From Gammaproteobacteria bacterium (GTDB taxonomy: Bacteria > Pseudomonadota > Gammaproteobacteria > Pseudomonadales > Porticoccaceae): 64,000 bases of DNA. Location of the stretch: positions 14,548 to 78,547 of the forward strand of contig JAGPUW010000016.1 in NCBI GenBank assembly GCA_018069465.1, in the 5' to 3' direction. A model generated the notes under the pieces. It searched no databases, was not told the origin of the DNA, and saw nothing but the letters and a program-made list of their open reading frames with translations. Shown here piece after piece: positions 1 to 64,000 of this stretch (positions within the stretch are counted from its first letter, which is position 1; each line of letters opens with the position of its first letter). The position numbers and the translations under genes are program-made.

Positions 1-269
1 ATCAACTTGCCGACAAGTTGCATTTGTCGGCGCTTGCCCTCGCGGTTTTTCAGGGTGGCCGCTAGCTCCAGCGCTTCGCGCAGTTCAGCGGTGATGGGCA
101 CTTTGGCAAACTGTTTGGCGGGCAGGGTCAGCAAGGCCTCGCCGGTTTTTTGCAGCGCAGTCATCTCCCTTTTGCGGGAGGACTTACTGATCACTTCCGG
201 CTCGTCGCTCTCTGAGTCGGCGATTTCAGTGTCGCTGGGCATCGTTTTTTTACTGTACTTTTTCGACAT
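1..269 (-). CDS. yjgA: Ribosome-associated protein YjgA/DarP (DUF615), N-terminal part only; the 3' end runs off the window
   Basis: Not in the ORF track because there is no stop in the window. A minus-strand ATG at 269-267 opens an uninterrupted frame to position 1: MSKKYSKKTMPSDTEIADSESDEPEVISKSSRKREMTALQKTGEALLTLPAKQFAKVPITAELREALELAATLKNREGKRRQMQLVGKL. This matches the YjgA family core as I remember it (KRE..ALQ..GE.L..L...QL.KIP....L.EA......K.REG.RRQ.QYIGKL). Confidence 0.7.
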   Translation of the reverse strand, partial: MSKKYSKKTMPSDTEIADSESDEPEVISKSSRKREMTALQKTGEALLTLPAKQFAKVPITAELREALELAATLKNREGKRRQMQLVGKL

Positions 270-341
270 AACAGGGCTGCTTAAGGGTGGGGGCTTCTAA
301 AAAGGTAAGGCGTGTCGAGCTATTGATCGATAAACGGTGCC

Positions 342-1700
342 CTACAGATAAAACAGTGTCGCCAGACCGAGAAAGGATAGAAAGCCGATTACATCGGTCA
401 CGGTGGTCAGCATAACACTACCGGCGAGGGCCGGATCGATGCGGATCGATTTCAAAAATACCGGCAACAGGGCACCGGCGAGGGCGGCGGTGAGCAGGTT
501 GATGACCATCGCTGCGGCGATTATAAAGCCTATCATTGGGGCCTCAAACCACCAGGCGGCAAAGGCACCGATGACCGTCGCCCAGAGCATGGCGTTGAGG
601 GCGCCGGTGAGCACTTCCTTATTGACCAGCCAGCGCAGGTTGTTGCGGTTGATCTGGCCGAGGGCCATGCCCCTGATCACTACGGTCAGGGTTTGGCTAC
701 CGGCGACGCCACCCATGCTGGCGACGATGGGCATGAGAATGGCCAGCGCTACCACTTGTTCAATGGTGCCCTGAAACAGGCTGATCACCGCCGAGGCGAG
801 CACTGCCGTAAACAGGTTGATGCCCAGCCACACGGCCCGTCGTGGCGCTGAGCGGCGCACCGAGGAAAAGGTTTCCTCCTCATCACTGAGGCCGGCGAGG
901 CTCAACAGGGAGTGTTCGGCGTCGTCAATAATGACGTCGACCACGTCATCAATGGTGATGCGCCCGAGCAGCTGACCCTCTTTATTGATCACCGGTGCGG
1001 AAACCCAGTCGTGGCGTTCAAACAGGTGGGCGACATGGGAGGCGTCCATGGTCGCGGCGATACCCTGAATATTGGTGTTCATGATTTCGCGCACGGTGGT
1101 ATTGGGGTTGGAGGTGAGTAGCTTGCTGAGGCTCAGAGTGCCGAGAAACATATCTCGCCGGTTGACCACGAAAATACTGTCGGTGATTTCCGGCAGCTCG
1201 ACGTGGCGGCGCAAATAGCGCAGCACGGCATCAATGGTTAAATCCGGGCGCACGGTGATGGTGTCGGTGTTCATCAAACCACCGGCACTGTCCTCGTCGT
1301 AGGTGAGGACGGTTTCAACCCGCTGGCGATCCTGTTCGCCCATGGTCTGTAGTACTTTGGGGATCAGGTGGTCGGGTAGCTGCTGCAGAATGTCGGCAAC
1401 GTCATCGGGGTCGAGCCCGGCAACCACATTGGCCATTTGCTCGCTGTTCATGCGCAGCAGGAATTCCTGCTGCAGGTCTTCACTGAGTTCGCCCAGTACC
1501 TCGCCTTCCACATCGTCATCAACCAGCTCCCAGAGCAGGCGGCGCACTTTATTGGGCGCAGACTCGATGTAGTGGGCAATATCCGCCGGCATCATATTAT
1601 TAATAATATGGCGCATTTGATGGAGACTGGTGGGGTCGACTATGTCCTCGGACAGCAGCGCGAGCAGGGCGAGCCGGTCGGTGTTGTGATTGGCCTGCAT
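342..1700 (-). CDS. mgtE: Magnesium transporter MgtE
   Basis: 452-aa ORF with the MgtE N-domain, tandem CBS region (ITVRPDLTIDAVLRYLRR, GRITIDDVVDVI) and a C-terminal 5-TM channel domain (PIVASMGGVAGSQTLTVVIRGMALG; DVIGFLSFLGLA). Confidence 0.9.
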   Translation of the reverse strand: MQANHNTDRLALLALLSEDIVDPTSLHQMRHIINNMMPADIAHYIESAPNKVRRLLWELVDDDVEGEVLGELSEDLQQEFLLRMNSEQMANVVAGLDPDDVADILQQLPDHLIPKVLQTMGEQDRQRVETVLTYDEDSAGGLMNTDTITVRPDLTIDAVLRYLRRHVELPEITDSIFVVNRRDMFLGTLSLSKLLTSNPNTTVREIMNTNIQGIAATMDASHVAHLFERHDWVSAPVINKEGQLLGRITIDDVVDVIIDDAEHSLLSLAGLSDEEETFSSVRRSAPRRAVWLGINLFTAVLASAVISLFQGTIEQVVALAILMPIVASMGGVAGSQTLTVVIRGMALGQINRNNLRWLVNKEVLTGALNAMLWATVIGAFAAWWFEAPMIGFIIAAAMVINLLTAALAGALLPVFLKSIRIDPALAGSVMLTTVTDVIGFLSFLGLATLFYL

Positions 1701-1910
1701 GCGGGGCTGGACTCCTGTCGAGGGGAGGGCTAAGTGGCTTTGTTACCAGTCGCTAGTGTACGCAGAGGGGGTGAGGATTTACAGGGAAAGGCACCCGCTC
1801 TGGGTAAAGAGTGTGCGCTAAAGGTGGCTTTAAGGTGTTTTTTTACTGTGCTGTGTACAGCGGTGCTTTCCGTTGGGGGGCTGGGTTGCAAGGCTGCTGC
1901 TGACCTTTTA

Positions 1911-2180
1911 CTACTGGCCCTCGCCAAAATAATCGGTGAGCAAATCTTTGACTTGCACATGGGCTTTCATTTCATCGGCGCCATCGAATTCAAAATGTAG
2001 CACCGTGCCCTGACCGGCAGCCAGTAGCATTAATGACATGACGCTTTTGGCGTCGATCAGCTTGCCGTCGTGGCCGGTTTTAATGGTGCAGGCGAAACGA
2101 TTGCAGGTGGTGGCGAGCTTGGCGGCGGCCCGTGCGTGGAGGCCGAGTTTATTGATGATTTCGAGCTGATCATTAATCAT
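1911..2180 (-). CDS. ptsO: HPr-family phosphocarrier NPr of the nitrogen PTS
   Basis: 89 aa with the HPr signature NKLGLHARAAAKL (active-site His). It sits directly downstream of rapZ/ptsN, as in E. coli and Pseudomonas. Confidence 0.8.
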   Translation of the reverse strand: MINDQLEIINKLGLHARAAAKLATTCNRFACTIKTGHDGKLIDAKSVMSLMLLAAGQGTVLHFEFDGADEMKAHVQVKDLLTDYFGEGQ

Positions 2181-2269
2181 GGGTTAGTAAATGCCATGGC
2201 GGTGCCCGGCTTGTCAAGTTTGGCTGGCGACTTTTTATTGGTGACACGTTGGCGACAAAGGGGCACGGG

Positions 2270-3175
2270 CTAGCTGTCCTGTTCGCGATGCTGAATGTGG
2301 ATGTTACCGAACTGGGGGCGAAATTGTGCCGCCAGCTGATTGCAGATATACACCGAGCGATGCTGGCCGCCGGTGCAGCCGATGGCGATGGTCAAATAAC
2401 TGCGGTTGGTGGCCAGAAAGCGCGGAATCCAGCGAGTCAGGAAACCATTGAGGTCGGCGAGCATGGCGGCGACATCAGTTTGCGAGTCGAGAAACTCGAT
2501 CACCGCTTGATCGCCGCCATTGAAGGAGCGCAGCTCGGGTTTCCAGTAGGGGTTGGGCAGGCAGCGCACATCGAAAACAAAATCGGCATCGCTGGGTACG
2601 CCGCGCTTAAAGGCAAAGGACTGGAACACCACGGCCATTTCACCGCCTTTTTCCGGCGCGATCTGCTTTTTGATCAGGTCGCGCAACTGGTGCAGGGTCA
2701 TGTTACTGGTGTCGATGTGGCGACTGGCGATGGAGGCAATGGGGTCGAGTAGGTCACGCTCCAGGGCAATCGCCTGTTTTAAGTCAATGGTGGGGGAGCT
2801 TAGGGGATGGCGCCGGCGGGTCTCGCTAAAGCGACGTATGAGACTGGGTGTGCGGGCGTCGAGAAACAGCACCTCGCAATTAATACCGGACTCACTCAGT
2901 TTGTCGAGGATGTCGGGCAGTTGCTCAAGCTTGCCGAGCAGGTTGCGGGCGTCGATGCCGACGGCAATTTTCAGTTCGTCGCGCTCGCGGTGTTCGCGTA
3001 TCTGCTCCAGCAAATTGACCAGCATGCTGGCGGGTAAATTGTCGATGCAGGTATAACCGACGTCTTCGAGTACGTGCAGGGCGGTACTTTTACCCGAGCC
3101 AGAGCGGCCGCTGATAACAATCAGGCGGGTGTTGTTGGGGCTCTCACTCTCAGTGGGCTCTGCAGGGCAGCTCAT
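2270..3175 (-). CDS. rapZ: RNase adapter protein RapZ (YhbJ), P-loop NTPase
   Basis: 301 aa with Walker A GRSGSGKST, conserved FLDA and RCLPNPYW motifs and C-terminal IGCTGGQHRSV. Conserved position after ptsN. Confidence 0.9.
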   Translation of the reverse strand: MSCPAEPTESESPNNTRLIVISGRSGSGKSTALHVLEDVGYTCIDNLPASMLVNLLEQIREHRERDELKIAVGIDARNLLGKLEQLPDILDKLSESGINCEVLFLDARTPSLIRRFSETRRRHPLSSPTIDLKQAIALERDLLDPIASIASRHIDTSNMTLHQLRDLIKKQIAPEKGGEMAVVFQSFAFKRGVPSDADFVFDVRCLPNPYWKPELRSFNGGDQAVIEFLDSQTDVAAMLADLNGFLTRWIPRFLATNRSYLTIAIGCTGGQHRSVYICNQLAAQFRPQFGNIHIQHREQDS

Positions 3176-3176
3176 C

Positions 3177-3629
3177 TTAGTGGGCGCCGATCGCTATTTG
3201 ATAGAGGGTGTTGTTGTTGGAACAGCTGCGCAGTTGCTGGCGCACCTCGCTGGATTGCAGCAATTCGGCGATCGCGGAAAGGGTTTGCAGGTGTTCGTCA
3301 TTTTGTTCGTCGGGCACCACCAGGGCGAAAATCAAATCGACGGGCTCGCCGTCAATGGCATCGAAATCGACAGCGCTGTTGAGTTTTAGCAGGATGCCGG
3401 TGATGCGCGGGCAGCCACTGAGGCGGCAGTGGGGCACGGCGATGCCCTCGCCAATGCCCGTGCTGCCCAGTCGTTCCCGCTTCAACAGTTCGTGATAGAG
3501 ATGGTTGGCATCGATAAATTCCGTGTGCTCGGAAAAAAAGTCAGCAATAAACTCCAGCACCCGCTTCTTGCTGACACCTGGTGCGTCACAACGGGTTCTG
3601 TCGGGGGAGAGAACGTCTGCAATGTTCAT
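3177..3629 (-). CDS. ptsN: PTS IIA-like nitrogen regulatory protein PtsN (EIIA-Ntr)
   Basis: 150 aa with an EIIA fold and the phosphorylatable-His motif GIGEGIAVPHCR. Lies in the rpoN operon context. Confidence 0.85.
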   Translation of the reverse strand: MNIADVLSPDRTRCDAPGVSKKRVLEFIADFFSEHTEFIDANHLYHELLKRERLGSTGIGEGIAVPHCRLSGCPRITGILLKLNSAVDFDAIDGEPVDLIFALVVPDEQNDEHLQTLSAIAELLQSSEVRQQLRSCSNNNTLYQIAIGAH

Positions 3630-3638
3630 GGCTGCCTG

Positions 3639-3926
3639 TTAACGCCCACGGAGTTTTTCTTTGCGCTTAATTAACTGGCGGTCGAGCTTGTCGGCGAGAC
3701 CATCGATGGCTGCGTAAAGGTCTTCGTTTTCACAGTGGGCAAAGAGTTCGCTGCCGCTGGCGTGGATGGTTGCCTCGGCTTTTTGCACCAGTTTGTCGAC
3801 CGAAAGAATGACCGCGACACTGGTGATTTTGTCGTTGTGGTGCTCAAGTCGGGTGAGTTTGCTGGTGACGTAGTCGCGAATAGCGTCGGTAATGTCGAGA
3901 TGGTGTCCGCTAATATTTAGTTGCAT
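3639..3926 (-). CDS. hpf: Ribosome hibernation promoting factor (short HPF/YhbH type)
   Basis: 95 aa, MQLNISGHHLDITDAIRDYV... is the typical sigma-54 modulation/RaiA family N-terminus. Immediately downstream of rpoN. Confidence 0.85.
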   Translation of the reverse strand: MQLNISGHHLDITDAIRDYVTSKLTRLEHHNDKITSVAVILSVDKLVQKAEATIHASGSELFAHCENEDLYAAIDGLADKLDRQLIKRKEKLRGR

Positions 3927-3962
3927 GCGGTGCTCCTTGTGCTGGGGGTTAGTGATGACAAA

Positions 3963-5537
3963 TTAGTGACTCTGCTTAAAGCGTTTGCGGTCACTGGAGG
4001 AGGGAATATTAAGACTTTCCCTGTATTTTGCAACGGTGCGACGGGCCACTTGAATGCCTTCTGTTTGCAGCAGGGTGGCGAGCTTACTGTCGCTTAAGGG
4101 CTTGCTGGTGGGTTCGTCGGCAATTATGCGTTTGAGCATAGCGCGAATCGCCGTCGATGAGCACTCCCCGCCAGCAGCGGTATTGACGTGACTGGAAAAG
4201 AAGTACTTCAACTCGAAGATGCCGCGCGGGGTGTCGAGATATTTTTGCGTGGTGACGCGGGAGATGGTCGATTCGTGTAGCTCGAGTTGCTCCGCCACGT
4301 CGGCCAGCACCAGCGGTTTCATCGCCTCCGGGCCCTTTTCGAGAAATTCTTGCTGCATTTCAACGATGCAGCGACTGACCCGCAGCAAGGTGTCGTTGCG
4401 GCTTTCGAGGCTGCGTAAAAACCAGCGCGCCTCCTGCAGGTTGTTGCGCAGGAAAGTGTTGTCCTTGCTGTCATTGGCGCGCTGCACCAGCCCGGCATAT
4501 TCCTGATTGATGCACAGGCGCGGCGCGATATCGCCGTTCAGCGTCACCAGCCAGTGGCCGTGGATCTTCTGTACGCTGGCATCGGGCACCACATAGTCGG
4601 CATCGCCGCTGGCAATGCATTCACCGGGGCGGGGTGAGAGGCTTTGAATGAGCCGGATTGCCGCTTCGATGGCGTCCTGCTCAAGCCCGGTTTTGCGGCT
4701 CAATAAGGGGAAGTTGCGCTCGGCGACAAGGTCGAGGTACTGAGCGCTGAGCAGTTTGGCCTCATCGAGAGAGGGGGTTTCCGGGCTCAGCTGGTTGAGC
4801 TGAATTAACAGACAGTCACTGAGGTCGCTGGCGGCAACACCGGGGGGGTCGAACTGCTGAATGCGGTGTAGTACGGCGAGGACTTCTTCGAGTACCAGGC
4901 CCTCCTCATCACTGGGTGCCAGTGCCCCCTCTTCGCTTGAGGGCTCTGCGCTGGGGTTCTCTGTGGCGCTATTTTCGACGTCGTCATTGCCGGGGGCTGC
5001 GGGCAGGGCACCTGTCAGGGATTGGGCCATAGCTTGCCAGAGCTCTTCAACAGTGGTTTCCAGAAAGCCATTGTCATCGATATTGTCGATCAACGTGGTG
5101 GCAATCAGGCGGTCGAGGTCTGACATGGGCGTCAGGTTGAGTTGCCAAAGCAGGTGGTCCTGAAGGGATTCGGTAACGCTGTGGTAGCTCTCGAAATCGC
5201 GGTTGTCACTGCTCGGCGCGGAGCTGGTGGCAGCCGGTGCCGCCGGGTAGATGTCGTCCCACTGGGCGTCGACCGGCAGCTCGTTGGGGATTTCTTTGCT
5301 CCACTCGTCCGGAGTGTCGCCGTTGTCGGCGATCTCATTGGCGAGTTGTTCGTTGGAGACTTCTTCCGGCTCGGGCTCGATTTCTTCAGCCAGTTCGAGC
5401 AGGGGGTTGGAGTACAGGGTTTGCTGAATTTCGAGGCGCAGGTCGAGGGATGAAAGCTGGAGTAACTTGATGGCCTGCTGTAATTGCGGGGTCATCGACA
5501 GCTGTTGACCCATTCGTAGTTGCAGGCTTTGCTTCAT
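3963..5537 (-). CDS. rpoN: RNA polymerase sigma-54 factor RpoN
   Basis: 524 aa with region I MKQSLQLRMGQQLSMTPQLQQAIKLLQLS, an acidic region II, and a C-terminal HTH plus RpoN box (ARRTVAKYRE). Confidence 0.95.
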   Translation of the reverse strand: MKQSLQLRMGQQLSMTPQLQQAIKLLQLSSLDLRLEIQQTLYSNPLLELAEEIEPEPEEVSNEQLANEIADNGDTPDEWSKEIPNELPVDAQWDDIYPAAPAATSSAPSSDNRDFESYHSVTESLQDHLLWQLNLTPMSDLDRLIATTLIDNIDDNGFLETTVEELWQAMAQSLTGALPAAPGNDDVENSATENPSAEPSSEEGALAPSDEEGLVLEEVLAVLHRIQQFDPPGVAASDLSDCLLIQLNQLSPETPSLDEAKLLSAQYLDLVAERNFPLLSRKTGLEQDAIEAAIRLIQSLSPRPGECIASGDADYVVPDASVQKIHGHWLVTLNGDIAPRLCINQEYAGLVQRANDSKDNTFLRNNLQEARWFLRSLESRNDTLLRVSRCIVEMQQEFLEKGPEAMKPLVLADVAEQLELHESTISRVTTQKYLDTPRGIFELKYFFSSHVNTAAGGECSSTAIRAMLKRIIADEPTSKPLSDSKLATLLQTEGIQVARRTVAKYRESLNIPSSSDRKRFKQSH

Positions 5538-5705
5538 GTAATCGTTAGGCCTTTTTTAGTTGGATGATGACTAGAGTGTAGACCGAGTTAGAGTGGGGAT
5601 CAATTGGCTAGCAAGTAATGTGCCGCTGGTTTGATGGATGTCACTTGCAGGCTAGAGCGCGGTGCATATTGTTGTCTGCCGGGGCAGACAAATTAGAGAA
5701 AACAA

Positions 5706-6431
5706 CTAGAGTGAAAAATCCTCGCCCAGATAGACGCGGCGGACATCCGGATTGTCGAGGATGGCGCTGGCGTTGCCCTCGGCGAGCACGCAGCCATCGT
5801 TGACGATGTAGGCGTGCTCGCAGATGTCGAGAGTCTCTCTGACATTGTGATCGGTAATCAGCACACCAATGCCACGCTCTTTGAGGTGGCAAATAATGTT
5901 CTTAATATCATTCACCGAAATGGGATCGACACCGGCAAAGGGTTCGTCGAGCAGCACAAAGGCGGGCTCCATCGCCAGCGCTCGGGCGATTTCGACCCGC
6001 CGCCGCTCGCCGCCGGAGAGGCTCATGCCCTGGCTTGTGCGGATATGGGTGATGTGAAATTCCTGTAATAGCTCCTCCAGTTTGTCGCGGCGATGTGCTG
6101 CTGTGAGTTGGGGGCGGGTTTCGAGGATGGCCATAATGTTTTTTTCCACCGTCAGGCGGCGAAATACTGAAGCCTCCTGGGGCAGGTAGCCAATGCCCCG
6201 GCGCGCGCGGTGGTGCATTGGCAGGTGGGTGATGTCTTCCTCGTCAATCATAATGCGTCCGGCATCCTGCTTGACCAGACCGACTATCATATAAAAGCAG
6301 GTGGTTTTACCGGCGCCATTGGGGCCGAGCAGGCCGACGATCTGGCCGCTGGATACGCTCAGCGAAACATCGCTCACCACGGCGCGTTTTTTGTAGCTCT
6401 TGGCCAGGTTTAGGGCTTGTAGCTGGGCCAT
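5706..6431 (-). CDS. lptB: LPS export ABC transporter ATPase LptB
   Basis: 241 aa with Walker [10 protein letters not shown], signature LSGGERRR and Walker [11 protein letters not shown]. Its start overlaps the lptA stop by 1 nt. Confidence 0.95.
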
Positions 6432-7039
6432 TAATGACTATCCTTTTGTGCGTCTGGCGCTTGTTCGGGGGCTGTTGTTTCGCTTGGGCTTTGCTCACCG
6501 GCGGCATTCTCGTCGGTTTTTCCTGCCGCTGGCTGGCTGGCCGGAATGACCATATGCACCCGCTGCTGATTGTTGTCGCTGCCGCGGGCCTCGACCAGCT
6601 CTGCCTTCAGGTCGTAATTAATATGATCGCCTTTGAGGATTGAGCCCTGCTGCTCAAGGCTGGCATTTTTGATCAGGGTAATGGTCTCTGTGTCGAGGTA
6701 ATACTCAATGGTATTGGCGCGGGCGTTGACTAGCCCGTCCTCGGGATTGGGTTGTTGCTGGTAGTGGGCCGGTGCGCCGATGCAGATGATTTTATTGGCC
6801 TGGCCATCCGTCGAATGAATGGTCACCTGTTCGGCCTCGATGAGCATGGTGCCCTGCTTAATGATGACCGAACCCTGATAGTCGGTGATGCCGGTTTTTT
6901 CATTGATCTGCGCGCGGTCGGCTTCGACGGTAATGGTGGCCTGTCGATCCTCGGGCAGGGCGAGGGTGGTGGTGGCGAAAAACACACCGAGCAGGCAGAG
7001 CAGGCCTGGCAGCGAGGTAAAAAACTTAATGGTAGGCAT
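6431..7039 (-). CDS. lptA: LPS transport periplasmic protein LptA (start moved to the internal ATG at 7039)
   Basis: The ORF track gives 6431..7258, but the first 73 codons overlap lptC and look non-protein-like. From M74 the protein starts with a signal peptide, [27 protein letters not shown], followed by OstA/LptA beta-jellyroll repeats ([15 protein letters not shown]...[22 protein letters not shown]). Confidence 0.8.
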
Positions 7040-7616
7040 GGTGTCGACCCTTGACCCGGGAGAGTATCTGGTAAGTTTGTGCGGCAAAATCACCTTTAAA
7101 ACCAGTGCCATTGACCTTGTGTCCCGGCGTTTTAAAGGAAATGGGCTTGTCGGTATTGGCTTGCTGGCTGTCGGGATAGTAGCTGAGAAAGGGTGTCGCA
7201 ATTTCGGTTTTTTGGCCTGACTTGGCCGGCCCCACCTGTTGCCATGCATACACTTCACCGCGCATATCTATCTGCTGGCCGCTGTTGAGAATAACACTCT
7301 GTGCGGCGCTTAGGTGCCAGGGCTGCTCGCCTTCTTTACTGCCGTGGGCTAGCACCTGGGGGACGGCCATCACAAAGCGATTCTGGGCCTGAAAGTATTC
7401 GCCCTCGGTCGAGGTCAGTACAAATGCCGGGCGACCCTGTGCGTTAAATTTACGGGTCACGGTGCTCTTCATGTAGCTGTCGGCGCTGGATAAGGCGGAC
7501 ACGGGAGGCTGCTTTTTACCCATAAAGATTTCTGGTTTGGAATCCCAGAAAATAACGAAGGCCGCCAGTGCGATGACGAGCAGGCCCGCCATGACGGCAT
7601 TTTTTAGGGATAACAC
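7026..7616 (-). CDS. lptC: LPS export system protein LptC
   Basis: 196 aa from a GTG start. It has a single N-terminal TM anchor (AVMAGLLVIALAAFVIF) and then a beta-rich periplasmic domain. It holds the conserved kdsC-lptC-lptA-lptB position. Confidence 0.75.
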   Translation of the reverse strand: MLSLKNAVMAGLLVIALAAFVIFWDSKPEIFMGKKQPPVSALSSADSYMKSTVTRKFNAQGRPAFVLTSTEGEYFQAQNRFVMAVPQVLAHGSKEGEQPWHLSAAQSVILNSGQQIDMRGEVYAWQQVGPAKSGQKTEIATPFLSYYPDSQQANTDKPISFKTPGHKVNGTGFKGDFAAQTYQILSRVKGRHHAYH

Positions 7617-7672
7617 GGCTTACACACTCGGCATCTGTGAGGCCCTGGTCGAGCTATCACTTGTTCGCGCTT

Positions 7673-8200
7673 TCAAAGGAAGGGCTCAATAGCTTGCGCA
7701 AATTTGTCCTGCGCTTTGAGTATAAATTCGGCTGCCTCGCGCACCGCGCCACGACCGCCGTCTCGGCGCGACTGCCAGCGTGCATGTTCGGCAACGGTGG
7801 GGTTGGCGTTGGCCACAGTCATGCCCAGGCCGACACGGCGTATCACCGCTAAATCGGGTAAGTCATCGCCCATGTAGGCAATTTCATCGAAGCTGTATGT
7901 GCTGTCTGCCAGCAGTTCGTTGAGGGCGCTGAGCTTGTCTTCGCGGCCCTGGATGACACGGCTGATGCCGAGCTCGTCGCTGCGCCGCGATAATAAGTTG
8001 GAGCTGCGCCCGGTAATAATGGCGACTTCAATACCGGCCCCTTGCAGCAGTTTGATGCCCAGACCGTCCTGAATGTTAAAGGCTTTCAGCTCGTCACCAC
8101 TGTTGCTGTAGTAGATGCTGCCATCGGTGAGCACGCCGTCGACATCGAGCACCAGCAGACGGATTTTTTGGGCGGCGAGTTGGCTATTGGCAAGATTCAT
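7673..8200 (-). CDS. kdsC: 3-deoxy-D-manno-octulosonate 8-phosphate phosphatase KdsC (HAD family)
   Basis: 175 aa with HAD motif I LLVLDVDGVLTDG and motif YMGDDLPD. Conserved neighbour of kdsD. Confidence 0.85.
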   Translation of the reverse strand: MNLANSQLAAQKIRLLVLDVDGVLTDGSIYYSNSGDELKAFNIQDGLGIKLLQGAGIEVAIITGRSSNLLSRRSDELGISRVIQGREDKLSALNELLADSTYSFDEIAYMGDDLPDLAVIRRVGLGMTVANANPTVAEHARWQSRRDGGRGAVREAAEFILKAQDKFAQAIEPFL

Positions 8201-8227
8201 TGATGGCTTCCGTTGATAGGCATCCCG

Positions 8228-9199
8228 CTAGATAACACCAGCACGCAAGATGTCGTGCATATGTAAGACGCCGAGGGGGTGGTGGGCCTCGTCTTCGACC
8301 ACCAGGGCGGTTATTTTTTTGCTTTCCATAATATTCAGCGCCTGGGCGGCGAGTATGTTGGCGTCGATGGCATTGCCGCCGCGGGTCATCACCGTGCCGA
8401 TAGTCGCCTGGTTAATGTCGATCTGATTGTCGATCACGCGGCGTAAATCGCCATCGGTAAAGACGCCGATCAAGGTGTTTTGCTCATCGACAACAGTCGT
8501 CAGGCCAAAGCCTTTGGCGGTCATTTCCAGTAAGGCATCCTTGAGCAGGGTGTTCTCATTGACGCGGGGCACCTCATCGCCGCTGTGCATAATGTCGCAC
8601 ACCCGCAGCAGGAGCTTGCGGCCCAGTGCGCCACCGGGGTGGGAGAAGGCGAAATCTTCTGCCGTAAAGCCCCGCGCTTCGAGCAGGGCGATAGCCAGGG
8701 CATCGCCCATGACCAGTGTCACCGTGGTACTGGTGGTGGGCGCGAGGTTGAGAGGGCAGGCTTCCTCGTCGACGCTGACATCGAGGTTGACGTCAGCGGC
8801 TTCGGATAACAGAGATTGCGGGTTACCCGTCATGCTGATCAGGGGAATATTGAGGCGTTTGATGAGCGGCAGCAGTGTGACTACTTCGGCTGTTTTACCC
8901 GAGTTGGAGATGGCGATCACCACGTCATCGCGAGTGATCATGCCCAGATCGCCGTGGCTGGCTTCGCCGGGGTGAACAAAGAAAGCGGGTGAGCCGGTGC
9001 TGGCCAGTGTCGAGGCAATCTTATTGCCTATATGACCCGACTTACCCATGCCGGTGACGATGATGCGACCCTTGCAGTTGATGACTAACTGGCAGGCCCG
9101 AGTGAAGTCGCCATCAATGCGCGCTGCCAGTGCGGCAACGGCGCGAGCTTCGAGGCCAATGGTGCGCAGGGCCGAGGCGTTAAAGTCGAATTCACTCAT
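8228..9199 (-). CDS. kdsD: Arabinose-5-phosphate isomerase KdsD (SIS plus tandem CBS)
   Basis: SIS motifs GMGKSGHIG and AISNSGKT plus C-terminal CBS pairs. The track ORF starts at a TTG (9256). The first ATG at 9199 (MSEFDFNASALRT...) gives the usual length (323 aa). Confidence 0.9.
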   Translation of the reverse strand: MSEFDFNASALRTIGLEARAVAALAARIDGDFTRACQLVINCKGRIIVTGMGKSGHIGNKIASTLASTGSPAFFVHPGEASHGDLGMITRDDVVIAISNSGKTAEVVTLLPLIKRLNIPLISMTGNPQSLLSEAADVNLDVSVDEEACPLNLAPTTSTTVTLVMGDALAIALLEARGFTAEDFAFSHPGGALGRKLLLRVCDIMHSGDEVPRVNENTLLKDALLEMTAKGFGLTTVVDEQNTLIGVFTDGDLRRVIDNQIDINQATIGTVMTRGGNAIDANILAAQALNIMESKKITALVVEDEAHHPLGVLHMHDILRAGVI

Positions 9200-9258
9200 C
9201 GAGGCAGTATCCTGATTTAATCCTAGGGGCGGGAGTATAGCGGTCGGCCGCGACAAGG

Positions 9259-10251
9259 TCAGCTCGTCGGCAGGAGAACGACAAAATACAAGACATAAAG
9301 TACTAGCATGACGCCGCCAAATTTTCGCGAGAGGTGGACGGTGGTCGCATGATGAGGCAGTTTTCTTTTCCTGAAGTAATGCACAGCGATGCTGCCGAGC
9401 AGTAGCAGGGTAAGTGCTGTGACGGCGAGGTAGTCGCGATAAAACACGGCGCCATCGAGTTGCAGGGGTGAAATAACACCGGCAATGGGCATTACGGCGA
9501 GGAAGTTGAATAAGTTGGAGCCAAACACATTGCCAATGGCGATATCGTGATGGCCGCGCAGGGCACTGGTCACCGAGGCGGCGAGTTCTGGCAGGCTGGT
9601 GCCGATGGCGACCACGGTCAAGCCGATAACCAGCTCGCTAATACCCATTTGGGCGGCGGTAGTGATGGCACCCCAGACGAGGATTTTTGAGCTCAGCAGC
9701 ATCACTAGCAGGCCGATAATAAACCACATCGCCGCAGCGCCATTGGAGGTGGTGGCGATCTCCTCCACTTCGGCCACTTCTTCTGCGTCGGGGTGCTGGA
9801 CCTTGTATTTCACCGTCACCCAAAGCAACAGCGGGATCAGCAGCAGCATCACCAGGCTTTCCGTGCGCCCCAGACTTTGATCGTAGAGGCAGTAGCCCGC
9901 CAGAGCGGTAACGAACAGCAAGACTGGCCCCTCCTGAAAAACCAGGTGGCGCTGGGCGGGCAGGGGCGCGATTAAGGCGGTGACCCCGAGCACCAGACCG
10001 ATGTTGGCCAAATTGCTGCCCAGGGCATTGCCCACGGCGAGAGTCCCGGAGCCCTCCAGCGCGGCGTTGATGGAGACGATGATCTCCGGCGCAGAGGTGC
10101 CGATGGAGACGACGGTGAGGCCGATCACCATGGGCGCAATGCCAAAGTTTTTCGCTGCGCTGGCGGCGCCAACAACAAAGCGGTCGGCACCCCATACCAG
10201 GCCAATAAGGCCGGCAATGATTGCCATGTAGGCCGGCAGTAGCTCATTCAT
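9259..10251 (-). CDS. yrbG: CaCA-family Na+/Ca2+ (cation) antiporter, YrbG-like
   Basis: 330 aa, polytopic, with the two alpha-repeat motifs GTSAPEI and GTSLPEL followed by GNALGSN / GNVFGSN. Confidence 0.8.
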   Translation of the reverse strand: MNELLPAYMAIIAGLIGLVWGADRFVVGAASAAKNFGIAPMVIGLTVVSIGTSAPEIIVSINAALEGSGTLAVGNALGSNLANIGLVLGVTALIAPLPAQRHLVFQEGPVLLFVTALAGYCLYDQSLGRTESLVMLLLIPLLLWVTVKYKVQHPDAEEVAEVEEIATTSNGAAAMWFIIGLLVMLLSSKILVWGAITTAAQMGISELVIGLTVVAIGTSLPELAASVTSALRGHHDIAIGNVFGSNLFNFLAVMPIAGVISPLQLDGAVFYRDYLAVTALTLLLLGSIAVHYFRKRKLPHHATTVHLSRKFGGVMLVLYVLYFVVLLPTS

Positions 10252-10594
10252 TGCTGATGGGTCTTCCTTTTTTGCAGTGGTTTAAGGGGGTTTTACGATG
10301 CTGAAAGCGGTTGCGGGCAAGGCTGTTCTGGTCGTGGGCTCAAGTCGCAAAAGCAGGTCGGGGATGGTATAGTGCGCGGCCGAAAAAGTCAGTCAGTTTG
10401 CGACTTTTTGAGCCCAGAGTACGGCACTTGTCGTGAAAAAAGTGGTCTTTTAGAGGAGCTTGTCTTTGCCGAGAGACTGCCTTTCTATGTCAGAGGTGGT
10501 AGCAATACTGGTCGTTGCAATCTGCGTCAAGTAATGGCTCAGGGCAGAGTGAAAAGAAGGGCGCGATAGATAGGCGTACGAAAATAAGGAAACG

Positions 10595-11287
10595 GTGATT
10601 ATGGTGGCAAAATTGTTACAGACAAAATTAGCAGTACTGGCCCTTTGCTGGGCAGGCTTGATGTTTGCCGGGCAGGCGCAGGCAAGCTGCACGGCACCCG
10701 TAGCGACAGCTGATGAGGCCGCCATTTCGCCCTATCAGCTAATAGCCACGGTCACGGATGAGGTGCTGGCAGAGATTGATCGCCACCGCGCAGAGCGCGA
10801 TGACAGTGCCGAGGAAGCGCTAAAAGAGCAGCAATTCGACTGCTTTGTTGCTCAGGTCGACAGGATTTTAGACAAGGTTGTCGCTTTTGACTGGATCGCT
10901 CTCAAGGTGATGGGCGGCTACGGCAAAGCGGCCAGTGCCGAGCAAAAAGCACAATTTGCCGAGGCTTTTCGCAACGGGCTGGTCGATACCTATGGCCGTG
11001 GGTTGTTGAGTTACAGCAGTGAGAAAATTGTCCTGCTGCCGGAAGAAGAGATCGGCGATAAGCGCAAGATTACCGTGCGCCAGCAGATAGTGGGCGCAGA
11101 GGCGACCTACCCCCTCGAATACACCATGGGTTTAAAGGACGGGCAGTGGAAAGTGCTTAACGTCGTTATCAATGGCATTAATCTGGGTAAAACTTTCAGG
11201 GGTCAATTCACCCAGTCGTCACAAAAGAACGCGGGTGATATTGATAAGGTTATCGCCAGTTGGGACAGTGGAATAAACAACGGATAA
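10595..11287 (+). CDS. MlaC/Ttg2D-family periplasmic phospholipid-binding protein (stand-alone)
   Basis: 230 aa with signal peptide LAVLALCWAGLMFAGQAQA. The core (FDWIALKVMGGYGKAASAEQKAQFAEAFRNGLVDTYGRGLLSY ... WKVLNVVINGINLGKTFRGQF) resembles the MlaC/toluene-tolerance Ttg2D family. The start is GTG 10595 or ATG 10601. Confidence 0.7.
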   Translation: MIMVAKLLQTKLAVLALCWAGLMFAGQAQASCTAPVATADEAAISPYQLIATVTDEVLAEIDRHRAERDDSAEEALKEQQFDCFVAQVDRILDKVVAFDWIALKVMGGYGKAASAEQKAQFAEAFRNGLVDTYGRGLLSYSSEKIVLLPEEEIGDKRKITVRQQIVGAEATYPLEYTMGLKDGQWKVLNVVINGINLGKTFRGQFTQSSQKNAGDIDKVIASWDSGINNG

Positions 11288-11290
11288 AAC

Positions 11291-11527
11291 ATGAATATTG
11301 AAGAAATAAAACGTTTATTGCAGGCCGCCCTGAGCGACTGTGATATTAGTGTTGAGAGCGAGGGTTCGCACCTGAATGTCACTGTCGTGGGTGATGTTTT
11401 TGAGGGCAAGCGCCCCGTGCAGCGCCAGCAGTTGGTTTATGGTGCCCTCAATGAGCAGATTGCCTCCGGAGCCGTGCACGCGGTGAACATGAAGCTCTGT
11501 ACTCCCGCCGAATGGCAGGCTGCTTGA
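11291..11527 (+). CDS. ibaG: BolA-family protein IbaG (YrbA)
   Basis: 78 aa with the BolA-like pattern (H..V.VV...F.GK..V.R...VY..L......G..HA). Lies immediately upstream of murA, as in E. coli and Pseudomonas. Confidence 0.75.
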   Translation: MNIEEIKRLLQAALSDCDISVESEGSHLNVTVVGDVFEGKRPVQRQQLVYGALNEQIASGAVHAVNMKLCTPAEWQAA

Positions 11528-11558
11528 CCGGAAAATTACCGGCCAGCGCTTTTCTTAG

Positions 11559-12920
<1,362 letters not shown>

Positions 12921-12965
12921 GACTGGTTTGCCCAGTTTTGGTGTATTAATGGAAGTGATTGAATC

Positions 12966-13628
12966 ATGAGTCAATTGACGATCGCGCTCACCAAGGGGCG
13001 CATTCTTAAAGAAACCCTGCCGTTATTGGCCGAGGTGGGCATTGTGCCCAGTGAAGATATTGCCAGCAGTCGCAAGCTGATGTTTGCCACCAACCGGGAT
13101 GATATTCGCCTGCTAGTGCTGCGCGGCACCGATGTGCCCACCTATGTGCAGTTTGGTGCCGCCGATCTCGGCATCGCCGGCAAGGACACGCTGCTGGAAA
13201 ACGGTGATGATGGTTACTACGAACCTATCGACCTGGGTATTTCCCGCTGTCGTTTAATGACGGCGGGCATGGTCGGTGCGGCCCCGGTAACAGGGCGCAT
13301 TCGCGTCGCTACCAAGTACGTCAATGTGGCGCGGCGCTACTATGCTGAAAAAGGTCTGCAGGCCGATATTATTAAACTCTACGGCGCCATGGAGTTGGCG
13401 CCGCTGATTGAGTTGTGCGATGAAATTGTCGATATCGTCGACACCGGTAATACCCTCAAGGCCAACGGGCTTGAGCCCCGGGAATTGATTGGCGATGTCA
13501 GCTCGCGGCTGATCGTCAACAAGGGGGCATTGAAAATTAAACACCAGCTCATTCAGCCCTTGCTTGAGGGTTTCAGTGCCCTGGTCGCGGCCCGAGAGCA
13601 ACGTGAAGGTGAGGTTGTTAGCGCGTGA
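12966..13628 (+). CDS. hisG: ATP phosphoribosyltransferase, short form HisG
   Basis: 220 aa, [21 protein letters not shown]..., with [14 protein letters not shown]. Its stop overlaps the hisD GTG (GTGA). Confidence 0.9.
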
Positions 13629-14926
13629 GTGAGCTCAAGCCGCTGAGGCTCGATGCCGGCGCTGCAGATTTTAGTGCCCACCTCGACCAGTTACTCGCCT
13701 GGCAGCCAGAGTTTGCCGATGGTGTGGCCGCGGTGGTCGCGGACATTATCGCCGCCGTGCGCAGCGAGGGCGACAAGGCCCTGCTGGAATACACCTGTCG
13801 CTTTGACCGGCGCGAGGTCGGCGCCATTGAGCAGCTGGAAGTTGGCAGCGCAGCGCTGCAGCAAGCGTTGGTCGAGCTGCCCGCCGAGCAGCGCCAGGCC
13901 CTTGAGATCGCCGCCGAACGCATTCTCCGCTATCACCAGCACCAGAGGCAGGAATCCTGGCAGTACAGTGAAGCTGACGGCACGGTGCTGGGCCAAAAGA
14001 TAACGCCCATGCAGCGGGTGGGCATTTATGTGCCCGGTGGTAAGGCTAGTTATCCCTCTTCGGTGCTGATGAATGCCCTGCCGGCAAAAGTCGCTGGCGT
14101 CGATGAGATCATCATGGTGGTGCCCGCGCCGGACGGCGAATTAAATCCCGCTGTGTTGGCCGCCGCTGCCATTGCCGGTGTCGACAGAGTGTTTACTGTC
14201 GGGGGTGCCCAGGCTGTGGCTGCACTGGCCTACGGTACGCAATCTATCCCTAAGGTCGACAAGGTGGTTGGCCCCGGCAATATTTATGTCGCCACTGCAA
14301 AAAAGGCTGTGTTTGGCGAAGTGGGTCTGGACATGGTTGCCGGACCCTCGGAAATCTTGGTGATCTGCGATGGGCTGACAGAGCCCGACTGGATCGCCAT
14401 GGATCTGTTTTCCCAGGCCGAGCACGACGAACAGGCGCAGGCGATTTTAATCAGCCCCGATGCCGACTTCCTGCAGGCTGTACTGGCAAGCATGGAAAAG
14501 TTACTGGCCGAAATGCCCCGGCGCGAAATTATCAAAGCCTCGATTAATGGCCGGGCGGCTTTAATTAAAGTGGCCGATCTTGACGAGGCGGCGCGCATTG
14601 CCAATCGCATTGCGCCGGAACACCTGGAATTATCAGTGGCCGATCCCGAGGCCATGCTCGCCGATATTCGCCATGCCGGTGCGATTTTTATGGGCCGTCA
14701 CACGCCGGAGGCACTGGGTGATTACTGCGCCGGCCCCAACCACGTGTTGCCGACCTCGACCACGGCGCGTTTTTCATCGCCACTGGGGGTGTACGACTTT
14801 CAAAAGCGCACCTCGCTGATTGCCTGCTCTGCGGAGGGGGCGGCGAAACTGGCCGACACCGCTGCCGTGCTGGCGCGCTGTGAATCCCTCGAAGCCCATG
14901 CGCGCTCGGCGGACTATCGGCGCTAG
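13625..14926 (+). CDS. hisD: Histidinol dehydrogenase HisD
   Basis: 433 aa with motifs [20 protein letters not shown] and [13 protein letters not shown]. Confidence 0.95.
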
Positions 14927-15021
14927 CTTTCTGGCATTGGCTTGTCGGCGCCATTGTTTTTGCACTACTGTTTTAGCACTACGTTTTTATTCATTAAAGA
15001 GTAGTAATCAGAGAGAAATCT

Positions 15022-16083
15022 ATGACCCGGCGCCTGTGGAGTGATTTTGTCAGTGAACTCGAACCCTATGTGCCGGGTGAGCAACCCCGCGTCGATAATC
15101 TGGTCAAGCTCAATACCAACGAAAACCCCTATGGCCCATCGCCCCGGGTTGGCGAGGCGATAAGAGCCGAGTTGGGCGATGAGCTGCGTCTCTATCCCCC
15201 GCCCAATGCCGACCGCTTAAAGCAGGCGATTGCCGACTATCACGACGTCGATGTTAATCAGGTTTTTGTCGGCAACGGGTCTGACGAGGTGCTGGCCCAC
15301 GCCTTTAACGGTCTGTTTCGCCACGGCGCGCCGGTGCTATTCCCCGACATTACCTACAGCTTTTATCCGGTTTATTGCGGCCTTTACGGTATTGAAGAGC
15401 GCAGAATTCCTTTGACGGACAGTTTTGAAATTGCCGTGGAAGATTATGCCGTGGCCAATGGCGGCATAATCTTCCCCAACCCCAATGCGCCAACCGGGCG
15501 CCTGCTGCCCCTCGATAAAATTGAATCCTTGTTGCGCAGCAATCCCGACTCAGTGGTATGTGTGGATGAGGCCTATATCGATTTTGGTGGCGACAGCGCG
15601 ATCAGTTTAGTTGATAAATTTGATAACCTGCTGGTGATTCAAACCCTGTCGAAGTCGCGCTCGCTGGCGGGTCTAAGACTGGGTTTTGCGATTGCACACC
15701 CGGAGATTATTGAAGCCCTTGAGCGCATTAAAAACAGCTTTAATTCTTATCCGGTGAGTCGTTTGGCCATCGCCGGGGGGGTCGCCGCTTTCGCCGATGA
15801 GGCGTACTTTAAGCAGACCTGCGAGGCGGTGATTGCCAGTCGTGTGACACTGGTCGAGGCCCTTGAAAAACTCGGCTTTGAGGTGCTCCCCTCCGCCGCA
15901 AACTTCGCCCTGGCGCGCCACCCCGATTACAGTGGTGAGCATTTAATGGCGGCCTTGCGTGAGCGCAATATTATTGTGCGTCACTTTAGCGCGGCGCGTA
16001 TCGAGCAGTTTCTGCGCATCACCGTCGGCACGCCGCAGCAAATTGCCCTGTTGCTCGCGGCCCTGGACGATATTATTGCCTGA
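15022..16083 (+). CDS. hisC: Histidinol-phosphate aminotransferase HisC
   Basis: 353 aa with [12 protein letters not shown] at the N-terminus and the PLP-lysine motif [15 protein letters not shown]. Confidence 0.9.
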
Positions 16084-16093
16084 GAGGTTTGTA

Positions 16094-16120
16094 CTTAAAG
16101 TTGCTTAAAGCGGCTTAAAG
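16094..16120. repeat. Three CTTAAAG heptamers spaced exactly 10 bp apart
   Basis: Read directly: gtaCTTAAAGttgCTTAAAGcggCTTAAAGtcg, in the 41-bp convergent gap between the hisC stop (16083) and the protease stop (16125). Confidence 0.8.
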
Positions 16121-16124
16121 TCGT

Positions 16125-17261
16125 TTAGCTCTCTGGGCGAATGCCCGCGATAGCCTTAATCGTCAACCAGATATCTTTGCGAATAATCCGTAGCTCGATG
16201 GTGTCACCCGGTGCCAGATCGGCAATCAGGTTGATTTCACTGGAGCCATCGCTGACGGCCTGACCGTTGATGTGGGTGATAATATCGCCCGGTTGCAGGC
16301 CGCTGTTATAGGCCGGTCCATAGATGGGCACGGCGGTGATAATCAGCGCCGAGGGCGGGGATAACTCTAATTGGGCGGCGATGGGCGGGGCCAGTTGTTG
16401 CACCTCGACACCGAGCCAGCCGCGAATAACCCGACCGTGGGTAATGATGTCGTCCAGCACTTTAATCGCCATGTCGGTGGGAATGGCAAAGCCAATGCCG
16501 ACAAAAGAGGTTTCGTTCAGCGTTGCGGAATTGATACCGACCAGATTGCCGTAGGCATCGATCAGTGCGCCCCCAGAGTTGCCGGGATTAATAGCAGCGT
16601 CGGTTTGCAGGTAATTTTCGTAGCGATTAAGGCTTAGGCCACTGCGCCCGGTGGCGCTGATAATGCCCTGGGAGACCGACTGACCGATACCAAAAGGGTT
16701 GCCGATGGCCAGCACAATATCGCCAACTTCGGCCCTGGTTTGGCTATCGCGGATGGCGCGGGGGATGGCAGTGAGCTGGTCGAGATCTATTTTCAGTACG
16801 GCGAGGTCGGAGTCTTTATCGGTGCCGACAATACTGGCGCGGGCCTCGCGCCCATCATAAAGCAGCGCCACGACTTCTTCGGCGCCTGCCACCACGTGGT
16901 TGTTAGTCAGAATAAAGCCGCGCTCGTCGACAATCACCCCGGAGCCGAGAGAAGATTCCATGCGCTGTCTTTGCGGCATATTGCTGCCGCCGATAAAGCG
17001 TTGGAAAACCGGGTCGTCAGCCAGGGGATGGCTGGCTCGGGTGCGGGTGTAAATGTTGACCACTGAGGGCGCAGCCTTGCGCACTGCGGCGGCGTAGGAG
17101 GTCACCAGGTTCGACGTTGGCCGTGGCAGTATTGTTTGCGAGACGAGGTTTTGTGTTGCCGAGGGGCTATTGCTAATAAATTGCGGGAAGAGTGCAGTGA
17201 CGACAGCCGCGATGATAAGACCAAGTAGGGTTGGCCAGCCGAAATATCGTAATATTCGCAA
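16125..17261 (-). CDS. DegS/AlgW-type periplasmic serine endoprotease (trypsin-like plus one PDZ domain)
   Basis: 378 aa with an N-terminal anchor WPTLLGLIIAAVVTALF, catalytic motifs TNNHVV, DLAVLK and GNSGGAL, and a single C-terminal PDZ. Apparent TTG start, so the start is uncertain. Confidence 0.8.
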   Translation of the reverse strand: MRILRYFGWPTLLGLIIAAVVTALFPQFISNSPSATQNLVSQTILPRPTSNLVTSYAAAVRKAAPSVVNIYTRTRASHPLADDPVFQRFIGGSNMPQRQRMESSLGSGVIVDERGFILTNNHVVAGAEEVVALLYDGREARASIVGTDKDSDLAVLKIDLDQLTAIPRAIRDSQTRAEVGDIVLAIGNPFGIGQSVSQGIISATGRSGLSLNRYENYLQTDAAINPGNSGGALIDAYGNLVGINSATLNETSFVGIGFAIPTDMAIKVLDDIITHGRVIRGWLGVEVQQLAPPIAAQLELSPPSALIITAVPIYGPAYNSGLQPGDIITHINGQAVSDGSSEINLIADLAPGDTIELRIIRKDIWLTIKAIAGIRPES

Positions 17262-17446
17262 GGTCTAAGATCCGCTGATAGTTTCTCAATTGTTGGTGCT
17301 ATTATGGCACACCCCGGAACGACCCTGCCTGCGATCATTGAACGTCGGCGCGAAACAGTTTTTATGCCCCTTTGCGGCACGCAATGGGGTGAGAAAATTG
17401 CCGTAATTGGCAATTAAGTCATTAGCAACTAACAGAGAGTGAAAAT

Positions 17447-18664
17447 ATGAGTGGTCTTGTTAAACCCCACGGCAGTGATGTCTTACTACCGCTACTGCTG
17501 GAAGGCGAAGCGCTGGCAGCGGCAAAGGCGCGGGCGCAAAGCCTGCCCAAAGTGATATTGGCCTCCCGCGAGGTGGGTGACCTGATTATGTTGGGCATCG
17601 GCGGTTTCACACCACTCGACGGTTTTATGGGCAAGGCAGACTGGCAGGGCGTTTGCGATAACATGCACACCGCCAGTGGTCTGTTCTGGCCAATCCCTAT
17701 CACCCTGTCGATAGCTCAGGCTCAGGCCGACGAGCTGGAGCTGGGCACTGAAGTGGCTCTGGTCGATGGTGAAACGGACGAAGTGATGGGCCTGCTGACG
17801 GTCTCTGAAAAGTACAGCATTGATAAAAATCACGAGTGTCAGCAGGTGTTTAAAACCACCGACGCCGCCCACCCCGGTGTTGCCATGGTGATGAACCAGG
17901 GCGATGTCAATCTGGCGGGCAAGGTTGAGGTGTTCTCCCAGGGCGGCTTCCCGAGCAAGTACCAAGGGGTCTATATGACGCCAGCGCAAACGCGCGAACT
18001 GTTTGACGCCAAGGGCTGGACGACCATTGCCGCCTTCCAGACCCGCAACCCGATGCACCGCTCTCACGAGTATCTGGCGAAGATTGCCATCGAAATTTGC
18101 GATGGCGTCATGGTGCACTCGCTGCTGGGTAAGCTGAAGCCGGGGGATATTCCCGCCGAAGTGCGCCAGGAGGCCATCAGCACCTTAATCGAAGAGTATT
18201 TTGTCGACAACACCGTAGTACAGTCGGGTTATCCACTGGACATGCGCTATGCCGGCCCCCGCGAGGCGCTATTACACGCCTTATTCCGTCAAAACTACGG
18301 TTGCTCGCACTTGATTGTCGGCCGTGATCACGCCGGTGTTGGCGACTACTACGGCCCCTTTGATGCCCACCATATCTTTGATGAAATCCCCAAAGATGCG
18401 ATGCAGACCGTACCGCTGAAAATCGACTGGACCTTCTGGTGTAATCGCTGCGAGACCATGGCTTCGATGCGCACCTGCCCCCACGGTGCAGACGACCGCG
18501 TGCTGGTGTCGGGTACCAAATTGCGCAAGGCCTTGTCAGAAGGTGGTGAGGTTGAGGAAAATTTCTCCCGTCCCGAGGTGCTGGATGTTTTGCGTAAGTA
18601 CTACGCCGGTTTGAGTGATGAGGACAACGTTGAGGTTAAGTTGTCGGGGCACTCCGCTACTTAG
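17447..18664 (+). CDS. sat: Sulfate adenylyltransferase (homo-oligomeric ATP sulfurylase, Sat type)
   Basis: 405 aa with [13 protein letters not shown] (HxxH-type nucleotidyltransferase motif) and [17 protein letters not shown]. Confidence 0.85.
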
Positions 18665-18690
18665 TGATTTGCTGATTGACCAACTGACAT

Positions 18691-18721
18691 AAAAAAGCCG
18701 GGTAACTTGCCCGGCTTTTTT
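18691..18721. terminator. Bidirectional rho-independent terminator between sat and the yhcB-like gene
   Basis: aaaaaaGCCGGGtaacttgCCCGGCtttttt: a GC stem flanked by an A-run and a T-run, between convergent genes. Confidence 0.8.
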
Positions 18722-18747
18722 ATGTGTGGCTGCAGCTCAAACCATTG

Positions 18748-19254
18748 CTAAGCGACCTTGGTGGTGGGGTCTTCTTCTTCGCTATGGCTCTCGCTGTCTT
18801 CCGCCGACGGGGCTTCAGACGTCTTGGCCTGGTTTTTTTCCAGGCCGTAGCTTTCGTCGAGAATGCCGTTGATGTCCGGCGTGTAGTCTTTCGGAGGTTG
18901 CGGGCTGTCTATGGTGTGCTCATCTGTCGAATGAGAGATGCTCAAATTACCGGAGCCAGCCTCCAGTAATTTATTGCTGACCTCTGGATTGGTCAGTGTC
19001 ATGGCGCTAGCGGCGAGGTGCTGGTGCACCTCTTTGTAACTGTGAGTCAGGTTGTTGACCAATTCGGAGGTGGTGATGAAATGATCAGTCACCTTGTGCT
19101 GGTAAGTTTTCAACTCCTCGTCTTTTTGGCGCAGCTCTTCAGTCAGTGTGCGGCGCTGCTTGGTGGCACCGGAGAGGGTGCGACCAATGATAGTGCCGAT
19201 GACGAGGCCGACGGCAAGGCTGGCCAATGCTATGGTGGTGGGGTCTGTGGGCAC
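18748..19254 (-). CDS. YhcB/ZapG-like (DUF1043) inner-membrane protein with an acidic C-terminal extension
   Basis: 168 aa from a GTG start. It has an N-terminal TM (IALASLAVGLVIGTIIG) and then a helical segment (LTEELRQKDEELKTYQHKVTDHF..TSELVNNLTHSYKEVHQHL) typical of YhcB. It lies near zapE-rplM-rpsI, as in E. coli. Confidence 0.6.
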   Translation of the reverse strand: MPTDPTTIALASLAVGLVIGTIIGRTLSGATKQRRTLTEELRQKDEELKTYQHKVTDHFITTSELVNNLTHSYKEVHQHLAASAMTLTNPEVSNKLLEAGSGNLSISHSTDEHTIDSPQPPKDYTPDINGILDESYGLEKNQAKTSEAPSAEDSESHSEEEDPTTKVA

Positions 19255-19420
19255 GCTGGTACTTCCTTTTGTGTATGCGAATAGGTGGGGATTCTATCTT
19301 GAACAGAGCGCAGGTTGAATAGCTGGGCGATGAAAATTTATGCTTGCCCTGTAACAGCGGCTTGCTGGGAGTGGCTTGGCGGGTGTTGGCTTAAATGTCT
19401 ATTGCTTGGGACGTCAAATA

Positions 19421-20071
19421 ATGAGTAAAAAAATGCAAGTCGCGATAGCGGGTGCGGCGGGTCATATTGAGGCTGTGCTTGAGGCGGGCCAGGCCGATGC
19501 TACTTTCAGTGGCGGTGACTATGTGGCGGTAATCTGCCATCCCCATCCGCTGTACGGCGGCACTATGGACAATAAGGTTGTGACGACGCTGGCGAGAGTT
19601 TATCGCGAGCTGGGCATTACCTCCCTGCGCTTTAACTTTCGTGGCGTGGGTGCCAGTGAGGGCGAGCACGACGAGGCGCGGGGTGAGGTTGATGACCTGT
19701 GTCGGGTCAGCGAGTGGTTGCTGGCGCAGTATCCAGGCAGTCAGCTATTGCTGGCAGGCTTTTCTTTTGGCTCGGCCATTGTCGCCGCAGCCAGTGAGCG
19801 CCTCGCGGTGGCGCAGATGATTCTTATTGCACCGCCGGTGATGCGTTACAGCTACGCGCCGACGGGGGTGTTTACTTGCCCGGTGATCGCGGTGCTCGGC
19901 GAGCAGGATGAGCTGGTGGAGACCGCGAGTGTGCTGCCATGGCTGGAATCTCTCGACTCACCCGTGTCGACGATGGTTATTCCTGAGGCGAGTCACTTCT
20001 TTCACGGCCAATTGAACACGCTGCGTGAAAAGCTGGGCGCCGCTTTGAGCCGCTCATTGGGGGCGCTATAA
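19421..20071 (+). CDS. Alpha/beta-fold hydrolase (uncharacterised family)
   Basis: Start taken at ATG 19421 (MSKKMQVAIAG...). Contains CHPHPLYGGTMDNKVV, RFNFRGVGASEG and the nucleophile-elbow-like GFSFGS motif. Confidence 0.6.
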   Translation: MSKKMQVAIAGAAGHIEAVLEAGQADATFSGGDYVAVICHPHPLYGGTMDNKVVTTLARVYRELGITSLRFNFRGVGASEGEHDEARGEVDDLCRVSEWLLAQYPGSQLLLAGFSFGSAIVAAASERLAVAQMILIAPPVMRYSYAPTGVFTCPVIAVLGEQDELVETASVLPWLESLDSPVSTMVIPEASHFFHGQLNTLREKLGAALSRSLGAL

Positions 20072-20155
20072 GAGGGGCGAGTAGGGGGGGGGCATAAGAG
20101 GGCGGGCGAGGCTTGCGCAGTTCCAGCGGCACGAGTAGAGTGGCCGCCCTGAACA

Positions 20156-20203
20156 CATGCCATCTTTAAATCATGTCACCTTCAACTCATGCCCTCTTTA
20201 ACT
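20156..20203. repeat. Three tandem imperfect 16-bp repeats directly upstream of zapE
   Basis: The three units are CATGCCATCTTTAAAT, CATGTCACCTTCAACT and CATGCCCTCTTTAACT at 20156-20171, 20172-20187 and 20188-20203. The array ends 18 nt before the zapE ATG. Confidence 0.8.
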
Positions 20204-20221
20204 ACAGCTAGTTTTTAATCG

Positions 20222-21322
20222 ATGTCTTCTTCCCCCCTACGGCGCTATGAAAAAGATTTACAGCAGCAAGGCTTTGTTGCCGACGCGGCGCAGCGGCGGG
20301 CTGTGGAAAAACTGCAGTCTGTCTACGAGCAATTAATAGCGGCGGGCGAGGTGAAGAGCGGTCTGTTTGATCGTCTGCGCGGGCGACAGCGACAGGAACC
20401 GGTTAAAGGGCTGTATTTCTGGGGTGGCGTGGGGCGGGGTAAAACCTACCTGATGGACAACTTTTACGAAAGTTTGCCCTTCGAGAAAAAAATGCGCGTG
20501 CATTTTCATCGCTTTATGCGCCGCGTACATCGCGATCTCACCCAGCACAGCGGTGTGAAGAACCCACTGGAGAAGGTGGCGGAGGGTATCGCTAGAGATG
20601 CGCGGGTTATTTGCTTTGATGAGTTTTTTGTTGCCGATATCACCGATGCGATGATTTTGGGCGGCTTGATGGAGCAGCTTTTTGCGCGTGGGGTAACCTT
20701 GATTGCGACCTCGAATATTGTGCCCGACAACCTTTACACGAATGGTCTGCAGCGCCAGCGCTTTTTGCCGGCAATAGCCCTGGTCAAGCACCACTGTGAA
20801 GTGGTGAATGTCGATAGCGGCACGGATTATCGTCTGCGGGCGCTTGAACAGGCTGAGCTATTTCACTCGCCACTGGATGAGCAGGCAGAAGTCTCACTGC
20901 ACAGTACCTTCGATAGTTTGCTGCCGGCGCGGGAGGAAATGCGTGAAAATGTCGCGCTGGAGGTAGAGGGGCGCGATATCCCCTGTCGCTTTGTCGCCGA
21001 GGATGTCGTCTGGTTTGATTTCAAGGCACTGTGCGATGGGCCGCGCAGCCAGAGTGACTACATTGAGTTGGCGCGGGAGTTTCATGCGGTGCTGGTGAGT
21101 GATGTGCCGCAGCTGGGTCGCGACAGTGAAGATCAGGCGCGCCGCTTTATCAGCTTGATTGATGAGTTTTACGATCGCAACGTCAAGCTGGCGATGTCGG
21201 CTGCAGTACCTCTTGAAGGGCTCTATAATGGCGGGAATTTGGCCTTTGAGTTTCAGCGTACTTTGAGCCGCTTGCTGGAAATGCAATCCCATGATTATCT
21301 GGCTCAAGCGCATCGGCCTTGA
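20222..21322 (+). CDS. zapE: Cell division protein ZapE (AFG1-like ATPase, YhcM)
   Basis: 366 aa with Walker A WGGVGRGKTYLMD and Walker B VICFDEFFV. Conserved position upstream of rplM-rpsI. Confidence 0.85.
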   Translation: MSSSPLRRYEKDLQQQGFVADAAQRRAVEKLQSVYEQLIAAGEVKSGLFDRLRGRQRQEPVKGLYFWGGVGRGKTYLMDNFYESLPFEKKMRVHFHRFMRRVHRDLTQHSGVKNPLEKVAEGIARDARVICFDEFFVADITDAMILGGLMEQLFARGVTLIATSNIVPDNLYTNGLQRQRFLPAIALVKHHCEVVNVDSGTDYRLRALEQAELFHSPLDEQAEVSLHSTFDSLLPAREEMRENVALEVEGRDIPCRFVAEDVVWFDFKALCDGPRSQSDYIELAREFHAVLVSDVPQLGRDSEDQARRFISLIDEFYDRNVKLAMSAAVPLEGLYNGGNLAFEFQRTLSRLLEMQSHDYLAQAHRP

Positions 21323-21445
21323 GTGCTTTTGATTTTAAGTAAGGTTTCTCTATTAAACACGTAATCTTTGCTTGAACTTCCGCTCTCTCATCGGTAGAAT
21401 TCGCGCTCTTTTCTGGGAGCCACCTGATTTCAGGTAACGATTCAA

Positions 21446-21874
21446 ATGAAAACATTTAGCGCGAAGCCCGAAACAGTTCAGCATGATTGGTTTGTAGTCG
21501 ACGCCGCAGAGAAAACTCTGGGTCGACTGGCAAGTGATATTGCAACGCGTCTGCGTGGCAAGCATAAGCCCGAATACACGCCCCATGTTGATACAGGTGA
21601 CTATATTGTCGTGGTCAACGTCGAAAAAGTACGTGTCACAGGCAAGAAAGCGACCGACAAAATGTATTACCACCACACTGGGTTTCCCGGTGGTATCAAG
21701 TCAATCAGCTTTGAGAAGTTGATGGATAAAGCGCCAGAGCGCGCGCTTGAGAAGGCGGTGAAGGGAATGTTGCCAAAGGGTCCTCTGGGCCGGGCAATGT
21801 TTAAAAAATTAAAAGTGTATATCGGAGATGTGCATCCCCACACTGCACAGCAACCGAAAGCACTGAATATTTAA
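21446..21874 (+). CDS. rplM: 50S ribosomal protein L13
   Basis: 142 aa, [49 protein letters not shown]. Confidence 0.97.
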
Positions 21875-21882
21875 CGGGACGC

Positions 21883-22278
21883 ATGACAATGGCTGAAACT
21901 TATTACGGTACAGGTCGACGCAAAACGTCGGCGGCTCGAGTCTTTATCACTAGCGGTAGCGGCAGTGTGACGGTGAATGACCGCACGCTTGAGCAGTATT
22001 TTGGTCGCGAAGTGGCACGTATGATTGTACGTCAGCCACTGGAGCTGGTCGAAGCGGTCGGTAAATTCGATATGAAAATCACCGTTAGCGGTGGTGGTAG
22101 CTTTGGTCAGGCCGGTGCGATTCGCCACGGTTTGTCGCGTGCGCTACTGGCTTACGACGAAACGTTGCGAGCGCCACTGCGCAAGGCCGGGTTTTTGACC
22201 CGCGATGCCAGAGCGGTAGAGCGTAAGAAAGTGGGCCTGCACAAAGCGCGCAAGCGTCCACAGTTCTCGAAACGTTAA
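21883..22278 (+). CDS. rpsI: 30S ribosomal protein S9
   Basis: 131 aa, [15 protein letters not shown] ... C-terminal [14 protein letters not shown]. Confidence 0.97.
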
Positions 22279-22294
22279 TAACTGTACGTTTTGT

Positions 22295-22329
22295 AAAAAA
22301 GAGCCCAACTTTATGTTGGGTTTTTTTTG
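22295..22329 (+). terminator. Rho-independent terminator after rpsI
   Basis: aaaaaagaGCCCAACtttatGTTGGGtttttttt, 17 nt after the rpsI stop. Confidence 0.8.
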
Positions 22330-22493
22330 TTCTAAAACATGGGTTTAGCTGATTTCCTCGCGCTCTCAGCTTGTAAAACCCCATGCTATTCATTACTATT
22401 ACTCGCCATTTTTACCTGTGCGCAAGCACGGGGTTTATCAACTGCAATTAATGTAGCCAATCTTTTTTATTCTGCCTTTTAAGGGGAGCTCAT

Positions 22494-23090
22494 ATGAGCA
22501 ATGAGGGTGTCAATCAGGGGCGTCGCCGCTTTTTGACTGCAACTACCTGCGCCGTTGGTGCGGTGGGTGTGGCGGGAGCAGTGGTACCGTTTGTCGGTTC
22601 CTGGTTTCCAAGTGCGAAAGCAAAAGCGGCCGGAGCGCCGGTACGAATCAATATTAGTCGAATAGAGCCAGGCCAAATGGTCGTTGAAGAATGGCGCGGA
22701 CAGCCGGTCTATATTGTTCGTCGCACTCAGGAAGCTCTCGATTCCCTGGCGAAATTGACTGATAAATTGCGCGACCCCGAATCTCTAAAATCAGATCAGC
22801 CCACTTATGTCGACCCCGTGAACCGGGCCTCGAATTCCGAATACCTGATTATGGTGGGTCTGTGTACTCACCTCGGTTGCGCACCCATGTATCGCCCCGA
22901 TGTCGGCGCTGCTGATCTTGGCGGTGACGAGTGGCGGGGTGGTTTCTTCTGCCCCTGTCACGGTTCCAAGTTTGATCTTGCGGGACGTGTTTATCAGGGC
23001 GTGCCTGCACCCCTCAACCTTAAAGTACCGCCCCACAGCTATGAAAGTGAGTACGTGGTAGTGATCGGTGTTGACGAGGAGAGCGCATAA
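22494..23090 (+). CDS. petA: Ubiquinol-cytochrome c reductase Rieske iron-sulfur subunit
   Basis: 198 aa with a Tat-like N-terminus RRRFL and Rieske boxes CTHLGC and CPCHGS. Its stop overlaps the next ATG (TAATG). Confidence 0.9.
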   Translation: MSNEGVNQGRRRFLTATTCAVGAVGVAGAVVPFVGSWFPSAKAKAAGAPVRINISRIEPGQMVVEEWRGQPVYIVRRTQEALDSLAKLTDKLRDPESLKSDQPTYVDPVNRASNSEYLIMVGLCTHLGCAPMYRPDVGAADLGGDEWRGGFFCPCHGSKFDLAGRVYQGVPAPLNLKVPPHSYESEYVVVIGVDEESA

Positions 23091-25123
23091 TGAAATTGAT
23101 CTTGTTTTTGTGGAACTGGTTTGACGAACGTCTGCCGGTGCAGCGTGCCTGGGACACCCATATGGGTAAGTACTACGCACCAAAAAACTTTAACTTCTGG
23201 TATTTCTTTGGCGTGTTGTCGCTGCTGGTGCTGGTTAACCAGTTGCTCACCGGTATTTGGCTGACAATGAGCTTTGAACCCTCATCCGATGGCGCTTTTG
23301 CCTCGGTTGAATACATTATGCGCGATGTCGACTTCGGCTGGATTCTGCGCTATATGCACTCCACCGGTGCCTCGGCATTTTTCATTGTTATCTATCTGCA
23401 TATGTTCCGCGGCTTGCTCTATGGCTCCTATAAAGCGCCCCGTGAGCTGGTGTGGCTGTTTGGCATGGCGATTTATCTGGCGCTGATGGCCGAGGCTTTC
23501 CTGGGCTATGTATTGCCCTGGGGTCAAATGTCTTACTGGGGTGCGCAGGTTATTATTTCCCTGTTTGGCGCCATTCCCTATATTGGTGAAGCCATTGTGG
23601 AATGGGTTCGCGGTGACTATCTGATTTCCGGTATCACGCTGAATCGCTTCTTTGCCCTGCATGTGGTTGCTGTGCCTATTGTTCTGTTGGGTCTGGTGGT
23701 CTTGCACTTGTTGGCTCTCCATGAAGTGGGTTCTAACAACCCCGACGGCATCGAAATCAAGAAAAACAAAGATGAGAACGGCATACCGCTGGATGGTATT
23801 CCCTTCCACCCCTACTACACCGTGCACGATCTGGTGCCGATAGTGGTGTTTCTCTTTATCTTCTGTTTCATTCTGTTCTTTATGCCAGAGATGGGCGGCT
23901 ACTTTATTGAGCACGCTAACTTTGAAATTGCCAACCCGCTGAAAACGCCTGAGCATATTGCCCCGGTCTGGTATTTCACGCCTTACTATTCAATGCTGCG
24001 TGCCGTGCCCGATAAGTTTATGGGCTTCCTGGTGATGGCGGCAGCAGTGGCGATTCTCTTCGTGCTGCCCTGGCTCGATCGCAGCCCGGTGAAGTCGATT
24101 CGCTACAAGGGCAATGCCAGTCGCGTCGCAGTTGTGATGTTCGCAGTGGTCTTCATCATTCTCGGTATATTGGGTATGAAGGCGCCAACACCCGCTCGCA
24201 CCGCTCTGGCGCAGGTCTGTACGGCTATTTACTTCCTCTACTTCCTGGCGATGCCAATTTGGACCAAGCTGGAAAAGACCAAACCGGAGCCTGTCAGAGT
24301 AACGATGGATGGCGGTATGGGCACCTGGCGAGCACTGGGTGTGTTGTTCATCATCATTGGTCTGGTGATTATCCCGCTCAAGGCCGTGGGTTCTACCTCT
24401 TCTTTTGATTGCGGCACTATCCACTGTGATCAGTTTGAGGCCGAGCCGGAGAATAAGGCGTCTCTGCAAAATGGCGCCCAGCTCTTTGTTAACTACTGCA
24501 TGGGCTGCCACTCCGCTAAATACCAGCGTTGGGTGCGTACTGCAGATGATCTGGGCATTCCCCACGGCATGATGATGGATAACCTGGTGTTCTCCGGTCA
24601 GAAAATTGGTGGCTTGATGGGCATCTCCATGGCCGAGCGTTCAGCCAAGGCCTGGTTTGGTGCTGTGCCACCCGATTTGACACTGGCCACACGAGCCCGT
24701 TCGGCGGAGTGGATTTACACCTATCTGCGTAATTTTTATGCCGATAGCAGCCGCCCGGTCGGTATTAACAATAAGGTTTTCAAAGATGTGGGCATGCCCC
24801 ACGCTTTGATGGATCTTCAGGGTTTACAGGGCTGTGCCCCGGGCCCGGTGCTGGCTCACAATGGTGGCATCAAGGTTGATCCGCTAACCAGTGAGCCTCT
24901 GCTCGACGATCCCTGTGGTTCTTACGAGTTGCTCGGCAAAGGTGAGTTGTCGCCAGAAGAGTTTGATGGTGTGGTTTACGACCTGGTTAACTTTATGGCT
25001 TACATGGCCAATCCAGTAGAGGCAGAGAGCCGACGTATTGGTGTCAATGTACTTTTATTCCTCGCCTTTTTATTAATCTGGGTGTGGTTGTTAAACCGTG
25101 AATACTGGAAAGATATACATTAA
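23090..25123 (+). CDS. Fused cytochrome b (aa 1-405) and cytochrome c1 (aa 406-677) of the bc1 complex, as one ORF
   Basis: One uninterrupted 677-aa frame. The N-terminal part has cytochrome b helices with the heme-ligand His context (ILRYMHSTGASAFF, FFALHVVAVP, LHLLALHEVGSNNP, IAPVWYFTPYY). From M406 (nt 24305) there is a c1-like signal/anchor, MDGGMGTWRALGVLFIIIGLVIIPL, the heme c motif CMGCH (nt 24497-24511), PPDLT, and a C-terminal anchor VNVLLFLAFLLIWVWLL. Confidence 0.85.
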   Translation: MKLILFLWNWFDERLPVQRAWDTHMGKYYAPKNFNFWYFFGVLSLLVLVNQLLTGIWLTMSFEPSSDGAFASVEYIMRDVDFGWILRYMHSTGASAFFIVIYLHMFRGLLYGSYKAPRELVWLFGMAIYLALMAEAFLGYVLPWGQMSYWGAQVIISLFGAIPYIGEAIVEWVRGDYLISGITLNRFFALHVVAVPIVLLGLVVLHLLALHEVGSNNPDGIEIKKNKDENGIPLDGIPFHPYYTVHDLVPIVVFLFIFCFILFFMPEMGGYFIEHANFEIANPLKTPEHIAPVWYFTPYYSMLRAVPDKFMGFLVMAAAVAILFVLPWLDRSPVKSIRYKGNASRVAVVMFAVVFIILGILGMKAPTPARTALAQVCTAIYFLYFLAMPIWTKLEKTKPEPVRVTMDGGMGTWRALGVLFIIIGLVIIPLKAVGSTSSFDCGTIHCDQFEAEPENKASLQNGAQLFVNYCMGCHSAKYQRWVRTADDLGIPHGMMMDNLVFSGQKIGGLMGISMAERSAKAWFGAVPPDLTLATRARSAEWIYTYLRNFYADSSRPVGINNKVFKDVGMPHALMDLQGLQGCAPGPVLAHNGGIKVDPLTSEPLLDDPCGSYELLGKGELSPEEFDGVVYDLVNFMAYMANPVEAESRRIGVNVLLFLAFLLIWVWLLNREYWKDIH

Positions 25124-25172
25124 TAACTTTGCTGTTTAAGCAGGGTTTTTCCTATCCTATGAGGTGGTTTTA

Positions 25173-25805
25173 ATGGGCGTTGTTTCGAAGCGAACATCGA
25201 TGACATTTTTTTCTGATCCGGCAAGTCATTATTGCCACAGAATAAGAATTGTCCTCGCAGAAAAAGGCGTGACTGTCGATATAGAAGAAGTCGATCCCAA
25301 TGCTATTCCAGAGGAGTTAGCCGAGCTCAACCCCTATGGTTCCGTGCCCACCTTGGTCGATAGGGACTTATCCCTGTACGAATCCAAAGTGATGATGGAA
25401 TACCTCGATGAGCGCTTTCCCCATCCACCTTTGCTGCCGGTCTACCCGGTGGCTCGGGCGCTGAGTCGCCAGTACATGCACCGTATTGAGAAAGACTGGT
25501 GTGAAAAGGTGGATCTCATTCTTGCCAGCAAGGATGCGAAAATAGTGGATACTGCCCGCAAAGAGCTACGCGACAGCTTGTTGGGTATTGCGCCAATTTT
25601 TGCCGATAAACCCTATTTCATGTACGAAGACTTCACGTTGGTGGACTGCTGTCTGGCACCTCTTTTGTGGCGCCTGGAGAGCTTGGGCATCGATATGCCC
25701 AATACCCGTCAGGCTAAACCCCTGCAGGAATATATGCGACGCTTGTTTGAGCGCCCAGCCTTCCTGTCTAGCTTGACTGAGCCCGAGCGGGATATGAATG
25801 CCTGA
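25173..25805 (+). CDS. sspA: Stringent starvation protein A (GST-like)
   Basis: [33 protein letters not shown]...[38 protein letters not shown] aligns closely with E. coli SspA as I remember it. ATG 25173 is preferred over the upstream GTG 25164. Confidence 0.9.
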
Positions 25806-25850
25806 CGGCCCAGGTAGTATTTATAAAGCCCGGGTCTATAGGTAGCGGTA

Positions 25851-26318
25851 ATGGCGATGACTTCCAACAAGCCCTATTTAGTTAGGGCTTTTTTTGACTG
25901 GATCGTAGATAACGACTGTACTCCCCACGTGGTCGTCAATGCACTGGCGCCGGGTGTAGAGGTGCCTCAGTTTCATGTCAACGACGGGCAGATTGTGCTC
26001 AATATTGCGCCCCGGGCAGTGAGTGCTTTCAATCTGGACAATGACGGGCTTTGGTTTACCACCCGTTTTGGTGGCGTACCCACCGATATTTTTGCGCCTA
26101 TGCATGCCATTATGGGTATTTATGCTCGAGAAAATGGCGAGGGCATGGGCTTTGAATCCTTGCCGCCAGAGGCTGGCGAGCTGAGCCCTGTCGATGATGA
26201 CGGTGATGATCCTAACGACAAGCCACCAAGGGGCTCAGGCCCCGGCGGGTCCAAACGGCCGACGTCAGGTCCTTCCGGGGTAAAACCATCAGGCCCCAAA
26301 CTTAGAGTTGTTAAGTAA
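25851..26318 (+). CDS. sspB: Stringent starvation protein B (ClpXP adaptor)
   Basis: 155 aa with SspB N-domain KPYLVRAFFDWIVDNDCTPHVVV, a disordered Gly/Pro-rich linker and a C-terminal LRVVK ClpX-binding tail. Confidence 0.85.
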   Translation: MAMTSNKPYLVRAFFDWIVDNDCTPHVVVNALAPGVEVPQFHVNDGQIVLNIAPRAVSAFNLDNDGLWFTTRFGGVPTDIFAPMHAIMGIYARENGEGMGFESLPPEAGELSPVDDDGDDPNDKPPRGSGPGGSKRPTSGPSGVKPSGPKLRVVK

Positions 26319-26373
26319 TTCGGGCCAAATCTAGCCCGCCAAAACAGACTAACCCGATAGAGAGGAGTTGATA

Positions 26374-27552
26374 ATGAATGATCCAATCGTGATTTGCGGA
26401 TATGCGCGTACGCCAATGGGCGGCATGATGGGTGAGTTGGCCGATGTGCCCTCGCCCCAACTGGGTGCCACTGCTATTGCTGCGGCAATGGAGCGTGCCG
26501 GTGTCAATAATGATGATGTCGACGAAGCCCTAATGGGCTGTGTGCTACCCGCCGGTGTGGGTCAATCTCCCGCACGCCAGGCAGCGCTGGGCGCAGGTCT
26601 GCCCGTGGGCACGGGTACCACCACCGTCAATAAGATGTGTGGCTCCGGCATGAAAACAGTGATGATGGCTTGTGACACGCTGCTTGCGGGTCAGGCTGAT
26701 GTGGTCGTCGCCGGTGGTATGGAAAATATGAGTAGCGCGCCCTATATCATGAAAAAAGCACGTGGCGGCTATCGCCTCGGCCACGGCGAATTACTCGATC
26801 ACATGTATACCGATGGTTTGCAAGATGCCTACACAGGTGGCTTGATGGGTGTTTTTGCTGAGAGTTGTGCCAGTAAATATACCTTCACTCGCGAAGACCA
26901 GGATGCCTATGCTATTGAGTCCTTGCGTCGCGCCAATGCGGCTATCGACGAGGGTAAGTTCACTGGCGAAATTGCTCCGGTTACTGTCAAGACCCGCAAG
27001 GGCGAGACAGTTATCGATACGGATGAGCAGCCCGGTAATGCCCGCCCCGATAAAATTCCGAAGCTGAAACCGGCGTTTAAGAAAGACGGCTCGGTGACGG
27101 CAGCTAACGCCAGCTCAATTTCTGACGGAGCAGCGGCTCTGGTATTGATGCGTCAGAGTGAAGCGCAAAAGCGTGGCTTAAAGCCGGTAGCGGCAATTCG
27201 TGGCTATAGTCAGTTTGCCCAGGAGCCCGAGTGGTTTACCACTGCCCCCGTTGGCGCTATGAACATTCTCTTCGAGCGCACTGGCTGGTCTGCTGCGGAT
27301 GTCGATCTGTATGAAGTGAACGAAGCCTTTGCTGTTGTCGCTATGGCGGCGATGAAAGAGCTGGATATTCCCCATGACAAAGTCAATGTTCATGGTGGTG
27401 CCTGTGCTCTGGGTCATCCGCTGGGTGCCAGTGGTGCGCGTATTATCGTCACCCTGCTCTCTGCACTGCAGACCTACGGTAAAAGTAAGGGCGTCGCCAG
27501 CCTCTGTATTGGTGGTGGCGAGGCAACGGCGGTCGCGGTCGAATTGCTCTAA
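26374..27552 (+). CDS. Acetyl-CoA C-acetyltransferase (thiolase II)
   Basis: Active-site Cys context VNKMCGSGMK, C-terminal NVHGGACALGHPLGASGARI and CIGGGEA. ATG 26374 lies 6 nt after the GAGGAG RBS. The track start at 26368 is a TTG. Confidence 0.9.
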   Translation: MNDPIVICGYARTPMGGMMGELADVPSPQLGATAIAAAMERAGVNNDDVDEALMGCVLPAGVGQSPARQAALGAGLPVGTGTTTVNKMCGSGMKTVMMACDTLLAGQADVVVAGGMENMSSAPYIMKKARGGYRLGHGELLDHMYTDGLQDAYTGGLMGVFAESCASKYTFTREDQDAYAIESLRRANAAIDEGKFTGEIAPVTVKTRKGETVIDTDEQPGNARPDKIPKLKPAFKKDGSVTAANASSISDGAAALVLMRQSEAQKRGLKPVAAIRGYSQFAQEPEWFTTAPVGAMNILFERTGWSAADVDLYEVNEAFAVVAMAAMKELDIPHDKVNVHGGACALGHPLGASGARIIVTLLSALQTYGKSKGVASLCIGGGEATAVAVELL

Positions 27553-27570
27553 TCGGCACGCTAACTGTTT

Positions 27571-27602
27571 AAAAAAGCCCCGTTAATGCGGGGCTTTTTT
27601 TT
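27571..27602 (+). terminator. Rho-independent terminator after the thiolase gene
   Basis: aaaaaaGCCCCGttaatGCGGGGCtttttttt. Confidence 0.85.
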
Positions 27603-27641
27603 GCACGCCTTTTGGCCTCCTGGGTCGAGCGAAAGCTGGCG

Positions 27642-28232
27642 CTAGTCGGGGGCGGCATTTTTGTTGAGCCCCGTCCAGCGTTGTACCAGATCGGGAGCAT
27701 CAATACCCAGTGAGTCGAGAGTGCGCCCGACTGTTTGATTGACGATATCTTCGATATTCGCTGGGTGTTGATAAAAGGAGGGTACAGGTGGCGCGATTAT
27801 GCCGCCCATCTCGGTGACTATGGTCATATTGCGCAAGTGCACGAGGTGGAGGGGTGTCTCTCTCGGCAAGAGCACCAGGGTTCGACGCTCTTTCAACGTG
27901 ACGCCCGCTGCGCGGGATATCAGGTTGTTGTCCAGTCCGTGGGCAATGGAGCCGAGGGTGTTCATCGAGCAGGGGGCTACAACCATGGAGTGGATGGGAA
28001 AGGAGCCGCTGGAAATACTGGCGCCAAAATCTTTATGTCGATGGCAAACGTCTGCGAGCACGGAGATGGCTTTCTTATCGAAGCCCGTTTCATGTTCGGC
28101 GGTGATAATACCGGCAGGCGATAAAATCAGGTGAGTTTCCACTTCGGGCAGCTCGGCCAGTACCTGCAGTAGTCGAATGCCATAGATGCAACCGGTGGCG
28201 CCAGTAATAGCAATAATAACGCGTTTGAGCAT
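27642..28232 (-). CDS. ubiX: Flavin prenyltransferase UbiX
   Basis: 196 aa, RVIIAITGATGCIYGIRLLQ..., with VVAPCSMNTLGSIAHG and LVLLPRETPL. Confidence 0.9.
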   Translation of the reverse strand: MLKRVIIAITGATGCIYGIRLLQVLAELPEVETHLILSPAGIITAEHETGFDKKAISVLADVCHRHKDFGASISSGSFPIHSMVVAPCSMNTLGSIAHGLDNNLISRAAGVTLKERRTLVLLPRETPLHLVHLRNMTIVTEMGGIIAPPVPSFYQHPANIEDIVNQTVGRTLDSLGIDAPDLVQRWTGLNKNAAPD

Positions 28233-28382
28233 GGGGCTTCCTTTTGCGATTCTGTCTTAATGACATTGTAGCGGTATTGAGCTCTGCTGGCGTTTATTCA
28301 TCGGCCTCGCTGGCGGAGGCGCTGGGGTGGGCTAAATTCTTGAGTGCTCTGTGTAAAAAGCTATAAGTAAAAATGAGGCAAT

Positions 28383-28414
28383 AAAAAAGGGCAAAACCTT
28401 TCAGTTTTGCCCTT
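28383..28414 (-). terminator. Rho-independent terminator downstream of cspA (minus strand)
   Basis: The minus strand reads caaaGGGCAAAACtgaaagGTTTTGCCCtttttt. Confidence 0.75.
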
Positions 28415-28486
28415 TGTCTGTTTTGTGCTTCTTAGCGTTTAGTAAGAGCGCAAAGCAGATAGCGTTCCTCTACCTGGAAGGTAGAA

Positions 28487-28699
28487 TTAGATCGCTACAA
28501 TGTTCTCAGCTTGAGGACCTTTTTGGCCTTGAGTTACAGTGAACTCAACTTTTTGGCCTTCGATCAATGTTTTGAAGCCAGAACCCTGGATCGCGCTGAA
28601 GTGTGCAAAAACGTCTGGGCCAGACTCTTGCTCGATAAAACCAAAACCTTTAGCTTCGTTGAACCACTTAACAGTACCGGTAGTAGTAGACATAGTCAT
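28487..28699 (-). CDS. Cold-shock protein, CspA family
   Basis: 70 aa with RNP1/RNP2 motifs [15 protein letters not shown] and DVFAHFSAI. Confidence 0.9.
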
Positions 28700-28921
28700 T
28701 TCCTAATCATTCGAGAGTAATTAAAGCCTTTGAAAAAGGCAGTTTTGCTGGAAGTGTTGCTATTACTTATGAAAAACAGGACGAGTGTACTACTGAGGAA
28801 CATCGAAATGGTGTGCATAAATATAGGACGTACTTTCAAGCTGTGGGAATTATATACAGCTTGAAAGGTGAGTCAATGGCTAAACCCCGATAAAAATAGC
28901 TTATTTGCATGTTTACCACCC

Positions 28922-29452
28922 CTAGCTGCTGGAAGAGGCTCGCTGTGAGCGATGAAAGAGCAGTCGTGTCGTGCGTGCTAGCAGCAAGCAGCTAAGCTCA
29001 ATGAGCAGCGATAAAATAAAGCCGCAGCTAAGCCCGCTAATAATCGCCGATTGATTGAGTACGATGCTGTAGGTGTAGTTATTCCAAACTTCATTTTTAA
29101 TAGCAATGATGGGTTTTAGAAATACGTGGGTGTAAGCGCTATAGGTGTCTTTGCTGAATGCTGCCCAGGCCTGGGTCAGTTTCAGGTTTCTTTTGTAAAT
29201 GGCGGCGATACTAGCACCGCCGTCTTGAATGACCGGGTCGGGATTATTCTGGTAGTGGGTGATTAGCTTGTCGAGGCTGCCATCAAAATAGCGCTGGGCG
29301 TCCTCCTGGAATTCGCCAAGGCTCAGCGTCGATTCTACCAGGTGTGCCTCCAGACTTTTGCCGTATTGATCTATAAAGCCGGGCACTTGAACGCCGATAA
29401 GCACGCCGCTGGTAAACAGTATCAAGCGTAGATAATCGAGAATTTTACGCAT
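28922..29452 (-). CDS. Hypothetical membrane-associated protein (DUF2937-like)
   Basis: Start taken at ATG 29452 (MRKILDYLRLILFTSGVLIGVQVPGFIDQY...). It has an N-terminal and a C-terminal hydrophobic helix. The family assignment rests on memory of the PGF.DQY motif only. Confidence 0.45.
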   Translation of the reverse strand: MRKILDYLRLILFTSGVLIGVQVPGFIDQYGKSLEAHLVESTLSLGEFQEDAQRYFDGSLDKLITHYQNNPDPVIQDGGASIAAIYKRNLKLTQAWAAFSKDTYSAYTHVFLKPIIAIKNEVWNNYTYSIVLNQSAIISGLSCGFILSLLIELSCLLLARTTRLLFHRSQRASSSS

Positions 29453-29656
29453 ATTTCCCCGCGCTGCTTTGCGCCTGCTGGCCACCGCTAGTGTGCTGAG
29501 CATTTAATTTGTTGGGTGAGGTGTTGGGGATAATAGCGATCTGAGAAGAAATTTGGTACTGGCTTGATTTTGGGCGGGTGGTGGCTGCCCTGAATGGATT
29601 TGGTACTGAAGGTGTTAGTGCGAGCTTTAGCGGGGTCTTTACCGTCAAAAAAAGAG

Positions 29657-29733
29657 TGGTGGGCCCTCCCAGACTTGAACTGGGGACCTGCCGATTATGA
29701 GTCGGATGCTCTAACCAACTGAGCTAAGGGCCC
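29657..29733 (-). tRNA. tRNA with anticodon CAU, most similar to the lysidine-modified tRNA-Ile2 (ileX type)
   Basis: The minus strand reads GGGCCCTTAGCTCAGTTGGTTAGAGCATCCGACTCATAATCGGCAGGTCCCCAGTTCAAGTCTGGGAGGGCCCACCA. It folds as a cloverleaf with a 7-bp acceptor stem, D stem GCTC/GAGC, anticodon loop CTCATAA, T stem CCCAG/CTGGG and an encoded CCA. It resembles E. coli ileX, which also lies near rpoD. Confidence 0.85.
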
Positions 29734-29896
29734 TTCTTATGCGGTGTTTCCTTATAAAGTACGTCGTGCGGTGAATGACTGATCAGCCCTTGTGCCGCCC
29801 TCTCGAAGAATCGAGAGGGCGCATTATAAAAGGCTTTTCGGCTATCTGCCAGATAAGATCTATCAGGCTATCGAAAAGCGATCTGCGAGGAAGGCT

Positions 29897-31729
29897 CTAT
29901 TCGTCGAGAAAGCTGCGCATGTGATCGGAGCGGGTGGGGTGGCGCAGTTTGCGCAGTGCCTTGGCTTCGATTTGGCGAATGCGTTCGCGAGTGACGTCGA
30001 ATTGCTTGCCGACCTCTTCGAGGGTGTGGTCGGTGTTCATGTCGATGCCGAAACGCATGCGCAGTACTTTTGCTTCGCGGGCGGTGAGGCCGTTGAGCAC
30101 TTCGCGGGTGGCTTCGGTCAGGCTCTCTGCGGTGGCCGAGTGGATCGGCGAGTCGACATTGACGTCTTCAATAAAGTCACCGAGGTGGGAGTCTTCATCG
30201 TCGCCGATGGGTGTTTCGAGAGAAATGGGCTCTTTGGCAATTTTTAGCACTTTGCGAATTTTGTCTTCGGGCAGTTCCATGCGCTCGCCGAGTTCTTCCG
30301 GCGTTGGCTCGCGACCCATTTCCTGCAGCATTTGTCGCGACACGCGATTGAGCTTATTGATGGTTTCAATCATGTGCACCGGAATACGAATGGTGCGCGC
30401 CTGGTCGGCAATCGAGCGGGTAATGGCCTGGCGAATCCACCAGGTGGCATAGGTTGAAAACTTGTAACCGCGGCGGTATTCAAACTTGTCGACCGCTTTC
30501 ATCAGGCCGATATTGCCTTCCTGAATCAGGTCGAGGAATTGCAGGCCGCGGTTGGTGTATTTTTTGGCGATAGAAATAACCAGGCGTAGGTTGGCTTCGA
30601 CCATTTCTTTCTTGGCGCGTCGGGCTTTTGCCTCGCCGATGGACATGCGGCGGTTGATGTCTTTGATTTGCGTAATGCTTAAGCCCGAGGCTTTTTCAAC
30701 GTTTGCCAGCTTGCGTTGTACGCGAGTGATGTCGTCGAGTAAGTTTTTGATGGCCGGGGCATAGGCTTGTTTGCGGCGGGACATGTTGGCGGCCCACTTG
30801 TCATTGGTTTCGTTGCCGGGAAAGCACTCAACAAACTCTTTGCGGGGCATTTTGGCCTCGCGAATACACAGGGTCATAATGCTGCGTTCGTGCCTTCTGA
30901 CTTCGTGCAGGGCAATGCGAACACGTGTAACCAGGGGGTCGAACTGCTTGGGGATCAGTTTCAGGTATTTGAACAGGTCGCCCAGCTCAATAATATTTTT
31001 TTCGGTACTGTCGACGCCGCGTCCATAGCGAGCAATTGAGCGCTTGGTTTTGTCATTTTGCTTGTGGATGGCGCTAAAGCGATTGGCTGCTTCCTCGGGG
31101 CAGAGTCCACCTTCGTGCTGCTCTTCCTCTTCCTCCTCCTCTTTTTCCCCGGCCAGTATGGCGGCAGCATCTTTTTTGCTTTGCTCAAGGGCCGAGGGCA
31201 CGTGGTCTACGGGGTTGAGGTAGCCGGCAATAATTTCAACCAGGCGGCGCTCGCCTTTCTGTACGAGTTCGTACTGGGCGACAATATCGTCGACGGTTTC
31301 TGGCCACTCCGACATGGCGAACATAACGTCGCGGATGCCTTCTTCGATGCGCTTGGCGATCTCAATTTCGCCTTCGCGAGTGAGCAGCTCAACCGTGCCC
31401 ATTTCACGCATATACATGCGCACGGGGTCGGTGGTGCGGTGCTTCTCGGTTTCAACCGCGGCGAGGGCGGCAGCAGCTTCGGCGGCGGCAATTTCGTCCG
31501 CAGAGTTATTGCCCTCGTCGTTAATCAACAGGGTATCGGCGTCGGGGGCGGTTTCGAAAACATTGATGCCCATGTCGTTGATCATCTGAATGATGTCTTC
31601 AACCTGATCGGGGTCAGAAATATCTTCCGGGAGGTGGTCGTTAACCTCTGAGTAGGTTAAGTAGCCCTGTTCGCGGCCCTTGGCAATCAGTTCTTTGATG
31701 CGTGACTGTTGTTGGCTGACGTCGCTCAT
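29897..31729 (-). CDS. rpoD: RNA polymerase sigma-70 factor RpoD
   Basis: 610 aa with an acidic region 1 and non-conserved spacer, region 2.4 [14 protein letters not shown], and region 4.2 [30 protein letters not shown]. Confidence 0.97.
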
Positions 31730-31823
31730 AGAGTATCCGTAGTTGGTGGGTGGCTGAAAACAAACGCGAAATTATAGCCTATAAGTGGGGTTTTGTCTTG
31801 TCATTACAAGGCCTGGTTGTTAG

Positions 31824-33875
31824 CTATTTGCTGGTTTCATCTTTGCGCTCAAGTAATTGTTTTATCTTGTTAATTAATTCGGGGCTGCGCTCCTCGTCAC
31901 GCAGTTCGAGCCAGATCGAGAAGGCCGTATTGCGGTCGTGGTCATCGAGCTGGCTTTTGGTGCTTAAATACTCGATTCGCTGCTCGATAGTTTGTTCACT
32001 TATGACCGCGAGAAGCAGTGAATCGACAATGTCCTGGGCCTGCTTTACATAGGCCTCGGCTACCTGGCTGGGGATATTGGCCAGCTCGGTGGCGGCGATT
32101 CTCGCCAGCAACTCACCCTGTTCCTGGCCGTGTACGCCACGCCAATAACCGAGGATATGGTTAAGAGTATAGTCGGGATTTTTCTCTAGCAAAGTGATTA
32201 AGCCTTGAAGTATGTCGATATCGGCGAGCTCTAGTTTTAGCAGGGCCTGGGTGTGCTCAAGGTTTTGTGCCAGTGCTGGGTGATTAATAAGCAATGCAAT
32301 CAGCCAGTGCAGGGGTTTTAAGGGCGGGGCTTTTTGTTCGCGCGCGGGGCGAGCTGCGGCCTTTTGGGGTTTTTGTCGGGGCTCGCCATGCTGCGGGGCG
32401 TAATCTTCTGCCGGCGGGTAGTTGTCGTCCGTGGGGTAGGGCGCGGCACCTTCATAGCTGTCGCCGTAGTCTTCGTAATTAGCGCTGTCCGGTGGTGCGG
32501 CATCCCACTGTGATGATTCCTGAGTGCTCTCTGGCGCGAGTAATTTGGTTAAGGTGTCGGTGGCGAGGCCGGTTTTTTTGGCCAGCTGGTCGAGTAAAAG
32601 CTGACGGAAAATCCCCTTTGGCAGCTGGTTGATCAGTGGTGCGGCGAGGGTGGCGAAGCGGGCGCAGTCGTCAGCTAGACTGAGGTCGAGGCCCTCTTCG
32701 CAGAGGGTAAAAAGAAAGGCTGAGAGTGGCGTGGCATTGTTGAGTAAGTGGCGAAAACGCTCGCTGCCGATTTTTCTAACCAGTGTGTCGGGATCTTCGC
32801 CTTCGTCCAGAAACAGAAACTTGGCGCTGCGCCCGTCCGTCATTTGCTCCAGGCTGGTTTCCAGAGCGCGCTTGCCCGCTTTGCGTCCGGCCTTGTCGCC
32901 ATCAAAGCAAAAGACCACTTCGCTGGTGTAGCGAAAGAGCTTTTCAAGGTGGGCTGATGATATGGCCGTGCCGAGGGTGGCCACGGCATTTTCTATGTCG
33001 TGCTGGGCCAGGGCGACGACATCCATATAGCCTTCGACGACCAGTAAATTACCATTGCTCTGGCGGCTGCGATTAGCTTCGTAGAGGCCGTACAGTTCGC
33101 GGCCCTTGTGGAAAACCGTGGTTTCCGGTGAGTTGAGATACTTGGGTTTGTCGTCGCCGAGCACGCGTCCACCAAAAGCAATGGTGCGTCCGCGAGTGTC
33201 TCTAATGGGGAAAATGATGCGTTCGCGAAAGCGGTCGTAGCGCTTGTTTTCCTCTTCGCGATTGACCAGCAGGCCGGAGTCGGTAAGCAGAGCGATCGTT
33301 TCGTCTTCGACGCTATCGTTACTTTCTAGTGCGTCATCGTTGGGTGACAGGCGGCTTTCGCAGATGGCGAGCAGCAAGTTATCCCAGCCGGGTGGGGCAT
33401 AGCCAATTTCAAAGGTGCCGGCAATTTCACCACTCAGACCCCGTTGTTTTAGATAGTCGACCGCCTGATGTGCTGTTTTATGCTGGCGCAGTTGCCGCTG
33501 ATAGAAGCGCTTGGCCTGCTCGAGTATGTCGTAGAGTGCTTTGCGCCGCTGGTCCTGCGGATTATTTTGCTGGGCCTCGCGGGGCACTTCCATGCCCACC
33601 AGTGCGCCGAGGGTTTCCACGGCCAGGGGGAAGTCGGCGTGGTCGTAGTCCATCACAAAGCCGATGGCATTGCCCCCGGCGCCGCAGCCAAAGCAGTAGT
33701 AAAACTGCTTCTCGGGGTTGACCGAAAAAGAGGGGGTTTTCTCGTCGTGGAAGGGGCAGCGTGCGGAGTGATTCTTGCCGGTTTTACGCAGTTCCAGCCG
33801 TGCGCCGATAACATCGACGATATCGACTCGGTCGAGGAGGTCGTCGATAAAGCGCTGTGGAATTAATCCGGCCAT
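31824..33875 (-). CDS. dnaG: DNA primase DnaG
   Basis: 683 aa with zinc ribbon CPFHDEKTPSFSV...YYCFGCGAGG, TOPRIM EGYMDVVAL and FCFDGDKAG, and a C-terminal DnaB-binding domain. Confidence 0.95.
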   Translation of the reverse strand: MAGLIPQRFIDDLLDRVDIVDVIGARLELRKTGKNHSARCPFHDEKTPSFSVNPEKQFYYCFGCGAGGNAIGFVMDYDHADFPLAVETLGALVGMEVPREAQQNNPQDQRRKALYDILEQAKRFYQRQLRQHKTAHQAVDYLKQRGLSGEIAGTFEIGYAPPGWDNLLLAICESRLSPNDDALESNDSVEDETIALLTDSGLLVNREEENKRYDRFRERIIFPIRDTRGRTIAFGGRVLGDDKPKYLNSPETTVFHKGRELYGLYEANRSRQSNGNLLVVEGYMDVVALAQHDIENAVATLGTAISSAHLEKLFRYTSEVVFCFDGDKAGRKAGKRALETSLEQMTDGRSAKFLFLDEGEDPDTLVRKIGSERFRHLLNNATPLSAFLFTLCEEGLDLSLADDCARFATLAAPLINQLPKGIFRQLLLDQLAKKTGLATDTLTKLLAPESTQESSQWDAAPPDSANYEDYGDSYEGAAPYPTDDNYPPAEDYAPQHGEPRQKPQKAAARPAREQKAPPLKPLHWLIALLINHPALAQNLEHTQALLKLELADIDILQGLITLLEKNPDYTLNHILGYWRGVHGQEQGELLARIAATELANIPSQVAEAYVKQAQDIVDSLLLAVISEQTIEQRIEYLSTKSQLDDHDRNTAFSIWLELRDEERSPELINKIKQLLERKDETSK

Positions 33876-33938
33876 GGGTTTTTGACGTGCAGGTGTGGCG
33901 AGCTGTTAAAAAATGGCGCTACACCTGTAGCGCAGGGT

Positions 33939-34391
33939 TTAGGACAAACGGGCTTTAATTTGCTTGCTGACGGCACCCATGTCGGCGCGGCCCTGCACCT
34001 GAGGTTTGAGAATACCCATCACCTTGCCCATATCGGACATCGCCTGGGCGCCGCTATCGGCAACGGCCTGGTCGATGAGAGCTTGCAGTTCACTGTCACT
34101 GAGCGGGGCAGGTAAAAATTCGGCGATAAGGTCGAGCTCGAGTTGCTCCTGTGCGGCCAGGTCATCGCGTCCGGCGTCCTTGAACTGGCTCAGAGAATCG
34201 CGGCGCTGCTTGCTCATTTTGTCGAGAATGGCCAGCACGCGCGTGTCGTCGAGTTCAATGCGCTCGTCGACTTCAAAGCGCTTAATCTCAGCTTGAATCA
34301 GGCGAATAGTGCCGAGTCGAGGCTTGTCTTTGGCGCGCATCGCGGCTTTCATTTCTGCGTGGAGGCGTACTTTCAGTGTTTCTTCGCTCAT
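33939..34391 (-). CDS. yqeY: GatB/YqeY-domain protein
   Basis: Start taken at ATG 34391 (MSEETLKVRLHAEMKAAMRAKDK.RL.TIRLIQAEIK...). The YqeY pattern includes RRDS...F..AGR.DL...E..E...I..FLP, and the gene lies between rpsU and dnaG. Confidence 0.75.
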   Translation of the reverse strand: MSEETLKVRLHAEMKAAMRAKDKPRLGTIRLIQAEIKRFEVDERIELDDTRVLAILDKMSKQRRDSLSQFKDAGRDDLAAQEQLELDLIAEFLPAPLSDSELQALIDQAVADSGAQAMSDMGKVMGILKPQVQGRADMGAVSKQIKARLS

Positions 34392-34554
34392 GGCAATTTC
34401 CCGGCTCGTCGAGGTGATTTTAGAATTGTTTGGTGGCTGCAAAGGCGCTGCATTAATCGCTGAAAGCTTAGCTATATTGAGAGCTGCTGCCAAGCTAGTA
34501 AATACTGGCTTGTTGGTTGAGCAGTGGTCAGCAGCGAGAAATAGCCAGAAACGA

Positions 34555-34586
34555 AAAAAGCGCCGACATGCGACGCTTTTTTTATC
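34555..34586 (-). terminator. Possible attenuator or terminator hairpin downstream of rpsU
   Basis: The minus strand reads aaaaaaaGCGUCGcaugUCGGCGCuuuuuu: a 6-bp stem with one G-U pair, followed by a U-run. Confidence 0.4.
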
Positions 34587-34744
34587 TGCGAGTATTGAGC
34601 GGCTACTTATCTCGGGCCTATCTTTATAGGCTCAAGCCTATGTGCTCTCAAGCAGCGCTCTGTAAAGTGAGCGGCTTAAGTCGAGCAGGCTGTTAGTTAA
34701 GTAGGGCAATACGGCAGAGCAAACTTACACTGAAAACAGAGTGT

Positions 34745-34960
34745 TTAGTACATCCGTTGCAGTTTGCGCGACTCGCGTTGTACTTTTTTGGCGTGACGCT
34801 TAACGGCAGCAGCAGCTTTACGCTTGCGGCACCATGTAGGCTTCTCGTAAAACTCGCGACGGCGAACCTCGGCGAGAATACCGGCTTTTTCGCAAGAGCG
34901 CTTAAAACGACGCAGGGCGATATCGAAAGGTTCGTTTTCTTTAAGGCGTACTGAAGGCAT
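34745..34960 (-). CDS. rpsU: 30S ribosomal protein S21
   Basis: 71 aa, [42 protein letters not shown]. Confidence 0.95.
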
Positions 34961-35225
34961 CTATCCTCTTTCCTGTTTCTTAGCTATCTGTTAACTATCT
35001 GAGTTCCGGGCTTAGGCTTTTTTATCAGCATAAGCCTCATAAAATTTGGCTACAGCCCCTCTTGGGGTCGCGTATTCTATACACTTGTCCTTCGGGGTGC
35101 AAAAGTTTTTTACGCTAATGGCTTTGCTTAAGGCCATGAAATCGGGTGGTTTTCACGGGCGTTGCACATTATTATGCGCTCGGACGATTTTAGCTTGGCT
35201 ATTTTGATGGCTTTCGAGGAGAAAG

Positions 35226-36290
35226 ATGCGAGTACTGGGCATAGAAACATCCTGTGATGAAACTGGCGTAGCGATCTACGACAGTGCAGCAGGTCTGCTG
35301 GCCGATGCCTTATATAGTCAGGTTGAGGTGCACGCCGATTACGGCGGCGTGGTGCCAGAGCTAGCTTCGCGAGACCACGTGCGCAAATTGCTGCCGATGA
35401 TCCGCCAAATACTGGCCGAGGCTGCATTGCAGCCCGGCGATATCGACGGCATCGCTTATACCGCAGGCCCTGGCTTGATCGGCGCGTTGATGGTGGGCGG
35501 CTCGGTGGGGCGTTCTTTGGGTTATGCCTGGGACGTGCCGACCATTGGCGTGCACCACATGGAAGGCCATTTATTGGCGCCCATGCTGGAAGCGCAGCCA
35601 CCCGCGTACCCCTTTATTGCGCTGCTGGTTTCCGGCGGGCACACTCAGTTGGTCAATGTGCAGAATATAGGTGAATACGAAATTCTGGGTGAGTCTCTCG
35701 ACGATGCCGCTGGCGAAGCGTTTGATAAAGCCGCGAAAATGCTCGACATGGATTACCCCGGTGGCCCTCGTATCGCCAAGCTGGCAGAAAAGGGCGAGGC
35801 CGGGCGCTTTCGTTTCCCCCGGCCGATGTGTGATCGCCCCGGTCTCGATTTCAGTTTTTCCGGTTTGAAGACCTACACTTTAAATACCGTTGCCGCCGAG
35901 CGCGGCGACGACGTGCTGCCCGATGAGCAAACTCGGGCCGATATTGCCTGGGCTTTTCAGGATGCTGTGGTCGATACGCTGGTGATTAAATGTCGTCGTG
36001 CTATTAAAGAAAGCGGGCTGAAAACCCTGGTGATTGCCGGTGGCGTGTCGGCCAATATTTGCCTGCGTGAGCGTCTTGAAAAGGCGTTGGCTAAATTTGA
36101 TGCCAAGGTATTCTATGCCCGCAATGCCTTTTGTACCGACAACGGTGCAATGATCGCCTACGCCGGTTGCCAGCGCCTGATGGCCGGGCAACACGATGAC
36201 CTGAGTATTCGCGCCGTGCCGCGCTGGCCCCTCGATACTTTACCGCCCTTACAAAATAAGCAGGCTGTCGCCACAGCTGCAGAGGAATAA
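35226..36290 (+). CDS. tsaD: tRNA N6-adenosine threonylcarbamoyltransferase TsaD
   Basis: 354 aa, [19 protein letters not shown], with [10 protein letters not shown] and GGVSAN. Divergent from rpsU, as in E. coli. Confidence 0.95.
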
Positions 36291-36293
36291 ACC

Positions 36294-36653
36294 ATGGATA
36301 TTGTTTATATCCGCGATTTACAGATTGAAACCATTATCGGTATTTACGATTGGGAGCGCGAAGTGCGCCAAACTATCTCCCTCGATCTGGAGATGGGCGC
36401 CGATATTCGCCAGGCCGCCGCGAGCGATGACATTGCCCACACCCTCAATTACAAAGCGGTGGCGAAACGCATAATCGCCTTTGTTGAAAATTCCCAATGT
36501 TTATTGGTGGAGCGGCTCGCCGAAGAGATCGCGACTATTGTGCTCGGTGAATTTAATGTGCCGTGGTTGAAGCTGCGCCTCAGCAAGCCGGGGGCGCTAC
36601 GCGGCTCCAAAGATGTTGGTATTATCATTGAGCGCGGAGAGAAGCCAGCATGA
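36294..36653 (+). CDS. folB: Dihydroneopterin aldolase FolB
   Basis: 119 aa, MDIVYIRDLQIETIIGIYDWEREVRQ, with TLNYKAV. Overlaps the folK start (ATGA). Confidence 0.85.
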   Translation: MDIVYIRDLQIETIIGIYDWEREVRQTISLDLEMGADIRQAAASDDIAHTLNYKAVAKRIIAFVENSQCLLVERLAEEIATIVLGEFNVPWLKLRLSKPGALRGSKDVGIIIERGEKPA

Positions 36654-37180
36654 GTGCTTCTGTTTTGCGTCGGGTTTACCTGAGTCTTGGCAGTAATATT
36701 GATCGAGAAAAAAACATACTCGCCTGTCTCGATGCACTTGCCGAACAGTTTGGCGAATTAATTATTTCGCCAGTTTACGAAAGTGAGGCCGTGGGCTTTA
36801 CTGGGGATAGTTTCTATAACCTGGTCGTCGGTATCGATAGTGCACTGAGTGTTGGCGAGCTCGCCGTGTTAATGCGCGAAATTGAATACGCCAACAAGCG
36901 CAGCCGCGCGGGGCCGAAGTTTGGCCCGCGAACACTGGATATCGATATTCTCACCTGTGGCGAATTGACGGGCCTGATCGATGGCGTCGCTCTACCCAGA
37001 GATGAAGTAATAGAAAATGCCTTTGTACTTCTACCCCTTGTCGATATTGCTGGGGATGAAAAACACCCCCTCAGTGGCAAGGCCTATCGCGATATCGCTA
37101 AAAATTTTTCAGGTGGCGAGCAAAGGTTGTGGCGCATTGATTTCAGCTGGCAGGGGAAAATAATTTCAAAGGTCGAATAG
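36650..37180 (+). CDS. folK: 2-amino-4-hydroxy-6-hydroxymethyldihydropteridine diphosphokinase FolK
   Basis: 176 aa with YLSLGSNIDRE, SPVYESEAVG, GPRTLDIDIL and PLPRDEV-like motifs. Confidence 0.85.
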   Translation: MSASVLRRVYLSLGSNIDREKNILACLDALAEQFGELIISPVYESEAVGFTGDSFYNLVVGIDSALSVGELAVLMREIEYANKRSRAGPKFGPRTLDIDILTCGELTGLIDGVALPRDEVIENAFVLLPLVDIAGDEKHPLSGKAYRDIAKNFSGGEQRLWRIDFSWQGKIISKVE

Positions 37181-37204
37181 CGATCGTTGCTTGTTTTCGA
37201 GAAT

Positions 37205-37246
37205 AAAAAGGCCGTCGAAAAATATTTTATCGGCGGCCTTTTTTTG
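37205..37246. terminator. Bidirectional terminator between folK and the Hsp20 gene
   Basis: aaaaaGGCCGtCGAaaaatattttaTCGgCGGCCttttttt between convergent genes. Confidence 0.6.
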
Positions 37247-37267
37247 ATCTCGATTTAATCTTTAAAC

Positions 37268-37699
37268 TTAGCCGCCAATTTCAATACGACGCTTTTGCGG
37301 GGCTTCATCCGGTGATTTTGGTGCCTTAAGTTTGAGAATGCCATCGGTAAAGTCAGCGCTAATATCTTTTTCGTGAATATTGTTGCCGAGTGTAAAGCTG
37401 CGCAGGTACTTGCCGTAGCGACGCTCCTGGCGGATGACTTTGCCATTCTCCTCCTCTTTGTCTTCGCTGGATGTTTCGGCGCTGATTGACAGCACGCCAT
37501 CCTCCAGAGTGACGTGAATATCGTCCTTTTTGACACCGGGTAACTCTGCTGTTATTTGATAGCAATTATCCAGTTCTTTTATATCTACCCGTGGTGCGAA
37601 AAAACCACTCTCCGGCGTTTCCGATTTAGTGGTGGGTGCCCAATAATTATCGAACACGCGGTCAATATCAAAAAAATTGCCTCGGGGTGCGAGTGCCAT
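37268..37699 (-). CDS. Small heat-shock protein (Hsp20/alpha-crystallin, IbpA-like)
   Basis: 143 aa with an alpha-crystallin domain: PRVDIKELDNCYQITAELPGVKKDDIHVTLEDGVLSISAE ... GKYLRSFTL ... ADFTDGILKLKAPK. Confidence 0.85.
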   Translation of the reverse strand: MALAPRGNFFDIDRVFDNYWAPTTKSETPESGFFAPRVDIKELDNCYQITAELPGVKKDDIHVTLEDGVLSISAETSSEDKEEENGKVIRQERRYGKYLRSFTLGNNIHEKDISADFTDGILKLKAPKSPDEAPQKRRIEIGG

Positions 37700-37742
37700 G
37701 GTGGAACCTCCGTTCGTTAATATTCATTCACTACGAAGGTAA

Positions 37743-37770
37743 TAATGGGATGCTTTAATTACTTTTCAAG
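37743..37770 (-). promoter_or_regulatory. Candidate sigma-32 (heat-shock) promoter of the Hsp20 gene
   Basis: The minus strand reads CTTGAAA-agtaattaaagca(13 nt)-TCCCATTAT. The RpoH consensus is CTTGAAA-N13-15-CCCCATNT. The -10 element ends about 43 nt upstream of the ATG. Confidence 0.5.
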
Positions 37771-37815
37771 AGAATGGGGCAATAGAAAGGTTTTTATTGA
37801 TATGAATCAAGCGGA

Positions 37816-38553
37816 TTAGCTGAGGTGTTTGCCGCCATCGACAGCGATAGTTTGTCCGGTTATATAGCTGGCGTTGTTAATAAAGAAATCTGCCAGTCGG
37901 GCAATATCGTCACTGCTACCCATGCGCTGCAGTGGAATAGATTTTAATAACTTTTCTTGTTCTCCCTTTTTGTTGTCATTTTCAGGCCAGAGAATAACGC
38001 CGGGTGCAATGCCGTTAACTCTCACCCGGGGGGCGAGTTCTTTGGCCAGGGTTTTGGTCAGCATTTTATTGCCCGCTTTAGCGATGCAATAAATACTGTG
38101 GTTTTTTAAAGGTTGTGCGGCGTGAATGTCGGCAATATTGACGATGCTTCCGCAGCGGGTTTTTAGCTCATCGGCCAGTGCCTGACAGAGAAAGTAGGGG
38201 CCTTTTAGATTGCTGCCGACGAGTTCGTCCCACTGCTGTTCAGTCGCGCTGCCCAGTGGTGTGGGGTAAAAACTGGAGGCGTTATTGACCAGTGCATTGA
38301 CCTGGCCCCAACGGGCGACGCTGTCTTTGGCCAGTTGCTGCACGCTGGCAGTATCGAGCAAGTTGGCTTGCAGGCTGTGGGCCGAGTCGCTGCGTATTTG
38401 ATTGAGCTGGGCGCAAAGTGCTGCTGCCTCGGTGGCGGAGTGTTGGTAGTGAATAATCACCCGATAGCCCCGCCCGTGCAGTCGGCTGGCAATGGCCGCG
38501 CCAATGCGTCGCGCGGCACCGGTAATCAGTGCCACGGGTGCTGGCTCAGTCAT
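37816..38553 (-). CDS. Short-chain dehydrogenase/reductase, pteridine reductase (FolM/PTR1)-like
   Basis: Start taken at ATG 38553 (MTEPAPVALITGAARRIGAAIA), overlapping the cca stop by 8 nt. Catalytic motif YCIAK and NGIAPG are present. The pteridine-reductase call is an inference from the folate-gene neighbourhood and the TGxxRRIG motif. Confidence 0.55.
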   Translation of the reverse strand: MTEPAPVALITGAARRIGAAIASRLHGRGYRVIIHYQHSATEAAALCAQLNQIRSDSAHSLQANLLDTASVQQLAKDSVARWGQVNALVNNASSFYPTPLGSATEQQWDELVGSNLKGPYFLCQALADELKTRCGSIVNIADIHAAQPLKNHSIYCIAKAGNKMLTKTLAKELAPRVRVNGIAPGVILWPENDNKKGEQEKLLKSIPLQRMGSSDDIARLADFFINNASYITGQTIAVDGGKHLS

Positions 38554-39790
38554 GGTCGCGTTGGTCGTCGTGCTTGCGCTTATAGTTAGCAATGCATTCA
38601 AGGCGTTTGCTGTCCATCGCCTCGCCGATAGCGGCTCCGCTCAGGCCGGCAGCAATAAATTCGGCGCTGGTAATAGTTTTTACCTGTTCGGCTAAATCTT
38701 GCAGCCAGGGCGCGGCGGGGTAGGCGCTGTCTTCAAAGCCAGTGCGGCCACGGGCATCGGCCTCGCAGGCGAGCAGAAAGCAGGGCAGTAGCTCGGGCCT
38801 GCGGAAAATATCGAGGCCTTTTAGCACCTTCAACACGGTGCCGGGGCGCAGGCCTTTAATTTTGTGGCAGCGCAGATGATAGCGAGTGACGATAATGGCC
38901 AGACGGCGAAAGCGATTGGGCACGCGCAAGCGCTCACAAAAGGCCTCTACCAATGGCACGCCCGCCTCTTCGTGGCCAATGTGGCGGGGCAGAATATCGG
39001 CGGGTGTAATGCCTTTGCCCAGGTCGTGCATCATCACTGCAAAGCGCACCTCGGGCCTGTCGCTCAATTGTGTGGCTTGATCCAGCGCCATCAGCAAGTG
39101 AATGCCGGTGTCGACCTCGGGGTGAAAATCGGCCCGCTGGGGAACGCCAAACAGTTGTTCCAGCTCGGGGAAAAGTATTGGCAGCGCGCCGCACTCGCGC
39201 AGCACTTCAATATACGTGCGGGGGGAGCCTTCGGACAGAGCCTTGAGGGTTTCGCGCCAGACTCGCTCGGGCGTCAAATATTGCAGCTCGCCACTGGCGG
39301 CGATGGCCTTCATTAATTGCAGGGTTTCATCGGCGATGGTGAAGCCGAGGTGGCGAAAGCGGGCGGCGAAGCGAGCGACCCGCAGTACGCGCAAGGGGTC
39401 TTCTGTAAAGGCCTCCGAGACGTGGCGCAGTTGTTTGTTGGCGATGTCCCGCTGGCCGCCGTAGGGGTCGACCAGCTCGCCGTCGGGAGTTTCGGCGATG
39501 GCGTTAATGGTCAGGTCGCGGCGCGATAAATCCTGTTCGAGAGTTACCGTTACATCGGTATGAAACACAAAGCCCTGATAGCCGTGGCCGTTCTTGCGCT
39601 CGGTGCGGGCGAGGGCATATTCCTCACCGGTGTCGGGATGTAAAAATACCGGAAAGTCGCTACCCACGGTGCGAAAGCCCAGTTGCTCCAGCTCCTGAGG
39701 CTCTGCACCAACCACCACCCAGTCGTGCTCTGTGGGCACGATGCCGAGCAGTTTGTCGCGCACTGCGCCACCGACTAAATAAATATCCAT
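38546..39790 (-). CDS. cca: Multifunctional CCA-adding tRNA nucleotidyltransferase with HD domain
   Basis: MDIYLVGGAVRDKLLG..DWVVVG, RRDLTINA, and an HD-domain motif AVMMHDLGKG. ATG 39790 is preferred to the upstream TTG at 39802. Confidence 0.9.
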   Translation of the reverse strand: MDIYLVGGAVRDKLLGIVPTEHDWVVVGAEPQELEQLGFRTVGSDFPVFLHPDTGEEYALARTERKNGHGYQGFVFHTDVTVTLEQDLSRRDLTINAIAETPDGELVDPYGGQRDIANKQLRHVSEAFTEDPLRVLRVARFAARFRHLGFTIADETLQLMKAIAASGELQYLTPERVWRETLKALSEGSPRTYIEVLRECGALPILFPELEQLFGVPQRADFHPEVDTGIHLLMALDQATQLSDRPEVRFAVMMHDLGKGITPADILPRHIGHEEAGVPLVEAFCERLRVPNRFRRLAIIVTRYHLRCHKIKGLRPGTVLKVLKGLDIFRRPELLPCFLLACEADARGRTGFEDSAYPAAPWLQDLAEQVKTITSAEFIAAGLSGAAIGEAMDSKRLECIANYKRKHDDQRDHD

Positions 39791-39885
39791 GTGCTCACTC
39801 AACTCCGGGCCGCGTCTGTCTTAAAGGGAAGAAACTTTCCTTCTCATGCAAAGGTCTCTCTTTATATTAGCCCTTATTGATGCTT

Positions 39886-42741
39886 TTAGGCTGAGTGCTT
39901 TTGTCGATCAAGCAAAGGTTTTAAAAAATGTCCGGTGTGTGAGCCGGGCGTGTCGCCGACTTGTTCCGGCGTACCCGTGGCGATAATTCTGCCGCCGCCA
40001 CTGCCGCCCTCTGGCCCCAGGTCAATCACCCAGTCGGCGGTTTTAATGACATCAAGGTTGTGTTCAATCACCACCACGGTATTGCCGTGGTCGCGAAAGC
40101 GGTGCAGCACGGTCAGCAATTGCTGAATGTCGTGAAAGTGCAGGCCGGTGGTGGGTTCGTCGAGTATGTACAGGGTTTTGCCGGTGTCGCGCTTGGACAG
40201 CTCGCGGGACAGCTTCACCCGCTGCGCCTCACCACCCGACAAGGTAGTCGCCGCCTGTCCCAGTTTAATATAGGACAGGCCGACGTCGGTCAGTGTTTGC
40301 AGTTTGGTGGCGATGCTCGGCACCGGGTTGAAAAACTCCAGGGCGTCTTCAATGGTCATATCCAGCACCTGATGAATATTCTTGCCCTTGTAGCGAATCT
40401 CAAGGGTTTCGCGGTTATAGCGTGCGCCTTTGCAGGTGTCGCACATCACGTATACGTCGGGTAGAAAGTGCATCTCTACCTTTTTAACACCGTCGCCCTG
40501 ACAGGCTTCGCAGCGTCCGCCCTTTACGTTAAAGCTGAAGCGGCCAACTTTATAGCCTCGTGAGCGGGCCTCCTGCGTGCCCGCGAATAATTCCCGCACC
40601 GGTGTAAAAATGCCGGTGTAGGTTGCCGGGTTGGAGCGCGGCGTGCGACCGATAGGGCTTTGGTCAATATCGACGCACTTGTCGAGCTGCTCAAGCCCGC
40701 TGACACTGGTGTGCGGTGCGGGCGTTAGCGTCGTGGCTTTATTCAGGGCCGTTGCCGCTAGCGGGTAGAGGGTTTCGTTAATCAGTGTCGATTTGCCCGA
40801 GCCAGAAACGCCGGTAATGCAGGTCAGCAAGCCGATGGGGATATCAATATCGACCGCTTGCAGATTGTTGCCATCAACCCCCCTGAGGCAGAGCTGATTG
40901 TCAGCGTCGTTTGGCGTGCGTATAGCGGGTACGGCAATGGATTTTCTACCGGAGAGATAGTCGCCGGTCAGCGAACGTTCTTCGGCAAGAATATCCTCAA
41001 CCTGGCCACAGGCGATCACCTCGCCGCCGTGCACCCCGGCACCGGGGCCAATGTCGACCACAAAGTCAGCGGCGCGAATCGCCTCTTCGTCGTGCTCGAC
41101 CACAATCACGGTATTGCCGAGATCGCGCAGACGAACCAGGGTGTTTAACAGGCGGGCGTTGTCGCGCTGGTGCAGACCGATGGAGGGCTCGTCGAGAATA
41201 TACATCACCCCGACCAGTCCCGCGCCAATCTGGCTGGCCAGACGAATCCGCTGGGCCTCACCGCCGGAGAGCGTCTCGGCGCTGCGGTCGAGGGTTAAAT
41301 AGTTAAGCCCCACATCGACCAGAAAGTGCAGGCGGTCGCGAATCTCCTTCAAAATTTGTTCGGCGATGGCCGCTTGCTGGCCACTGAGATTGAGCTTTTG
41401 GTAGTAGTCGGCGAGACCGCCAATCGACAGTGCGGTGATTTGGGGCAGGCTTTTGTCATCAATAAAAACATGGCGTGCGGCTTTGTTGAGCCGTTGGCCG
41501 CCGCAGTCGGGGCAGGACTGGGTGTTCTGATATTTGCTCAGTTCTTCGCGCACCGTTTGGGATTCGGTCTCCCGATAGCGGCGCTCCATATTGGGAATAA
41601 TGCCTTCAAAACTGTGGGTGCGCTTGTACACGCTGCCGCGATCATTAATGTAGTTGAAGGCGATCTCTTCGCTGCCGCTACCAAATAGCACCTTTTGCTG
41701 CTGGGCTGAGCTCAGCTCTTCAAAGGGGGTGTCGATGTTAAAGCCGTAGTGAGTGGCCAGCGAGGTGAGCATGTTGAAATAAAACAGATTGCGCCGGTCC
41801 CAGCCGCGTATCGCCCCCTCTGAAATCGTTGCCTCCGGGTGTTGCACCACCCGGTCAATGTCGAAAAACTGCTTGTTACCCAGGCCATCACAACCGGGGC
41901 AGGCACCGGAGGGATTGTTAAAAGAAAACACCCGAGGCTCAAGCTCGTTAATACTGTAGTTGCACACCGGGCAGGCAAAGCGCGCCGAAAAAATGCGATC
42001 GGGCTGGGGCTTGCCGTCATCGCCATCATCCATAAAGGCCGCCAGCACCAGGCCCTCTGACAGGGTCAGGGCAGTCTCGATAGACTCCGAGAGGCGCAGG
42101 GCAATGTCGTCGCGCACCTTAATGCGGTCGATCACCACTTCAATGGTGTGCTTTTTGTTCTTCTCCAGCGCAGGCAATTCGTCGAGTTCAAACACCCGGC
42201 CATCGACCCGGGCGCGAATAAAACCCTGGGCGCGCAACTGATCAAACACATGCAAATGCTCACCCTTGCGCTCGCGAATCAGCGGCGCAATGATCATCAG
42301 GCGGGTATCTTCGCCCAGCGCCAGTATCTGGTCGACCATCTGGCTAACCGTTTGCGCCGCCAGTGCTTCATCGTGCTCGGGGCAACGCGGCTCGCCCGTG
42401 CGTGCGTAGAGCAAGCGCAGGTAATCGTAAATCTCGGTGATAGTACCGACAGTAGAGCGCGGATTGTGGGACGTCGACTTTTGCTCGATGGAGATAGCGG
42501 GCGACAGACCCTCAATGTGGTCAATATCCGGCTTCTCCATCATCGACAAAAACTGCCGCGCATAAGCGGAGAGTGATTCGACATAACGCCGCTGACCCTC
42601 GGCATACAAGGTGTCAAAGGCCAGTGACGACTTGCCCGAGCCCGACAGCCCGGTGATGACCACCAGCTTGTCGCGGGGCAAATCCAGATCGATGTTCTTA
42701 AGGTTGTGGGTACGTGCACCGCGGAGTTTGATGTATTTCAT
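39886..42741 (-). CDS. uvrA: Excinuclease ABC subunit A
   Basis: 951 aa, [41 protein letters not shown], with a second Walker [11 protein letters not shown], zinc modules and two LSGGE signatures. Confidence 0.97.
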
Positions 42742-43294
42742 GGGCTGGGCTTAGTTACCGGGCAAACGAGCGATTATAAAGGTATTCGTGTGGCTAGTGA
42801 TATGGGTGTATGAAGTTGTTGTCTTAGTTGATTGAAGTGGGCGCTACGCCTTCGTCCCGATCGTTCAGAACTGATGTTTTGCCGAGCCATAGTGTTGATG
42901 AATATGTTGTAGAAGAACTGGACAACGCCTGTTAACACACTTATCGTTGACCAATCTAAGCTCGAAATAGGCTGGAAAACCCGATAAAACCGGCTTGCTA
43001 TACAGCGAGCTTGGCTTGAGGGTTTGACCGTGGCCGTGCTAGCGGATAGCGTTACGGTGTGGTTTTGCAAATGTTCATCGCTTGGTTTTTAGGTAAAAAA
43101 CGGAAAACCAAGGCATTATAAAATATAAAAGGAAATAGAGTGTTGCACCTTGTCACTGAAGATCGCTCGCTACGCACGTTAAAACCAGAAAAAACATTGA
43201 CCAACCTTACCGCTTTAATATTACAGCCCACCCTATTTTCACCTTTGAGATATAAGGCAGTAAGACTGCATATCACCGAGCATACGACAGCTTT

Positions 43295-44125
43295 ATGAAT
43301 CCACATGCGGCCCAACCCACCTCGTTGGGTTCCCTCGTTAAAAGCCTGCTTATACATCGACAGCTTATCTTGCAGATGACCAAGCGAGAAGTTATTGGAC
43401 GCTATAAGGGTTCCTTTCTCGGGCTGATATGGTCATTTGTTAATCCAGTGCTTATGCTGACTGTTTACACCTTTGTTTTTGCCGTTGTGTTTAAGGCCAA
43501 ATGGGGGATAGGTGGCGAAGACAGCAAAACCCAGTTTGCCGTTGTGCTATTTGTGGGGCTTATAGTTCACGCTCTGTTCGCTGAAGTTCTCAACCGGGCT
43601 CCCGGTTTAATTCTTGCCAACACCAATTATGTTAAGAAAGTAGTATTCCCGTTGGAGATACTGCCAGTTATTACCTTGGGTGCAGCCTTATTTCACAGCT
43701 TTATTAGTCTGGTTGTACTGCTGTCTGCCTTTACGCTTTTTAATGGTTTTATGCATTGGACTGTGGTGTTTATTCCCCTGATCCTTCTGCCCTTAGTTAT
43801 TCTCACGCTAGGCCTTGCCTGGATATTGGCTTCCCTCGGTGTTTTTCTGCGCGATGTGGGGCAGACTATCGGCATTATTACTATGGCCATGATGTTTCTT
43901 GCGCCAATTTTCTTCCCGGTAACGGCGCTTCCCGAAGAACTTCGTCCATTGATTATGGTTAATCCATTGACCTTTATTATCGTACAGGCGCGGGAAGTAC
44001 TTATCTGGGGGCATACGCCAAACTGGGCTGGCCTGGGTATTTACACTGCCGCTGCAAGCGCTGTGGCGTGGGCAGGCTACGCCTGGTTCCAGAAAACCAG
44101 AAAAGGATTTGCCGATGTCCTCTGA
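43295..44125 (+). CDS. wzm: ABC-2 type polysaccharide export permease (Wzm)
   Basis: 276 aa with the Wzm-type N-terminus LIHRQLILQMTKREVIGRYKGSFLGLIWSFVNP, then six hydrophobic segments. Overlaps wzt by 11 nt. Confidence 0.8.
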   Translation: MNPHAAQPTSLGSLVKSLLIHRQLILQMTKREVIGRYKGSFLGLIWSFVNPVLMLTVYTFVFAVVFKAKWGIGGEDSKTQFAVVLFVGLIVHALFAEVLNRAPGLILANTNYVKKVVFPLEILPVITLGAALFHSFISLVVLLSAFTLFNGFMHWTVVFIPLILLPLVILTLGLAWILASLGVFLRDVGQTIGIITMAMMFLAPIFFPVTALPEELRPLIMVNPLTFIIVQAREVLIWGHTPNWAGLGIYTAAASAVAWAGYAWFQKTRKGFADVL

Positions 44126-45494
44126 TCTGGATTCGTCTGACGAGGTGGCCATTCGCGTACAAGGGCTGAGTAAATGCTACCAGATCTACGATAACCCTCG
44201 TGATCGTCTTAAGCAGTTTATTGTGCCCCGATTGCGACGTCTGTTTAGACGGCCGCCAAAGCAGTATTTTCGTGAGTTTTGGGCGCTTAACGATGTTTCA
44301 TTCGATGTCAAAAAGGGCGAAACCGTTGGCATCATCGGACGCAACGGTAGTGGTAAATCTACCCTGCTGCAAATGATCTGCGGCACACTTCACCCCACTA
44401 GCGGCAGCATTCAAACCAATGGTCGCATCGCCGCCTTGCTTGAACTGGGCTCCGGTTTTAATCCAGAATTTACTGGGCGCGATAATGTTTATATGAACGC
44501 TTCAGTGCTTGGTTTAAGCACTGAAGAGATAGACTCGCGCTTTGATGATATTGCTGCCTTTGCAGATATTGGCGAGTTTATTGAGCAGCCCGTTAAAACT
44601 TACTCCAGCGGAATGATGTTGCGCTTGGCATTCGCTGTTATCGCACATGTGGATGCAGATATTCTGGTAGTGGATGAGGCGCTGGCGGTTGGAGATGCTT
44701 TTTTCACCCAAAAGTGCATGCGCTATTTGCGCAACTTTATGAAAACTGGAACGGTGCTGTTTGTTAGTCATGACACGGGAGCGGTCGTTAATTTATGTAG
44801 CGAGGCTATTTTGTTGAATCGGGGATTAGTTGCTAAATCAGGCATACCGAAGGATGTTATTGAGCACTATCTAGCCACGCTTTATGAATCGAATCAGGTT
44901 ACAGATGGTGCTGTAACTGATGACCCCAGCACGGCATTAAGCCTGGAGCAGGGTTCAGGCGAATATCGTGATATGCGCGAGGCTCTAATTAATGCCTCTA
45001 CCTTGCGTAATGATATTGAGGTTTTTAAATTTGAATCCGATCAAGAAGGATTTGGCACCGGTGATGCGAAGATTGTATCGGTGCGCATTTTAGACTCGGA
45101 CGGCACGCCTTTAGCATGGGTGGTCGGTGGCGAGGATGTCATTCTTGAGATCCGGTGTTTGGCTTACAAAGATATACATCGCCCCATCGTTGGCTTTCAG
45201 TTCAAAGATCGGCTTGGCCAGATAGTGTTCGGTGACAACACATACCTTGCTTATCAATACAGCCCCCAGATGGTTGAGAAAAATTGTGAGCTCGTTGCAA
45301 GGTTCGAGTTTCGTTTGCCTGTACTTCCCAGTGGTGATTACAGTATCGCCGCCGCACTTGCTGATGGCTCACAAGATAATCATGTTCAGTATCACTGGAT
45401 GCACGATGCGCTGATTGTTCGTGTGCATGCGAGTTCAGTTTGTTTCGGTCTAATGGGAATTCCGATGAAAAAAATTATATTGGAAGCTCAATGA
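44115..45494 (+). CDS. wzt: Polysaccharide export ABC transporter ATPase (Wzt) with a roughly 200-aa C-terminal extension
   Basis: Walker A GRNGSGKST, signature YSSGMMLRLAF and Walker B ILVVDEAL. After about aa 250 there is a beta-rich extra domain (GTGDAKIVSVRILDSDG...VGFQFKDRLGQIVFGDNT...YSIAAALADG...HWMHDALIVRV), like the glycan-binding domain of O-PS Wzt proteins. ATG 44115. Confidence 0.85.
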   Translation: MSSDLDSSDEVAIRVQGLSKCYQIYDNPRDRLKQFIVPRLRRLFRRPPKQYFREFWALNDVSFDVKKGETVGIIGRNGSGKSTLLQMICGTLHPTSGSIQTNGRIAALLELGSGFNPEFTGRDNVYMNASVLGLSTEEIDSRFDDIAAFADIGEFIEQPVKTYSSGMMLRLAFAVIAHVDADILVVDEALAVGDAFFTQKCMRYLRNFMKTGTVLFVSHDTGAVVNLCSEAILLNRGLVAKSGIPKDVIEHYLATLYESNQVTDGAVTDDPSTALSLEQGSGEYRDMREALINASTLRNDIEVFKFESDQEGFGTGDAKIVSVRILDSDGTPLAWVVGGEDVILEIRCLAYKDIHRPIVGFQFKDRLGQIVFGDNTYLAYQYSPQMVEKNCELVARFEFRLPVLPSGDYSIAAALADGSQDNHVQYHWMHDALIVRVHASSVCFGLMGIPMKKIILEAQ

Positions 45495-46183
45495 TGCGAC
45501 TTTTTACAGGCCCATGCCCTGTTTGTGGTGGGGAGGAGTTTTCAACATGTTCCGTGCTCTGGCCGCAACTCATCAATACTTGGCAATTGTCTGAGGACGA
45601 GGTTGCCTATATCGATCGGCAGCAAGGCTTTCATTGTAAGCAGTGTGGTAATAACTTGCGTGCAATGGGTTTATCGCGGGCCATTATCAAAGAGTACGGA
45701 TTTGGAGCAACACTAAATCAATTCTGCGAGTCATTGAGTGATGTAAAACTCCTCGAGATAAATGCCGCCGGCAACTTGACTTCATTCTTTAAAAAACTGT
45801 CCTCGCACAGGTTGATTGAGTACCCTCAGTTCGATATGCAGAACCTAGATATCGAATCTGAGAGCGTTGATTTGGTGGTTCATTCGGATACATTGGAACA
45901 CGTGCCCAACCCTGAAAGGGCTCTCTCAGAATGTCGGCGAATATTGCGTGGCAATGGGAAATGCATTTTTACAGTCCCTATTATTGTTGGACGTATGACC
46001 CGGTCACGCGTTGGTCTCGCGCCTAGCTATCATGGTCAATCGGACGTGCCTGCGGATGATCAAATGGTTCACACAGAATTTGGGGCGGATGTTTGGCAAA
46101 CTGTCTTGAAAGCAGGGTTTTATTCATGTGAAATATTTTCGCTTGAATACCCATCGGCGCTGATAGTAATTGCAAGGAAATAA
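45491..46183 (+). CDS. Class I SAM-dependent methyltransferase with an N-terminal CxxC...CxxC zinc ribbon
   Basis: Its ATG overlaps the wzt stop (ATGA). Reads MMRLFTGPCPVCGG...FHCKQCGN, then a methyltransferase core (LLEINAAGN, VDLVVHSDTLEHVPNPERALSECRRILRGNGKCIFTVP). Confidence 0.7.
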   Translation: MMRLFTGPCPVCGGEEFSTCSVLWPQLINTWQLSEDEVAYIDRQQGFHCKQCGNNLRAMGLSRAIIKEYGFGATLNQFCESLSDVKLLEINAAGNLTSFFKKLSSHRLIEYPQFDMQNLDIESESVDLVVHSDTLEHVPNPERALSECRRILRGNGKCIFTVPIIVGRMTRSRVGLAPSYHGQSDVPADDQMVHTEFGADVWQTVLKAGFYSCEIFSLEYPSALIVIARK

Positions 46184-46189
46184 AAATTT

Positions 46190-49100
46190 ATGAAGTTTAC
46201 CGGTGAGCGCTTTATCCCTGTTGAACAAGGTAAAATCCGCCTCGAACATTATCATCGCTACGCGATAGTGCAGGATGTAGTAAAGGGAAAAAATGTCTTA
46301 GATGTGGCTTGTGGCGAGGGTTATGGCTCGTTTTTTATTGCCGATGTCGCGCGTTCTGTTGTTGGGGTCGATATTTCAGATGAGGCCGTGCAGCATGCAT
46401 CGCTTACTTATACGAAGTCTAACTTGACGTTTCGTCAAGCCAGCGCGACTGCCCTTGGTTTTGCTGATGCCTCTTTTGACGTTGTGGTGTCTTTCGAGAC
46501 TATTGAACACTTGGCAGAACAATCGCAAATGCTTGCGGAAATTAGGCGGGTGCTACGTTCTGATGGGGTGCTTGTGATTTCTTCTCCCAATCGGCCTATC
46601 TATTCTGAAGAAAGTGGGGAGCATAATGAATTTCATGTCAAAGAGCTTGATTTCAAGGAATTCGATGAATTACTGAGAACGCAATTCCCGGCGATTCAGT
46701 ATTTCGGTCAGCGGATGTTGATGGGTTCAGTGATTCAACCGCTGGAAGGCGGAAAAGACTCGTTCCGTGCCTGGCATGATGATGGTAAAACCTTGAAACC
46801 GTGTGCTGGACATTTGGCCGACCCAGTCTATTTTGTGGCAGTGTGTGGATTAGACAATAGCGACTTACCCGGTATTGAAATGTCGGTTCTTTATCCAGGC
46901 AAGCTGGATTTAGTGAAGCAATATGTGGGTTTTGCAAAGTGGGCGAAAAGACTTGAGAAAAGCGTATCCGAACGCGACGACCCGATAATTATGGAGCGCG
47001 ATGTTCAGATCGCGAGTCTTACAGATGAAGTGGTACGGCGTGGCGAATGGGCGATGCGTCTTGATGCCGAGCTTAAAGAAGAGCGAGAAAAATTTCTTTT
47101 AGTGACAAAAAGTAACTCTTGGCGCCTAACGCTACCTTTGCGTGAAATTCGACGGTGGTTGAGATCACCTGTAAGTCAAACTGAGCGTTATACAAGGGTA
47201 GTCTTGCGCCTCGGAAAGCGTGGATATCAGTCGCTACCGCTAAGCTATCAAACTAAGGCTGCGCACCGGCAATATATTGCTAAATGTTTTCCTGGGCTAT
47301 TAAGGGCAACAGGCACCCATCCCACCACGATTCCGGCATTCAGTGTTCCAACGCTACCAACGACACAGCAAGCTAACCATGAAGAGCCGGTTTTAGTTGC
47401 AGAGCTATCCTCAACTGCTCCTGATATTTCTATTCCGACCTCTGACAAGCCCTTAGTCAGCGTAATCGTGCCTATTTATGGCCAGTGTGATTACACATTG
47501 CGTTGTCTCATGTCAATTGCGGCGAACCTACCGCAGGCAGCATTCGAGGTGATTGTCGTGGACGATTGCTCGCCGGATAACTCATCTGATGTTCTGTCAC
47601 AAATCAGTGGTATCCATTTACTGCGCAACGAAAAAAACCAGGGCTTTATACGATCGTGCAACACCGGCGCAAAAGCGGCTCGGGGCGAATACCTTTATTT
47701 TCTTAATAATGATACCGAGGTAACGCCGGGCTGGTTGGATGAGTTGCTGCGCACTTTCCGTGAATTCCCGGGTACAGGGCTTGCTGGTTCAAAACTAATC
47801 TACCCTGATGGCCGCTTGCAAGAGGCTGGTGGCATTATTTGGCAGGATGGGAGTGCCTGGAATTTTGGACGGCTGCAAGTCGCCCTGCTACCCGTTTACA
47901 ATTACGCTAGGGAGGTCGACTACTGTTCGGGTGCCTCCATCATGGTGCCCAAAACGCTGTTTGATGAACTGGGTGGTTTTGACGAGCATTACCTGCCTGC
48001 CTATTGCGAAGATTCCGATCTCGCGCTCAAGGTGCGTGACAAGGGGCATCGGGTAATTTACCAGCCGATGTCGACCGTTATCCACTATGAGGGTATTACG
48101 TCGGGCACGGATACAACACAGGGCGTTAAAGCCTATCAAGTCGAGAACAGCAGAAAGTTGTTCGAGCGATGGCAACACCGTTTGCAAGCACACCAGACAC
48201 CAGGCGTGGATGTAGACAAGGCAAAAGATCGCAGAGCTTCACGGCGTGCCCTGGTAATTGATCACTGTACCCCCGCGCCCAACCAGGATGCGGGTTCTGT
48301 AACGGTATTCAATCTCATGCTGTTATTACGAGAAATGAATTTCCAGGTCACCTTCATCCCGGAAGATAATTTTCTGTATATGCCCGACTACACCACCGCG
48401 TTGCAGCAGGCAGGGATTGAAGTGCTCTATGCGCCTTATATCACCTCCGTTGAACAGCACTTGAAGGCATGCGATGACCGCTATGATTTAGCATTATTGT
48501 TTCGCCCGGTTGTGTTTGAGCGGAATATAAAGGTGATCCGTAAACATTGCCCGAAAGCCAAGGTGCTTTTCCACACTGTGGATTTACACTTCCTGCGCAT
48601 GTCACGTGAAGCCGAACTTCAATCAGACAAGGCTAAACAAAAAGCGGCAGACGAAATGAAGCAGCGCGAGCTGGCGGCGATTCGTGCCGCGGATGCCGCC
48701 ATTGTGCACAGTACTGTTGAACTGGAACTCCTCACTCCACTGCTTCCCGATGCCAGGCTTCACGTCTTCCCCTTAATAATGGATATCAAGGGAACGACGC
48801 AAACATTTAAAGAGCGTAGAGACGTTGTGTTTATTGGCGGTTATCAACACGCTCCAAATGTGGATGCCGTGCAGTACTTTGCGGCAGAAATCATGCCGCT
48901 GCTGCGCAAGCTATTGCCGGGAGTTCGCTTTTATGCGGTGGGCAGTAATCCTCCTGCCGAAATAAATGCTTTGGCATCGGATGATATTATCATCACCGGT
49001 TTTGTTGAAGACCTGACGCCACTGCTCGACAAGATGCGCGTTTCAGTTGCGCCCTTACGTTACGGTGCAGGCATCAAAGGAAAAATAGGCACCACGATGG

Positions 49101-50278
49101 CCGTTGGTCTGCCGGGTGTTGCAACATCGCTTGCAGTCGAAGGAATGTCGCTTAGCGATGGTGAAAATATTCTGGTGGCTGACGGGGCAAATGAGTTTGC
49201 TAATGCCATTGTTAAACTTTATCAGGATGAAGCCTTGTGGGTGAGTATTGGCCACAAGGGATTACAGTTTGCAGATAAGGTATGGGGTGCCGAAGCTTCG
49301 TGGAATATTCTGGCGTCAATAGTTACTGACTTGGGCTTTGGTGTGAAGCGTGGCGCGCACCTCCTCTCGCTTTATACTGAATCACAGGGGCCAGAAACAA
49401 ACAATAAAATTGTAGCGGCCCTTGAGCCTATTGCCTCAGTCAATAATCGAAAAGATTACGAGCAACTTTTGCAACGTGACACGATAAGCCAAATCAGCAA
49501 CATCGAGACACAACTTCTCAGTACCGCAAACTCAGAAGTCTTTTCTGTAGATGGTTTGTGTGTGCCCTGTGACCAAAAAGTAGCCTTTTTGGTTGACATG
49601 GCGTCCGGTGGTCAACGCATTGAAAATGGCTGGCTCCCCAATTGGCGAGAACGCTTAGAATGCCCTTTGTGCAGGATGAATAACCGTCAGCGTTTAATAG
49701 CAACTCTTGTAAAGCAAGCGCTTTTTGCCAAGCAAGAGCAACAGGTTTACTTTATGGAGCAGGTCACCCCCATCTACAATTGGGCGACAAAAACATTTAA
49801 AGAACATCGTCTCGTTGGTAGTGAATACCTTGGGTATGAATATGAAGGTGGGGCGACGATAAAAGGTATCCGGCATGAAGATGTCGAGAACTTGAGTTTT
49901 TCAAATGCAAGGTTTGACTTAATAGTGAGTAATGACGTGTTTGAGCATGTGCCCCATCCTGAAAAAGCCTTTGCTGAATGCGCTCGTGTGCTCAATGAAG
50001 GCGGGGTGATGTTGGCTACGATCCCTTTTCACAGTGCCAGCGACTTGTCCGTAATACGTGCGCGACTAAGTAGCGGTCAAGTCGAGCATGTTTTGCCGTC
50101 AGCCTACCACGGTAATCCTGTTTCTACGGATGGCTCTCTCGTGTTTACAGATTTTGGTTGGGACGTGTTAGAGCTTATAAAGGTAGCAGGATTTTCTGAT
50201 GTCCGTGTGGATGTCTATGCATCGCCGGAGTTTGGACATTTGGGTGGCGGGCAGATGGTTTTTAGGGCAAGGCGATAG
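46190..50278 (+). CDS. 1362-aa multidomain glycan-assembly protein: SAM-MTase / helical segment / GT2 / GT-B (GT4-like) / zinc-ribbon SAM-MTase
   Basis: One uninterrupted ORF. Domains read from the translation: (1) aa 1-185 methyltransferase ([24 protein letters not shown]). (2) aa about 245-325 charged helical stretch ending in [15 protein letters not shown]. (3) aa 421-660 GT2 ([31 protein letters not shown]). (4) aa about 685-1045 GT-B with ExxxxxxxE (EGMSLSDGE). (5) aa about 1120-1362 methyltransferase after CVPC...CPLC ([38 protein letters not shown]). Confidence 0.8.
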
Positions 50279-50384
50279 TGTTAGTTTTTAAAAACGGGTT
50301 TAAAATAAAAAAACTGGGCTACTGGTCGACCCTCACTGGCGATGTAGTAGTGGTAGTGATGTTTTGCAGTGCAAATTTACAGTG

Positions 50385-52322
50385 ATGGATATGGACGAAC
50401 GCAGTACTAACTTGATGCCATCTACATACATAGGGCGTAGTGAGATCCTCGCCGACATTGTGCTAATAATTTTGCTTACTGCACTTGTATTCGGCTTGGC
50501 CTATCACCCTTATTTCTTTGGCGATGAATTAATGGCGCATCGGTTGGCTATTAAGAGTGATTACTCTTTTACCTCGATTTTTCAGGGATTGAATGGTTAC
50601 AAGCCACGGTTGGTCTTCAACGGCATACTAGCTTTGCTGGCTGAATGGCAGGTATCACGGTTGGTGTATGCGGCACTGCTGGTAGGTTATATGGTTTGGA
50701 TCAACGTTCTATTGTATGGGGCTGTGCGGTACCTGTTCAATGGTGGCCGAGTACTGGCATGGCTACTGATTGCGGTCGTAATCACTTCGCGCTACGGAAC
50801 GATGCTTTATTTCGATTATGTTTCTGGGTTGGTTGAGCTATTGAGCACATCCTTACTTCTCAGTATGCTTTTATTGTCGTGGTTGGCGTGGGGTACAGGT
50901 TTCAGGTGGTGGTACGCGGTTGCTGCATTGGTCGCTTCGATTCTGTGTGTTTTCGTACATGAACGCTATATAGCGGGTTTGCTGGCTGCTGGTTTGGCGA
51001 TTGCGCTTGCCGAATGCTTGGGCTCCGCCGCCGAACGTCGAATACTTGTAGTTGGCTGGGCGTTATCGTTGGGTTTTGTGCCTCTGTTTTTGTTTGCTCT
51101 GGCTAATGAAACACTTGGTTCTTTACCTATGACAACCGGCGCTGCAGGGCAGCGAGTCATGCTAGGCGGCGACACGCTTTGGTCTGCACTGACTTATAGT
51201 TACAACGTCTTTTTAGGGGGTAATTACGGGCACGAGTGGTTCTGGGGCCATTACAACCACTTGCAATCTGTGGGCAAAATCATGGGTTTTGGCACGGTGG
51301 CCTGCACAATCATACTGTTAGTGGTGGTTGTCTTGAGGAAAGAGCTTGCATGGCATAGCCGTTGGTTGGTCGCTGGCCTTTTAGCGTTAGCCATAGCCTT
51401 GATCGCGATCGCAAGTTTGCCGGGGCCAAGTCATCAAGCGGCGCGTTACATGTTCCCGGTGGGTATTTTGGTAGCGATAGCCTGGATCATCATGGTGACA
51501 AACGTATGGCGATACGTTGGTATAGGATTGATTTTAGCTATTAATATTATGTACTTGCTTTTGGGATCATATGATTCAATCTCTAGTGTGTATTCGTCCC
51601 GCGCGGCGAACTCTGTGGCAGGTTCGCTGCTTGGTGTCATGCCAAATGGCAGAAGTGGTTTGGTCGTGGGCAATAATGACGATTTTTGGTCGATTGGTGG
51701 TGGCGCTGCTTTTGATATGGGGCCTAGGCAAGGCGATACATTTAGCAAGGTTAATCTGAAATCTTCGGTATATATAGATCCATTTGTAGAGGGGAGGGCC
51801 TTCGATCCTGCACTCTACGATTTCGGGTTGGCTTTCAATGGTTTTGGTCCGCATCGGACTGCCCGTTACCGTTTGGTTTCAGTCGACACAGCCCTAGTTT
51901 TGGCTGGAATTTCGGACGTGGAAAACTTGCCAGTAAATACTGTGCTTGGAAGTCGTGATACCTGGGCAGAGTGGCAATGGAACGAGCAACCGAATCAAAT
52001 CGAAGGGGCAGTGGCACTACGTGCCGGCACGGAAGGTTGGCGTGCTCTGCCTGTCGTTGCCTTGGATGGGCGTTGGTTAGTATATCGCGCCCGTGCTAAA
52101 AGTGGCGCGCGAGTGCCTATGCGTCTACAAGTCAACTGGCACGCTAAGCAGGATAATCGCTTCTTGTCTGCGATGATCGAAGTGGTTTATCCGAACGAAA
52201 CATGGAATTCGTACGTGACTTTGCTCAAGGCGCCACCAGGTGCTGGCATTGGCTATGTTTATGCGACTTTGCATGAAGGGGTTCAGGGTGTGGTGGAATT
52301 GAAATCGGTGGAATTAAAGTGA
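50385..52322 (+). CDS. Polytopic membrane protein with a C-terminal soluble domain; candidate GT-C-fold periplasmic glycosyltransferase
   Basis: About 10-12 hydrophobic segments over aa 30-450. An acidic motif, YFFGDELMAH, follows the first TM, which is the usual place for the GT-C catalytic Asp/Glu. The C-terminal 200 aa or so are hydrophilic and beta-rich. The start is uncertain (TTG 50364, ATG 50385 or ATG 50391). The function is inferred from the neighbouring GtrB/GtrA-like genes. Confidence 0.5.
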   Translation: MDMDERSTNLMPSTYIGRSEILADIVLIILLTALVFGLAYHPYFFGDELMAHRLAIKSDYSFTSIFQGLNGYKPRLVFNGILALLAEWQVSRLVYAALLVGYMVWINVLLYGAVRYLFNGGRVLAWLLIAVVITSRYGTMLYFDYVSGLVELLSTSLLLSMLLLSWLAWGTGFRWWYAVAALVASILCVFVHERYIAGLLAAGLAIALAECLGSAAERRILVVGWALSLGFVPLFLFALANETLGSLPMTTGAAGQRVMLGGDTLWSALTYSYNVFLGGNYGHEWFWGHYNHLQSVGKIMGFGTVACTIILLVVVVLRKELAWHSRWLVAGLLALAIALIAIASLPGPSHQAARYMFPVGILVAIAWIIMVTNVWRYVGIGLILAINIMYLLLGSYDSISSVYSSRAANSVAGSLLGVMPNGRSGLVVGNNDDFWSIGGGAAFDMGPRQGDTFSKVNLKSSVYIDPFVEGRAFDPALYDFGLAFNGFGPHRTARYRLVSVDTALVLAGISDVENLPVNTVLGSRDTWAEWQWNEQPNQIEGAVALRAGTEGWRALPVVALDGRWLVYRARAKSGARVPMRLQVNWHAKQDNRFLSAMIEVVYPNETWNSYVTLLKAPPGAGIGYVYATLHEGVQGVVELKSVELK

Positions 52323-52341
52323 AGTGCATGGGAATAATTTT

Positions 52342-53295
52342 ATGGCGCAAGAAAGAAAATTAGTTTCTATAGTAGTACCTTTTTTCAACGAGGGCGAAGG
52401 GGTTGAATATTTCTACCAGGCTATTTGTACTATTTTCGATCAAGTACCTGACTACAGTTTCGAGGTGGTATGCGTAGATGACGGGAGTCATGACGATACA
52501 TTAAACAAGTTGATCGACATTGTTGGCCTTGATCCGCGTTTCCGTGTCATTGAGTTCTCGCGGAATTTTGGTAAGGAAGCCGCGCTAACCGCCGGTATCA
52601 ATGCTGCGAAAGGTGATGCTGTTATACCATTCGACGCCGATCTTCAAGACCCACCAGAATTGATTCCGACTCTGATCACGGAGTGGCAGCAAGGCGCAGA
52701 TGTTGTACTTGCCCGCAGAGTCGACCGAAGTGTTGATTCATTCCTTAAGAGGAAAACGGCTGGGATGTTCTACCGATTTCACAATCTTATTTCCTCAGTA
52801 AAAATTCCTGAAAATGTCGGCGATTTTCGGTTGATGAATCGTGCTGTAGTTGATGCGTTAAATCAACTTCCAGAACGGCAGCGTTTCATGAAGGGCTTGT
52901 TTGCTTGGGTAGGTTTCAAAACCGCAGTTGTGGATTACACGAGAAATTCGCGAGCAGTGGGTACAACGAAATTTTCAGGGTGGAAACTCTGGAACTTTGC
53001 CCTTGAAGGGTTTACCAGCTTTAGTACAACACCACTTAAAGTATGGTTCTATATTGGGGGTGTTGGGGCTCTTTTAACCTTTTTCTACGCTACATTCATT
53101 ATTTTGAGAACTTTGATATACGGTGTGGATATTCCCGGTTATGCCTCTTTATTGGTAGCAGTTTTATTTTTTGGCAGCCTTCAACTAATTAGCGTTGGAA
53201 TGTTGGGTGAATATATGGGGCGAATTTACATGGAAACTAAGCAGCGACCGCTATACGTTGTTCGAGCGCGATACGAGGATAAAAATGAACCCTGA
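52342..53295 (+). CDS. GT2 polyprenyl-phosphate glycosyltransferase (GtrB/ArnC/DPM1-like)
   Basis: VSIVVPFFNEGEG, VCVDDGSHDDT, DADLQDPPELI, and two C-terminal TM helices (VWFYIGGVGALLTFFYATFII; LLVAVLFFGSLQLISVGMLGEYMGRIY). This is the GtrB architecture. ATG 52342. Confidence 0.8.
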   Translation: MAQERKLVSIVVPFFNEGEGVEYFYQAICTIFDQVPDYSFEVVCVDDGSHDDTLNKLIDIVGLDPRFRVIEFSRNFGKEAALTAGINAAKGDAVIPFDADLQDPPELIPTLITEWQQGADVVLARRVDRSVDSFLKRKTAGMFYRFHNLISSVKIPENVGDFRLMNRAVVDALNQLPERQRFMKGLFAWVGFKTAVVDYTRNSRAVGTTKFSGWKLWNFALEGFTSFSTTPLKVWFYIGGVGALLTFFYATFIILRTLIYGVDIPGYASLLVAVLFFGSLQLISVGMLGEYMGRIYMETKQRPLYVVRARYEDKNEP

Positions 53296-54025
53296 TGCCT
53301 ATTTAGAAATGGCGGATACTGAAGCCCGTCATTGGTGGTTTACTGGTCGACGAGCCATACTGGCACATCTCATCGATACTTTTGATTTGCCCCCAAACGC
53401 AAGAATCCTAGAAATAGGTTCTGGCACTGGAGGGAATTTGCAAATGCTGTCCACTTTCGGACAAGTCAGCGCCCTGGAGATGGATGCCACTGCTCGTGAA
53501 ATAGCAATGAATAAAACAGGCAGGTGTTTTGATATACGTCCCGGTTTTTGCCCTACTGACATCCCTTTCGTCGGCGAGAAATTTGACTTGATTTGTCTTT
53601 TTGACGTGCTGGAACACATTGATGAGGATGTTGAAACACTCATAGCAGTGAAGGCGCTTCTGGCCGAAGGAGGTCGGGTTTTGGTAACTGTTCCTGCGTA
53701 TCGCTGGCTTTGGAGCGCTCACGATGTCTTTCTTCACCATAAGCGGCGTTATTCAAAGGCTGAGTTTAACCAAAAAATATTTACTTCAGGGCTGCATCCT
53801 GTGAAGATTTCACACTTCAATACTATTCTTTTTCCGCTTGCAGCCATTGTTCGAATGAAAGACAAGTTATTTGGTAACTCGTTAGCAAGCGGAAGTAGCA
53901 TCCCGCCGGCACCAATCAACCGTCTTTTTACAGCTATATTCAGAGGGGAGCGGTTGTTGCTATCAAAAATTAACCTCCCATTCGGAGTTTCGTTACTTGG
54001 TGTACTTCGTGCTGGGCACTTTTAA
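53285..54025 (+). CDS. Class I SAM-dependent methyltransferase
   Basis: ATG 53285 overlaps the GtrB-like stop by 11 nt. Contains HWWFTGRR, ILEIGSGTGGN and FDLICLFDVLEHIDED. Its stop lies 1 nt before the GtrA-like ATG. Confidence 0.75.
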   Translation: MNPDAYLEMADTEARHWWFTGRRAILAHLIDTFDLPPNARILEIGSGTGGNLQMLSTFGQVSALEMDATAREIAMNKTGRCFDIRPGFCPTDIPFVGEKFDLICLFDVLEHIDEDVETLIAVKALLAEGGRVLVTVPAYRWLWSAHDVFLHHKRRYSKAEFNQKIFTSGLHPVKISHFNTILFPLAAIVRMKDKLFGNSLASGSSIPPAPINRLFTAIFRGERLLLSKINLPFGVSLLGVLRAGHF

Positions 54026-54026
54026 T

Positions 54027-54404
54027 ATGGCCTCATCTAGACTCACAAGACAGGCCCAGCGATTTGCTCTCTCCGGTTTACTCGTAACGGGTATCCATGT
54101 ATTTTCAGCGTCGGGTCTTATTCTTCTGCTAGTTGTAGACCCTCCGATCGCCAATGGTCTGGCATTCGTAGTTGCAACTGTGTTTTCGTACACGATCAAT
54201 ACTCTGTGGAGCTTCTCCAGCCCTCTACACGGCAGAAACCTTATTCGTTTTATGGCGGTTTCAATGTTCGGTTGTTTTCTTGCCGTGAGTGTTGCTAGCG
54301 CTGCTCAACACTATGATTTGCACTATTTATACGGAATTGGGCTGGTTGCTTTAGTCGTTCCGCCAGCTACGTTTTTACTACATAGTTTTTGGACGTATAG
54401 ATGA
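54027..54404 (+). CDS. GtrA-family small membrane protein (putative lipid-linked sugar translocation component)
   Basis: 125 aa from ATG 54027 with four TM segments and GtrA-like motifs (RFALSGLLVTGIHV; FSYTINTLWSF). Confidence 0.75.
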   Translation: MASSRLTRQAQRFALSGLLVTGIHVFSASGLILLLVVDPPIANGLAFVVATVFSYTINTLWSFSSPLHGRNLIRFMAVSMFGCFLAVSVASAAQHYDLHYLYGIGLVALVVPPATFLLHSFWTYR

Positions 54405-54525
54405 TACATGTTGCTCTAGAAAGTATTTCACAAATACGTAAAAAAGAAATTTCTATACGACTAGTTTGGATCGAAAGAGGGTTTGGGTGGGCGCTTTTTT
54501 GGTCACTAAAGATTAGGGGTATTTC

Positions 54526-55371
54526 ATGTCAGTTGTAATAATTGGAGCAAGCGGCTATATCGGATCGTGCCTACTTGAGAAGGCACCTCTCGATTCCTGG
54601 GGTACGGCATCTAGTGGCCGTACCCCAGGCTTGATCGACTTTGATCTTGCGCATTCTGACGGGTTTCCGTGGCATCGATTATTTAAAGATGACGTTGTCG
54701 TTATGACTGCCGCTATCTCGTCGCCCGATATTTGTGCGCATGAGCATGCACGTGCCTGGGCTGTGAATGTAACGGGCACATCGGAATTCATCACTAATGT
54801 GATTGCGCGTGGAGGTCGCGTTATTTTTTTCTCCAGTGATGCCGCCTATGGTGAACACAGCGATATATTTGACGAAAATACAGTAAGTCATCCAGTTGGT
54901 GAATATGCTGTGATGAAGCATGAGGTTGAAAAACGATTTCAGGGTAATCCATCCTTTAAGAGCATCCGTCTCTCCTATGTTTTTTCGAAGGAAGATAAAT
55001 TCACTCAGTACCTAAATGGCTGTGCTTCAAGTGGTGAAGAGGCCGAGTTGTTCCACCCGTTCTATCGGGCAATCGTTCACCGTGACGATGTTATTGATGG
55101 AGCGCTCGCACTTGCCACGAGGTGGGACGAGTTCCCTCAGCAGATTATTAACTTTGGTGGTCCCGAGGTGCTTTCAAGAATTGACTTTGCTCAATGTTTG
55201 AAGAATGCTGCATTGCCTAATCTGCGATTTATTGTAAAGGATCCCGGGCCAGATTTTTTTAACAATCGACCGCGAGTTATTGCGATGTCGTCTGAGGTTT
55301 TGCCGAAGCTACTTGCTCGGCCTTCCCACACCTTGGCTGAAGCAGTAAAAATTGAGTTCTTATCAAAGTAG
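54526..55371 (+). CDS. Extended SDR, RmlD-like reductase; candidate GDP-6-deoxy-4-keto-heptose 4-reductase (DmhB/WcbJ-like)
   Basis: 281 aa with Rossmann motif IIGASGYIGS and catalytic YAVMK. The function is inferred from its position directly upstream of the 4,6-dehydratase and the heptose activation genes. Confidence 0.55.
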   Translation: MSVVIIGASGYIGSCLLEKAPLDSWGTASSGRTPGLIDFDLAHSDGFPWHRLFKDDVVVMTAAISSPDICAHEHARAWAVNVTGTSEFITNVIARGGRVIFFSSDAAYGEHSDIFDENTVSHPVGEYAVMKHEVEKRFQGNPSFKSIRLSYVFSKEDKFTQYLNGCASSGEEAELFHPFYRAIVHRDDVIDGALALATRWDEFPQQIINFGGPEVLSRIDFAQCLKNAALPNLRFIVKDPGPDFFNNRPRVIAMSSEVLPKLLARPSHTLAEAVKIEFLSK

Positions 55372-55410
55372 ATTTTACAGGGTATTGAGTTGTCATTTTA
55401 GAGGGAAAAG

Positions 55411-56442
55411 ATGAGAAAAAAATTATTGATAACGGGCATTACCGGTCAGGTGGGGTCTCAACTGGCAGATTATGTTTTAGAAAATACTGAATATGACGTT
55501 GTCGGGATGATGCGTTGGCAGGAGCCGATGGATAATCTGTATCACCTGGCGGGCAGGATTAATAGCAAGGATAGAATTAGTGTCTATTATGCAGACCTGA
55601 ATGATTCTGCGGCCATATCCCGAATGCTTCGGGATATAAAGCCGGAATTCATTTCCCACCTAGCTGCTCAGTCCTACCCTAAAACATCGTTCAATATTCC
55701 GATTGAAACTTTGCAGACCAATATTATTGGTACGGCAAATCTACTGGAGAATATTCGGCAACTAAAGGAAATCGACGGGTATGACCCCGTCGTGCACGTG
55801 TGTTCTTCTAGCGAAGTTTACGGCAAGGCGAAACCCGGTATGCCGCTGTCAGAAGATACTAACTTTCATGGGGCAAGTCCCTATAGTATAAGTAAAATTG
55901 GAGCGGACTATTTAGCCCAATTTTATGGGGAGGCCTATGGAATACGGACATTTATTACAAGAATGGGCACGCACTCCGGCCCCAGGCGGAGTGATGTTTT
56001 TTTTGAAAGCACTGTAGCTAAGCAGATTGCTTTGATTGAGGCTGGTCTGCAGGAGCCTTTTATTAAGGTTGGCAATTTATCAAGCACAAGAACTTTTCAG
56101 GATGCTAGAGACGCTGTCAGGGCATATTTTTTACTTCTCGAGGAAAGCGAGAAGGGGAATATAAAATGTGGTGACTATTTCAATATTGCTGGCGAAGAAG
56201 CCTTTAAATTACCTGAAGTGATTGAGCTTTTCTTAAGCATGAGTGCGCGGCAAGATATTAAGGTTGTTACGGATGAAGAAAGAATGCGTCCGATTGATGC
56301 TGACTATCAAATGTTTGATAACACCAAGATTCGCATGGCGATCGACTGGAAGCCTGAGATACCTGCCAGGCAAATGTTTAGCGACTTACTGAATCACTGG
56401 AGGGATGAAATTTCCAAAGGGAAGATACCTCTAAACAGGTGA
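55411..56442 (+). CDS. GDP-sugar 4,6-dehydratase, GDP-D-glycero-alpha-D-manno-heptose dehydratase type (DmhA/WcbK-like)
   Basis: 343 aa with LITGITGQVGSQLADYVLENT.YDV.GMMRWQEPMDN, HLAAQSYPKTSF, SSSEVYG, the YSISK catalytic motif and GTHSGPRRSDVFFES. This closely resembles the heptose-specific Gmd paralogues of Campylobacter, Burkholderia and Yersinia as I remember them. Confidence 0.7.
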   Translation: MRKKLLITGITGQVGSQLADYVLENTEYDVVGMMRWQEPMDNLYHLAGRINSKDRISVYYADLNDSAAISRMLRDIKPEFISHLAAQSYPKTSFNIPIETLQTNIIGTANLLENIRQLKEIDGYDPVVHVCSSSEVYGKAKPGMPLSEDTNFHGASPYSISKIGADYLAQFYGEAYGIRTFITRMGTHSGPRRSDVFFESTVAKQIALIEAGLQEPFIKVGNLSSTRTFQDARDAVRAYFLLLEESEKGNIKCGDYFNIAGEEAFKLPEVIELFLSMSARQDIKVVTDEERMRPIDADYQMFDNTKIRMAIDWKPEIPARQMFSDLLNHWRDEISKGKIPLNR

Positions 56443-56499
56443 CTGATTTGGCTCTTTGTCGAGTGGCGATCGCTACGAATAAATTTTGGAATATAAATA

Positions 56500-57528
56500 A
56501 TGATCATAAGAGCACGCGCACCCTTGCGCCTTGGCTTGGCCGGCGGCGGCACCGATGTTTCACCTTATTGCGACACGCACGGCGGCTATGTTCTCAATGC
56601 TACGATTGACCGTTACGCCTATGCCGTCATTAAAACCTTGGATGTACCGGAGGTGCGTTTCTTAGCCACCGATCAGCAGGTGGTCAAGGTTAAGCCGGTA
56701 GGTGAGCCTTATGCCCTGAACGGTAAGCTCGATCTGCACAAGGCGGTTTATAACCATATGGTGGAGCACTATAACGGCGGACAGCCCATTCCTTTGGAGC
56801 TGAGTACCTTTTGCGATGCACCGGCGGGGTCTGGCCTCGGGTCATCCTCTACCCTGGTGGTGGTGATGATTCGCGCGTTTGCGGAGTTACTGAATCTACC
56901 TCTTGATGACTACACGATTGCTCACCTGGCCTACAAACTTGAGCGTGTGGATTGTGGTTTGCTAGGAGGGCGGCAGGATCAGTATTCAGCTACTTTTGGC
57001 GGCTTCAATTTCATGGAGTTTTATGCCGATGAGCGCGCGGTGATTAATCCTTTACGTGTTAAGAACTGGATTATTTGCGAGTTGGAAGCTTCTTTGCTGC
57101 TGTTTTATACAGGTGTTTCGCGTGAGTCGGCCAAAATTATTGCTGACCAAAGTAGTAATGTGAAAACGGGCTTGGTCAATACTATGGATGCGATGCATGG
57201 TATTAAGCAAGAAGCACTTGTTATGAAGGAGTGCCTTTTAAGAGGCGATTTTGGTGGCATAGTTGATTCGATGCGCCAAGGCTGGGAAAGTAAAAAGCGC
57301 TCTGCTGAGACTGTATCTAACCCCCATATCGATTCTGTTTATGATGCGGCCATCAACTCTGGAGCATTGGCGGGCAAAGTGTCTGGTGCTGGTGGCGGTG
57401 GTTTTATGATGTTTTTTGTGCCCCCCGACAAGCGGATGGATGTGGTCAGAGCATTGAATTGCTTTGAGGGTCAAGTGAGTAACTGTCATTTCACCAAGCA
57501 TGGCACGCAGGCATGGAGAGTTGAATGA
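56500..57528 (+). CDS. hddA: GHMP-family D-glycero-alpha-D-manno-heptose 7-phosphate kinase (HddA/WcbL-like)
   Basis: 342 aa, [20 protein letters not shown], with GHMP motif [10 protein letters not shown] and C-terminal [11 protein letters not shown]. Overlaps gmhA (ATGA). Confidence 0.8.
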
Positions 57529-58109
57529 ATAGCTATATCACAGCACAAATAGCCGAAACCCAAAGGCTGATGACTGCCATGCTGGCAGATGCCTTGTTGC
57601 TGGCAAAGGTGGAGGCTGCGGCCCAGGCATGTATTGACTGTATGAAGGCTGGGGGCAAAATATTGTTGGCAGGGAATGGTGGCAGTGCCGCCGATGCACA
57701 GCATATTGCCGGTGAGTTTGTTAGCCGTTTTGCTTTTGACCGGCCAGGGCTACCTGCGGTTGCGTTGACAACCGACTCATCGATTCTTACTGCCATTGGT
57801 AATGACTATGGCTATGAAAAGCTGTTTGCCCGCCAGGTTCAGGCATTAGGTAATCAAGGCGATGTTTTTATCGGTTATTCAACTTCGGGTCGCTCGCCCA
57901 ATATACTTCTAGCACTCGAGGAGGCTCGATCATCTGGCCTGGTATGCATTGGCTTGACGGGTAATCGAGGAGGAGTGATAGGCGAATTGTGCGATTATTT
58001 GTTGGAAGTGCCGTCCAGTGATACGCCAAAAATTCAGGAGGGGCACCTGGTGCTGGGCCATACTTTGTGCGGCCTGGTTGAAAATCATATCTTTACACCT
58101 TCAGCATGA
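57525..58109 (+). CDS. gmhA: Sedoheptulose 7-phosphate isomerase GmhA (SIS)
   Basis: 194 aa with [37 protein letters not shown] and EGHLVLGH. Overlaps the next gene (ATGA). Confidence 0.85.
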
Positions 58110-58801
58110 AGGCGATTGTACTTGCCGGTGGATTTGGTACGCGACTTCGCGAACGAGTACCTGATTTACCTAAACCCATGGCTCCGGTGGCGGGCCGCCC
58201 TTTTCTGGAATATGTTCTCGACAAGTTGGTGTTAGGGGGCGTGAGTGAAATCATTCTTTCAGTGGGATATAAAGCCAATATCATTATTGAGCATTTCGGC
58301 GATGTTTATCGCAATGTTGCCGTTAGTTATGCAGTTGAGGAAGAGCCCTTGGGGACAGGTGGCGCAATTTTTCATGCGCTTAAAGGCCAGGGTGAGGAAG
58401 CTACTCTTGTACTGAATGGCGATACCTTTTTAGATGTTGACTATAGGGAGCTTATCCTTTGGTACGCTCAATCACCTACACAAGTCGCGATGGTGTTAAG
58501 GGAAGTGCCGGATGTGGCCCGTTATGGTTCTGTGCTGGTTTCAGGTGAACAGGTTTCTAGCTTTGTGGAGAAGGGCAAGGCTGGCTCTGGTTTGATAAAC
58601 GCGGGTGTTTATTTTATTAATCCAGGTGTTTTTGGAACTTACTCCCTCTCCGGGAAATTTGAATTGGAGGCTGATTTACTCCAAAGGCACTGTCGTACAT
58701 TAACCCCCCGAGCTTTTATCAGCGATACTTTTTTTATTGATATCGGCGTGCCGGATGATTACGACCGTGCTCAGCACGAACTTCCAGCTCTATTACGATA
58801 G
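58106..58801 (+). CDS. hddC: D-glycero-alpha-D-manno-heptose 1-phosphate guanylyltransferase (HddC/WcbM-like)
   Basis: 231 aa with nucleotidyltransferase motif [15 protein letters not shown]...PKPM, GTGGA, NGDTF and [11 protein letters not shown]. Confidence 0.8.
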
Positions 58802-58855
58802 ACGGGGTGTTGGAGTTAATGTTGGTTGAATTTCCTATTGAATAATAGTCATTTT

Positions 58856-58873
58856 GCGCATTTTCGAATGCGC
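58856..58873. terminator. Perfect 7-bp hairpin between convergent hddC and the GT2 gene (possible terminator)
   Basis: GCGCATTttcgAATGCGC, overlapping the GT2 stop codon by 1 nt. There is no clear U-run on either strand. Confidence 0.35.
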
Positions 58874-59889
58874 TACATCTTCCCCATGACAGCTGCAAAC
58901 ATCAGCCCTAATCCGCCGACTATTGTCTGGCGGTAAACACCAGATGCCAAAAGACGCGTAACCCTGGTTAGAATATTACCGCTGCGCGCCTTTCTAAAAG
59001 CATCAAGAATAGCCTTGTTTTCAGGAGTAAGGAGTTCACTTGCCTTTTGTAATGCTTCAATATTAATGTCATTCCATCTTTTAAAGCGCCCCTCCAGTAA
59101 CAGCTTGATACGTTTACTACTTGCTCGCCAACCGGGTGGGGCGCCCAATACATTTTGATCGTGTTGCCGGTATAAGACTCGCGGTTCAGTGTCGTATAGC
59201 ACAACGCCGCCCACGGCATTAACCATGATGTAGGCCCACCAGTCGTGACTTGCGATATTTACCAGGCCGATCTTGCAGAGAATATCGCGCGCGGCTTTAT
59301 TCATTACCATGGTGTTACCGCTTGCCAGGCTCTGCACTAATGCATTATTGAAGCTTGGCCGTCTTTTATATAATGGTGAGTAGCCTGTTTTATTATTGGC
59401 CTCATCGATTAGTCGTGTGCGGGCGCAATACAGTGTGGGGACATCAGCAGGTATTGCCTGTAATTGCGAAAGGGCTTGTGAAAGTTTGTCGGCTTGCCAA
59501 ATATCATCCTGATCGGCAAAGGCAAAAAAATCACCTTGTATATTTGGGTTACAGGTTAGCGACAGGAAGTTAGCGGCGAAGCCTTCTTGTGGGCCGCTGG
59601 TGATATGAAGTTTGTTTTCGCCCCACGCAGTGCGATAGGTATTGAGGATGTCCAGGGTTGAGTCTGTGGAGCCATCGTCAGAGGCCCATATCTTGAAGTT
59701 CTGGTGTTCCTGTTTATCAATTGAGTCTAATTGCTCTTTTAGAAAGCGAGCGCCGTTATAGGTGCATAACAGTATGGCGACGAGGGGCATGTCAGCAGGT
59801 TTTCCTGGGTTGATAAGGCTTGCGGTGTTAGCTTTTTGAGAGGTGTCTTTAGGTGCTTTATTACTGCTGTTAATGTCTGGCGCTGTCAT
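58873..59889 (-). CDS. GT2 family glycosyltransferase
   Basis: 338 aa with VAILLCTYNGARFL, ASDDGSTDST and FADQDDIW (DxD). It is the only island biosynthesis gene on the minus strand. Confidence 0.8.
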   Translation of the reverse strand: MTAPDINSSNKAPKDTSQKANTASLINPGKPADMPLVAILLCTYNGARFLKEQLDSIDKQEHQNFKIWASDDGSTDSTLDILNTYRTAWGENKLHITSGPQEGFAANFLSLTCNPNIQGDFFAFADQDDIWQADKLSQALSQLQAIPADVPTLYCARTRLIDEANNKTGYSPLYKRRPSFNNALVQSLASGNTMVMNKAARDILCKIGLVNIASHDWWAYIMVNAVGGVVLYDTEPRVLYRQHDQNVLGAPPGWRASSKRIKLLLEGRFKRWNDINIEALQKASELLTPENKAILDAFRKARSGNILTRVTRLLASGVYRQTIVGGLGLMFAAVMGKM

Positions 59890-59982
59890 TGATGGCTCGG
59901 ACTTCCATTTCGTTAGGGAGTAAATAGGGCCGCAGCAGGGATTGTACCTGATTTGATTTGAGCTGCTTTGCGAGGCCAGCGC

Positions 59983-60099
59983 TTTGCATAAAGGTAAGCT
60001 GCACTCGCAAGATAGCCTGGTTGACCCCGCCGATGAGCGGTGGTCGGTTGAAGAGTGACTTTACTCGATACCCATGCCTTAGTTTGCTTGTCAGAAGGT
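59983..60099 (+). pseudogene. Relic copy of the phd/vapC junction (last ~24 codons of the antitoxin plus first ~15 codons of the PIN toxin)
   Basis: 117 bp aligning without gaps to 61135-61251, with 7 mismatches by my hand count. The antitoxin-frame reading LHKGKLHSQDSLVDPADERWSVEE-stop is preceded by an in-frame TGA at 59954-59956. The vapC-frame reading VTLLDTHALVCLSEG then diverges and stops after 28 codons. Confidence 0.75.
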
Positions 60100-60128
60100 T
60101 TGATTGTTATAGATGCGATGTTTATACT
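60100..60128 (+). promoter_or_regulatory. Candidate sigma-70 promoter of mazEF
   Basis: TTGATT (60100-60105), 17-nt spacer, TATACT (60123-60128). AGGAG RBS at 60153-60157 and ATG at 60163. The -35 element starts immediately after the relic repeat. Confidence 0.4.
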
Positions 60129-60162
60129 TGTGTCTATACGTTAGTTTCAAATAGGAGTCGGC

Positions 60163-60417
60163 ATGACAGAAGTAACCTTAGATATAAAGAAATGGGGTAA
60201 TAGTTTAGGGGTGCGATTACCCGCTGTTATTGCTCGTGAGGCAAACTTGCATTCTGATCAGCGAGTACGAATTTCTATTATCGATAAACAAATTATTATC
60301 ACACCCATTGTAAGTGAAGCGCTGACATTGGAGGAGCGACTCGCTAATTTTGATCCTGCGGTTCATGGCGGTGAAGCTATGTCTGTTTCAGAATCTGTGG
60401 GCGCTGAGAAGTGGTAA
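60163..60417 (+). CDS. mazE: MazE-family (AbrB/SpoVT fold) antitoxin
   Basis: 84 aa, IKKWGNSLGVRLPAVIAREANL..DQRV.ISI.D..IIITP, with an acidic C-terminal tail ending in W, like E. coli MazE. Confidence 0.85.
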   Translation: MTEVTLDIKKWGNSLGVRLPAVIAREANLHSDQRVRISIIDKQIIITPIVSEALTLEERLANFDPAVHGGEAMSVSESVGAEKW

Positions 60418-60788
60418 CAAGAACTGCAAAGTGGTCGCCTAATCGTCAGGATATTATTTGGATTGACTGTAATCCTCAATCGGGACATGAAATGAGGGAT
60501 GTCCATCCTTTTTTGGTGTTAAGTCCGAAAATTTTTAATGATAAAACATCATTGGTGATCGGTTTGCCGATGACTACAGCTGAATATAATGCTGATAACC
60601 CTTTTGCGCTTGCTGTGGGGAATGCGTCTGGAAAAAAGGTAAATAAAACAAGTTATGTACTTTGCCATCAACCAAAATCATTTGATTGGCGTTCCCGCCA
60701 GGCAAAACCACATCCTTTAGGTGTCATGAATGACGCCTTGTTTTCTCAAGTCTGTGACCGACTTAATCAGATTATCCAGCTTGCATGA
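60411..60788 (+). CDS. mazF: MazF/PemK-family endoribonuclease toxin
   Basis: 125 aa from a GTG start overlapping the mazE stop. P.RQDIIWIDCNPQSGHEM...HPFLVLSPKIFNDKTSLVIGLPMTT...Q.KSFDWR.R aligns with E. coli MazF (GDLIWVDFDPTKGSEQAGHRPAVVLSP..YNNKTGMCLCVPCTT..QVKSIAWRAR). Confidence 0.85.
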   Translation: MVTRTAKWSPNRQDIIWIDCNPQSGHEMRDVHPFLVLSPKIFNDKTSLVIGLPMTTAEYNADNPFALAVGNASGKKVNKTSYVLCHQPKSFDWRSRQAKPHPLGVMNDALFSQVCDRLNQIIQLA

Positions 60789-60921
60789 AAAGATCACGGT
60801 AAAGGGCTTTGCCCCCTTTATCGACACCTTTAATCCATTTTATATGAAGCCAGCCCCTATTGAGTATGATGTTGGCGGCTCGTTTAGCCAATTACGCCTA
60901 TGAACCTTTTCGGCCCTGCTG

Positions 60922-60949
60922 TTGTTAAGATGATAAATATGACTATAAT
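60922..60949 (+). promoter_or_regulatory. Candidate sigma-70 promoter of phd-vapC
   Basis: TTGTTA (60922-60927), 16-nt spacer, TATAAT (60944-60949). The -10 element is embedded in ATGACtataatcATGAC direct half-sites. GGAGG RBS and GTG at 60983. Confidence 0.45.
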
Positions 60950-60982
60950 CATGACCATAGTTGTTGTTTTTGGAGGTGTCTC

Positions 60983-61210
60983 GTGCAAGTGATTAAAGCG
61001 TCAGAATTTAAAGCAAAGTGTCTTCATTTGATGGATGTGGTTAACGAAACGAATGAGGAAATAATCATCACTAAAAACGGCAAACCTGTTTCAAGGTTGC
61101 TGCCGTATAAGCAGCGGGTCGATTCTTTATTCGGTTTGCATAAAGGTAAGCTGCACTCGCAAGATAGCCTGGTTGACCCCGTCGATGAGCAGTGGTCGGT
61201 CGAAGAGTGA
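60983..61210 (+). CDS. Phd/YefM-family type II antitoxin
   Basis: 75 aa, VIKASEFKAKCLHLMDVVNETNEEIIITKNGKPVSRLLPY is the typical Phd/YefM N-domain. Its stop overlaps the vapC GTG (GTGA). Confidence 0.8.
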   Translation: MQVIKASEFKAKCLHLMDVVNETNEEIIITKNGKPVSRLLPYKQRVDSLFGLHKGKLHSQDSLVDPVDEQWSVEE

Positions 61211-61251
61211 TTTTACTCGATACCCATGTATTAGTTTGGTTGTCAGAAGGT
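61135..61251 (+). repeat. Functional copy of the 117-bp phd/vapC junction that is duplicated at 59983-60099
   Basis: Direct repeat, about 94 percent identical by hand alignment. It spans the antitoxin 3' end and the toxin 5' end. Confidence 0.8.
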
Positions 61252-61608
61252 AGTCATCTCTTGGGTAGTGATGCGCTGGCATTGATTGATAGCGCGCTCA
61301 AAAACGATGAGCTGTTTGTGTTGTCAATTAGCTTTTGGGAGGTTGCCATGCTGGTTGAAAAAAAACGCTTGAGCATGGATGTTAGCGTGCCGATATGGCG
61401 CTCTAATTTGCTGAGTAGCGGGCTACAAGAGCTTCCGCTTACTGGCTGTATCGCTATTGAGTCGGCGCAGTTGCCTGACTTTCATGGTGACCCGGCAGAT
61501 AGAATGATTGTGGCAGCGGCAATAAATTCAAACGCAACGTTATGCACGGCAGATCAAAAAATCTTAGCCTGGGAGCATGATTTAATTCGGCTCAGTGCAA
61601 AGCAATAG
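61207..61608 (+). CDS. vapC: PIN-domain toxin VapC
   Basis: VILLDTHVLVWL (first acidic PIN residue), SISFWEVAML, and C-terminal DPADRMIVAAA...TLCTADQKI. Confidence 0.8.
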   Translation: MILLDTHVLVWLSEGSHLLGSDALALIDSALKNDELFVLSISFWEVAMLVEKKRLSMDVSVPIWRSNLLSSGLQELPLTGCIAIESAQLPDFHGDPADRMIVAAAINSNATLCTADQKILAWEHDLIRLSAKQ

Positions 61609-61666
61609 CTCCTATCTGTCAGTATCGTGCTGATAACTTTTTACTCTCAAGCGAAGGACTGTGAAA

Positions 61667-63091
61667 ATGATACCCGTTGTACTTTCTGGTGGTTCTGGTA
61701 GTCGTCTGTGGCCGCTGTCACGAGCCCATTACCCGAAGCAGTTTATTCCTCTCGCTGGCGAGCAAACTATGTTGCAAGACACCCTCGGGCGCCTGCAGGG
61801 TTTGCAGGCTGAGGGCTTGTCGCCACTGGTGATTTGCAATGAGCAGCACCGCTTTATGGTTGCTGAGCAGTTGCGTGAAATCGATGTAACTGCACAAAAT
61901 ATTTTGCTCGAACCGGTGGGGCGCAATACGGCGCCGGCGGTGGCGTTGGCGGCACTTGCTGCGGCCCCGGAGGATATTCTGCTGGTCTTGCCAGCGGATC
62001 ATGTGATCGATGATGTTCCCGCTTTCCATCGTGCCATCGAGCTGGCCTGTAGCGAAGCCGAGCAGGGCGCGCTGGTGACTTTTGGCGTGGTGCCTACTTC
62101 GGCGCAAACCGGTTATGGCTATATTCAGGCAGCGGGTGGCGGCTTGTCGCAGGCCGGTGGCTCTGTCGCCCAGCGCATTGCCCAGTTTATCGAAAAGCCT
62201 GACTTGGCCACGGCGCAGGCCTATGTCGATAGTGGTGGCTATTACTGGAACAGTGGCATGTTCGCGTTTAAAGCCTCGCGTTATTTAGAGGAGCTGGAGC
62301 GCTATCAACCGGCGATGCTCAGTGCCTGCCGTGCTGCGCTGGATGGGGCCAGTGTCGATCTCGATTTTACCCGTATTGATGCCGAGCTATTCGCGGCCTG
62401 TCCCGACGATTCCATCGATTATGCGGTGATGGAAAAAACCGATAACGCGGTGGTGATTCCCCTCGATGCGGGCTGGAGCGATATCGGCAGCTGGTCAGCG
62501 TTGTGGGATATCTCTGAGAAAGATCCGCAGGGCAATAGTTGCAAGGGCGATGTGCTGGCGATTGATACCGAGAATTCCTACCTGCACACCAATGGTCGTT
62601 TGCTGGCCACGGTTGGGGTGAAAAATCTGGTAGTGGTCGAAACCGATGACGCGGTGCTGGTGGCCGATAAAAGCCGGGTGCAGGATGTTAAGGCCGTGGT
62701 TAATCGCTTGCAGGCCGAGGGTCGCAGTGAGCGGGACTCCCATCGCAAGGTCTACCGGCCCTGGGGTATGTACGATTCGATTGCCCAGAATGGCCGCTAT
62801 CAGACTAAACGCATTGTGGTGAATCCGGGTGCGCGGCTGTCATTGCAAATGCACCACCACCGCTCCGAGCACTGGGTGGTGGTACAGGGCACGGGGCTGG
62901 TGACGCGCGGTGACGAGCAGGTTCTATTGTCGGTCAATGAGTCGACGTATATCCCCATCGGCATGCGCCATCGGCTGGAGAACCCCGGGGTGATTCCGCT
63001 GGAAATTATCGAGGTGCAGACCGGAGATTACCTCGGTGAAGATGACATTGTGCGCTTTGATGACCAGTACGGGCGTGCGCCTGAAAAGTAA
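61667..63091 (+). CDS. manC: Bifunctional mannose-1-phosphate guanylyltransferase / mannose-6-phosphate isomerase (type II PMI-GMP)
   Basis: [31 protein letters not shown] and a C-terminal cupin ([16 protein letters not shown]...NPG). ATG 61667 lies 7 nt after the GAAGGA RBS. Confidence 0.9.
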
Positions 63092-63321
63092 GGTGGGGCC
63101 AAGCTGATAGCGCCAGCCTTTGGTGGGGTGTTCGCCATTCTGTCGGGGGTCTTTAATAAGCCGAGCCGGCGCTCAACGTCACTGGTCGAGCTGGCAACTT
63201 AGCACTGCGCATCGGCGTGGTGCTTCTGTACAATGGCGCCCTTCACGATGTTTGTTCAATGCCCCTGGGGGTCGTCAGTCAGTCCCGCTTAAGTAAACAT
63301 AACGCAATAGTAGTCAATCCA

Positions 63322-64000
63322 ATGAATTCTTTTGAAGTCCGTGCTCTGCTGGCTCTGGCCTTTCTCTACGCCAGCCGCATGCTCGGTTTATTTATGGTGT
63401 TGCCGGTTTTCGCCCTGTACGCAGAGGGTTATCCGGGTAGCTCGGCGCTGCTGGTGGGTGTCGGTTTGGGTATTTATGGCCTCAGTCAGGGCCTGCTGCA
63501 AATTCCTTTTGGGCTGCTGTCTGACCGCATCGGTCGCAAGCCGCTGATCTTTGCCGGCATGTTGTTGTTTTTGGCGGGCAGTATGCTGGCGGCGACGGCG
63601 GACTCTATGGCGGGGCTAATCGTCGCGCGCGCCCTGCAGGGTGCTGGCGCGGTGGCCAGTGTGATTATGGCTCTGTTGTCAGATCTCACCAAAGAGCAGA
63701 ACCGCACCCGAGCCATGGCCTCGATTGGCGGCAGCATCGGCCTGTCTTTTGGTGTGGCCATGGTGCTTGGCCCAATAGTCGCTAATCACTGGGGTTTATC
63801 CGGGGTGTTTTGGTTGACGTCGGCACTGGCGGCTATCGGCATTTTAGTGGTTTTATTTGCTGTGCCTAGTCCGCTGGCGCGCCACGGGGGGCACGCGGTT
63901 ATCCCCGTGCCATCGATGCTGGGACGGGTGCTGCGTGATGCTGAGTTGAAGCGCTTAAATATCGGTATTTTCGCCCTGCATTTCGCACAAATGGCGACCT
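63322..64000 (+). CDS. MFS transporter (YajR-like), N-terminal part; runs off the window
   Basis: Not in the ORF track in this frame because there is no stop in the window. ATG 63322 gives MNSFEVRALLALAFLYASRMLGLFMVLPVFALYAEGYPGSSALLVGVGLGIYGLSQGLLQIPFGLLSDRIGRKPLIFAGMLLF..., with the MFS motif A (G.LSDRIGRKP). The 63332..63547 track ORF is an out-of-frame shadow. Confidence 0.8.
   Translation, partial: MNSFEVRALLALAFLYASRMLGLFMVLPVFALYAEGYPGSSALLVGVGLGIYGLSQGLLQIPFGLLSDRIGRKPLIFAGMLLFLAGSMLAATADSMAGLIVARALQGAGAVASVIMALLSDLTKEQNRTRAMASIGGSIGLSFGVAMVLGPIVANHWGLSGVFWLTSALAAIGILVVLFAVPSPLARHGGHAVIPVPSMLGRVLRDAELKRLNIGIFALHFAQMAT

Follow-up and report, generated by a model that had tools for sequence, protein, structure and literature searches.

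A predicted single-polypeptide polymerase and chain terminator of a Wzm/Wzt polysaccharide pathway in a gammaproteobacterial metagenome-assembled genome

A single open reading frame in the window (the whole 64,000-nucleotide stretch of DNA analysed, to which all positions refer) probably encodes an enzyme that both extends and terminates the chains of a Wzm/Wzt polysaccharide pathway, with a heptose- or 6-deoxyheptose-rich O-antigen as the predicted product. The ORF (46190..50278, forward strand) starts with ATG and codes for 1362 amino acids plus a stop codon, with no internal stops in the ORF listing. Its product is identical to the NCBI protein MBQ0720514.1 from a Gammaproteobacteria metagenome-assembled genome (MAG), where it bears only the label "methyltransferase domain-containing protein". 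The N-terminal MKFTGER is common to homologues, indicating that the ATG start codon is correct. The module order is a methyltransferase (MT1), a long helix, GT2, GT4, and a Cys4 zinc ribbon with a second methyltransferase (MT2). An earlier note on this DNA had read the ORF as one uninterrupted frame with five modules, and the ORF listing, Pfam, AF2, Foldseek, and full-length homologues recovered every module where the note had placed it. Dozens of homologues align over the full length (100%) of the query at 57-77% identity, and the five-module architecture recognized at the sequence level is far beyond chance. The catalytic activities and sugar identity given below are predictions, as are an oligomeric coiled coil and a ruler function in the window protein.

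MT1 (aa 1-235; 46190..46894, forward strand) is the proposed chain-capping terminator, as suggested by Pfam, AF2, Foldseek, invariant motifs, and the exchange of this module among relatives. The Pfam profile Methyltransf_11 matched aa 37-130 (3e-39) over its entire length (profile positions 1-95), AF2 predicted a Rossmann fold for aa 17-235, and the Foldseek matches were SAM methyltransferases. Motif I (D38-x-A-C-G-E-G-Y-G46, within [11 protein letters not shown], aa 36-46), D61, and D97 were invariant among 20-30 homologues. The predicted Rossmann fold, the glycine-rich motif I, and an acidic motif II fit a class I SAM methyltransferase. A search of the 1362-aa protein against Pfam and NCBIfam gave no kinase match. 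A kinase concealed between MT1 and the helix, as found in K. pneumoniae ORF6-O7, was rejected, as the methyltransferase fold ends at aa 235, the helix begins at aa 241, and no match was obtained.

The GT2 module (aa 421-670; 47450..48199, forward strand) was assigned by Pfam, PDB sequence search, conservation, AF2, and Foldseek. Pfam matches, Glycos_transf_2 (5e-28) among them, covered aa 424-543 and aa 423-635, and the GT-A fold modeled for aa 423-666 retrieved GT-A enzymes in Foldseek. The residues D458-D459, N506-N-D508-T509, and E607-D608 were invariant among 20-30 homologues; an inverting GT-A enzyme is predicted from the nucleotide-binding DD, the DxD-type metal motif, and the catalytic acidic residue. 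The GT4 module (aa 684-1047; 48239..49330, forward strand), assigned by Pfam, conservation, AF2, and Foldseek, was modeled as a GT-B fold at a pLDDT of about 85-95 and matched MshA, PimA, ManT, and sucrose-phosphate synthase in Foldseek with E values of about 1e-14; Glyco_trans_1_4 matched aa 877-1013. It contains K963-G-K965 and an EX7E motif (E984-x7-E992), of which E984 was invariant and E992 was not. The predicted two-Rossmann fold with a C-terminal EX7E motif is that of a retaining GT-B enzyme. One polypeptide thus holds two glycosyltransferase modules, and the GT2 and ExxxxxxxE GT-B assignments of the earlier note stood, the proposed domain-wise check with an AlphaFold model and Foldseek having returned a Rossmann MT1, a GT-A, and a GT-B. 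Neither aa 181-420 nor the first (N-terminal) half of the GT-B module gave a Pfam match, and the assignments there rest on AF2 and Foldseek.

In close relatives (72-76% identical), the helix-GT2-GT4-MT chassis is kept and the N-terminal methyltransferase is replaced. The head of P0073 and P0074 is a GT99 β-Kdo transferase (PF21912, 1e-69; PDB 5fa0, 9e-75) and that of P0083 is a Sulfotransfer_3 domain; both types of chassis are 73% identical to the window protein and retain the C-terminal methyltransferase. For the GT99 module of WbbB, the role of β-Kdo chain terminator has been established experimentally (PMC9587256; PMC11231755). Since GT99 or a sulfotransferase takes the place of the methyltransferase on the same chassis, the N-terminal head appears to be a swappable terminator, and MT1 is likely the capping enzyme, as predicted from its position and its relatives. 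MT1 lies at the end of the helix remote from the glycosyltransferases; in all characterized systems, the terminator occupies the coiled-coil ruler's distal end (PMC11231755), and position and comparison suggest the same placement here. Our literature search found no paper on sulfotransferase terminators with coiled coils. The spread of the full-length architecture, which the earlier note had proposed to follow by BLASTP, proved wide: it was complete in 65 of the 120 best matches, and the family was present in 287 species genomes from many phyla.

MT1 is followed by the helical spacer (aa 241-306; 46910..47107, forward strand), which AF2 modeled as a single continuous helix of 66 residues; spacing and periodicity analyses relate it to a coiled coil of 14-residue repeats in relatives. 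The motif [15 protein letters not shown] follows at aa 308-322, and further helices extend over aa 309-373. These belong to a helical segment that is basic and conserved (aa 308-375, [12 protein letters not shown]...; 47111..47314, forward strand) with a net charge of +12, a candidate membrane-proximal anchor or scaffold by conservation and AF2, for which membrane association is presumed. A poorly conserved, low-confidence linker (aa 376-420; 47315..47449, forward strand; pLDDT <50 at aa 376-403) leads to GT2, and a linker with a helix (aa 1048-1116; 49331..49537, forward strand; AF2) connects GT4 to the zinc ribbon.

The spacing equivalent to W251-W311 ranged from 28 to 332 aa among 94 homologues and was quantized: 73 of the 94 fell into one mod-7 class (p = 4e-43), as did 24 of 43 distinct lengths (p = 3e-10), and the class was replicated in species-dereplicated genomes (10/14, p = 2e-6). 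In relatives, 21/42-bp tandem repeats encode the spacer; 30 of 84 loci contained DNA tandem repeats whose period was some multiple of 21 bp, and the heptad periodicity of relatives' spacers reached z = 28. In all but one of the pairs with flanks at least 90% identical, spacers differed by 7, 14, 42, 56, or 98 aa; in the remaining pair, the difference was 32 aa. On O-antigen rulers that vary naturally by tandem repeats or heptads, the literature search returned only work on engineered WbdD (PMC5082667). We tentatively propose, at somewhat less than even confidence, a minisatellite-encoded ruler in this family, in which whole-heptad copy changes of 14-residue (42-bp) coiled-coil repeats would tune how far apart terminator and polymerase lie, over a range of about 4 to about 49 nm, and thereby the length of the glycan chains. 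The repeat tract may also serve as a recombination junction for the exchange of methyltransferase, GT99 Kdo transferase, and sulfotransferase heads. The window protein would then be a near-minimal-ruler allele making short methyl-capped chains, and sulfate-capping terminators a previously undescribed class.

In the window protein itself, W251 and W311 are 60 residues apart (rank 21 of 94, in the short quartile), giving a reach of at most about 9 nm, and the spacer contains Pro265 and a one-residue (+1) register skip. Its heptad signal did not reach significance (z = 0.2 for period 3.5 and 2.5 for period 3.6), and its designation as a coiled coil is therefore based on homology with relatives that are strongly periodic. 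TRF detected no DNA tandem repeat in the window ORF; repeat-driven length variation is thus a property of relatives and not of the window allele. Because the spacer is short and irregular and lacks significant periodicity, a ruler role is weaker here than in relatives. The charged helical segment for which the earlier note envisaged a possible ruler role was recovered as a helix, with no significant heptad signal of its own. A possible, if rather unlikely, alternative is that the helix is an oligomerization or scaffold element and linker, with chain length set kinetically or stoichiometrically. The short, irregular spacer without a significant heptad signal agrees with this, as do the low AF2 confidence at aa 237-265 and the finding that capping by WsaE in vitro is independent of chain length. 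Against it stand the strong heptad periodicity and heptad-step length changes of the homologous segment in relatives, which imply selection on a register-preserving rod, and the shift of the modal chain length of WbdD by engineered changes in coiled-coil length (PMC5082667).

Directly upstream of the ORF lies a cassette of three genes on the forward strand: wzm, an ABC-2 permease (43295..44125; Pfam ABC2_membrane); wzt, an ABC ATPase (44109..45494; ABC_tran) with a C-terminal Wzt_C carbohydrate-binding module (aa 312-450, 2e-37); and a stand-alone Cys4 zinc-ribbon methyltransferase (45440..46183), by sequence comparison a paralogue of MT2. The ORF is thus part of a Wzm/Wzt locus, in which the ATPase's carbohydrate-binding module is predicted to make export cap-dependent. 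The Wzt sequence read from the listed TTG start had no exact match in the protein collection, the start codon probably being called differently. Downstream, profile matches identified a predicted GDP-heptose/6-deoxyheptose precursor cassette (54526..58801, forward strand) comprising an Rmd-like reductase, a Gmd-like 4,6-dehydratase, HddA, GmhA, and HddC. Beyond the ORF itself, the locus contains two more GT2 genes, two more methyltransferase genes, and a Gtr-like system, and the term "self-contained" in the earlier note was too strong. Its central reading, a polymerase with a built-in terminator, gained support from the upstream Wzm/Wzt_C transporter, the position of MT1, head swapping, and heptad-quantized spacers, all features predicted from sequence.

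The arrangement recurs in related loci. The cassette wzm-wzt(Wzt_C)-methyltransferase-large ORF was found in loci L002 and L003, L004 has it without the small methyltransferase, and in L005 wzm and wzt(Wzt_C) are followed by a 471-aa protein without Pfam matches and then by the GT99-headed P0073. The heptose cassette was also present in L002, L004, and L005. The homologue of Pseudomonas sp. SJZ079 adjoins a Wzt without Wzt_C, indicating that export does not depend on a cap throughout the family. We consider it improbable that, instead of an LPS O-antigen, the product is a different glycan exported by Wzm/Wzt (for example, an exopolysaccharide, a capsule-like polymer, or the glycan of a glycoprotein). 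The organism is an uncultured MAG known from its genes alone, no waaL or core genes adjoin the cluster within the window, and homologues of ORF6-O7 occur in an exopolysaccharide locus and in an archaeon. However, the DNA comes from a Gram-negative gammaproteobacterium, O-polysaccharide and S-layer glycan pathways are where Wzt_C-type transporters typically occur, and two related loci adjoin rml genes, with L002 also adjoining LPS-core genes (Glyco_transf_9, Glycos_transf_N).

The C-terminal part consists of a Cys4 zinc ribbon (aa 1117-1164; 49538..49681, forward strand), recognized by invariant cysteines (C1124, C1127, C1158, C1161) in AF2 β-hairpins and common to the upstream small methyltransferase, and of MT2 (aa 1165-1362; 49682..50275, forward strand), a Rossmann methyltransferase by profile searches, AF2, and comparison with the small methyltransferase, and the proposed in-chain O-methyltransferase. 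The MT2 fold was predicted at high confidence, and E1212 and D1243..E1252-H1253 were invariant. Motif I is atypical (E1190-Q-V-T-P, without glycines), and the Pfam and PDB profile matches span only the second half of a class I methyltransferase fold, so that SAM binding is not assured. The Foldseek matches listed for the C-terminal half were all GT4 enzymes, with none for MT2 separately. The zinc ribbon and second SAM methyltransferase of the earlier note were thus recovered as a ribbon and a Rossmann fold with an atypical motif I.

MT2 is present in GT99-headed and sulfotransferase-headed relatives, thus accompanying the glycosyltransferases whatever the head, and is more likely an in-chain modifier. 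It was missing in 35 of the 120 best matches; among the methyltransferase-headed relatives without it, the match covers 1-1063/1066 in Pseudoduganella and Collimonas and 1-1048 in Janthinobacterium. The "methyl-capping and/or backbone O-methylation" of the earlier note may accordingly be divided, with MT1 as the likely cap enzyme and the C-terminal methyltransferase as the more probable in-chain enzyme by sequence comparison. With four methyltransferase domains in the locus, the capping assignment is not unique. Reversed roles, with MT2 or its upstream paralogue capping for Wzt and MT1 acting in-chain, would also suit the retention of MT2 and the small methyltransferase beside wzt in several loci, and both assignments are predicted from sequence. 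Yet MT2 persists under the known GT99 terminator and under sulfotransferase heads, it is dispensed with in many methyltransferase-headed relatives, and every characterized terminator lies distal to its coiled coil; we judge such a reversal to be slightly less probable still than a non-LPS product.

An artefact of assembly or annotation joining separate genes has a negligible chance, its sole support being the MAG origin of the window, and a gene fusion of this kind was rejected in view of the many full-length homologues, including those of isolates such as Methylobacter psychrophilus Z-0021 and Pseudomonas sp. SJZ079.

With MT1 as terminator, GT2 (inverting) and GT4 (retaining) would alternately lengthen a chain linked to undecaprenyl diphosphate on the cytoplasmic side of the inner membrane, with the basic segment at the base of the helix close to the membrane and the helix keeping MT1 apart from the glycosyltransferases. 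Once the nonreducing end arrived at MT1, its O-methylation would stop extension, and the transporter's Wzt_C module would read the methyl cap for export. MT2 and the stand-alone paralogue would methylate within the repeat unit and not act as terminators.

Coiled-coil ruler control of ABC-transporter-dependent O-antigens has been based on a few enterobacterial prototypes and engineered coiled-coil mutants. The family offers a natural series for this model, with one GT2-GT4 chassis, heptad-step spacers of 28-332 residues, and interchangeable heads; natural alleles would make the model testable, and terminator chemistries that are new, sulfate caps for example, may come to light. The gain for the window protein is mainly a functional annotation as a predicted fused polymerase and methyl-capping terminator, probably of a methylated heptose/6-deoxyheptose polymer.

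Among known systems, ORF6 of K. pneumoniae O7 (Kelly et al. 2024, PMC11231755) combines in one polypeptide, as predicted for the window protein, a methyltransferase terminator at the N-terminus, a coiled coil in the middle, and two glycosyltransferases on its C-terminal side; it is encoded in a wzm/wzt locus, and its terminator lies distal to the coiled coil. It differs in an extra kinase and a CBM-like domain between methyltransferase and coiled coil, a methyl-phosphate cap, a GT2+GT2 polymerase using dTDP-Rha, and the lack of a C-terminal methyltransferase. WbbB of Raoultella terrigena/K. pneumoniae O12 likewise unites terminator, coiled-coil ruler, and two polymerizing glycosyltransferases in a single protein, and its GT99 head is the one borne by P0073 and P0074 on the window-type chassis. 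Unlike the window protein, WbbB carries GT99 instead of a methyltransferase, has GT102 and GT103 in place of GT2 and GT4, and lacks a C-terminal methyltransferase.

The WbdD/WbdA systems (E. coli O8 and O9a; K. pneumoniae O5 and O3) share with the pathway predicted here a methyl or methyl-phosphate cap, an N-terminal methyltransferase on a coiled-coil ruler, and export that requires recognition of the cap by the CBM of Wzt, for which Wzt_C is the predicted counterpart in the window. WbdD is, however, a separate protein that recruits the polymerase WbdA (two or three GT4 modules), with a trimeric coiled coil of roughly 20 nm and a C-terminal membrane helix, whereas all functions are fused in the window protein and its spacer is far shorter. 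WbdD-type identity was rejected, as the ORF has no kinase beside the methyltransferase and no stand-alone terminator. WbdD was not among the best 60 of 94 PDB sequence matches to the whole protein, and no direct homology between MT1 and WbdD is claimed.

WsaE of Geobacillus stearothermophilus NRS 2004/3a is also trifunctional, with an N-terminal capping O-methyltransferase and two glycosyltransferases encoded directly after wzm-wzt, but is a rhamnan polymerase of a Gram-positive S-layer glycoprotein pathway and has no second methyltransferase. The TET operon of Pseudomonas syringae (wzm-wzt-MT-GT; PMC7820976) is a comparable transport-elongation-termination cassette for a 6-deoxy-D-manno-type polymer (D-rhamnan), with MT-GT fusions in some isolates; its glycosyltransferase is, in contrast, of the WbdA/WbpX-like family 1 (GT4-type), coiled coils are not discussed, and a C-terminal methyltransferase is not reported there. 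The view that the architecture had not been described thus holds narrowly for the exact module order and not for MT-coiled coil-GT-GT (ORF6-O7, 2024) or MT-GT-GT (WsaE). The design itself is already known from WbbB, ORF6-O7, and WsaE and is no new kind of machine; by description, the window protein is set apart from ORF6-O7 by the absence of space for a kinase, the GT2+GT4 pair, and the added Cys4 zinc-ribbon methyltransferase.

The earlier note had described a single uninterrupted reading frame, and this was borne out: the gene (46190..50278, + strand) has an ATG start and encodes 1362 amino acids, an exact match to MBQ0720514.1 (NCBI) from an uncultured Gammaproteobacteria MAG, labeled 'methyltransferase domain-containing protein'. 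Homologues share the N-terminal sequence MKFTGER, indicating that the start codon is right. Pfam analysis of the protein gave two matches to Methyltransf_11 (best match at aa 37–130, 3e-39), Glycos_transf_2 at aa 424–543 with Glyco_tranf_2_3 extending to aa 635, and Glyco_trans_1_4 at aa 877–1013. AF2 modeling in two pieces, aa 1–690 (mean pLDDT 68) and aa 680–1362 (pLDDT 85.6), yielded an N-terminal Rossmann methyltransferase (MT1, aa 17–235), a single continuous helix (aa 241–306), shorter helices (aa 309–373), a disordered stretch (aa 376–403), a GT-A domain (aa 423–666), a complete GT-B domain (aa 684–1047) and then a linker, a helix after this linker (aa 1087–1112), β-hairpins (aa 1117–1150), and a Rossmann domain reaching to the protein end (MT2, a putative SAM methyltransferase). 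Foldseek matches of the first piece were GT-A enzymes and SAM methyltransferases; the second matched retaining GT4 enzymes (E ~1e-14), among them sucrose-phosphate synthase, MshA, the mycobacterial methylmannose-polysaccharide ManT, PglA, and PimA. Across 20 aligned full-length homologues, invariant residues comprised D38-x-A-C-G-E-G-Y-G46, D61, and D97 in MT1; D458-D459, N506-N-D508-T, and E607-D608 in GT2; K963-G-K965 and E984 (of E984-x7-E992) in GT4; and C1124, C1127, C1158, C1161, E1190-Q-V-T, D1243, and E1252-H1253 at the C-terminus. Thus, domain matches, predicted folds, structural similarity, and motif conservation place all five modules where they had been located from the sequence.

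Pfam and PDB-profile matches to MT2 covered just the latter half of a class I methyltransferase fold (~aa 1228–1276). Its motif I reads E-Q-V-T-P in place of a glycine-rich loop and does not vary among the aligned homologues; AF2 predicts the fold with confidence. MT2 is 35% identical (111 residues, E 2e-19) to a 247-aa zinc-ribbon-type methyltransferase encoded directly upstream (45440–46183), in which all four cysteines of the MT2 zinc ribbon are present; judged by their sequences, the two are paralogues from one zinc-ribbon methyltransferase subfamily. The listed TTG start of the smaller gene overlaps wzt by 55 nt, and the alignment suggests a true start near MMR, at ~aa 17–19 of the listed ORF.

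This small methyltransferase gene lies between the large ORF and the ABC transporter genes wzm (43295–44125) and wzt (44109–45494), the latter encoding a C-terminal carbohydrate-binding module (CBM; Wzt_C, 2e-37). Upstream of wzm is uvrA (− strand), whose product groups with Candidatus Reddybacter and other marine gammaproteobacterial bins. Downstream of the large ORF follow genes for a 652-aa polytopic membrane protein with ~11 or more TM segments, a soluble C-terminal domain, and no Pfam match (50364–52322), a GtrB-like GT2 with two C-terminal TM helices (52324–53295), a methyltransferase (53195–54025), and a GtrA-family protein (53997–54404). The methyltransferase ORF overlaps the ends of both neighbors, and its true start therefore probably lies downstream of the listed TTG. 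The 652-aa protein, the GtrB-like GT2, and GtrA (50364–54404) are possibly the three components of a Gtr-like system that would add side branches by extracytoplasmic glycosylation. A predicted GDP-heptose to GDP-6-deoxyheptose cassette (54526–58801) encodes an Rmd/RmlD-like reductase, a Gmd-like 4,6-dehydratase scoring below the Gmd cutoff, HddA, GmhA, and HddC, and is followed by a GT2 gene on the minus strand. No GmhB phosphatase gene adjoins this cassette; unlike here, a HAD hydrolase gene follows hddC in a related locus (L002). Further downstream lies manC (61661–63091), separated from the polysaccharide cluster by a MazF/PemK-family toxin gene (60411–60788). HddA, GmhA, and HddC lead to GDP-D-glycero-D-manno-heptose, from which a Gmd/Rmd-like pair produces a GDP-6-deoxyheptose. 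Since both gene sets are present, the polymer is probably based on heptose or 6-deoxyheptose.

The order of modules had not been recognized as a described architecture in the earlier note. It proved to be widespread under loose annotations (e.g. 'O-antigen biosynthesis protein'). Among the best 120 of 1964 protein-search matches, 65 combined a methyltransferase head, GT2, GT4, and a C-terminal methyltransferase, mostly with 57–77% identity at 100% query coverage. Screening one genome per species yielded 287 relatives, distributed over Gamma-, Beta-, Alpha-, and Deltaproteobacteria, Acidobacteria, Planctomycetia, Spirochaetota, Verrucomicrobia, Nitrospirota, and Bdellovibrionota; among the isolates are Methylobacter psychrophilus, Pseudomonas spp., Pseudoduganella, Collimonas, Janthinobacterium, and Dechloromonas. 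In some relatives, the match stops near residue 1063, leaving no C-terminal methyltransferase; others match solely from ~residue 240–255 on. The order wzm-wzt(Wzt_C)-small methyltransferase-large ORF recurred in the loci L002 and L003. A related cassette in L004 is without the small methyltransferase, and in L005, a 471-aa protein with no Pfam match occupies its position, before the GT99-headed homologue P0073. The heptose cassette was also found in L002, L004, and L005. In contrast, the locus of Pseudomonas sp. SJZ079 (L001) contains gmd/rmd/manC and sulfotransferase genes, with APS kinase and three sulfotransferase genes at 3392–9235 and 16219–17046, a spacer of 290 residues, and a Wzt without the Wzt_C module. 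These features hint at a sulfated D-rhamnan exported independently of a CBM.

In relatives with 72 to 76% identity in the chassis (repeat helix, basic segment, GT2, GT4, C-terminal methyltransferase), a different domain occupies the N-terminus. The head of the homologues P0073 and P0074 is Glyco_transf_99 (PF21912, 1e-69), and their first 380 residues matched PDB 5fa0/8csb (E 9e-75), the former a fragment of R. terrigena WbbB. The founding member of GT99 is the N-terminal β-Kdo transferase of WbbB, which adds terminal Kdo to O-antigen (PMC9587256; PMC11231755). Since an established chain terminator can stand in for MT1 with the polymerase unchanged, MT1 is best read as the chain terminator itself. 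MT2 is an unlikely candidate for this role, because the C-terminal methyltransferase is kept whichever head is present and is missing from many methyltransferase-headed relatives. Another homologue, P0083, has a Sulfotransfer_3 head; visual inspection revealed its GMHRSGTS motif also in the N-terminus of P0081, a head with no Pfam match, and in P0091 and P0105, yet another head contains an RSGST motif. The sulfotransferase head and the three sulfotransferase-like heads suggest sulfate-capping chain terminators. No description of sulfotransferase-headed terminators, or of swappable terminator heads on one chassis, was found in the searchable literature.

The spacer length was determined as the distance between the conserved tryptophans flanking the helix, W251 (GFAKWA) and W311 (SNSW), and was 60 residues for the window protein, against a range of 28 to 332 among 94 homologues (~4–49 nm at the coiled-coil rise of ~0.15 nm per residue). 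A single mod-7 residue class held 73 of the 94 homologues (p = 4e-43 against 1/7), 24 of 43 distinct lengths (p = 3e-10), and 10 of 14 measurable loci in species-dereplicated genomes (p = 2e-6); off-class lengths were mostly +1, +4, or −1. The length of the N-terminal methyltransferase is constant, with the first tryptophan at an identical position in 74 of 94 homologues. The repeat unit of the relatives has 14 residues (ERDGQIASLSQAVT and variants) with a 3.5-residue hydrophobic periodicity of up to z = 28. Helix-coding DNA contained tandem repeats in 30 of 84 loci, with periods of 21, 42, 63, 84, 105, 126, or 168 bp (Dechloromonas: 63 bp × 8.7 copies, 98% identity). Near-perfect 42, 63, or 126 bp repeats, with up to 10.9 copies and 85 to 98% identity, encode the coiled coil in Pseudomonas sp. 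SJZ079 (L001 10894–11349, 42 bp × 10.9 copies), L024 (5520–6067), L017 (6769–6974), and L022 (5552–6080), and such repeats appear to be a minisatellite-like source of ruler-length variation in the relatives. Of eight homologue pairs whose flanks share 90% identity or more, six differed by 7, 14, 42, 42, 56, and 98 residues, the remaining two by 32 or 1. This pattern is as expected of a register-preserving rod whose length would be under selection as a ruler; no description of a heptad-quantized, repeat-encoded spacer was found in the searchable literature. Three homologues (P0054, P0056, P0058) have multiple ~36-residue repeats (WYLEQNPDVAEAGINPLxHYLxxGAxEGRNPNPLFD) inserted after the coiled coil (aa ~400–700).

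The window spacer, which ranks 21 of 94 in length, holds solely a degenerate copy of the 14-residue repeat and has, relative to the 52-residue class, an 8-residue insertion including Pro265; AF2 models the part preceding residue 266 with low confidence, the spacer's own heptad periodicity was not significant, and no DNA tandem repeat was found in the ORF. Hence, of the helical spacer or ruler proposed in the earlier note, the helical spacer was confirmed, and its reading as a coiled-coil ruler is by homology. It would give a separation of at most ~9 nm. The adjoining residues 308–375 are helical and conserved (S310, W311, P316, and R318 invariant) and carry a net charge of +12, all other segments being net negative; by analogy to the membrane-proximal end of WbdD, the rod base may contact a membrane or scaffold through them.

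From these observations, we infer the following chemistry for a polymerase-terminator pathway. The inverting GT2 and the retaining GT4 would take turns extending an Und-PP-linked chain, giving an alternating β/α backbone according to CAZy family stereochemistry. MT1, at the distal helix end, would methylate the non-reducing end once within reach and so stop growth; the capped end would be bound by the Wzt_C module and the chain exported by Wzm/Wzt. MT2 and the small upstream methyltransferase would add in-chain methyl groups, and a side branch in the periplasm may stem from the Gtr-like genes. The one-protein polymerase and terminator proposed initially agrees with the logic of the fused class and with the head swapping and heptad-quantized spacers of the relatives.

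The window protein is an uncharacterized variant within an already known design, and the main interest lies at the family level, in the repeat-encoded, heptad-quantized spacer and the swappable heads including sulfotransferases. WbbB follows the same logic in one protein (GT99-coiled coil-two GTs), as does K. pneumoniae O7 ORF6 (MT-kinase-CBM-coiled coil-GT2-GT2), which was characterized in 2024 with the statement that the terminator is always distal to the coiled coil (PMC11231755). WsaE combines a methyltransferase and two GTs with a methyl cap, WbdD/WbdA represent a split version of the fused design, and in P. syringae TET operons, methyltransferase and GT are sometimes fused (PMC7820976). 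Apart from the coiled coil, for which the helical spacer of this allele is a possible counterpart, the window protein shares the structural features of fused systems and lacks those specific to WbdD (kinase, stand-alone protein). It differs from the known systems in its methyltransferase head without a kinase, a polymerase composed of GT2 and GT4, an extra zinc-ribbon methyltransferase, and a probable heptose substrate.

Follow-up and report, generated by a model that had tools for sequence, protein, structure and literature searches.

In this study, a window of 64,000 nucleotides from contig JAGPUW010000016.1 was analyzed, in which four co-directional and almost gapless genes on the plus strand (50385-54404) encode a large membrane protein (MemX), a GtrB-type hexosyltransferase, a methyltransferase (MT) and a GtrA family protein. 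With modest confidence, we interpret them as an extracytoplasmic glycosylation system of the Gtr type, extended by a fourth component, which would decorate an O-polysaccharide of the ABC route, the MT methylating an undecaprenyl phosphate (Und-P)-linked hexose and MemX attaching it. The gene set is not a chance assembly, as it recurs elsewhere in other orders and also as fusions. The features of the module and its surroundings are listed in Table 1.

Table 1. Genes of the four-gene module and of the flanking O-polysaccharide island
Feature	Position	Strand	Remarks
Wzm	43295-44125	+	Pfam
Wzt	44109-45494	+	C-terminal Wzt_C carbohydrate-binding domain; Pfam
Methyltransferase	45440-46183	+	Pfam
BigMTGT	46190-50278	+	MT-GT2-GT4-MT, polymerase/terminator-like, 1362 aa; Pfam
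MemX	50385-52322	+	645 aa, ATG start; predicted periplasmic GT-C-like transferase
GtrB-type polyprenyl-phosphate hexosyltransferase	52324-53295	+	GT2 (GT-A) domain and two C-terminal TM helices; GTG start
MT, soluble class I SAM-dependent methyltransferase	53285-54025	+	246 aa; Methyltransf_23/11/12/25
GtrA, four-TM GtrA family	54027-54404	+	125 aa; PF04138 (E 1.2e-12); four hydrophobic segments
RmlD-like reductase	54526-55371	+	Pfam/NCBIfam
GMD-like 4,6-dehydratase	55411-56442	+	Pfam/NCBIfam
GHMP kinase (HddA-like)	56500-57528	+	Pfam/NCBIfam
SIS isomerase (GmhA-like)	57525-58109	+	Pfam/NCBIfam
Nucleotidyltransferase (HddC-like)	58106-58801	+	Pfam/NCBIfam

The preliminary description had listed four consecutive genes, and all four ORFs were found on the plus strand with the tight spacing it gave. 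The GTG start of GtrB (52324) begins 1 nt past the MemX stop, the ATG of the MT (53285, preceded by GAGGA) and the GtrB stop (TGA 53293-53295) overlap by 11 nt, and the ATG of GtrA (54027) lies 1 nt beyond the MT stop (TAA 54023-54025), the MT being translationally coupled both to GtrB and to GtrA. Alternative starts exist for MemX (TTG 50364 and ATG 50391) and GtrB (ATG 52342). Promoter-like sites in the module were not more numerous than in shuffled sequence, and just one terminator-like site was detected (53659-53678, inside the MT gene), fewer than in the shuffles; the module is therefore probably co-transcribed.

The module sits in a low-GC, ABC-transporter-dependent O-polysaccharide island of a Porticoccaceae-like genome. 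The genes at 43295-50278 probably constitute the machinery making the acceptor glycan, and Wzm, Wzt, methyltransferase and BigMTGT genes also accompany MemX homologues in at least 10 other loci. Downstream, the genes at 54526-58801 look like a GDP-6-deoxy-heptose biosynthesis pathway, as named from their domain set, and homologues of HddA, GmhA and HddC directly adjoin MemX homologues in Xanthomonadales loci. Three further methyltransferase domains are present in the locus (45440-46183 and two in BigMTGT), so main-chain methylation also takes place here.

MemX contains 11 hydrophobic helices followed by a non-hydrophobic C-terminal part of about 225 aa, and carries AYHPYFFGDE right after the first helix, in agreement with the polytopic protein of about 645 aa with an FFGDE motif and a soluble C-terminal domain described before. 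Within the HPYFFGDE loop (residues 41-48), H41, P42, F45, G46, D47 and E48 are invariant among 39 homologues. The predicted topology is N-in with 11 TM helices and positive-inside loops, which places all invariant polar residues (D47, E48, K73, R75, H192-E193-R194 and R354) on the predicted periplasmic side, together with a CBM-like beta-sandwich that starts at about residue 420. Searches of Pfam, NCBIfam and PDB sequences returned no family or sequence match, nothing linked its sequence to a known GT-C family, and only 44 homologues were recovered among 5.8e9 proteins; MemX represents a rare, undescribed family.

The AlphaFold (AF2) model of MemX has a pLDDT of 89 and a pTM of 0.83. When the full model was searched against the PDB with Foldseek, the top three matches were EmbB, EmbA/B and AftD (E 7e-6 to 6e-5), all of them GT-C enzymes, followed by CBM16, CBM22 and CBM11 modules that fit the C-terminal domain. 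The TM domain alone matched PglB, AftD, ArnT, DPY19, EmbA/B and Pmt1/2, and only GT-C enzymes reached probabilities of 0.66-0.97 (TMq 0.35-0.45, E-values 0.1-1), transporters scoring below 0.2. In its modelled structure MemX thus resembles a GT-C enzyme with moderate fold scores (TM-score 0.42-0.45, below 0.5) and without a sequence match. The suggestion that the large membrane protein is the periplasmic transferase is supported by these best matches (EmbB, AftD, ArnT and PglB), by the predicted periplasmic position of the acidic D47/E48 loop and by a natural GtrA::MemX fusion described below.

The best structural matches, the mycobacterial arabinofuranosyltransferases EmbA/B/C and AftD, carry extracytoplasmic carbohydrate-binding modules after their GT-C membrane domain and use a polyprenyl-phosphate monosaccharide donor (PMC11127046). 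They are much larger than MemX (1000-1400 aa), share 12-16% identity with it at TM-scores of 0.3-0.45, and differ from it in donor (decaprenyl-P-arabinose) and acceptor. An architecture like that of MemX is found in ORF12 (GT136) of Citrobacter youngae O1, from a three-component pentofuranose system that modifies an exported ABC-transporter-dependent, methyl-terminated O-polysaccharide (Kelly et al. 2024, PMC11127046). At about 650 aa, ORF12 spans the membrane with 11 TM helices; TM1 is followed by a small helical domain in the periplasm that holds catalytic acidic residues, and the protein ends in a beta-rich CBM (PMC11127046). MemX shares this layout, the likeness being one of architecture and not of sequence comparison, and the post-TM1 motif is D31-x-x-E34-Y35 in ORF12 versus G46-D47-E48 in MemX. 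Unlike the window module, the ORF12 system has no methyltransferase step, takes as donor Und-P-ribofuranose that another type of synthase makes from PRPP, and relies on a MATE protein instead of GtrA for flipping.

The other three genes belong to known families, as had been proposed. GtrB matched PF00535 (E 5e-34), with TM helices at about residues 236-300, and its best NCBIfam matches were PgfS and ArnC. It is about 58% identical over 302 residues (E 1e-107) to Synechocystis GtrB (PDB 5EKP), a biochemically characterized Und-P-glucose synthase that uses plain UDP-glucose (PMC4728340). The MT matched Methyltransf_23 (E 1e-14), carries an N-terminal TE-RHWWF-GRR motif and has no TM helix by hydropathy. 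A total of 3395 MT homologues were found at E<=1e-10, many of them 63-85% identical, including the MT::GtrA fusions P0130 and P0133, in which the MT is the N-terminal part and the C-terminal half aligns with the window GtrA. The latter, which the preliminary description had recognized as a four-TM GtrA family protein, is proposed to flip or carry the Und-P-linked sugar.

Surveying 80 metagenome loci with MT homologues, 21 of which were well flanked (>=3 kb on both sides), we found GtrB within 5 kb of the MT homologue in 18 of the 21, and directly upstream of it in 35/57 loci. GtrA adjoined the MT less often than GtrB (6/21), which a sensitivity limit may explain in part. The MT family is thus large, highly conserved and GtrB-associated, with GtrB as its dedicated neighbour. 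The complete triad also recurs in unrelated contigs (GtrB 73-78%, MT 65-73% and GtrA 60-64% identical to the window, the GtrA range being that of loci L022 and L023), each time followed by a large membrane protein non-homologous to MemX. Membrane proteins that partner the MT family include GT87, PMT_2/PTPS-related and GT39 types. The GtrB-MT-GtrA triad is therefore widespread beyond the window. A search of the viral contig collection turned up no copy. In the L028 locus, whose flanks are 63-91% identical to those of the window (BigMTGT 70%, MemX 69%, reductase 63%, dehydratase 91%), an NDP-sugar pathway with a different GtrA and GtrB (34% identity) stands in place of the triad, which marks this interval as the one that specifies the donor.

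Shigella and Salmonella phage-encoded GtrA-GtrB-GtrC systems likewise combine an Und-P-glucose synthase of the GT2 type, which ends in two TM helices, with a small GtrA of four TM helices and a variable polytopic periplasmic transferase, and their conserved A and B genes pair with non-homologous transferases as the window triad does. The window module differs in its SAM methyltransferase, placed between GtrB and GtrA and coupled to both, in its acceptor, which is probably made via the Wzm/Wzt (ABC) route and not Wzx/Wzy, and in MemX, whose sequence resembles no known Gtr transferase and whose C-terminal part is a CBM-like domain. The same four protein types adjoin one another, as MT-GT39-GtrA-GT2, on plasmid pMOL30 of Cupriavidus metallidurans CH34 (gtrM1/gtrA1/gtrB1 region), where the class I MT is 31% identical to that of the window and the GT2 49% identical to GtrB. 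That cluster has another gene order, a GT-C protein of the known, ArnT-like family GT39, and metal-efflux genes instead of an O-antigen locus beside it; the searched literature lists it as metal-regulated only, and no characterization was found.

The preliminary description had also suggested that the donor is methylated before transfer. This hint is strengthened by the GtrB neighbour of the MT, the GtrA fusions and the triad, the methylation and its substrate being putative; no characterized precedent for methylating the lipid-carried sugar of such a system was found in the literature. Editing of a polyprenyl-phosphate monosaccharide has its nearest precedent in the ArnC/ArnD/ArnT pathway, whose GT2 ArnC is homologous to the window GtrB (E 1e-41), and in Francisella NaxD. 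At the cytoplasmic face, ArnD deformylates and NaxD deacetylates the Und-P-linked sugar before flipping and GT-C transfer. These edits are hydrolytic deacylations and not the SAM-dependent methylation proposed here, the acceptor is lipid A, and the flippase is ArnE/F instead of GtrA.

The MT may instead act on a soluble nucleotide sugar, for example converting UDP-glucose to UDP-O-methyl-glucose before GtrB, an alternative that we consider unlikely. Other pathways are known to methylate nucleotide sugars, the MT lacks a membrane helix, the coupling with GtrB would look the same, and the gene order leaves the order of reactions unfixed. However, the MT::GtrA fusions tether the MT to the membrane beside the lipid-linked intermediate, the closest characterized relative of GtrB uses the unmodified nucleotide sugar, and the 73-78% identity among triad GtrBs, a whole-sequence and not a per-residue value, does not suggest that the donor pocket has been remodelled.

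It is similarly improbable that MemX is not the partner of the triad or not a side-branch glycosyltransferase, using another lipid-linked donor (such as a derivative of heptose or 6-deoxyheptose) or having another periplasmic job on the polymer, while the triad serves another acceptor by way of a GT-C encoded elsewhere in the genome. MemX homologues nearly always lie beside heptose (or gmd/rmd-like) genes and Wzm/Wzt/BigMTGT instead of the triad, and none was present in the 80 surveyed MT/triad loci. MemX orthologues that are 59-69% identical adjoin very different donor cassettes, so either flexible donor specificity is needed or the pairing is looser than assumed. Against a separate role, the GtrA::MemX fusion (P0035), which has GtrB-MT immediately upstream (L015), points to a direct functional connection, L020 has a contiguous MemX-GtrA-GtrB-MT order unlike that of the window, 12 of 14 genome loci (L003-L014, with no case detected in L001 and L002) have a GtrB homologue near MemX, a single nucleotide separates MemX from GtrB in the window, and the module holds no other GT-C candidate.

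Finally, the MT could stand outside the glycosylation mechanism, methylating the main chain or its terminus like WbdD-type terminators, or an unrelated molecule; this has a low probability, since despite the methyltransferase-rich locus, a Wzt CBM of the kind recognizing modified chain ends (PMC11127046), and Xanthomonadales MemX loci with GtrB in which no MT orthologue was found (so that the MT is not generally needed for MemX function), the family keeps its GtrB neighbour where no Wzm/Wzt is seen nearby (for example in L025 and pMOL30), occurs as a GtrA fusion in some organisms, is swapped as a unit with GtrB and GtrA relative to L028, and has neither a coiled coil nor a kinase domain in the window MT.

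In the favoured Gtr-type mechanism, GtrB would load undecaprenyl phosphate with a hexose on the cytoplasmic side of the membrane; its identity to the assayed Synechocystis enzyme makes glucose, donated by UDP-glucose, the most likely sugar. The MT would then O-methylate the hexose in the cytoplasm, where alone SAM is available, most probably on the Und-P-linked intermediate, a step suggested by the gene coupling, the conserved triad and the MT::GtrA fusions. In the role established for its family, GtrA would bring the (methyl)hexose on its lipid carrier across to the periplasmic side. There MemX, with its predicted catalytic D47/E48 loop and CBM-like domain facing the periplasm, would attach the sugar to the polymer after export and ahead of its ligation to lipid A-core. 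The triad would be a mobile, widely distributed donor cassette and MemX a locus-specific transferase. The recurrence of the MT beside GtrB in many bacteria suggests a step that methylates the lipid-carried sugar, and MemX is a candidate for a new membrane transferase family for Gtr-type branching.

The preliminary description had placed four genes at 50385-54404, and all four were found to be real and to lie at exactly those positions. They encode the large membrane protein MemX, the GT2 glycosyltransferase GtrB, a methyltransferase (MT) and GtrA, and are listed in the table together with the other features of the region. The GTG of GtrB comes 1 nt after the MemX stop, the MT gene begins 11 nt before the end of the GtrB gene (stop codon 53293-53295), and its own stop codon (54023-54025) stands 1 nt ahead of the GtrA ATG, so that both junctions of the methyltransferase gene were confirmed as first reported; a gap of 121 nt separates GtrA from the next gene downstream. 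In a consensus scan, promoter-like sites in the module did not exceed the level of shuffled sequences, and the single terminator-like site recorded lies inside the MT gene (53659-53678), shuffles giving about 6 such sites. The packing of the set suggests that it is transcribed as a unit and translationally coupled.

Positions of the four-gene module and of neighbouring features (window coordinates)
Feature	Position	Strand	Remarks
tRNA-Met	29657-29733	-	
rpoD	29897-31729		
dnaG	31824-33875		
Low-GC island	42000-62000		20 kb
Methyltransferase with CxxC pairs	45440-46183	+	247 aa
Giant transferase	46190-50278	+	1362 aa; N-terminal methyltransferase, GT2, GT4 (Glyco_trans_1_4), C-terminal second methyltransferase
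MemX	50385-52322	+	ATG 50385; possible alternative starts TTG 50364, ATG 50391
GtrB (GT2)	52324-53295	+	GTG 52324; alternative ATG 52342
MT	53285-54025	+	ATG 53285 after GAGGA; 246 aa
GtrA	54027-54404	+	ATG 54027; 125 aa
Putative heptose set	54526-58801	+	reductase, 4,6-dehydratase, HddA-, GmhA- and HddC-like
GT2	58873-59889	-	
PemK/MazF-like toxin	60411-60788	+	
PIN-domain (VapC-like) protein	61192-61608	+	
manC	61661-63091		

GtrB matches PF00535 in Pfam (E 5e-34), and in NCBIfam it scores best against two polyprenyl-phosphate glycosyltransferases, PgfS and ArnC. With GtrB of Synechocystis (PDB 5EKP, E 1e-107) it shares about 58% identity across 302 residues, and it carries two C-terminal hydrophobic helices at residues 236-300 by hydropathy, in agreement with the GtrB layout of a GT2 domain followed by two C-terminal TM helices that had been read from the sequence. 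Lipid mass spectrometry and a radio-assay showed that the Synechocystis enzyme forms Und-P-glucose with UDP-glucose as the donor, and neighbouring genes are not discussed in the paper on its structure (PMC4728340). GtrA matches PF04138 above the gathering score (E 1.2e-12) and contains four hydrophobic segments by hydropathy, as expected of the four-TM GtrA family to which it had been assigned.

MemX has no match in Pfam or NCBIfam, and a profile search of the PDB sequences returned nothing at E<=10. Homologues number 44 in a database of 5.8 billion proteins, and a library clustered at 50% gave 76 representatives at E<=1e-30 and 534 at E<=0.001. When all 39 members of the family alignment were compared with Pfam at E<=1, nothing was matched apart from fused GtrA or DUF5648 domains, and the same was true of 10 distant relatives drawn from a search of 1.84 billion representatives. 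Two relatives (P0028 and P0032) carry a DUF5648 domain in place of the C-terminal domain of MemX. Membership in the known GT-C sequence families, among them GT39/PMT, PMT_2, GT83 ArnT, GT87, YfhO and Glucos_trans_II, was rejected for want of a significant profile match, and an hhalign comparison with a GT39 protein gave a probability of 0.2. By sequence comparison, MemX can be regarded as an undescribed family uncovered by Pfam or NCBIfam models.

Support for a GT-C-like nature comes from structure rather than from sequence. An AlphaFold model built on the family alignment (pLDDT 89, pTM 0.83) has EmbB, EmbA/B and AftD, all GT-C proteins, as its three best PDB matches (E 7e-6 to 6e-5), followed by CBM16, CBM22 and CBM11, which match the C-terminal beta-sandwich with target-normalised TM-scores of 0.5-0.63. 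A second model, restricted to the TM domain (residues 1-425), matched PglB, AftD, ArnT, DPY19, EmbA/B, Pmt1/2 and STT3 with Foldseek probabilities of 0.66-0.97 and TM-scores (TMq) of 0.35-0.45; the scores of pyrophosphatases, CLC channels and transporters stayed below 0.2. The E-values of this second search are weak (0.1-1), and it was retained because only GT-C enzymes pair a high Foldseek probability with a high TM-score. Hydropathy on the model helices gives 11 TM segments, with the short loops GTGFR, GSAAERR and RKELA on one side of the membrane, taken as the cytoplasm, and the D47/E48 loop, the HERY motif, a 50-residue loop (245-294) and the entire C-terminal domain on the other. The invariant residues of the 39-member alignment include H41, P42, F45, G46, D47 and E48, which follow the first helix immediately, and K73-P74-R75, R92, S135-R136, Y145, E193-R194 (in HERY), N280, G282 and R354. 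The acidic FFGDE motif noted after TM1 at the outset is thus invariant at D47/E48 and lies on the predicted periplasmic side, and the fold search suggested for this product found GT-C structures as its best, moderate matches. By modelled fold and predicted topology, MemX is GT-C-like, the structural similarity being moderate.

MT is a class I SAM methyltransferase with matches to Methyltransf_23/11/12/25, no TM helix by hydropathy and generic relatives in the PDB. A total of 3395 homologues were found in the protein database at E<=1e-10, many of them 63-85% identical, the few named by the source databases belonging to two MAGs, one of Chlorobium and one of Vicinamibacterales. Invariance extends far outside the SAM motifs, to about 70 positions, among them T-E-x-R-H-W-W-F-x-G-R-R, D-V-L-E-H, T-V-P-A, H-x-R-R-Y and the conserved P, G and S of a C-terminal LPFGVS motif. 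Among the homologues listed are two MT::GtrA fusions (P0130 and P0133), the C-terminal half of which aligns with GtrA of the window; fusion length is 373 aa.

In the window, the HWWF-motif MT lies downstream of GtrB and upstream of GtrA, and this order recurs in four comparison loci (L022, L023, L024 and L025) and in many survey loci. Identities to the window in unrelated contigs are 73-78% for GtrB, 65-73% for MT and 60-64% for GtrA, and a large membrane protein, in which hhalign detected no homology to MemX, comes after each recurring triad. A survey along the lines proposed in the preliminary description covered 80 metagenome loci with MT homologues of 39-67% identity. Where 1 kb or more of upstream sequence was available, a GtrB-type GT2 lay directly upstream of MT on the same strand in 35 of 57 loci; where each flank reached 3 kb or more, GtrB lay within 5 kb in 18 of 21; and GtrA lay directly downstream in 18 of 55. 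A MemX homologue was absent from all 80 loci; the polytopic neighbours of the MT homologues fall into many unrelated clusters, including GT87, PMT_2/PTPS-related, DUF6311 and several without a Pfam match. The GtrB-MT-GtrA triad defined here is conserved and undescribed.

More distant arrangements were found on plasmids. On pMOL30 of Cupriavidus metallidurans an MT 31% identical to that of the window lies in the order MT-GT39-GtrA-GT2, and a Sphingomonas plasmid carries a GtrA-MT pair. The pMOL30 cluster (171374-175246 of the record) adjoins a porin gene and RND efflux genes of the sil type on this heavy-metal resistance plasmid; the gtr1 region of pMOL30 is metal-induced in the literature, which gives no function for it. 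A phage-borne origin like that of classical gtr is unsupported, no relative of MT having been found in a collection of viral contigs.

MemX relatives occur in 14 genome loci, mostly of Xanthomonadales, in the usual company of wzm, wzt, the giant transferase and hddA-gmhA-hddC, and a GtrB homologue lies near MemX in 12 of them (exceptions, L001 and L002). In one metagenomic lineage (L015-L017), GtrA is fused to the N-terminus of MemX in a single protein (P0035), with a GT2 and a methyltransferase directly upstream and overlapping ends, and in a second lineage (L020 and L021) the same parts occur in another order, Wzt-BigMTGT-MemX-GtrA-GtrB-MT (BigMTGT, the giant transferase). The fusion, the order in L020-L021 and the proximity of GtrB to MemX in the genome loci are taken as evidence of a joint function of the four genes. 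The fusion at 4934-6895 in L015 is 653 aa long and lacks the C-terminal beta domain.

A Methylomonas-binned contig (L028) resembles the window, with identities of 70% for the giant transferase, 69% for MemX, 63% for the reductase and 91% for the dehydratase. Its MemX-reductase interval holds genes for a nucleotidyltransferase, a 4,6-dehydratase, an aminotransferase, transketolase-like subunits, an epimerase, GtrA and a GtrB just 34% identical to that of the window, and no methyltransferase. L018 and L029 hold further variants of this interval, with TPP-enzyme and aldolase genes. It is the variable part of an otherwise conserved locus and carries the genes that make the lipid-linked donor; in the window, MT is its sole sugar-modifying gene. 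The MTs of the MemX loci were rejected as a single set of orthologues, that of L020 being 29% identical and that of L015 an unrelated class I enzyme. Such non-orthologous MTs in the same interval of two other MemX lineages point to repeated recruitment of methylation into the module. Beside MemX, L028 (3343-5163, 606 aa) and L029 (7707-9584, 625 aa) encode proteins that are absent from the window, have no Pfam match and gave no homology to MemX in hhalign; they could be second membrane transferases.

The module lies inside an island with a GC content of 0.45-0.50, compared with 0.56-0.58 in the flanks. On its 5' side are wzm, wzt with a Wzt_C carbohydrate-binding domain, a methyltransferase and the giant transferase, and on its 3' side genes for an RmlD-like reductase, a GMD-like dehydratase, a GHMP kinase, a SIS isomerase and a nucleotidyltransferase, a set that we infer to be a GDP-6-deoxy-heptose pathway. 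Wzm, Wzt, the giant transferase and the downstream genes together indicate a locus for an ABC-transporter-dependent O-polysaccharide whose chain is modified at its end, in which the giant transferase resembles a polymerase and a chain terminator joined in a single polypeptide; most related loci have a homologue of it (35-70% identity) alongside MemX. By eye, the translation of the 247-aa methyltransferase shows two CxxC pairs (CPVCGG...CKQCGN) before the MT domain, and the giant transferase has a similar pair (CVPCDQ...CPLCRM) ahead of its C-terminal MT domain; these may be paralogous zinc-ribbon MT modules. In L018, the giant transferase (62%) and MemX (59%) occur with gmd/rmd-like genes in place of the heptose set, and the backbones of the window and L018 may be analogous, a 6-deoxy-D-manno-heptan and a D-rhamnan.

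DnaG shares 87% identity with its counterpart in a 'Candidatus Reddybacter' MAG of Porticoccaceae type. A Methylomonas origin for the whole window, which the name of contig L028 had suggested, was rejected on this ground, and the housekeeping genes place the host, as far as sequence comparison goes, in or near Porticoccaceae. The island genes are 63-91% identical to those of the Methylomonas-binned contig, and the island looks like a horizontal acquisition between gammaproteobacterial orders. Its right edge carries the PemK/MazF-like and PIN-domain genes, between the reverse-strand GT2 and manC; a PemK toxin also occurs close to the module in L020 and to the triad in L023. The tRNA-Met gene beside rpoD and dnaG belongs to a conserved macromolecular-synthesis neighbourhood unrelated to the module.

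Three-component systems, made up of a lipid-linked sugar synthase, a flippase and a GT-C transferase, are the general bacterial route for decorating finished surface glycans outside the cytoplasm. The window has the parts of a Gtr system, namely a polyprenyl-phosphate GT2, a small GtrA, a GT-C-like transferase and their clustering, as well as a conserved A/B pair combined with variable transferases, the triad standing beside unrelated membrane proteins elsewhere. It would work like GtrABC, with the same architecture, but differs in the coupled MT and in its undescribed transferase family. The GT136 three-component system likewise shares this architecture, and the system of the window differs from it too in the coupled MT and the undescribed transferase family. 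ORF12 of Citrobacter youngae (GT136) is described as having an ABC-transporter-dependent O-polysaccharide for its substrate (PMC11127046); its 11 TM helices are accompanied by a helical domain behind TM1, with catalytic acidic residues, and by a CBM at the C-terminus. By description, the layout of MemX matches the published one of ORF12, and wzm and wzt provide the same context in the window; the motif after TM1 is GDE in MemX versus DxxEY in ORF12 (catalytic residues D31, E34, H106 and R349), and on this comparison of description and motif, membership of MemX in GT136 is doubtful.

From the domain identities, packing, fold resemblance, topology logic, fusions, triad conservation and cassette swap established here, the following scheme is proposed. 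GtrB would make Und-P-hexose, probably with glucose as the sugar; MT would methylate it at the cytoplasmic face; GtrA would flip the methylated lipid; and MemX would bind the exported polymer through its CBM-like domain and add a methyl-hexose side branch before ligation. The coupling, the triad and the MT::GtrA fusions strengthen the view of the preliminary description that the methyltransferase belongs to the module, and methylation of the donor before transfer, its second suggestion, is a reading that we favour. A lipid-linked sugar is the tentatively preferred substrate because fusion to GtrA tethers MT to the membrane. The same observation makes methylation of a nucleotide sugar the less favoured reading, as MT::GtrA fusions would hold the enzyme at the membrane. 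Methylation of the main chain of the O-polysaccharide is disfavoured, GtrB being kept as the neighbour of MT in L025 and on pMOL30, where no Wzm/Wzt was seen nearby. Terminators of the WbdD type join a methyltransferase to a kinase and/or a coiled-coil ruler and work with a polymerase; this role was rejected for MT, which consists of a class I MT domain with conserved N- and C-terminal extensions and neighbours GtrB rather than a polymerase, and the giant transferase fits it better. The favoured scheme has its weak points: the structural similarity of MemX to GT-C enzymes is moderate, MemX orthologues stand beside very different donor cassettes, the MemX loci of Xanthomonadales are without MT, and three other MT domains occur in the locus.

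To our knowledge, the known edits of a lipid-linked donor are hydrolytic (ArnD and NaxD), and we take this deacylation to be the closest parallel to a modification of a lipid-linked monosaccharide ahead of its flipping. The literature, as far as it was covered, which was incompletely, yielded no characterised methyltransferase step in Gtr-type systems and no methylation of Und-P-sugars, and a precedent may exist. We tentatively propose, as a possibility somewhat short of probable, a widespread four-component periplasmic glycosylation in which a dedicated SAM methyltransferase edits an Und-P-monosaccharide at the cytoplasmic face before GtrA flips it; in this locus the branch would be added by MemX, as the first member of a new GT-C family with its own carbohydrate-binding domain.

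Decorations of this kind drive serotype variation and can alter phage receptors. The MT cassette is common, with GtrB as the neighbour of most homologues, and MemX adds a GT-C-like family outside the Pfam and NCBIfam models. The cassette swap between related loci suggests that side branches of the O-antigen diversify by module exchange. If the proposal is true, methylation of the lipid-linked donor would be a new reaction type and would explain some of the O-methyl sugars in side branches, and surface glycans would receive O-methyl-hexose branches installed by no cytoplasmic glycosyltransferase.

Follow-up and report, generated by a model that had tools for sequence, protein, structure and literature searches.

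[quoted passage not shown]

The window, that is, the whole 64,000-nucleotide stretch of DNA that was analysed, contains a cassette for a predicted pathway to GDP-6-deoxy-alpha-D-manno-heptose in which no gene for the phosphatase GmhB is found. An ORF check confirmed that five neighbouring intact ORFs lie on the plus strand at positions 54526-58801, with the coordinates given in Table 1 and in the order dmhB-dmhA-hddA-gmhA-hddC. ATGA overlaps join hddA to gmhA and gmhA to hddC, as read at both junctions, in agreement with an earlier note on this DNA, in which the last three genes were described as translationally coupled. A scan of positions 53900-59950 yielded fewer promoter-like sites than were obtained in shuffled sequence, and a terminator scan of the same interval yielded no convincing terminator 3' of hddC; neither scan bears on where the operon begins or ends. 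The cassette is one operon-like unit in a low-GC, horizontally acquired O-polysaccharide island of the ABC-transporter type. The gene assignments proposed earlier for all five ORFs were upheld by profile, structure-sequence, and tree comparisons, and the enzyme activities given below are those predicted from these similarities.

Table 1. Positions and domain or profile matches of the cassette genes, the adjoining glycosyltransferase gene, and the genomic gmhB.
Feature	Position	Strand	Length (aa)	Domain, profile match, or location
DmhB/WcbJ-type C4 reductase (putative), RmlD-like short-chain dehydrogenase	54526..55371	+	281	RmlD_sub_bind and Epimerase domains
Heptose-type GDP-sugar 4,6-dehydratase (putative DmhA/WcbK)	55411..56442	+	343	GDP_Man_Dehyd, 241 bits
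HddA, GHMP kinase (putative)	56500..57528	+	342	Best NCBIfam model NF049969 HddA, 407 bits
GmhA, sedoheptulose 7-phosphate isomerase (putative)	57525..58109	+	194	SIS_2 domain
HddC, nucleotidyltransferase (putative heptose 1-phosphate guanylyltransferase)	58106..58801	+	231	Best model NF049965 HddC
Family-2 glycosyltransferase, convergent, where relatives have gmhB	58873..59889	-		Glycos_transf_2 domain
GmhB	G000:C46:67180-67734	-	185	NF006506, 223 bits (cut-off 178); between glyS and plsC

In a structure-sequence search, the putative dehydratase matched PDB 7US5 of Campylobacter jejuni with 589 bits and 78% identity, whereas the Gmd and Rmd structures scored 154 bits or less. It is also 76% identical to DmhA of Escherichia coli O52. 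Phylogenetic analysis placed the protein inside the DmhA/WcbK clade (support 97/92), which includes the DmhA proteins of C. jejuni and E. coli O52, and Gmd formed a separate clade (support 100/100). The phylogenetic comparison with Gmd that the earlier note had called for thus groups the protein with DmhA/WcbK and not with ordinary GDP-mannose dehydratases; the genome's own Gmd, encoded on a different contig, is 26% identical to it, and the canonical gmd-fcl pair of the genome is located on contig 30. An ordinary Gmd using GDP-mannose from the neighbouring manC was considered as well, and is ruled out by the bit scores and the tree. In addition, the dehydratase gene adjoins hddA-gmhA-hddC, a linkage that recurs in most of 70 related loci. 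The protein is assigned to the DmhA/WcbK type, with a predicted role in the C4,C6 dehydration of GDP-heptose.

The products of the three overlapping genes resemble enzymes of the same branch. HddA matched the WcbL structures 4USM/4USK with 600 bits and 4N3O with 354 bits, and its score with the best profile model is under the 600-bit equivalog cut-off of that model. For GmhA, the phosphoheptose isomerase structures 2XBL/2X3Y, which we take to be those of Burkholderia pseudomallei GmhA, gave 317 bits and DiaA gave 133 bits; the protein remained narrowly under the cut-offs of both TIGR00441 (192 bits, cut-off 209) and NF010546 (199 bits, cut-off 276). HddC matched NF049965 with 214 bits, under the 300-bit cut-off, and the next model with 132 bits. 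Its best solved relative is 6JQ8/5XHW (161 bits), annotated as a 'putative 6-deoxy-D-mannoheptose pathway protein' and presumably the HddC of Yersinia pseudotuberculosis. It is 40% identical to HddC of E. coli O52, and many of its homologues carry the source name heptose 1-phosphate guanylyltransferase.

The configuration of the product at C4 depends on the reductase. The protein aligns over its full length with the putative E. coli O52 protein in the dmhB position, directly upstream of dmhA (32% identity, E 5e-50). In an alignment of 10 family members, 39 columns are invariant, among them G7, G10, and G13 of the GxxGxxG nucleotide site and the Ser/Tyr/Lys catalytic residues in Ser103 and Y127xxxK131. 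The reductase gene is situated directly upstream of the dehydratase gene in 18 related loci. No RmlC-like C3/C5 epimerase is encoded in the island, as had been claimed; the only one in the genome is encoded on contig 28, in the vicinity of a dTDP-glucose-dehydratase-like gene. The manno configuration is predicted. In the same pathway, however, the RmlD-like reductase could transfer hydride to C4 from the opposite side and give the C4 epimer, GDP-6-deoxy-D-talo-heptose. The C4 stereochemistry is not set by the family, because homologous GDP-4-keto-6-deoxymannose reductases yield either D-rhamnose (Rmd) or 6-deoxy-D-talose (GTS). Moreover, the E. coli O52 reductase, at just 32% identity, is the sole one in this comparison tied to a known manno product, and the structure-sequence search gave no solved structure close to the reductase, the best match being an RmlD with 36 bits. 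Against this stand the strong conservation of the family and the glycans of Y. pseudotuberculosis O:2a, E. coli O52, and the B. pseudomallei capsule, in which, to our knowledge, a reductase of this type beside DmhA always goes together with the manno sugar. The talo product is thus considered unlikely.

With regard to the phosphatase, tblastn with seven cassette GmhBs detected no gmhB or remnant of it in the window (best E = 0.6), and Pfam and NCBIfam scans of the island ORFs detected no HAD domain or phosphatase. The earlier statement that the GmhB step is not encoded in the cluster is borne out by these searches. The gmhB position 3' of hddC is taken by the convergent glycosyltransferase gene. 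It had also been predicted that an LPS-core gmhB would supply the step, and a search of the genome, a 49-contig draft that is 97.6% complete and has assembly gaps in which a second gmhB might lie, revealed exactly one GmhB, with a score above the NF006506 cut-off. It matches the LPS-type GmhB structures 4PNH and 3L8H, and hldE is present in the genome. Orthologues of this GmhB are single-copy in all 10 same-genus genomes that were searched, with 77-87% identity, and the dehydratase occurs in none of these 10. GmhB is vertically inherited, and the island is not. Special adaptation of the housekeeping GmhB to the island was also considered; there was no sign of it, the same single-copy orthologue being found in the island-free genus mates.

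In the capsule pathway of C. jejuni, the step is performed by GmhB Cj1152 from the LPS cluster (PMC10680097). The same arrangement had already been published, and a gmhB-less cluster is no puzzle. In addition, E. coli GmhB, although it prefers the beta anomer, also accepts the alpha anomer as substrate, with a kcat of 3.5 per s and a kcat/KM near 3e4 per M per s (PMC9798254). We infer that the housekeeping GmhB is used for the alpha anomer in this organism. An unrecognised enzyme might act instead of it, the candidates being an unannotated protein of the island and a further HAD hydrolase encoded elsewhere: three weak HAD-type matches are present in the rest of the genome, a protein of 652 aa encoded in the island could not be assigned to any Pfam or NCBIfam family, and partial LPS synthesis was kept in a gmhB knockout of Helicobacter pylori, which suggests compensating activities (PMC8204981). 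However, a bona fide and intact GmhB is present, the C. jejuni precedent uses the LPS enzyme, and a HAD fold is undetectable in the island. It is very improbable that an enzyme other than the housekeeping GmhB carries out the step.

Comparison with related loci indicates how the cassette may have arisen. Among the loci with room after hddC, gmhB is directly 3' of hddC in 28 out of 46, and a six-gene cassette ending in gmhB was observed in 15 of the 18 loci having the same reductase type. Two genomes with six-gene cassettes contain two GmhBs, and Pseudomonas sp. NFXW11 combines a gmhB-less cassette with a single GmhB in its genome. Six genes, with gmhB as the last, are thus the usual form of the cassette in this comparison, and gmhB-less versions such as that of the window would depend on the LPS enzyme. 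The window's HddC is an outlier, with 46% identity to its cassette relatives compared with 61.5% among the relatives themselves, and DNA homology with the relatives stops at position 58210. An ancestral cassette would have had gmhB as its sixth gene, 3' of hddC; remodelling of the 3' end in the window's lineage would then have brought in the divergent hddC followed by the convergent glycosyltransferase gene, with loss of the dedicated phosphatase. The nearest cassette relatives that also have no gmhB (L019, L020, and L029) were examined for the window's hddC type and do not share it. Their hddC products are 43-49% identical to that of the window, and therefore the gmhB losses are independent.

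Loss of gmhB might also have inactivated the branch, leaving a decaying remnant in an island whose glycan contains no heptose. The absence of the gene at a site where most comparable cassettes have it and the remodelled 3' end would fit such decay, but all five ORFs are intact with their catalytic motifs present, and the gene overlaps are kept. Furthermore, an independent metagenome contig (L088) has the same gmhB-less layout, collinear with the window at 83% nucleotide identity, with intact ORFs (87-92% protein identity) and the same convergent 338-aa family-2 glycosyltransferase after hddC (79% amino acid identity). Decay of the cassette is thus extremely unlikely.

The cassette, rather, probably directs the synthesis of GDP-6-deoxy-alpha-D-manno-heptose, with the 7-phosphate removed by the housekeeping GmhB after loss of the ancestral sixth gene, gmhB. 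In the proposed pathway, sedoheptulose 7-phosphate would be isomerised by GmhA and phosphorylated at C1 by HddA to give the alpha-1,7-bisphosphate. The sole GmhB of the cell, which is the LPS-core enzyme encoded on contig 46 and is vertically inherited, would take off the 7-phosphate, and HddC would add GMP. The dehydratase would then form the 4-keto-6-deoxy intermediate, which would be reduced at C4 by the RmlD-like reductase. The finding is real but ordinary, since the missing GmhB step would be covered by the single housekeeping gmhB of the cell, as in C. jejuni. On the other hand, a housekeeping beta-type GmhB may be a poor substitute, because GmhBs show anomer preference and a dedicated GmhB has been retained in most cassettes with a reductase of this type. 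After loss of the dedicated alpha-type gmhB, the lineage could rely on a beta-type LPS GmhB that either is relaxed in its anomer specificity or throttles the flux into the O-polysaccharide, which we regard as quite unlikely. If true, this would represent natural pathway streamlining, and it could show the residues that determine the anomer preference of GmhB or an unrecognised alpha-bisphosphate phosphatase.

Among the closest known systems is the O-antigen cluster of E. coli O52 (dmhB-dmhA-hddA-gmhA-hddC-gmhB with wzm/wzt and a methyltransferase gene), in which the five genes of the window's cassette come first and in unchanged order (identities of 76% for the dehydratase, 32% for the reductase, and 40% for HddC). 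Both clusters have ABC-transporter-dependent export and methyltransferase genes, and the E. coli O52 O antigen contains 6-deoxy-D-manno-heptose (PMC7685785). Unlike the window, E. coli O52 has a dedicated gmhB after hddC and other glycosyltransferases, and it also makes dTDP-D-fucofuranose. The C. jejuni capsule genes (hddC, gmhA, hddA, and that of the DdahA/WcbK dehydratase) resemble the window in forming a cluster without gmhB that uses the LPS-cluster enzyme, and gmhB is also absent from the Campylobacter and Helicobacter loci compared here. In contrast to the RmlD-like reductase and the absence of an epimerase in the window, C. jejuni makes altro, ido, or gluco heptoses with C4 reductases that resemble GDP-fucose synthase, in many cases together with RmlC-like C3/C5 epimerases. 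The B. pseudomallei capsule is a homopolymeric 6-deoxy-manno-heptan, and the order of its genes, wcbJ-wcbK-wcbL-gmhA-wcbM-wcbN, is presumably identical to that of the window. HddA and GmhA of the window were compared with this system through the WcbL and 2XBL/2X3Y structures (600 and 317 bits, respectively). However, B. pseudomallei has kept its own GmhB, WcbN, which was used as GmhB in an earlier study (PMC4691232), and its polysaccharide is a group 3 capsule, whereas that of the window is a Wzt-CBM type O-polysaccharide. DmhA and DmhB of Y. pseudotuberculosis O:2a perform C4,C6 dehydration followed by C4 reduction without epimerases (PMC7949155), as predicted for the window. The O unit of Y. 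pseudotuberculosis O:2a follows the Wzx/Wzy route.

The earlier note had regarded the 6-deoxyheptose pathway as rare outside a few named pathogens. Its confinement to them does not hold, since the genomes of 70 or more species encode members of the dehydratase clade. Most of these species are environmental (Gallionella, Nitrosomonas, Limnohabitans, Pseudomonas, and Synechococcus), and the clade also includes E. coli O52. Its sporadic occurrence is confirmed: at 70% identity or above, the dehydratase was found in none of 30 relatives and in none of 399 sampled Gammaproteobacteria. A marine Porticoccaceae-like bacterium thus joins the carriers of a GDP-6-deoxyheptose pathway, and horizontal transfer has carried the tight DmhA clade sporadically into environmental Proteobacteria, one cyanobacterium, and one archaeal MAG, beyond the few pathogens. 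The known picture of the pathway is unchanged, and the finding helps the annotation of O-antigen clusters and the prediction of their sugars.

The five ORFs that the earlier note had placed at window 54526-58801 were found at exactly those coordinates, all on the plus strand, and ATGA stop/start overlaps were present at both the hddA/gmhA and gmhA/hddC junctions. HddA, GmhA, and HddC all scored below the strict NCBIfam equivalog cut-offs. Despite the missed cut-offs, these proteins were matched unambiguously to solved structures. For the reductase, no close solved relative was found, the top match being an RmlD at 36 bits.

Genes of the cassette (window positions) with their family assignments and closest solved relatives
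Gene	Position	Strand	Assignment	Closest solved relative
reductase	54526-55371	+	RmlD-like SDR by Pfam and NCBIfam	
dehydratase	55411-56442	+	GDP_Man_Dehyd-fold; gmd equivalog 169 bits only, cut-off 415	
hddA kinase	56500-57528	+	GHMP kinase; top model HddA, 407 bits	4USM/4USK, WcbL, 600 bits
gmhA isomerase	57525-58109	+	SIS/GmhA protein	2XBL/2X3Y, phosphoheptose isomerase, 317 bits
hddC nucleotidyltransferase	58106-58801	+	top model HddC, 214 bits	6JQ8/5XHW, 'putative 6-deoxy-D-mannoheptose pathway protein', 161 bits

The dehydratase had been proposed to be heptose-type, a reading that grouping with ordinary Gmd proteins would contradict. No such grouping was seen, since a maximum-likelihood tree placed it within a tight clade with the DmhA proteins of C. 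jejuni and E. coli O52 (support 97/92), and it shares 26% identity with the host's true Gmd, encoded beside fcl on contig 30. In the same tree, a separate Gmd clade (100/100) contained E. coli Gmd and the host's own Gmd. Contig 30 is 3.2 kb long and begins inside the canonical gmd, followed by fcl (G000:C30:1-1731, locus L083); the fcl product, GDP-L-fucose synthase, scored 499.6 bits (cut-off 500). Together, the two genes indicate that the host also makes GDP-L-fucose.

None of 30 relatives was positive for the dehydratase clade at E <= 1e-100. Among 399 other sampled Gammaproteobacteria, seven had matches at this threshold, all with 49-54% identity, and none reached 70%. In identity to the window protein, these seven dehydratases (genomes G180, G252, G102, G304, G359, G393, and G193) fall between members of the DmhA clade (at least 70%) and Gmd (about 26%). 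Carriers of the clade include Gallionella, Nitrosomonas, Limnohabitans, Pseudomonas, Dechloromonas (chromosome and plasmid), Ferrimonas, Synechococcus, an archaeal MAG, Campylobacter, and Helicobacter. Its distribution is sporadic yet taxonomically wide, and the earlier description of 6-deoxyheptose as rare outside a few pathogens is therefore overstated, the carriers spanning many environmental taxa. Dechloromonas sp. ARDL1 has the dehydratase-hddA-gmhA-hddC-gmhB cassette twice, on the chromosome (L023, NZ_CP168939.1) and on a 66-kb plasmid (L031, NZ_CP168940.1), both dehydratases being 82-83% identical to that of the window; these copies are direct evidence for mobility of the cassette. A contig of a Methanobacteriota archaeon MAG (L053, PCAW01000016.1) carries hddA, hddC, a DmhB-type reductase (42% identity), and a dehydratase (76% identity), which reflects transfer between domains or else an error in binning.

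The family of the reductase is large, with 1853 clusters at E <= 0.001, and well conserved; GxxGxxG, Ser103, and Tyr127-x3-Lys131 were invariant in an alignment of its members. In 18 of the retrieved loci, a member of this family is encoded immediately upstream of the dehydratase. Full-length identity of the window reductase to the protein at the dmhB position of E. coli O52 is 32% (E 5e-50). The C4 reductases of C. jejuni are of a different, GDP-fucose-synthase-like type. The O52 antigen contains 6-deoxy-D-manno-heptose, to which dmhAB, hddAC, and gmhAB were assigned, the roles of dmhA and dmhB being putative there (PMC7685785). In agreement with the earlier note, a domain search found no RmlC-like epimerase in the island; the single PF00908 match in the whole genome was on contig 28, close to a dTDP-glucose-dehydratase-like gene. 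From the reductase homology, the O52 glycan, and the lack of an island epimerase, the manno configuration of the cassette product can reasonably be inferred.

The reported lack of a heptose bisphosphate phosphatase (GmhB) in the cluster was borne out: tblastn detected no GmhB-like sequence or remnant in the window (best E = 0.6), and domain scans found no HAD domain in any island ORF. Among 70 loci retrieved from species genomes with the dehydratase as query, the commonest layout was reductase-dehydratase-hddA-gmhA-hddC-gmhB, the order of the E. coli O52 cluster, from which the window differs in lacking the final gmhB. Where there was room after hddC (46 loci), gmhB followed directly in 28 and was absent from the locus in 18, including Campylobacter and Helicobacter loci; with the window's reductase type (18 loci), the numbers were 15 and 3. 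Genome-wide, the gmhB-less carrier Pseudomonas sp. NFXW11 has one GmhB, and two six-gene carriers have two each.

DNA homology of the window to the nearest cassettes begins within the reductase gene and stops at 58210, some 100 bp into hddC. This end point is common to all of the nearest cassettes, and the junction at 58106-58210 likely reflects recombination that replaced the hddC-gmhB end. With 46% identity to its relatives, which share 61.5% among themselves, the window HddC is an outlier; the other four cassette proteins lie inside the range seen among their relatives. This HddC is part of a different large HddC clade. The closest member of that clade (87%) is encoded on a metagenome-derived contig that is collinear with the window (83% nucleotide identity); there too, the convergent GT2 follows hddC and gmhB is lacking. 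From this shared layout it follows that the 3' end underwent a single remodelling, after which the gmhB-less form was kept, its genes intact. In more distant members of the clade, a HAD phosphatase again follows. The clade also contains a natural HddC-GmhB fusion, the 401-aa metagenome protein P0162 (NTP_transferase and Hydrolase_like domains; 68% identity to the window HddC).

The genome-wide search for gmhB suggested in the earlier note returned exactly one gene in the 97.6%-complete host genome (3.6 Mb, 49 contigs), at C46:67180-67734 (-), between glyS and a plsC-like acyltransferase gene. Its 185-aa product scored 223 bits with NF006506 (cut-off 178), shows by eye the DxD motif (ILDRDG) and CxH...CxC loop (CPHLPAAGCNC), and has the LPS-type GmhBs 4PNH and 3L8H as nearest solved relatives. 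A single-copy orthologue (77-87% identity) was found in 10/10 same-genus genomes searched, and the heptose dehydratase in 0/10. It is therefore apparent that GmhB is a vertically inherited housekeeping gene and that the cassette arrived with the low-GC island (45-50% versus 57-58% GC in the flanks).

The host also has hldE, with two near-equal matches to rfaE domain I at G000:C24:199695-200621 (414 bits) and G000:C49:168-1091 (410 bits), the latter on a 2.9-kb contig. The pair may reflect either a genuine duplication or a split in the assembly. The sole other GmhA-like gene (G000:C1:94940-95398; locus L076, 1474-2070 -) is flanked by yraN and a dolP/yraP-like gene. Its scores are equally low for GmhA (123 bits) and for DiaA (107 bits), and the LPS-core pathway may therefore either have its own isomerase or borrow the island gmhA.

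The simplest reading is that the cassette would use the housekeeping GmhB for the missing step. GmhA and GmhB have been described as common to the ADP- and GDP-heptose routes (PMC4691232). In the C. jejuni capsule heptose pathway, GmhB is Cj1152, encoded in the LPS heptose cluster and not the capsule cluster (PMC10680097); the window cassette likewise lacks gmhB, with a single GmhB elsewhere. GmhBs have anomer preferences, with alpha:beta ratios of 6:1 to 1:150. Even the E. coli enzyme, which prefers the beta anomer, converts the alpha-bisphosphate (kcat 3.5 per s, kcat/KM about 3e4 per M per s; PMC9798254), and in H. pylori GmhB the anomers differ only about threefold (PMC8204981).

To the left of the cassette are wzm, wzt with a Wzt_C domain, methyltransferase genes, a GtrB/GtrA-like module, and a gene for a multi-domain glycosyltransferase/methyltransferase of 1362 aa; to the right are the convergent GT2, toxin-antitoxin genes, and manC. 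The island is of the ABC-transporter-dependent O-polysaccharide kind, and its export route and sugar pathway both resemble those of E. coli O52. UvrA encoded in the window clusters at 90% identity or more with Candidatus Reddybacter and other marine Gammaproteobacteria, which points to a host in Porticoccaceae, Cellvibrionales. The presence of the branch genes was thus confirmed and the earlier reading was supported with two corrections. The pathway and its arrangement are both known, the host is new, and the one mild twist is that the cassette has, as documented here, lost its own gmhB.
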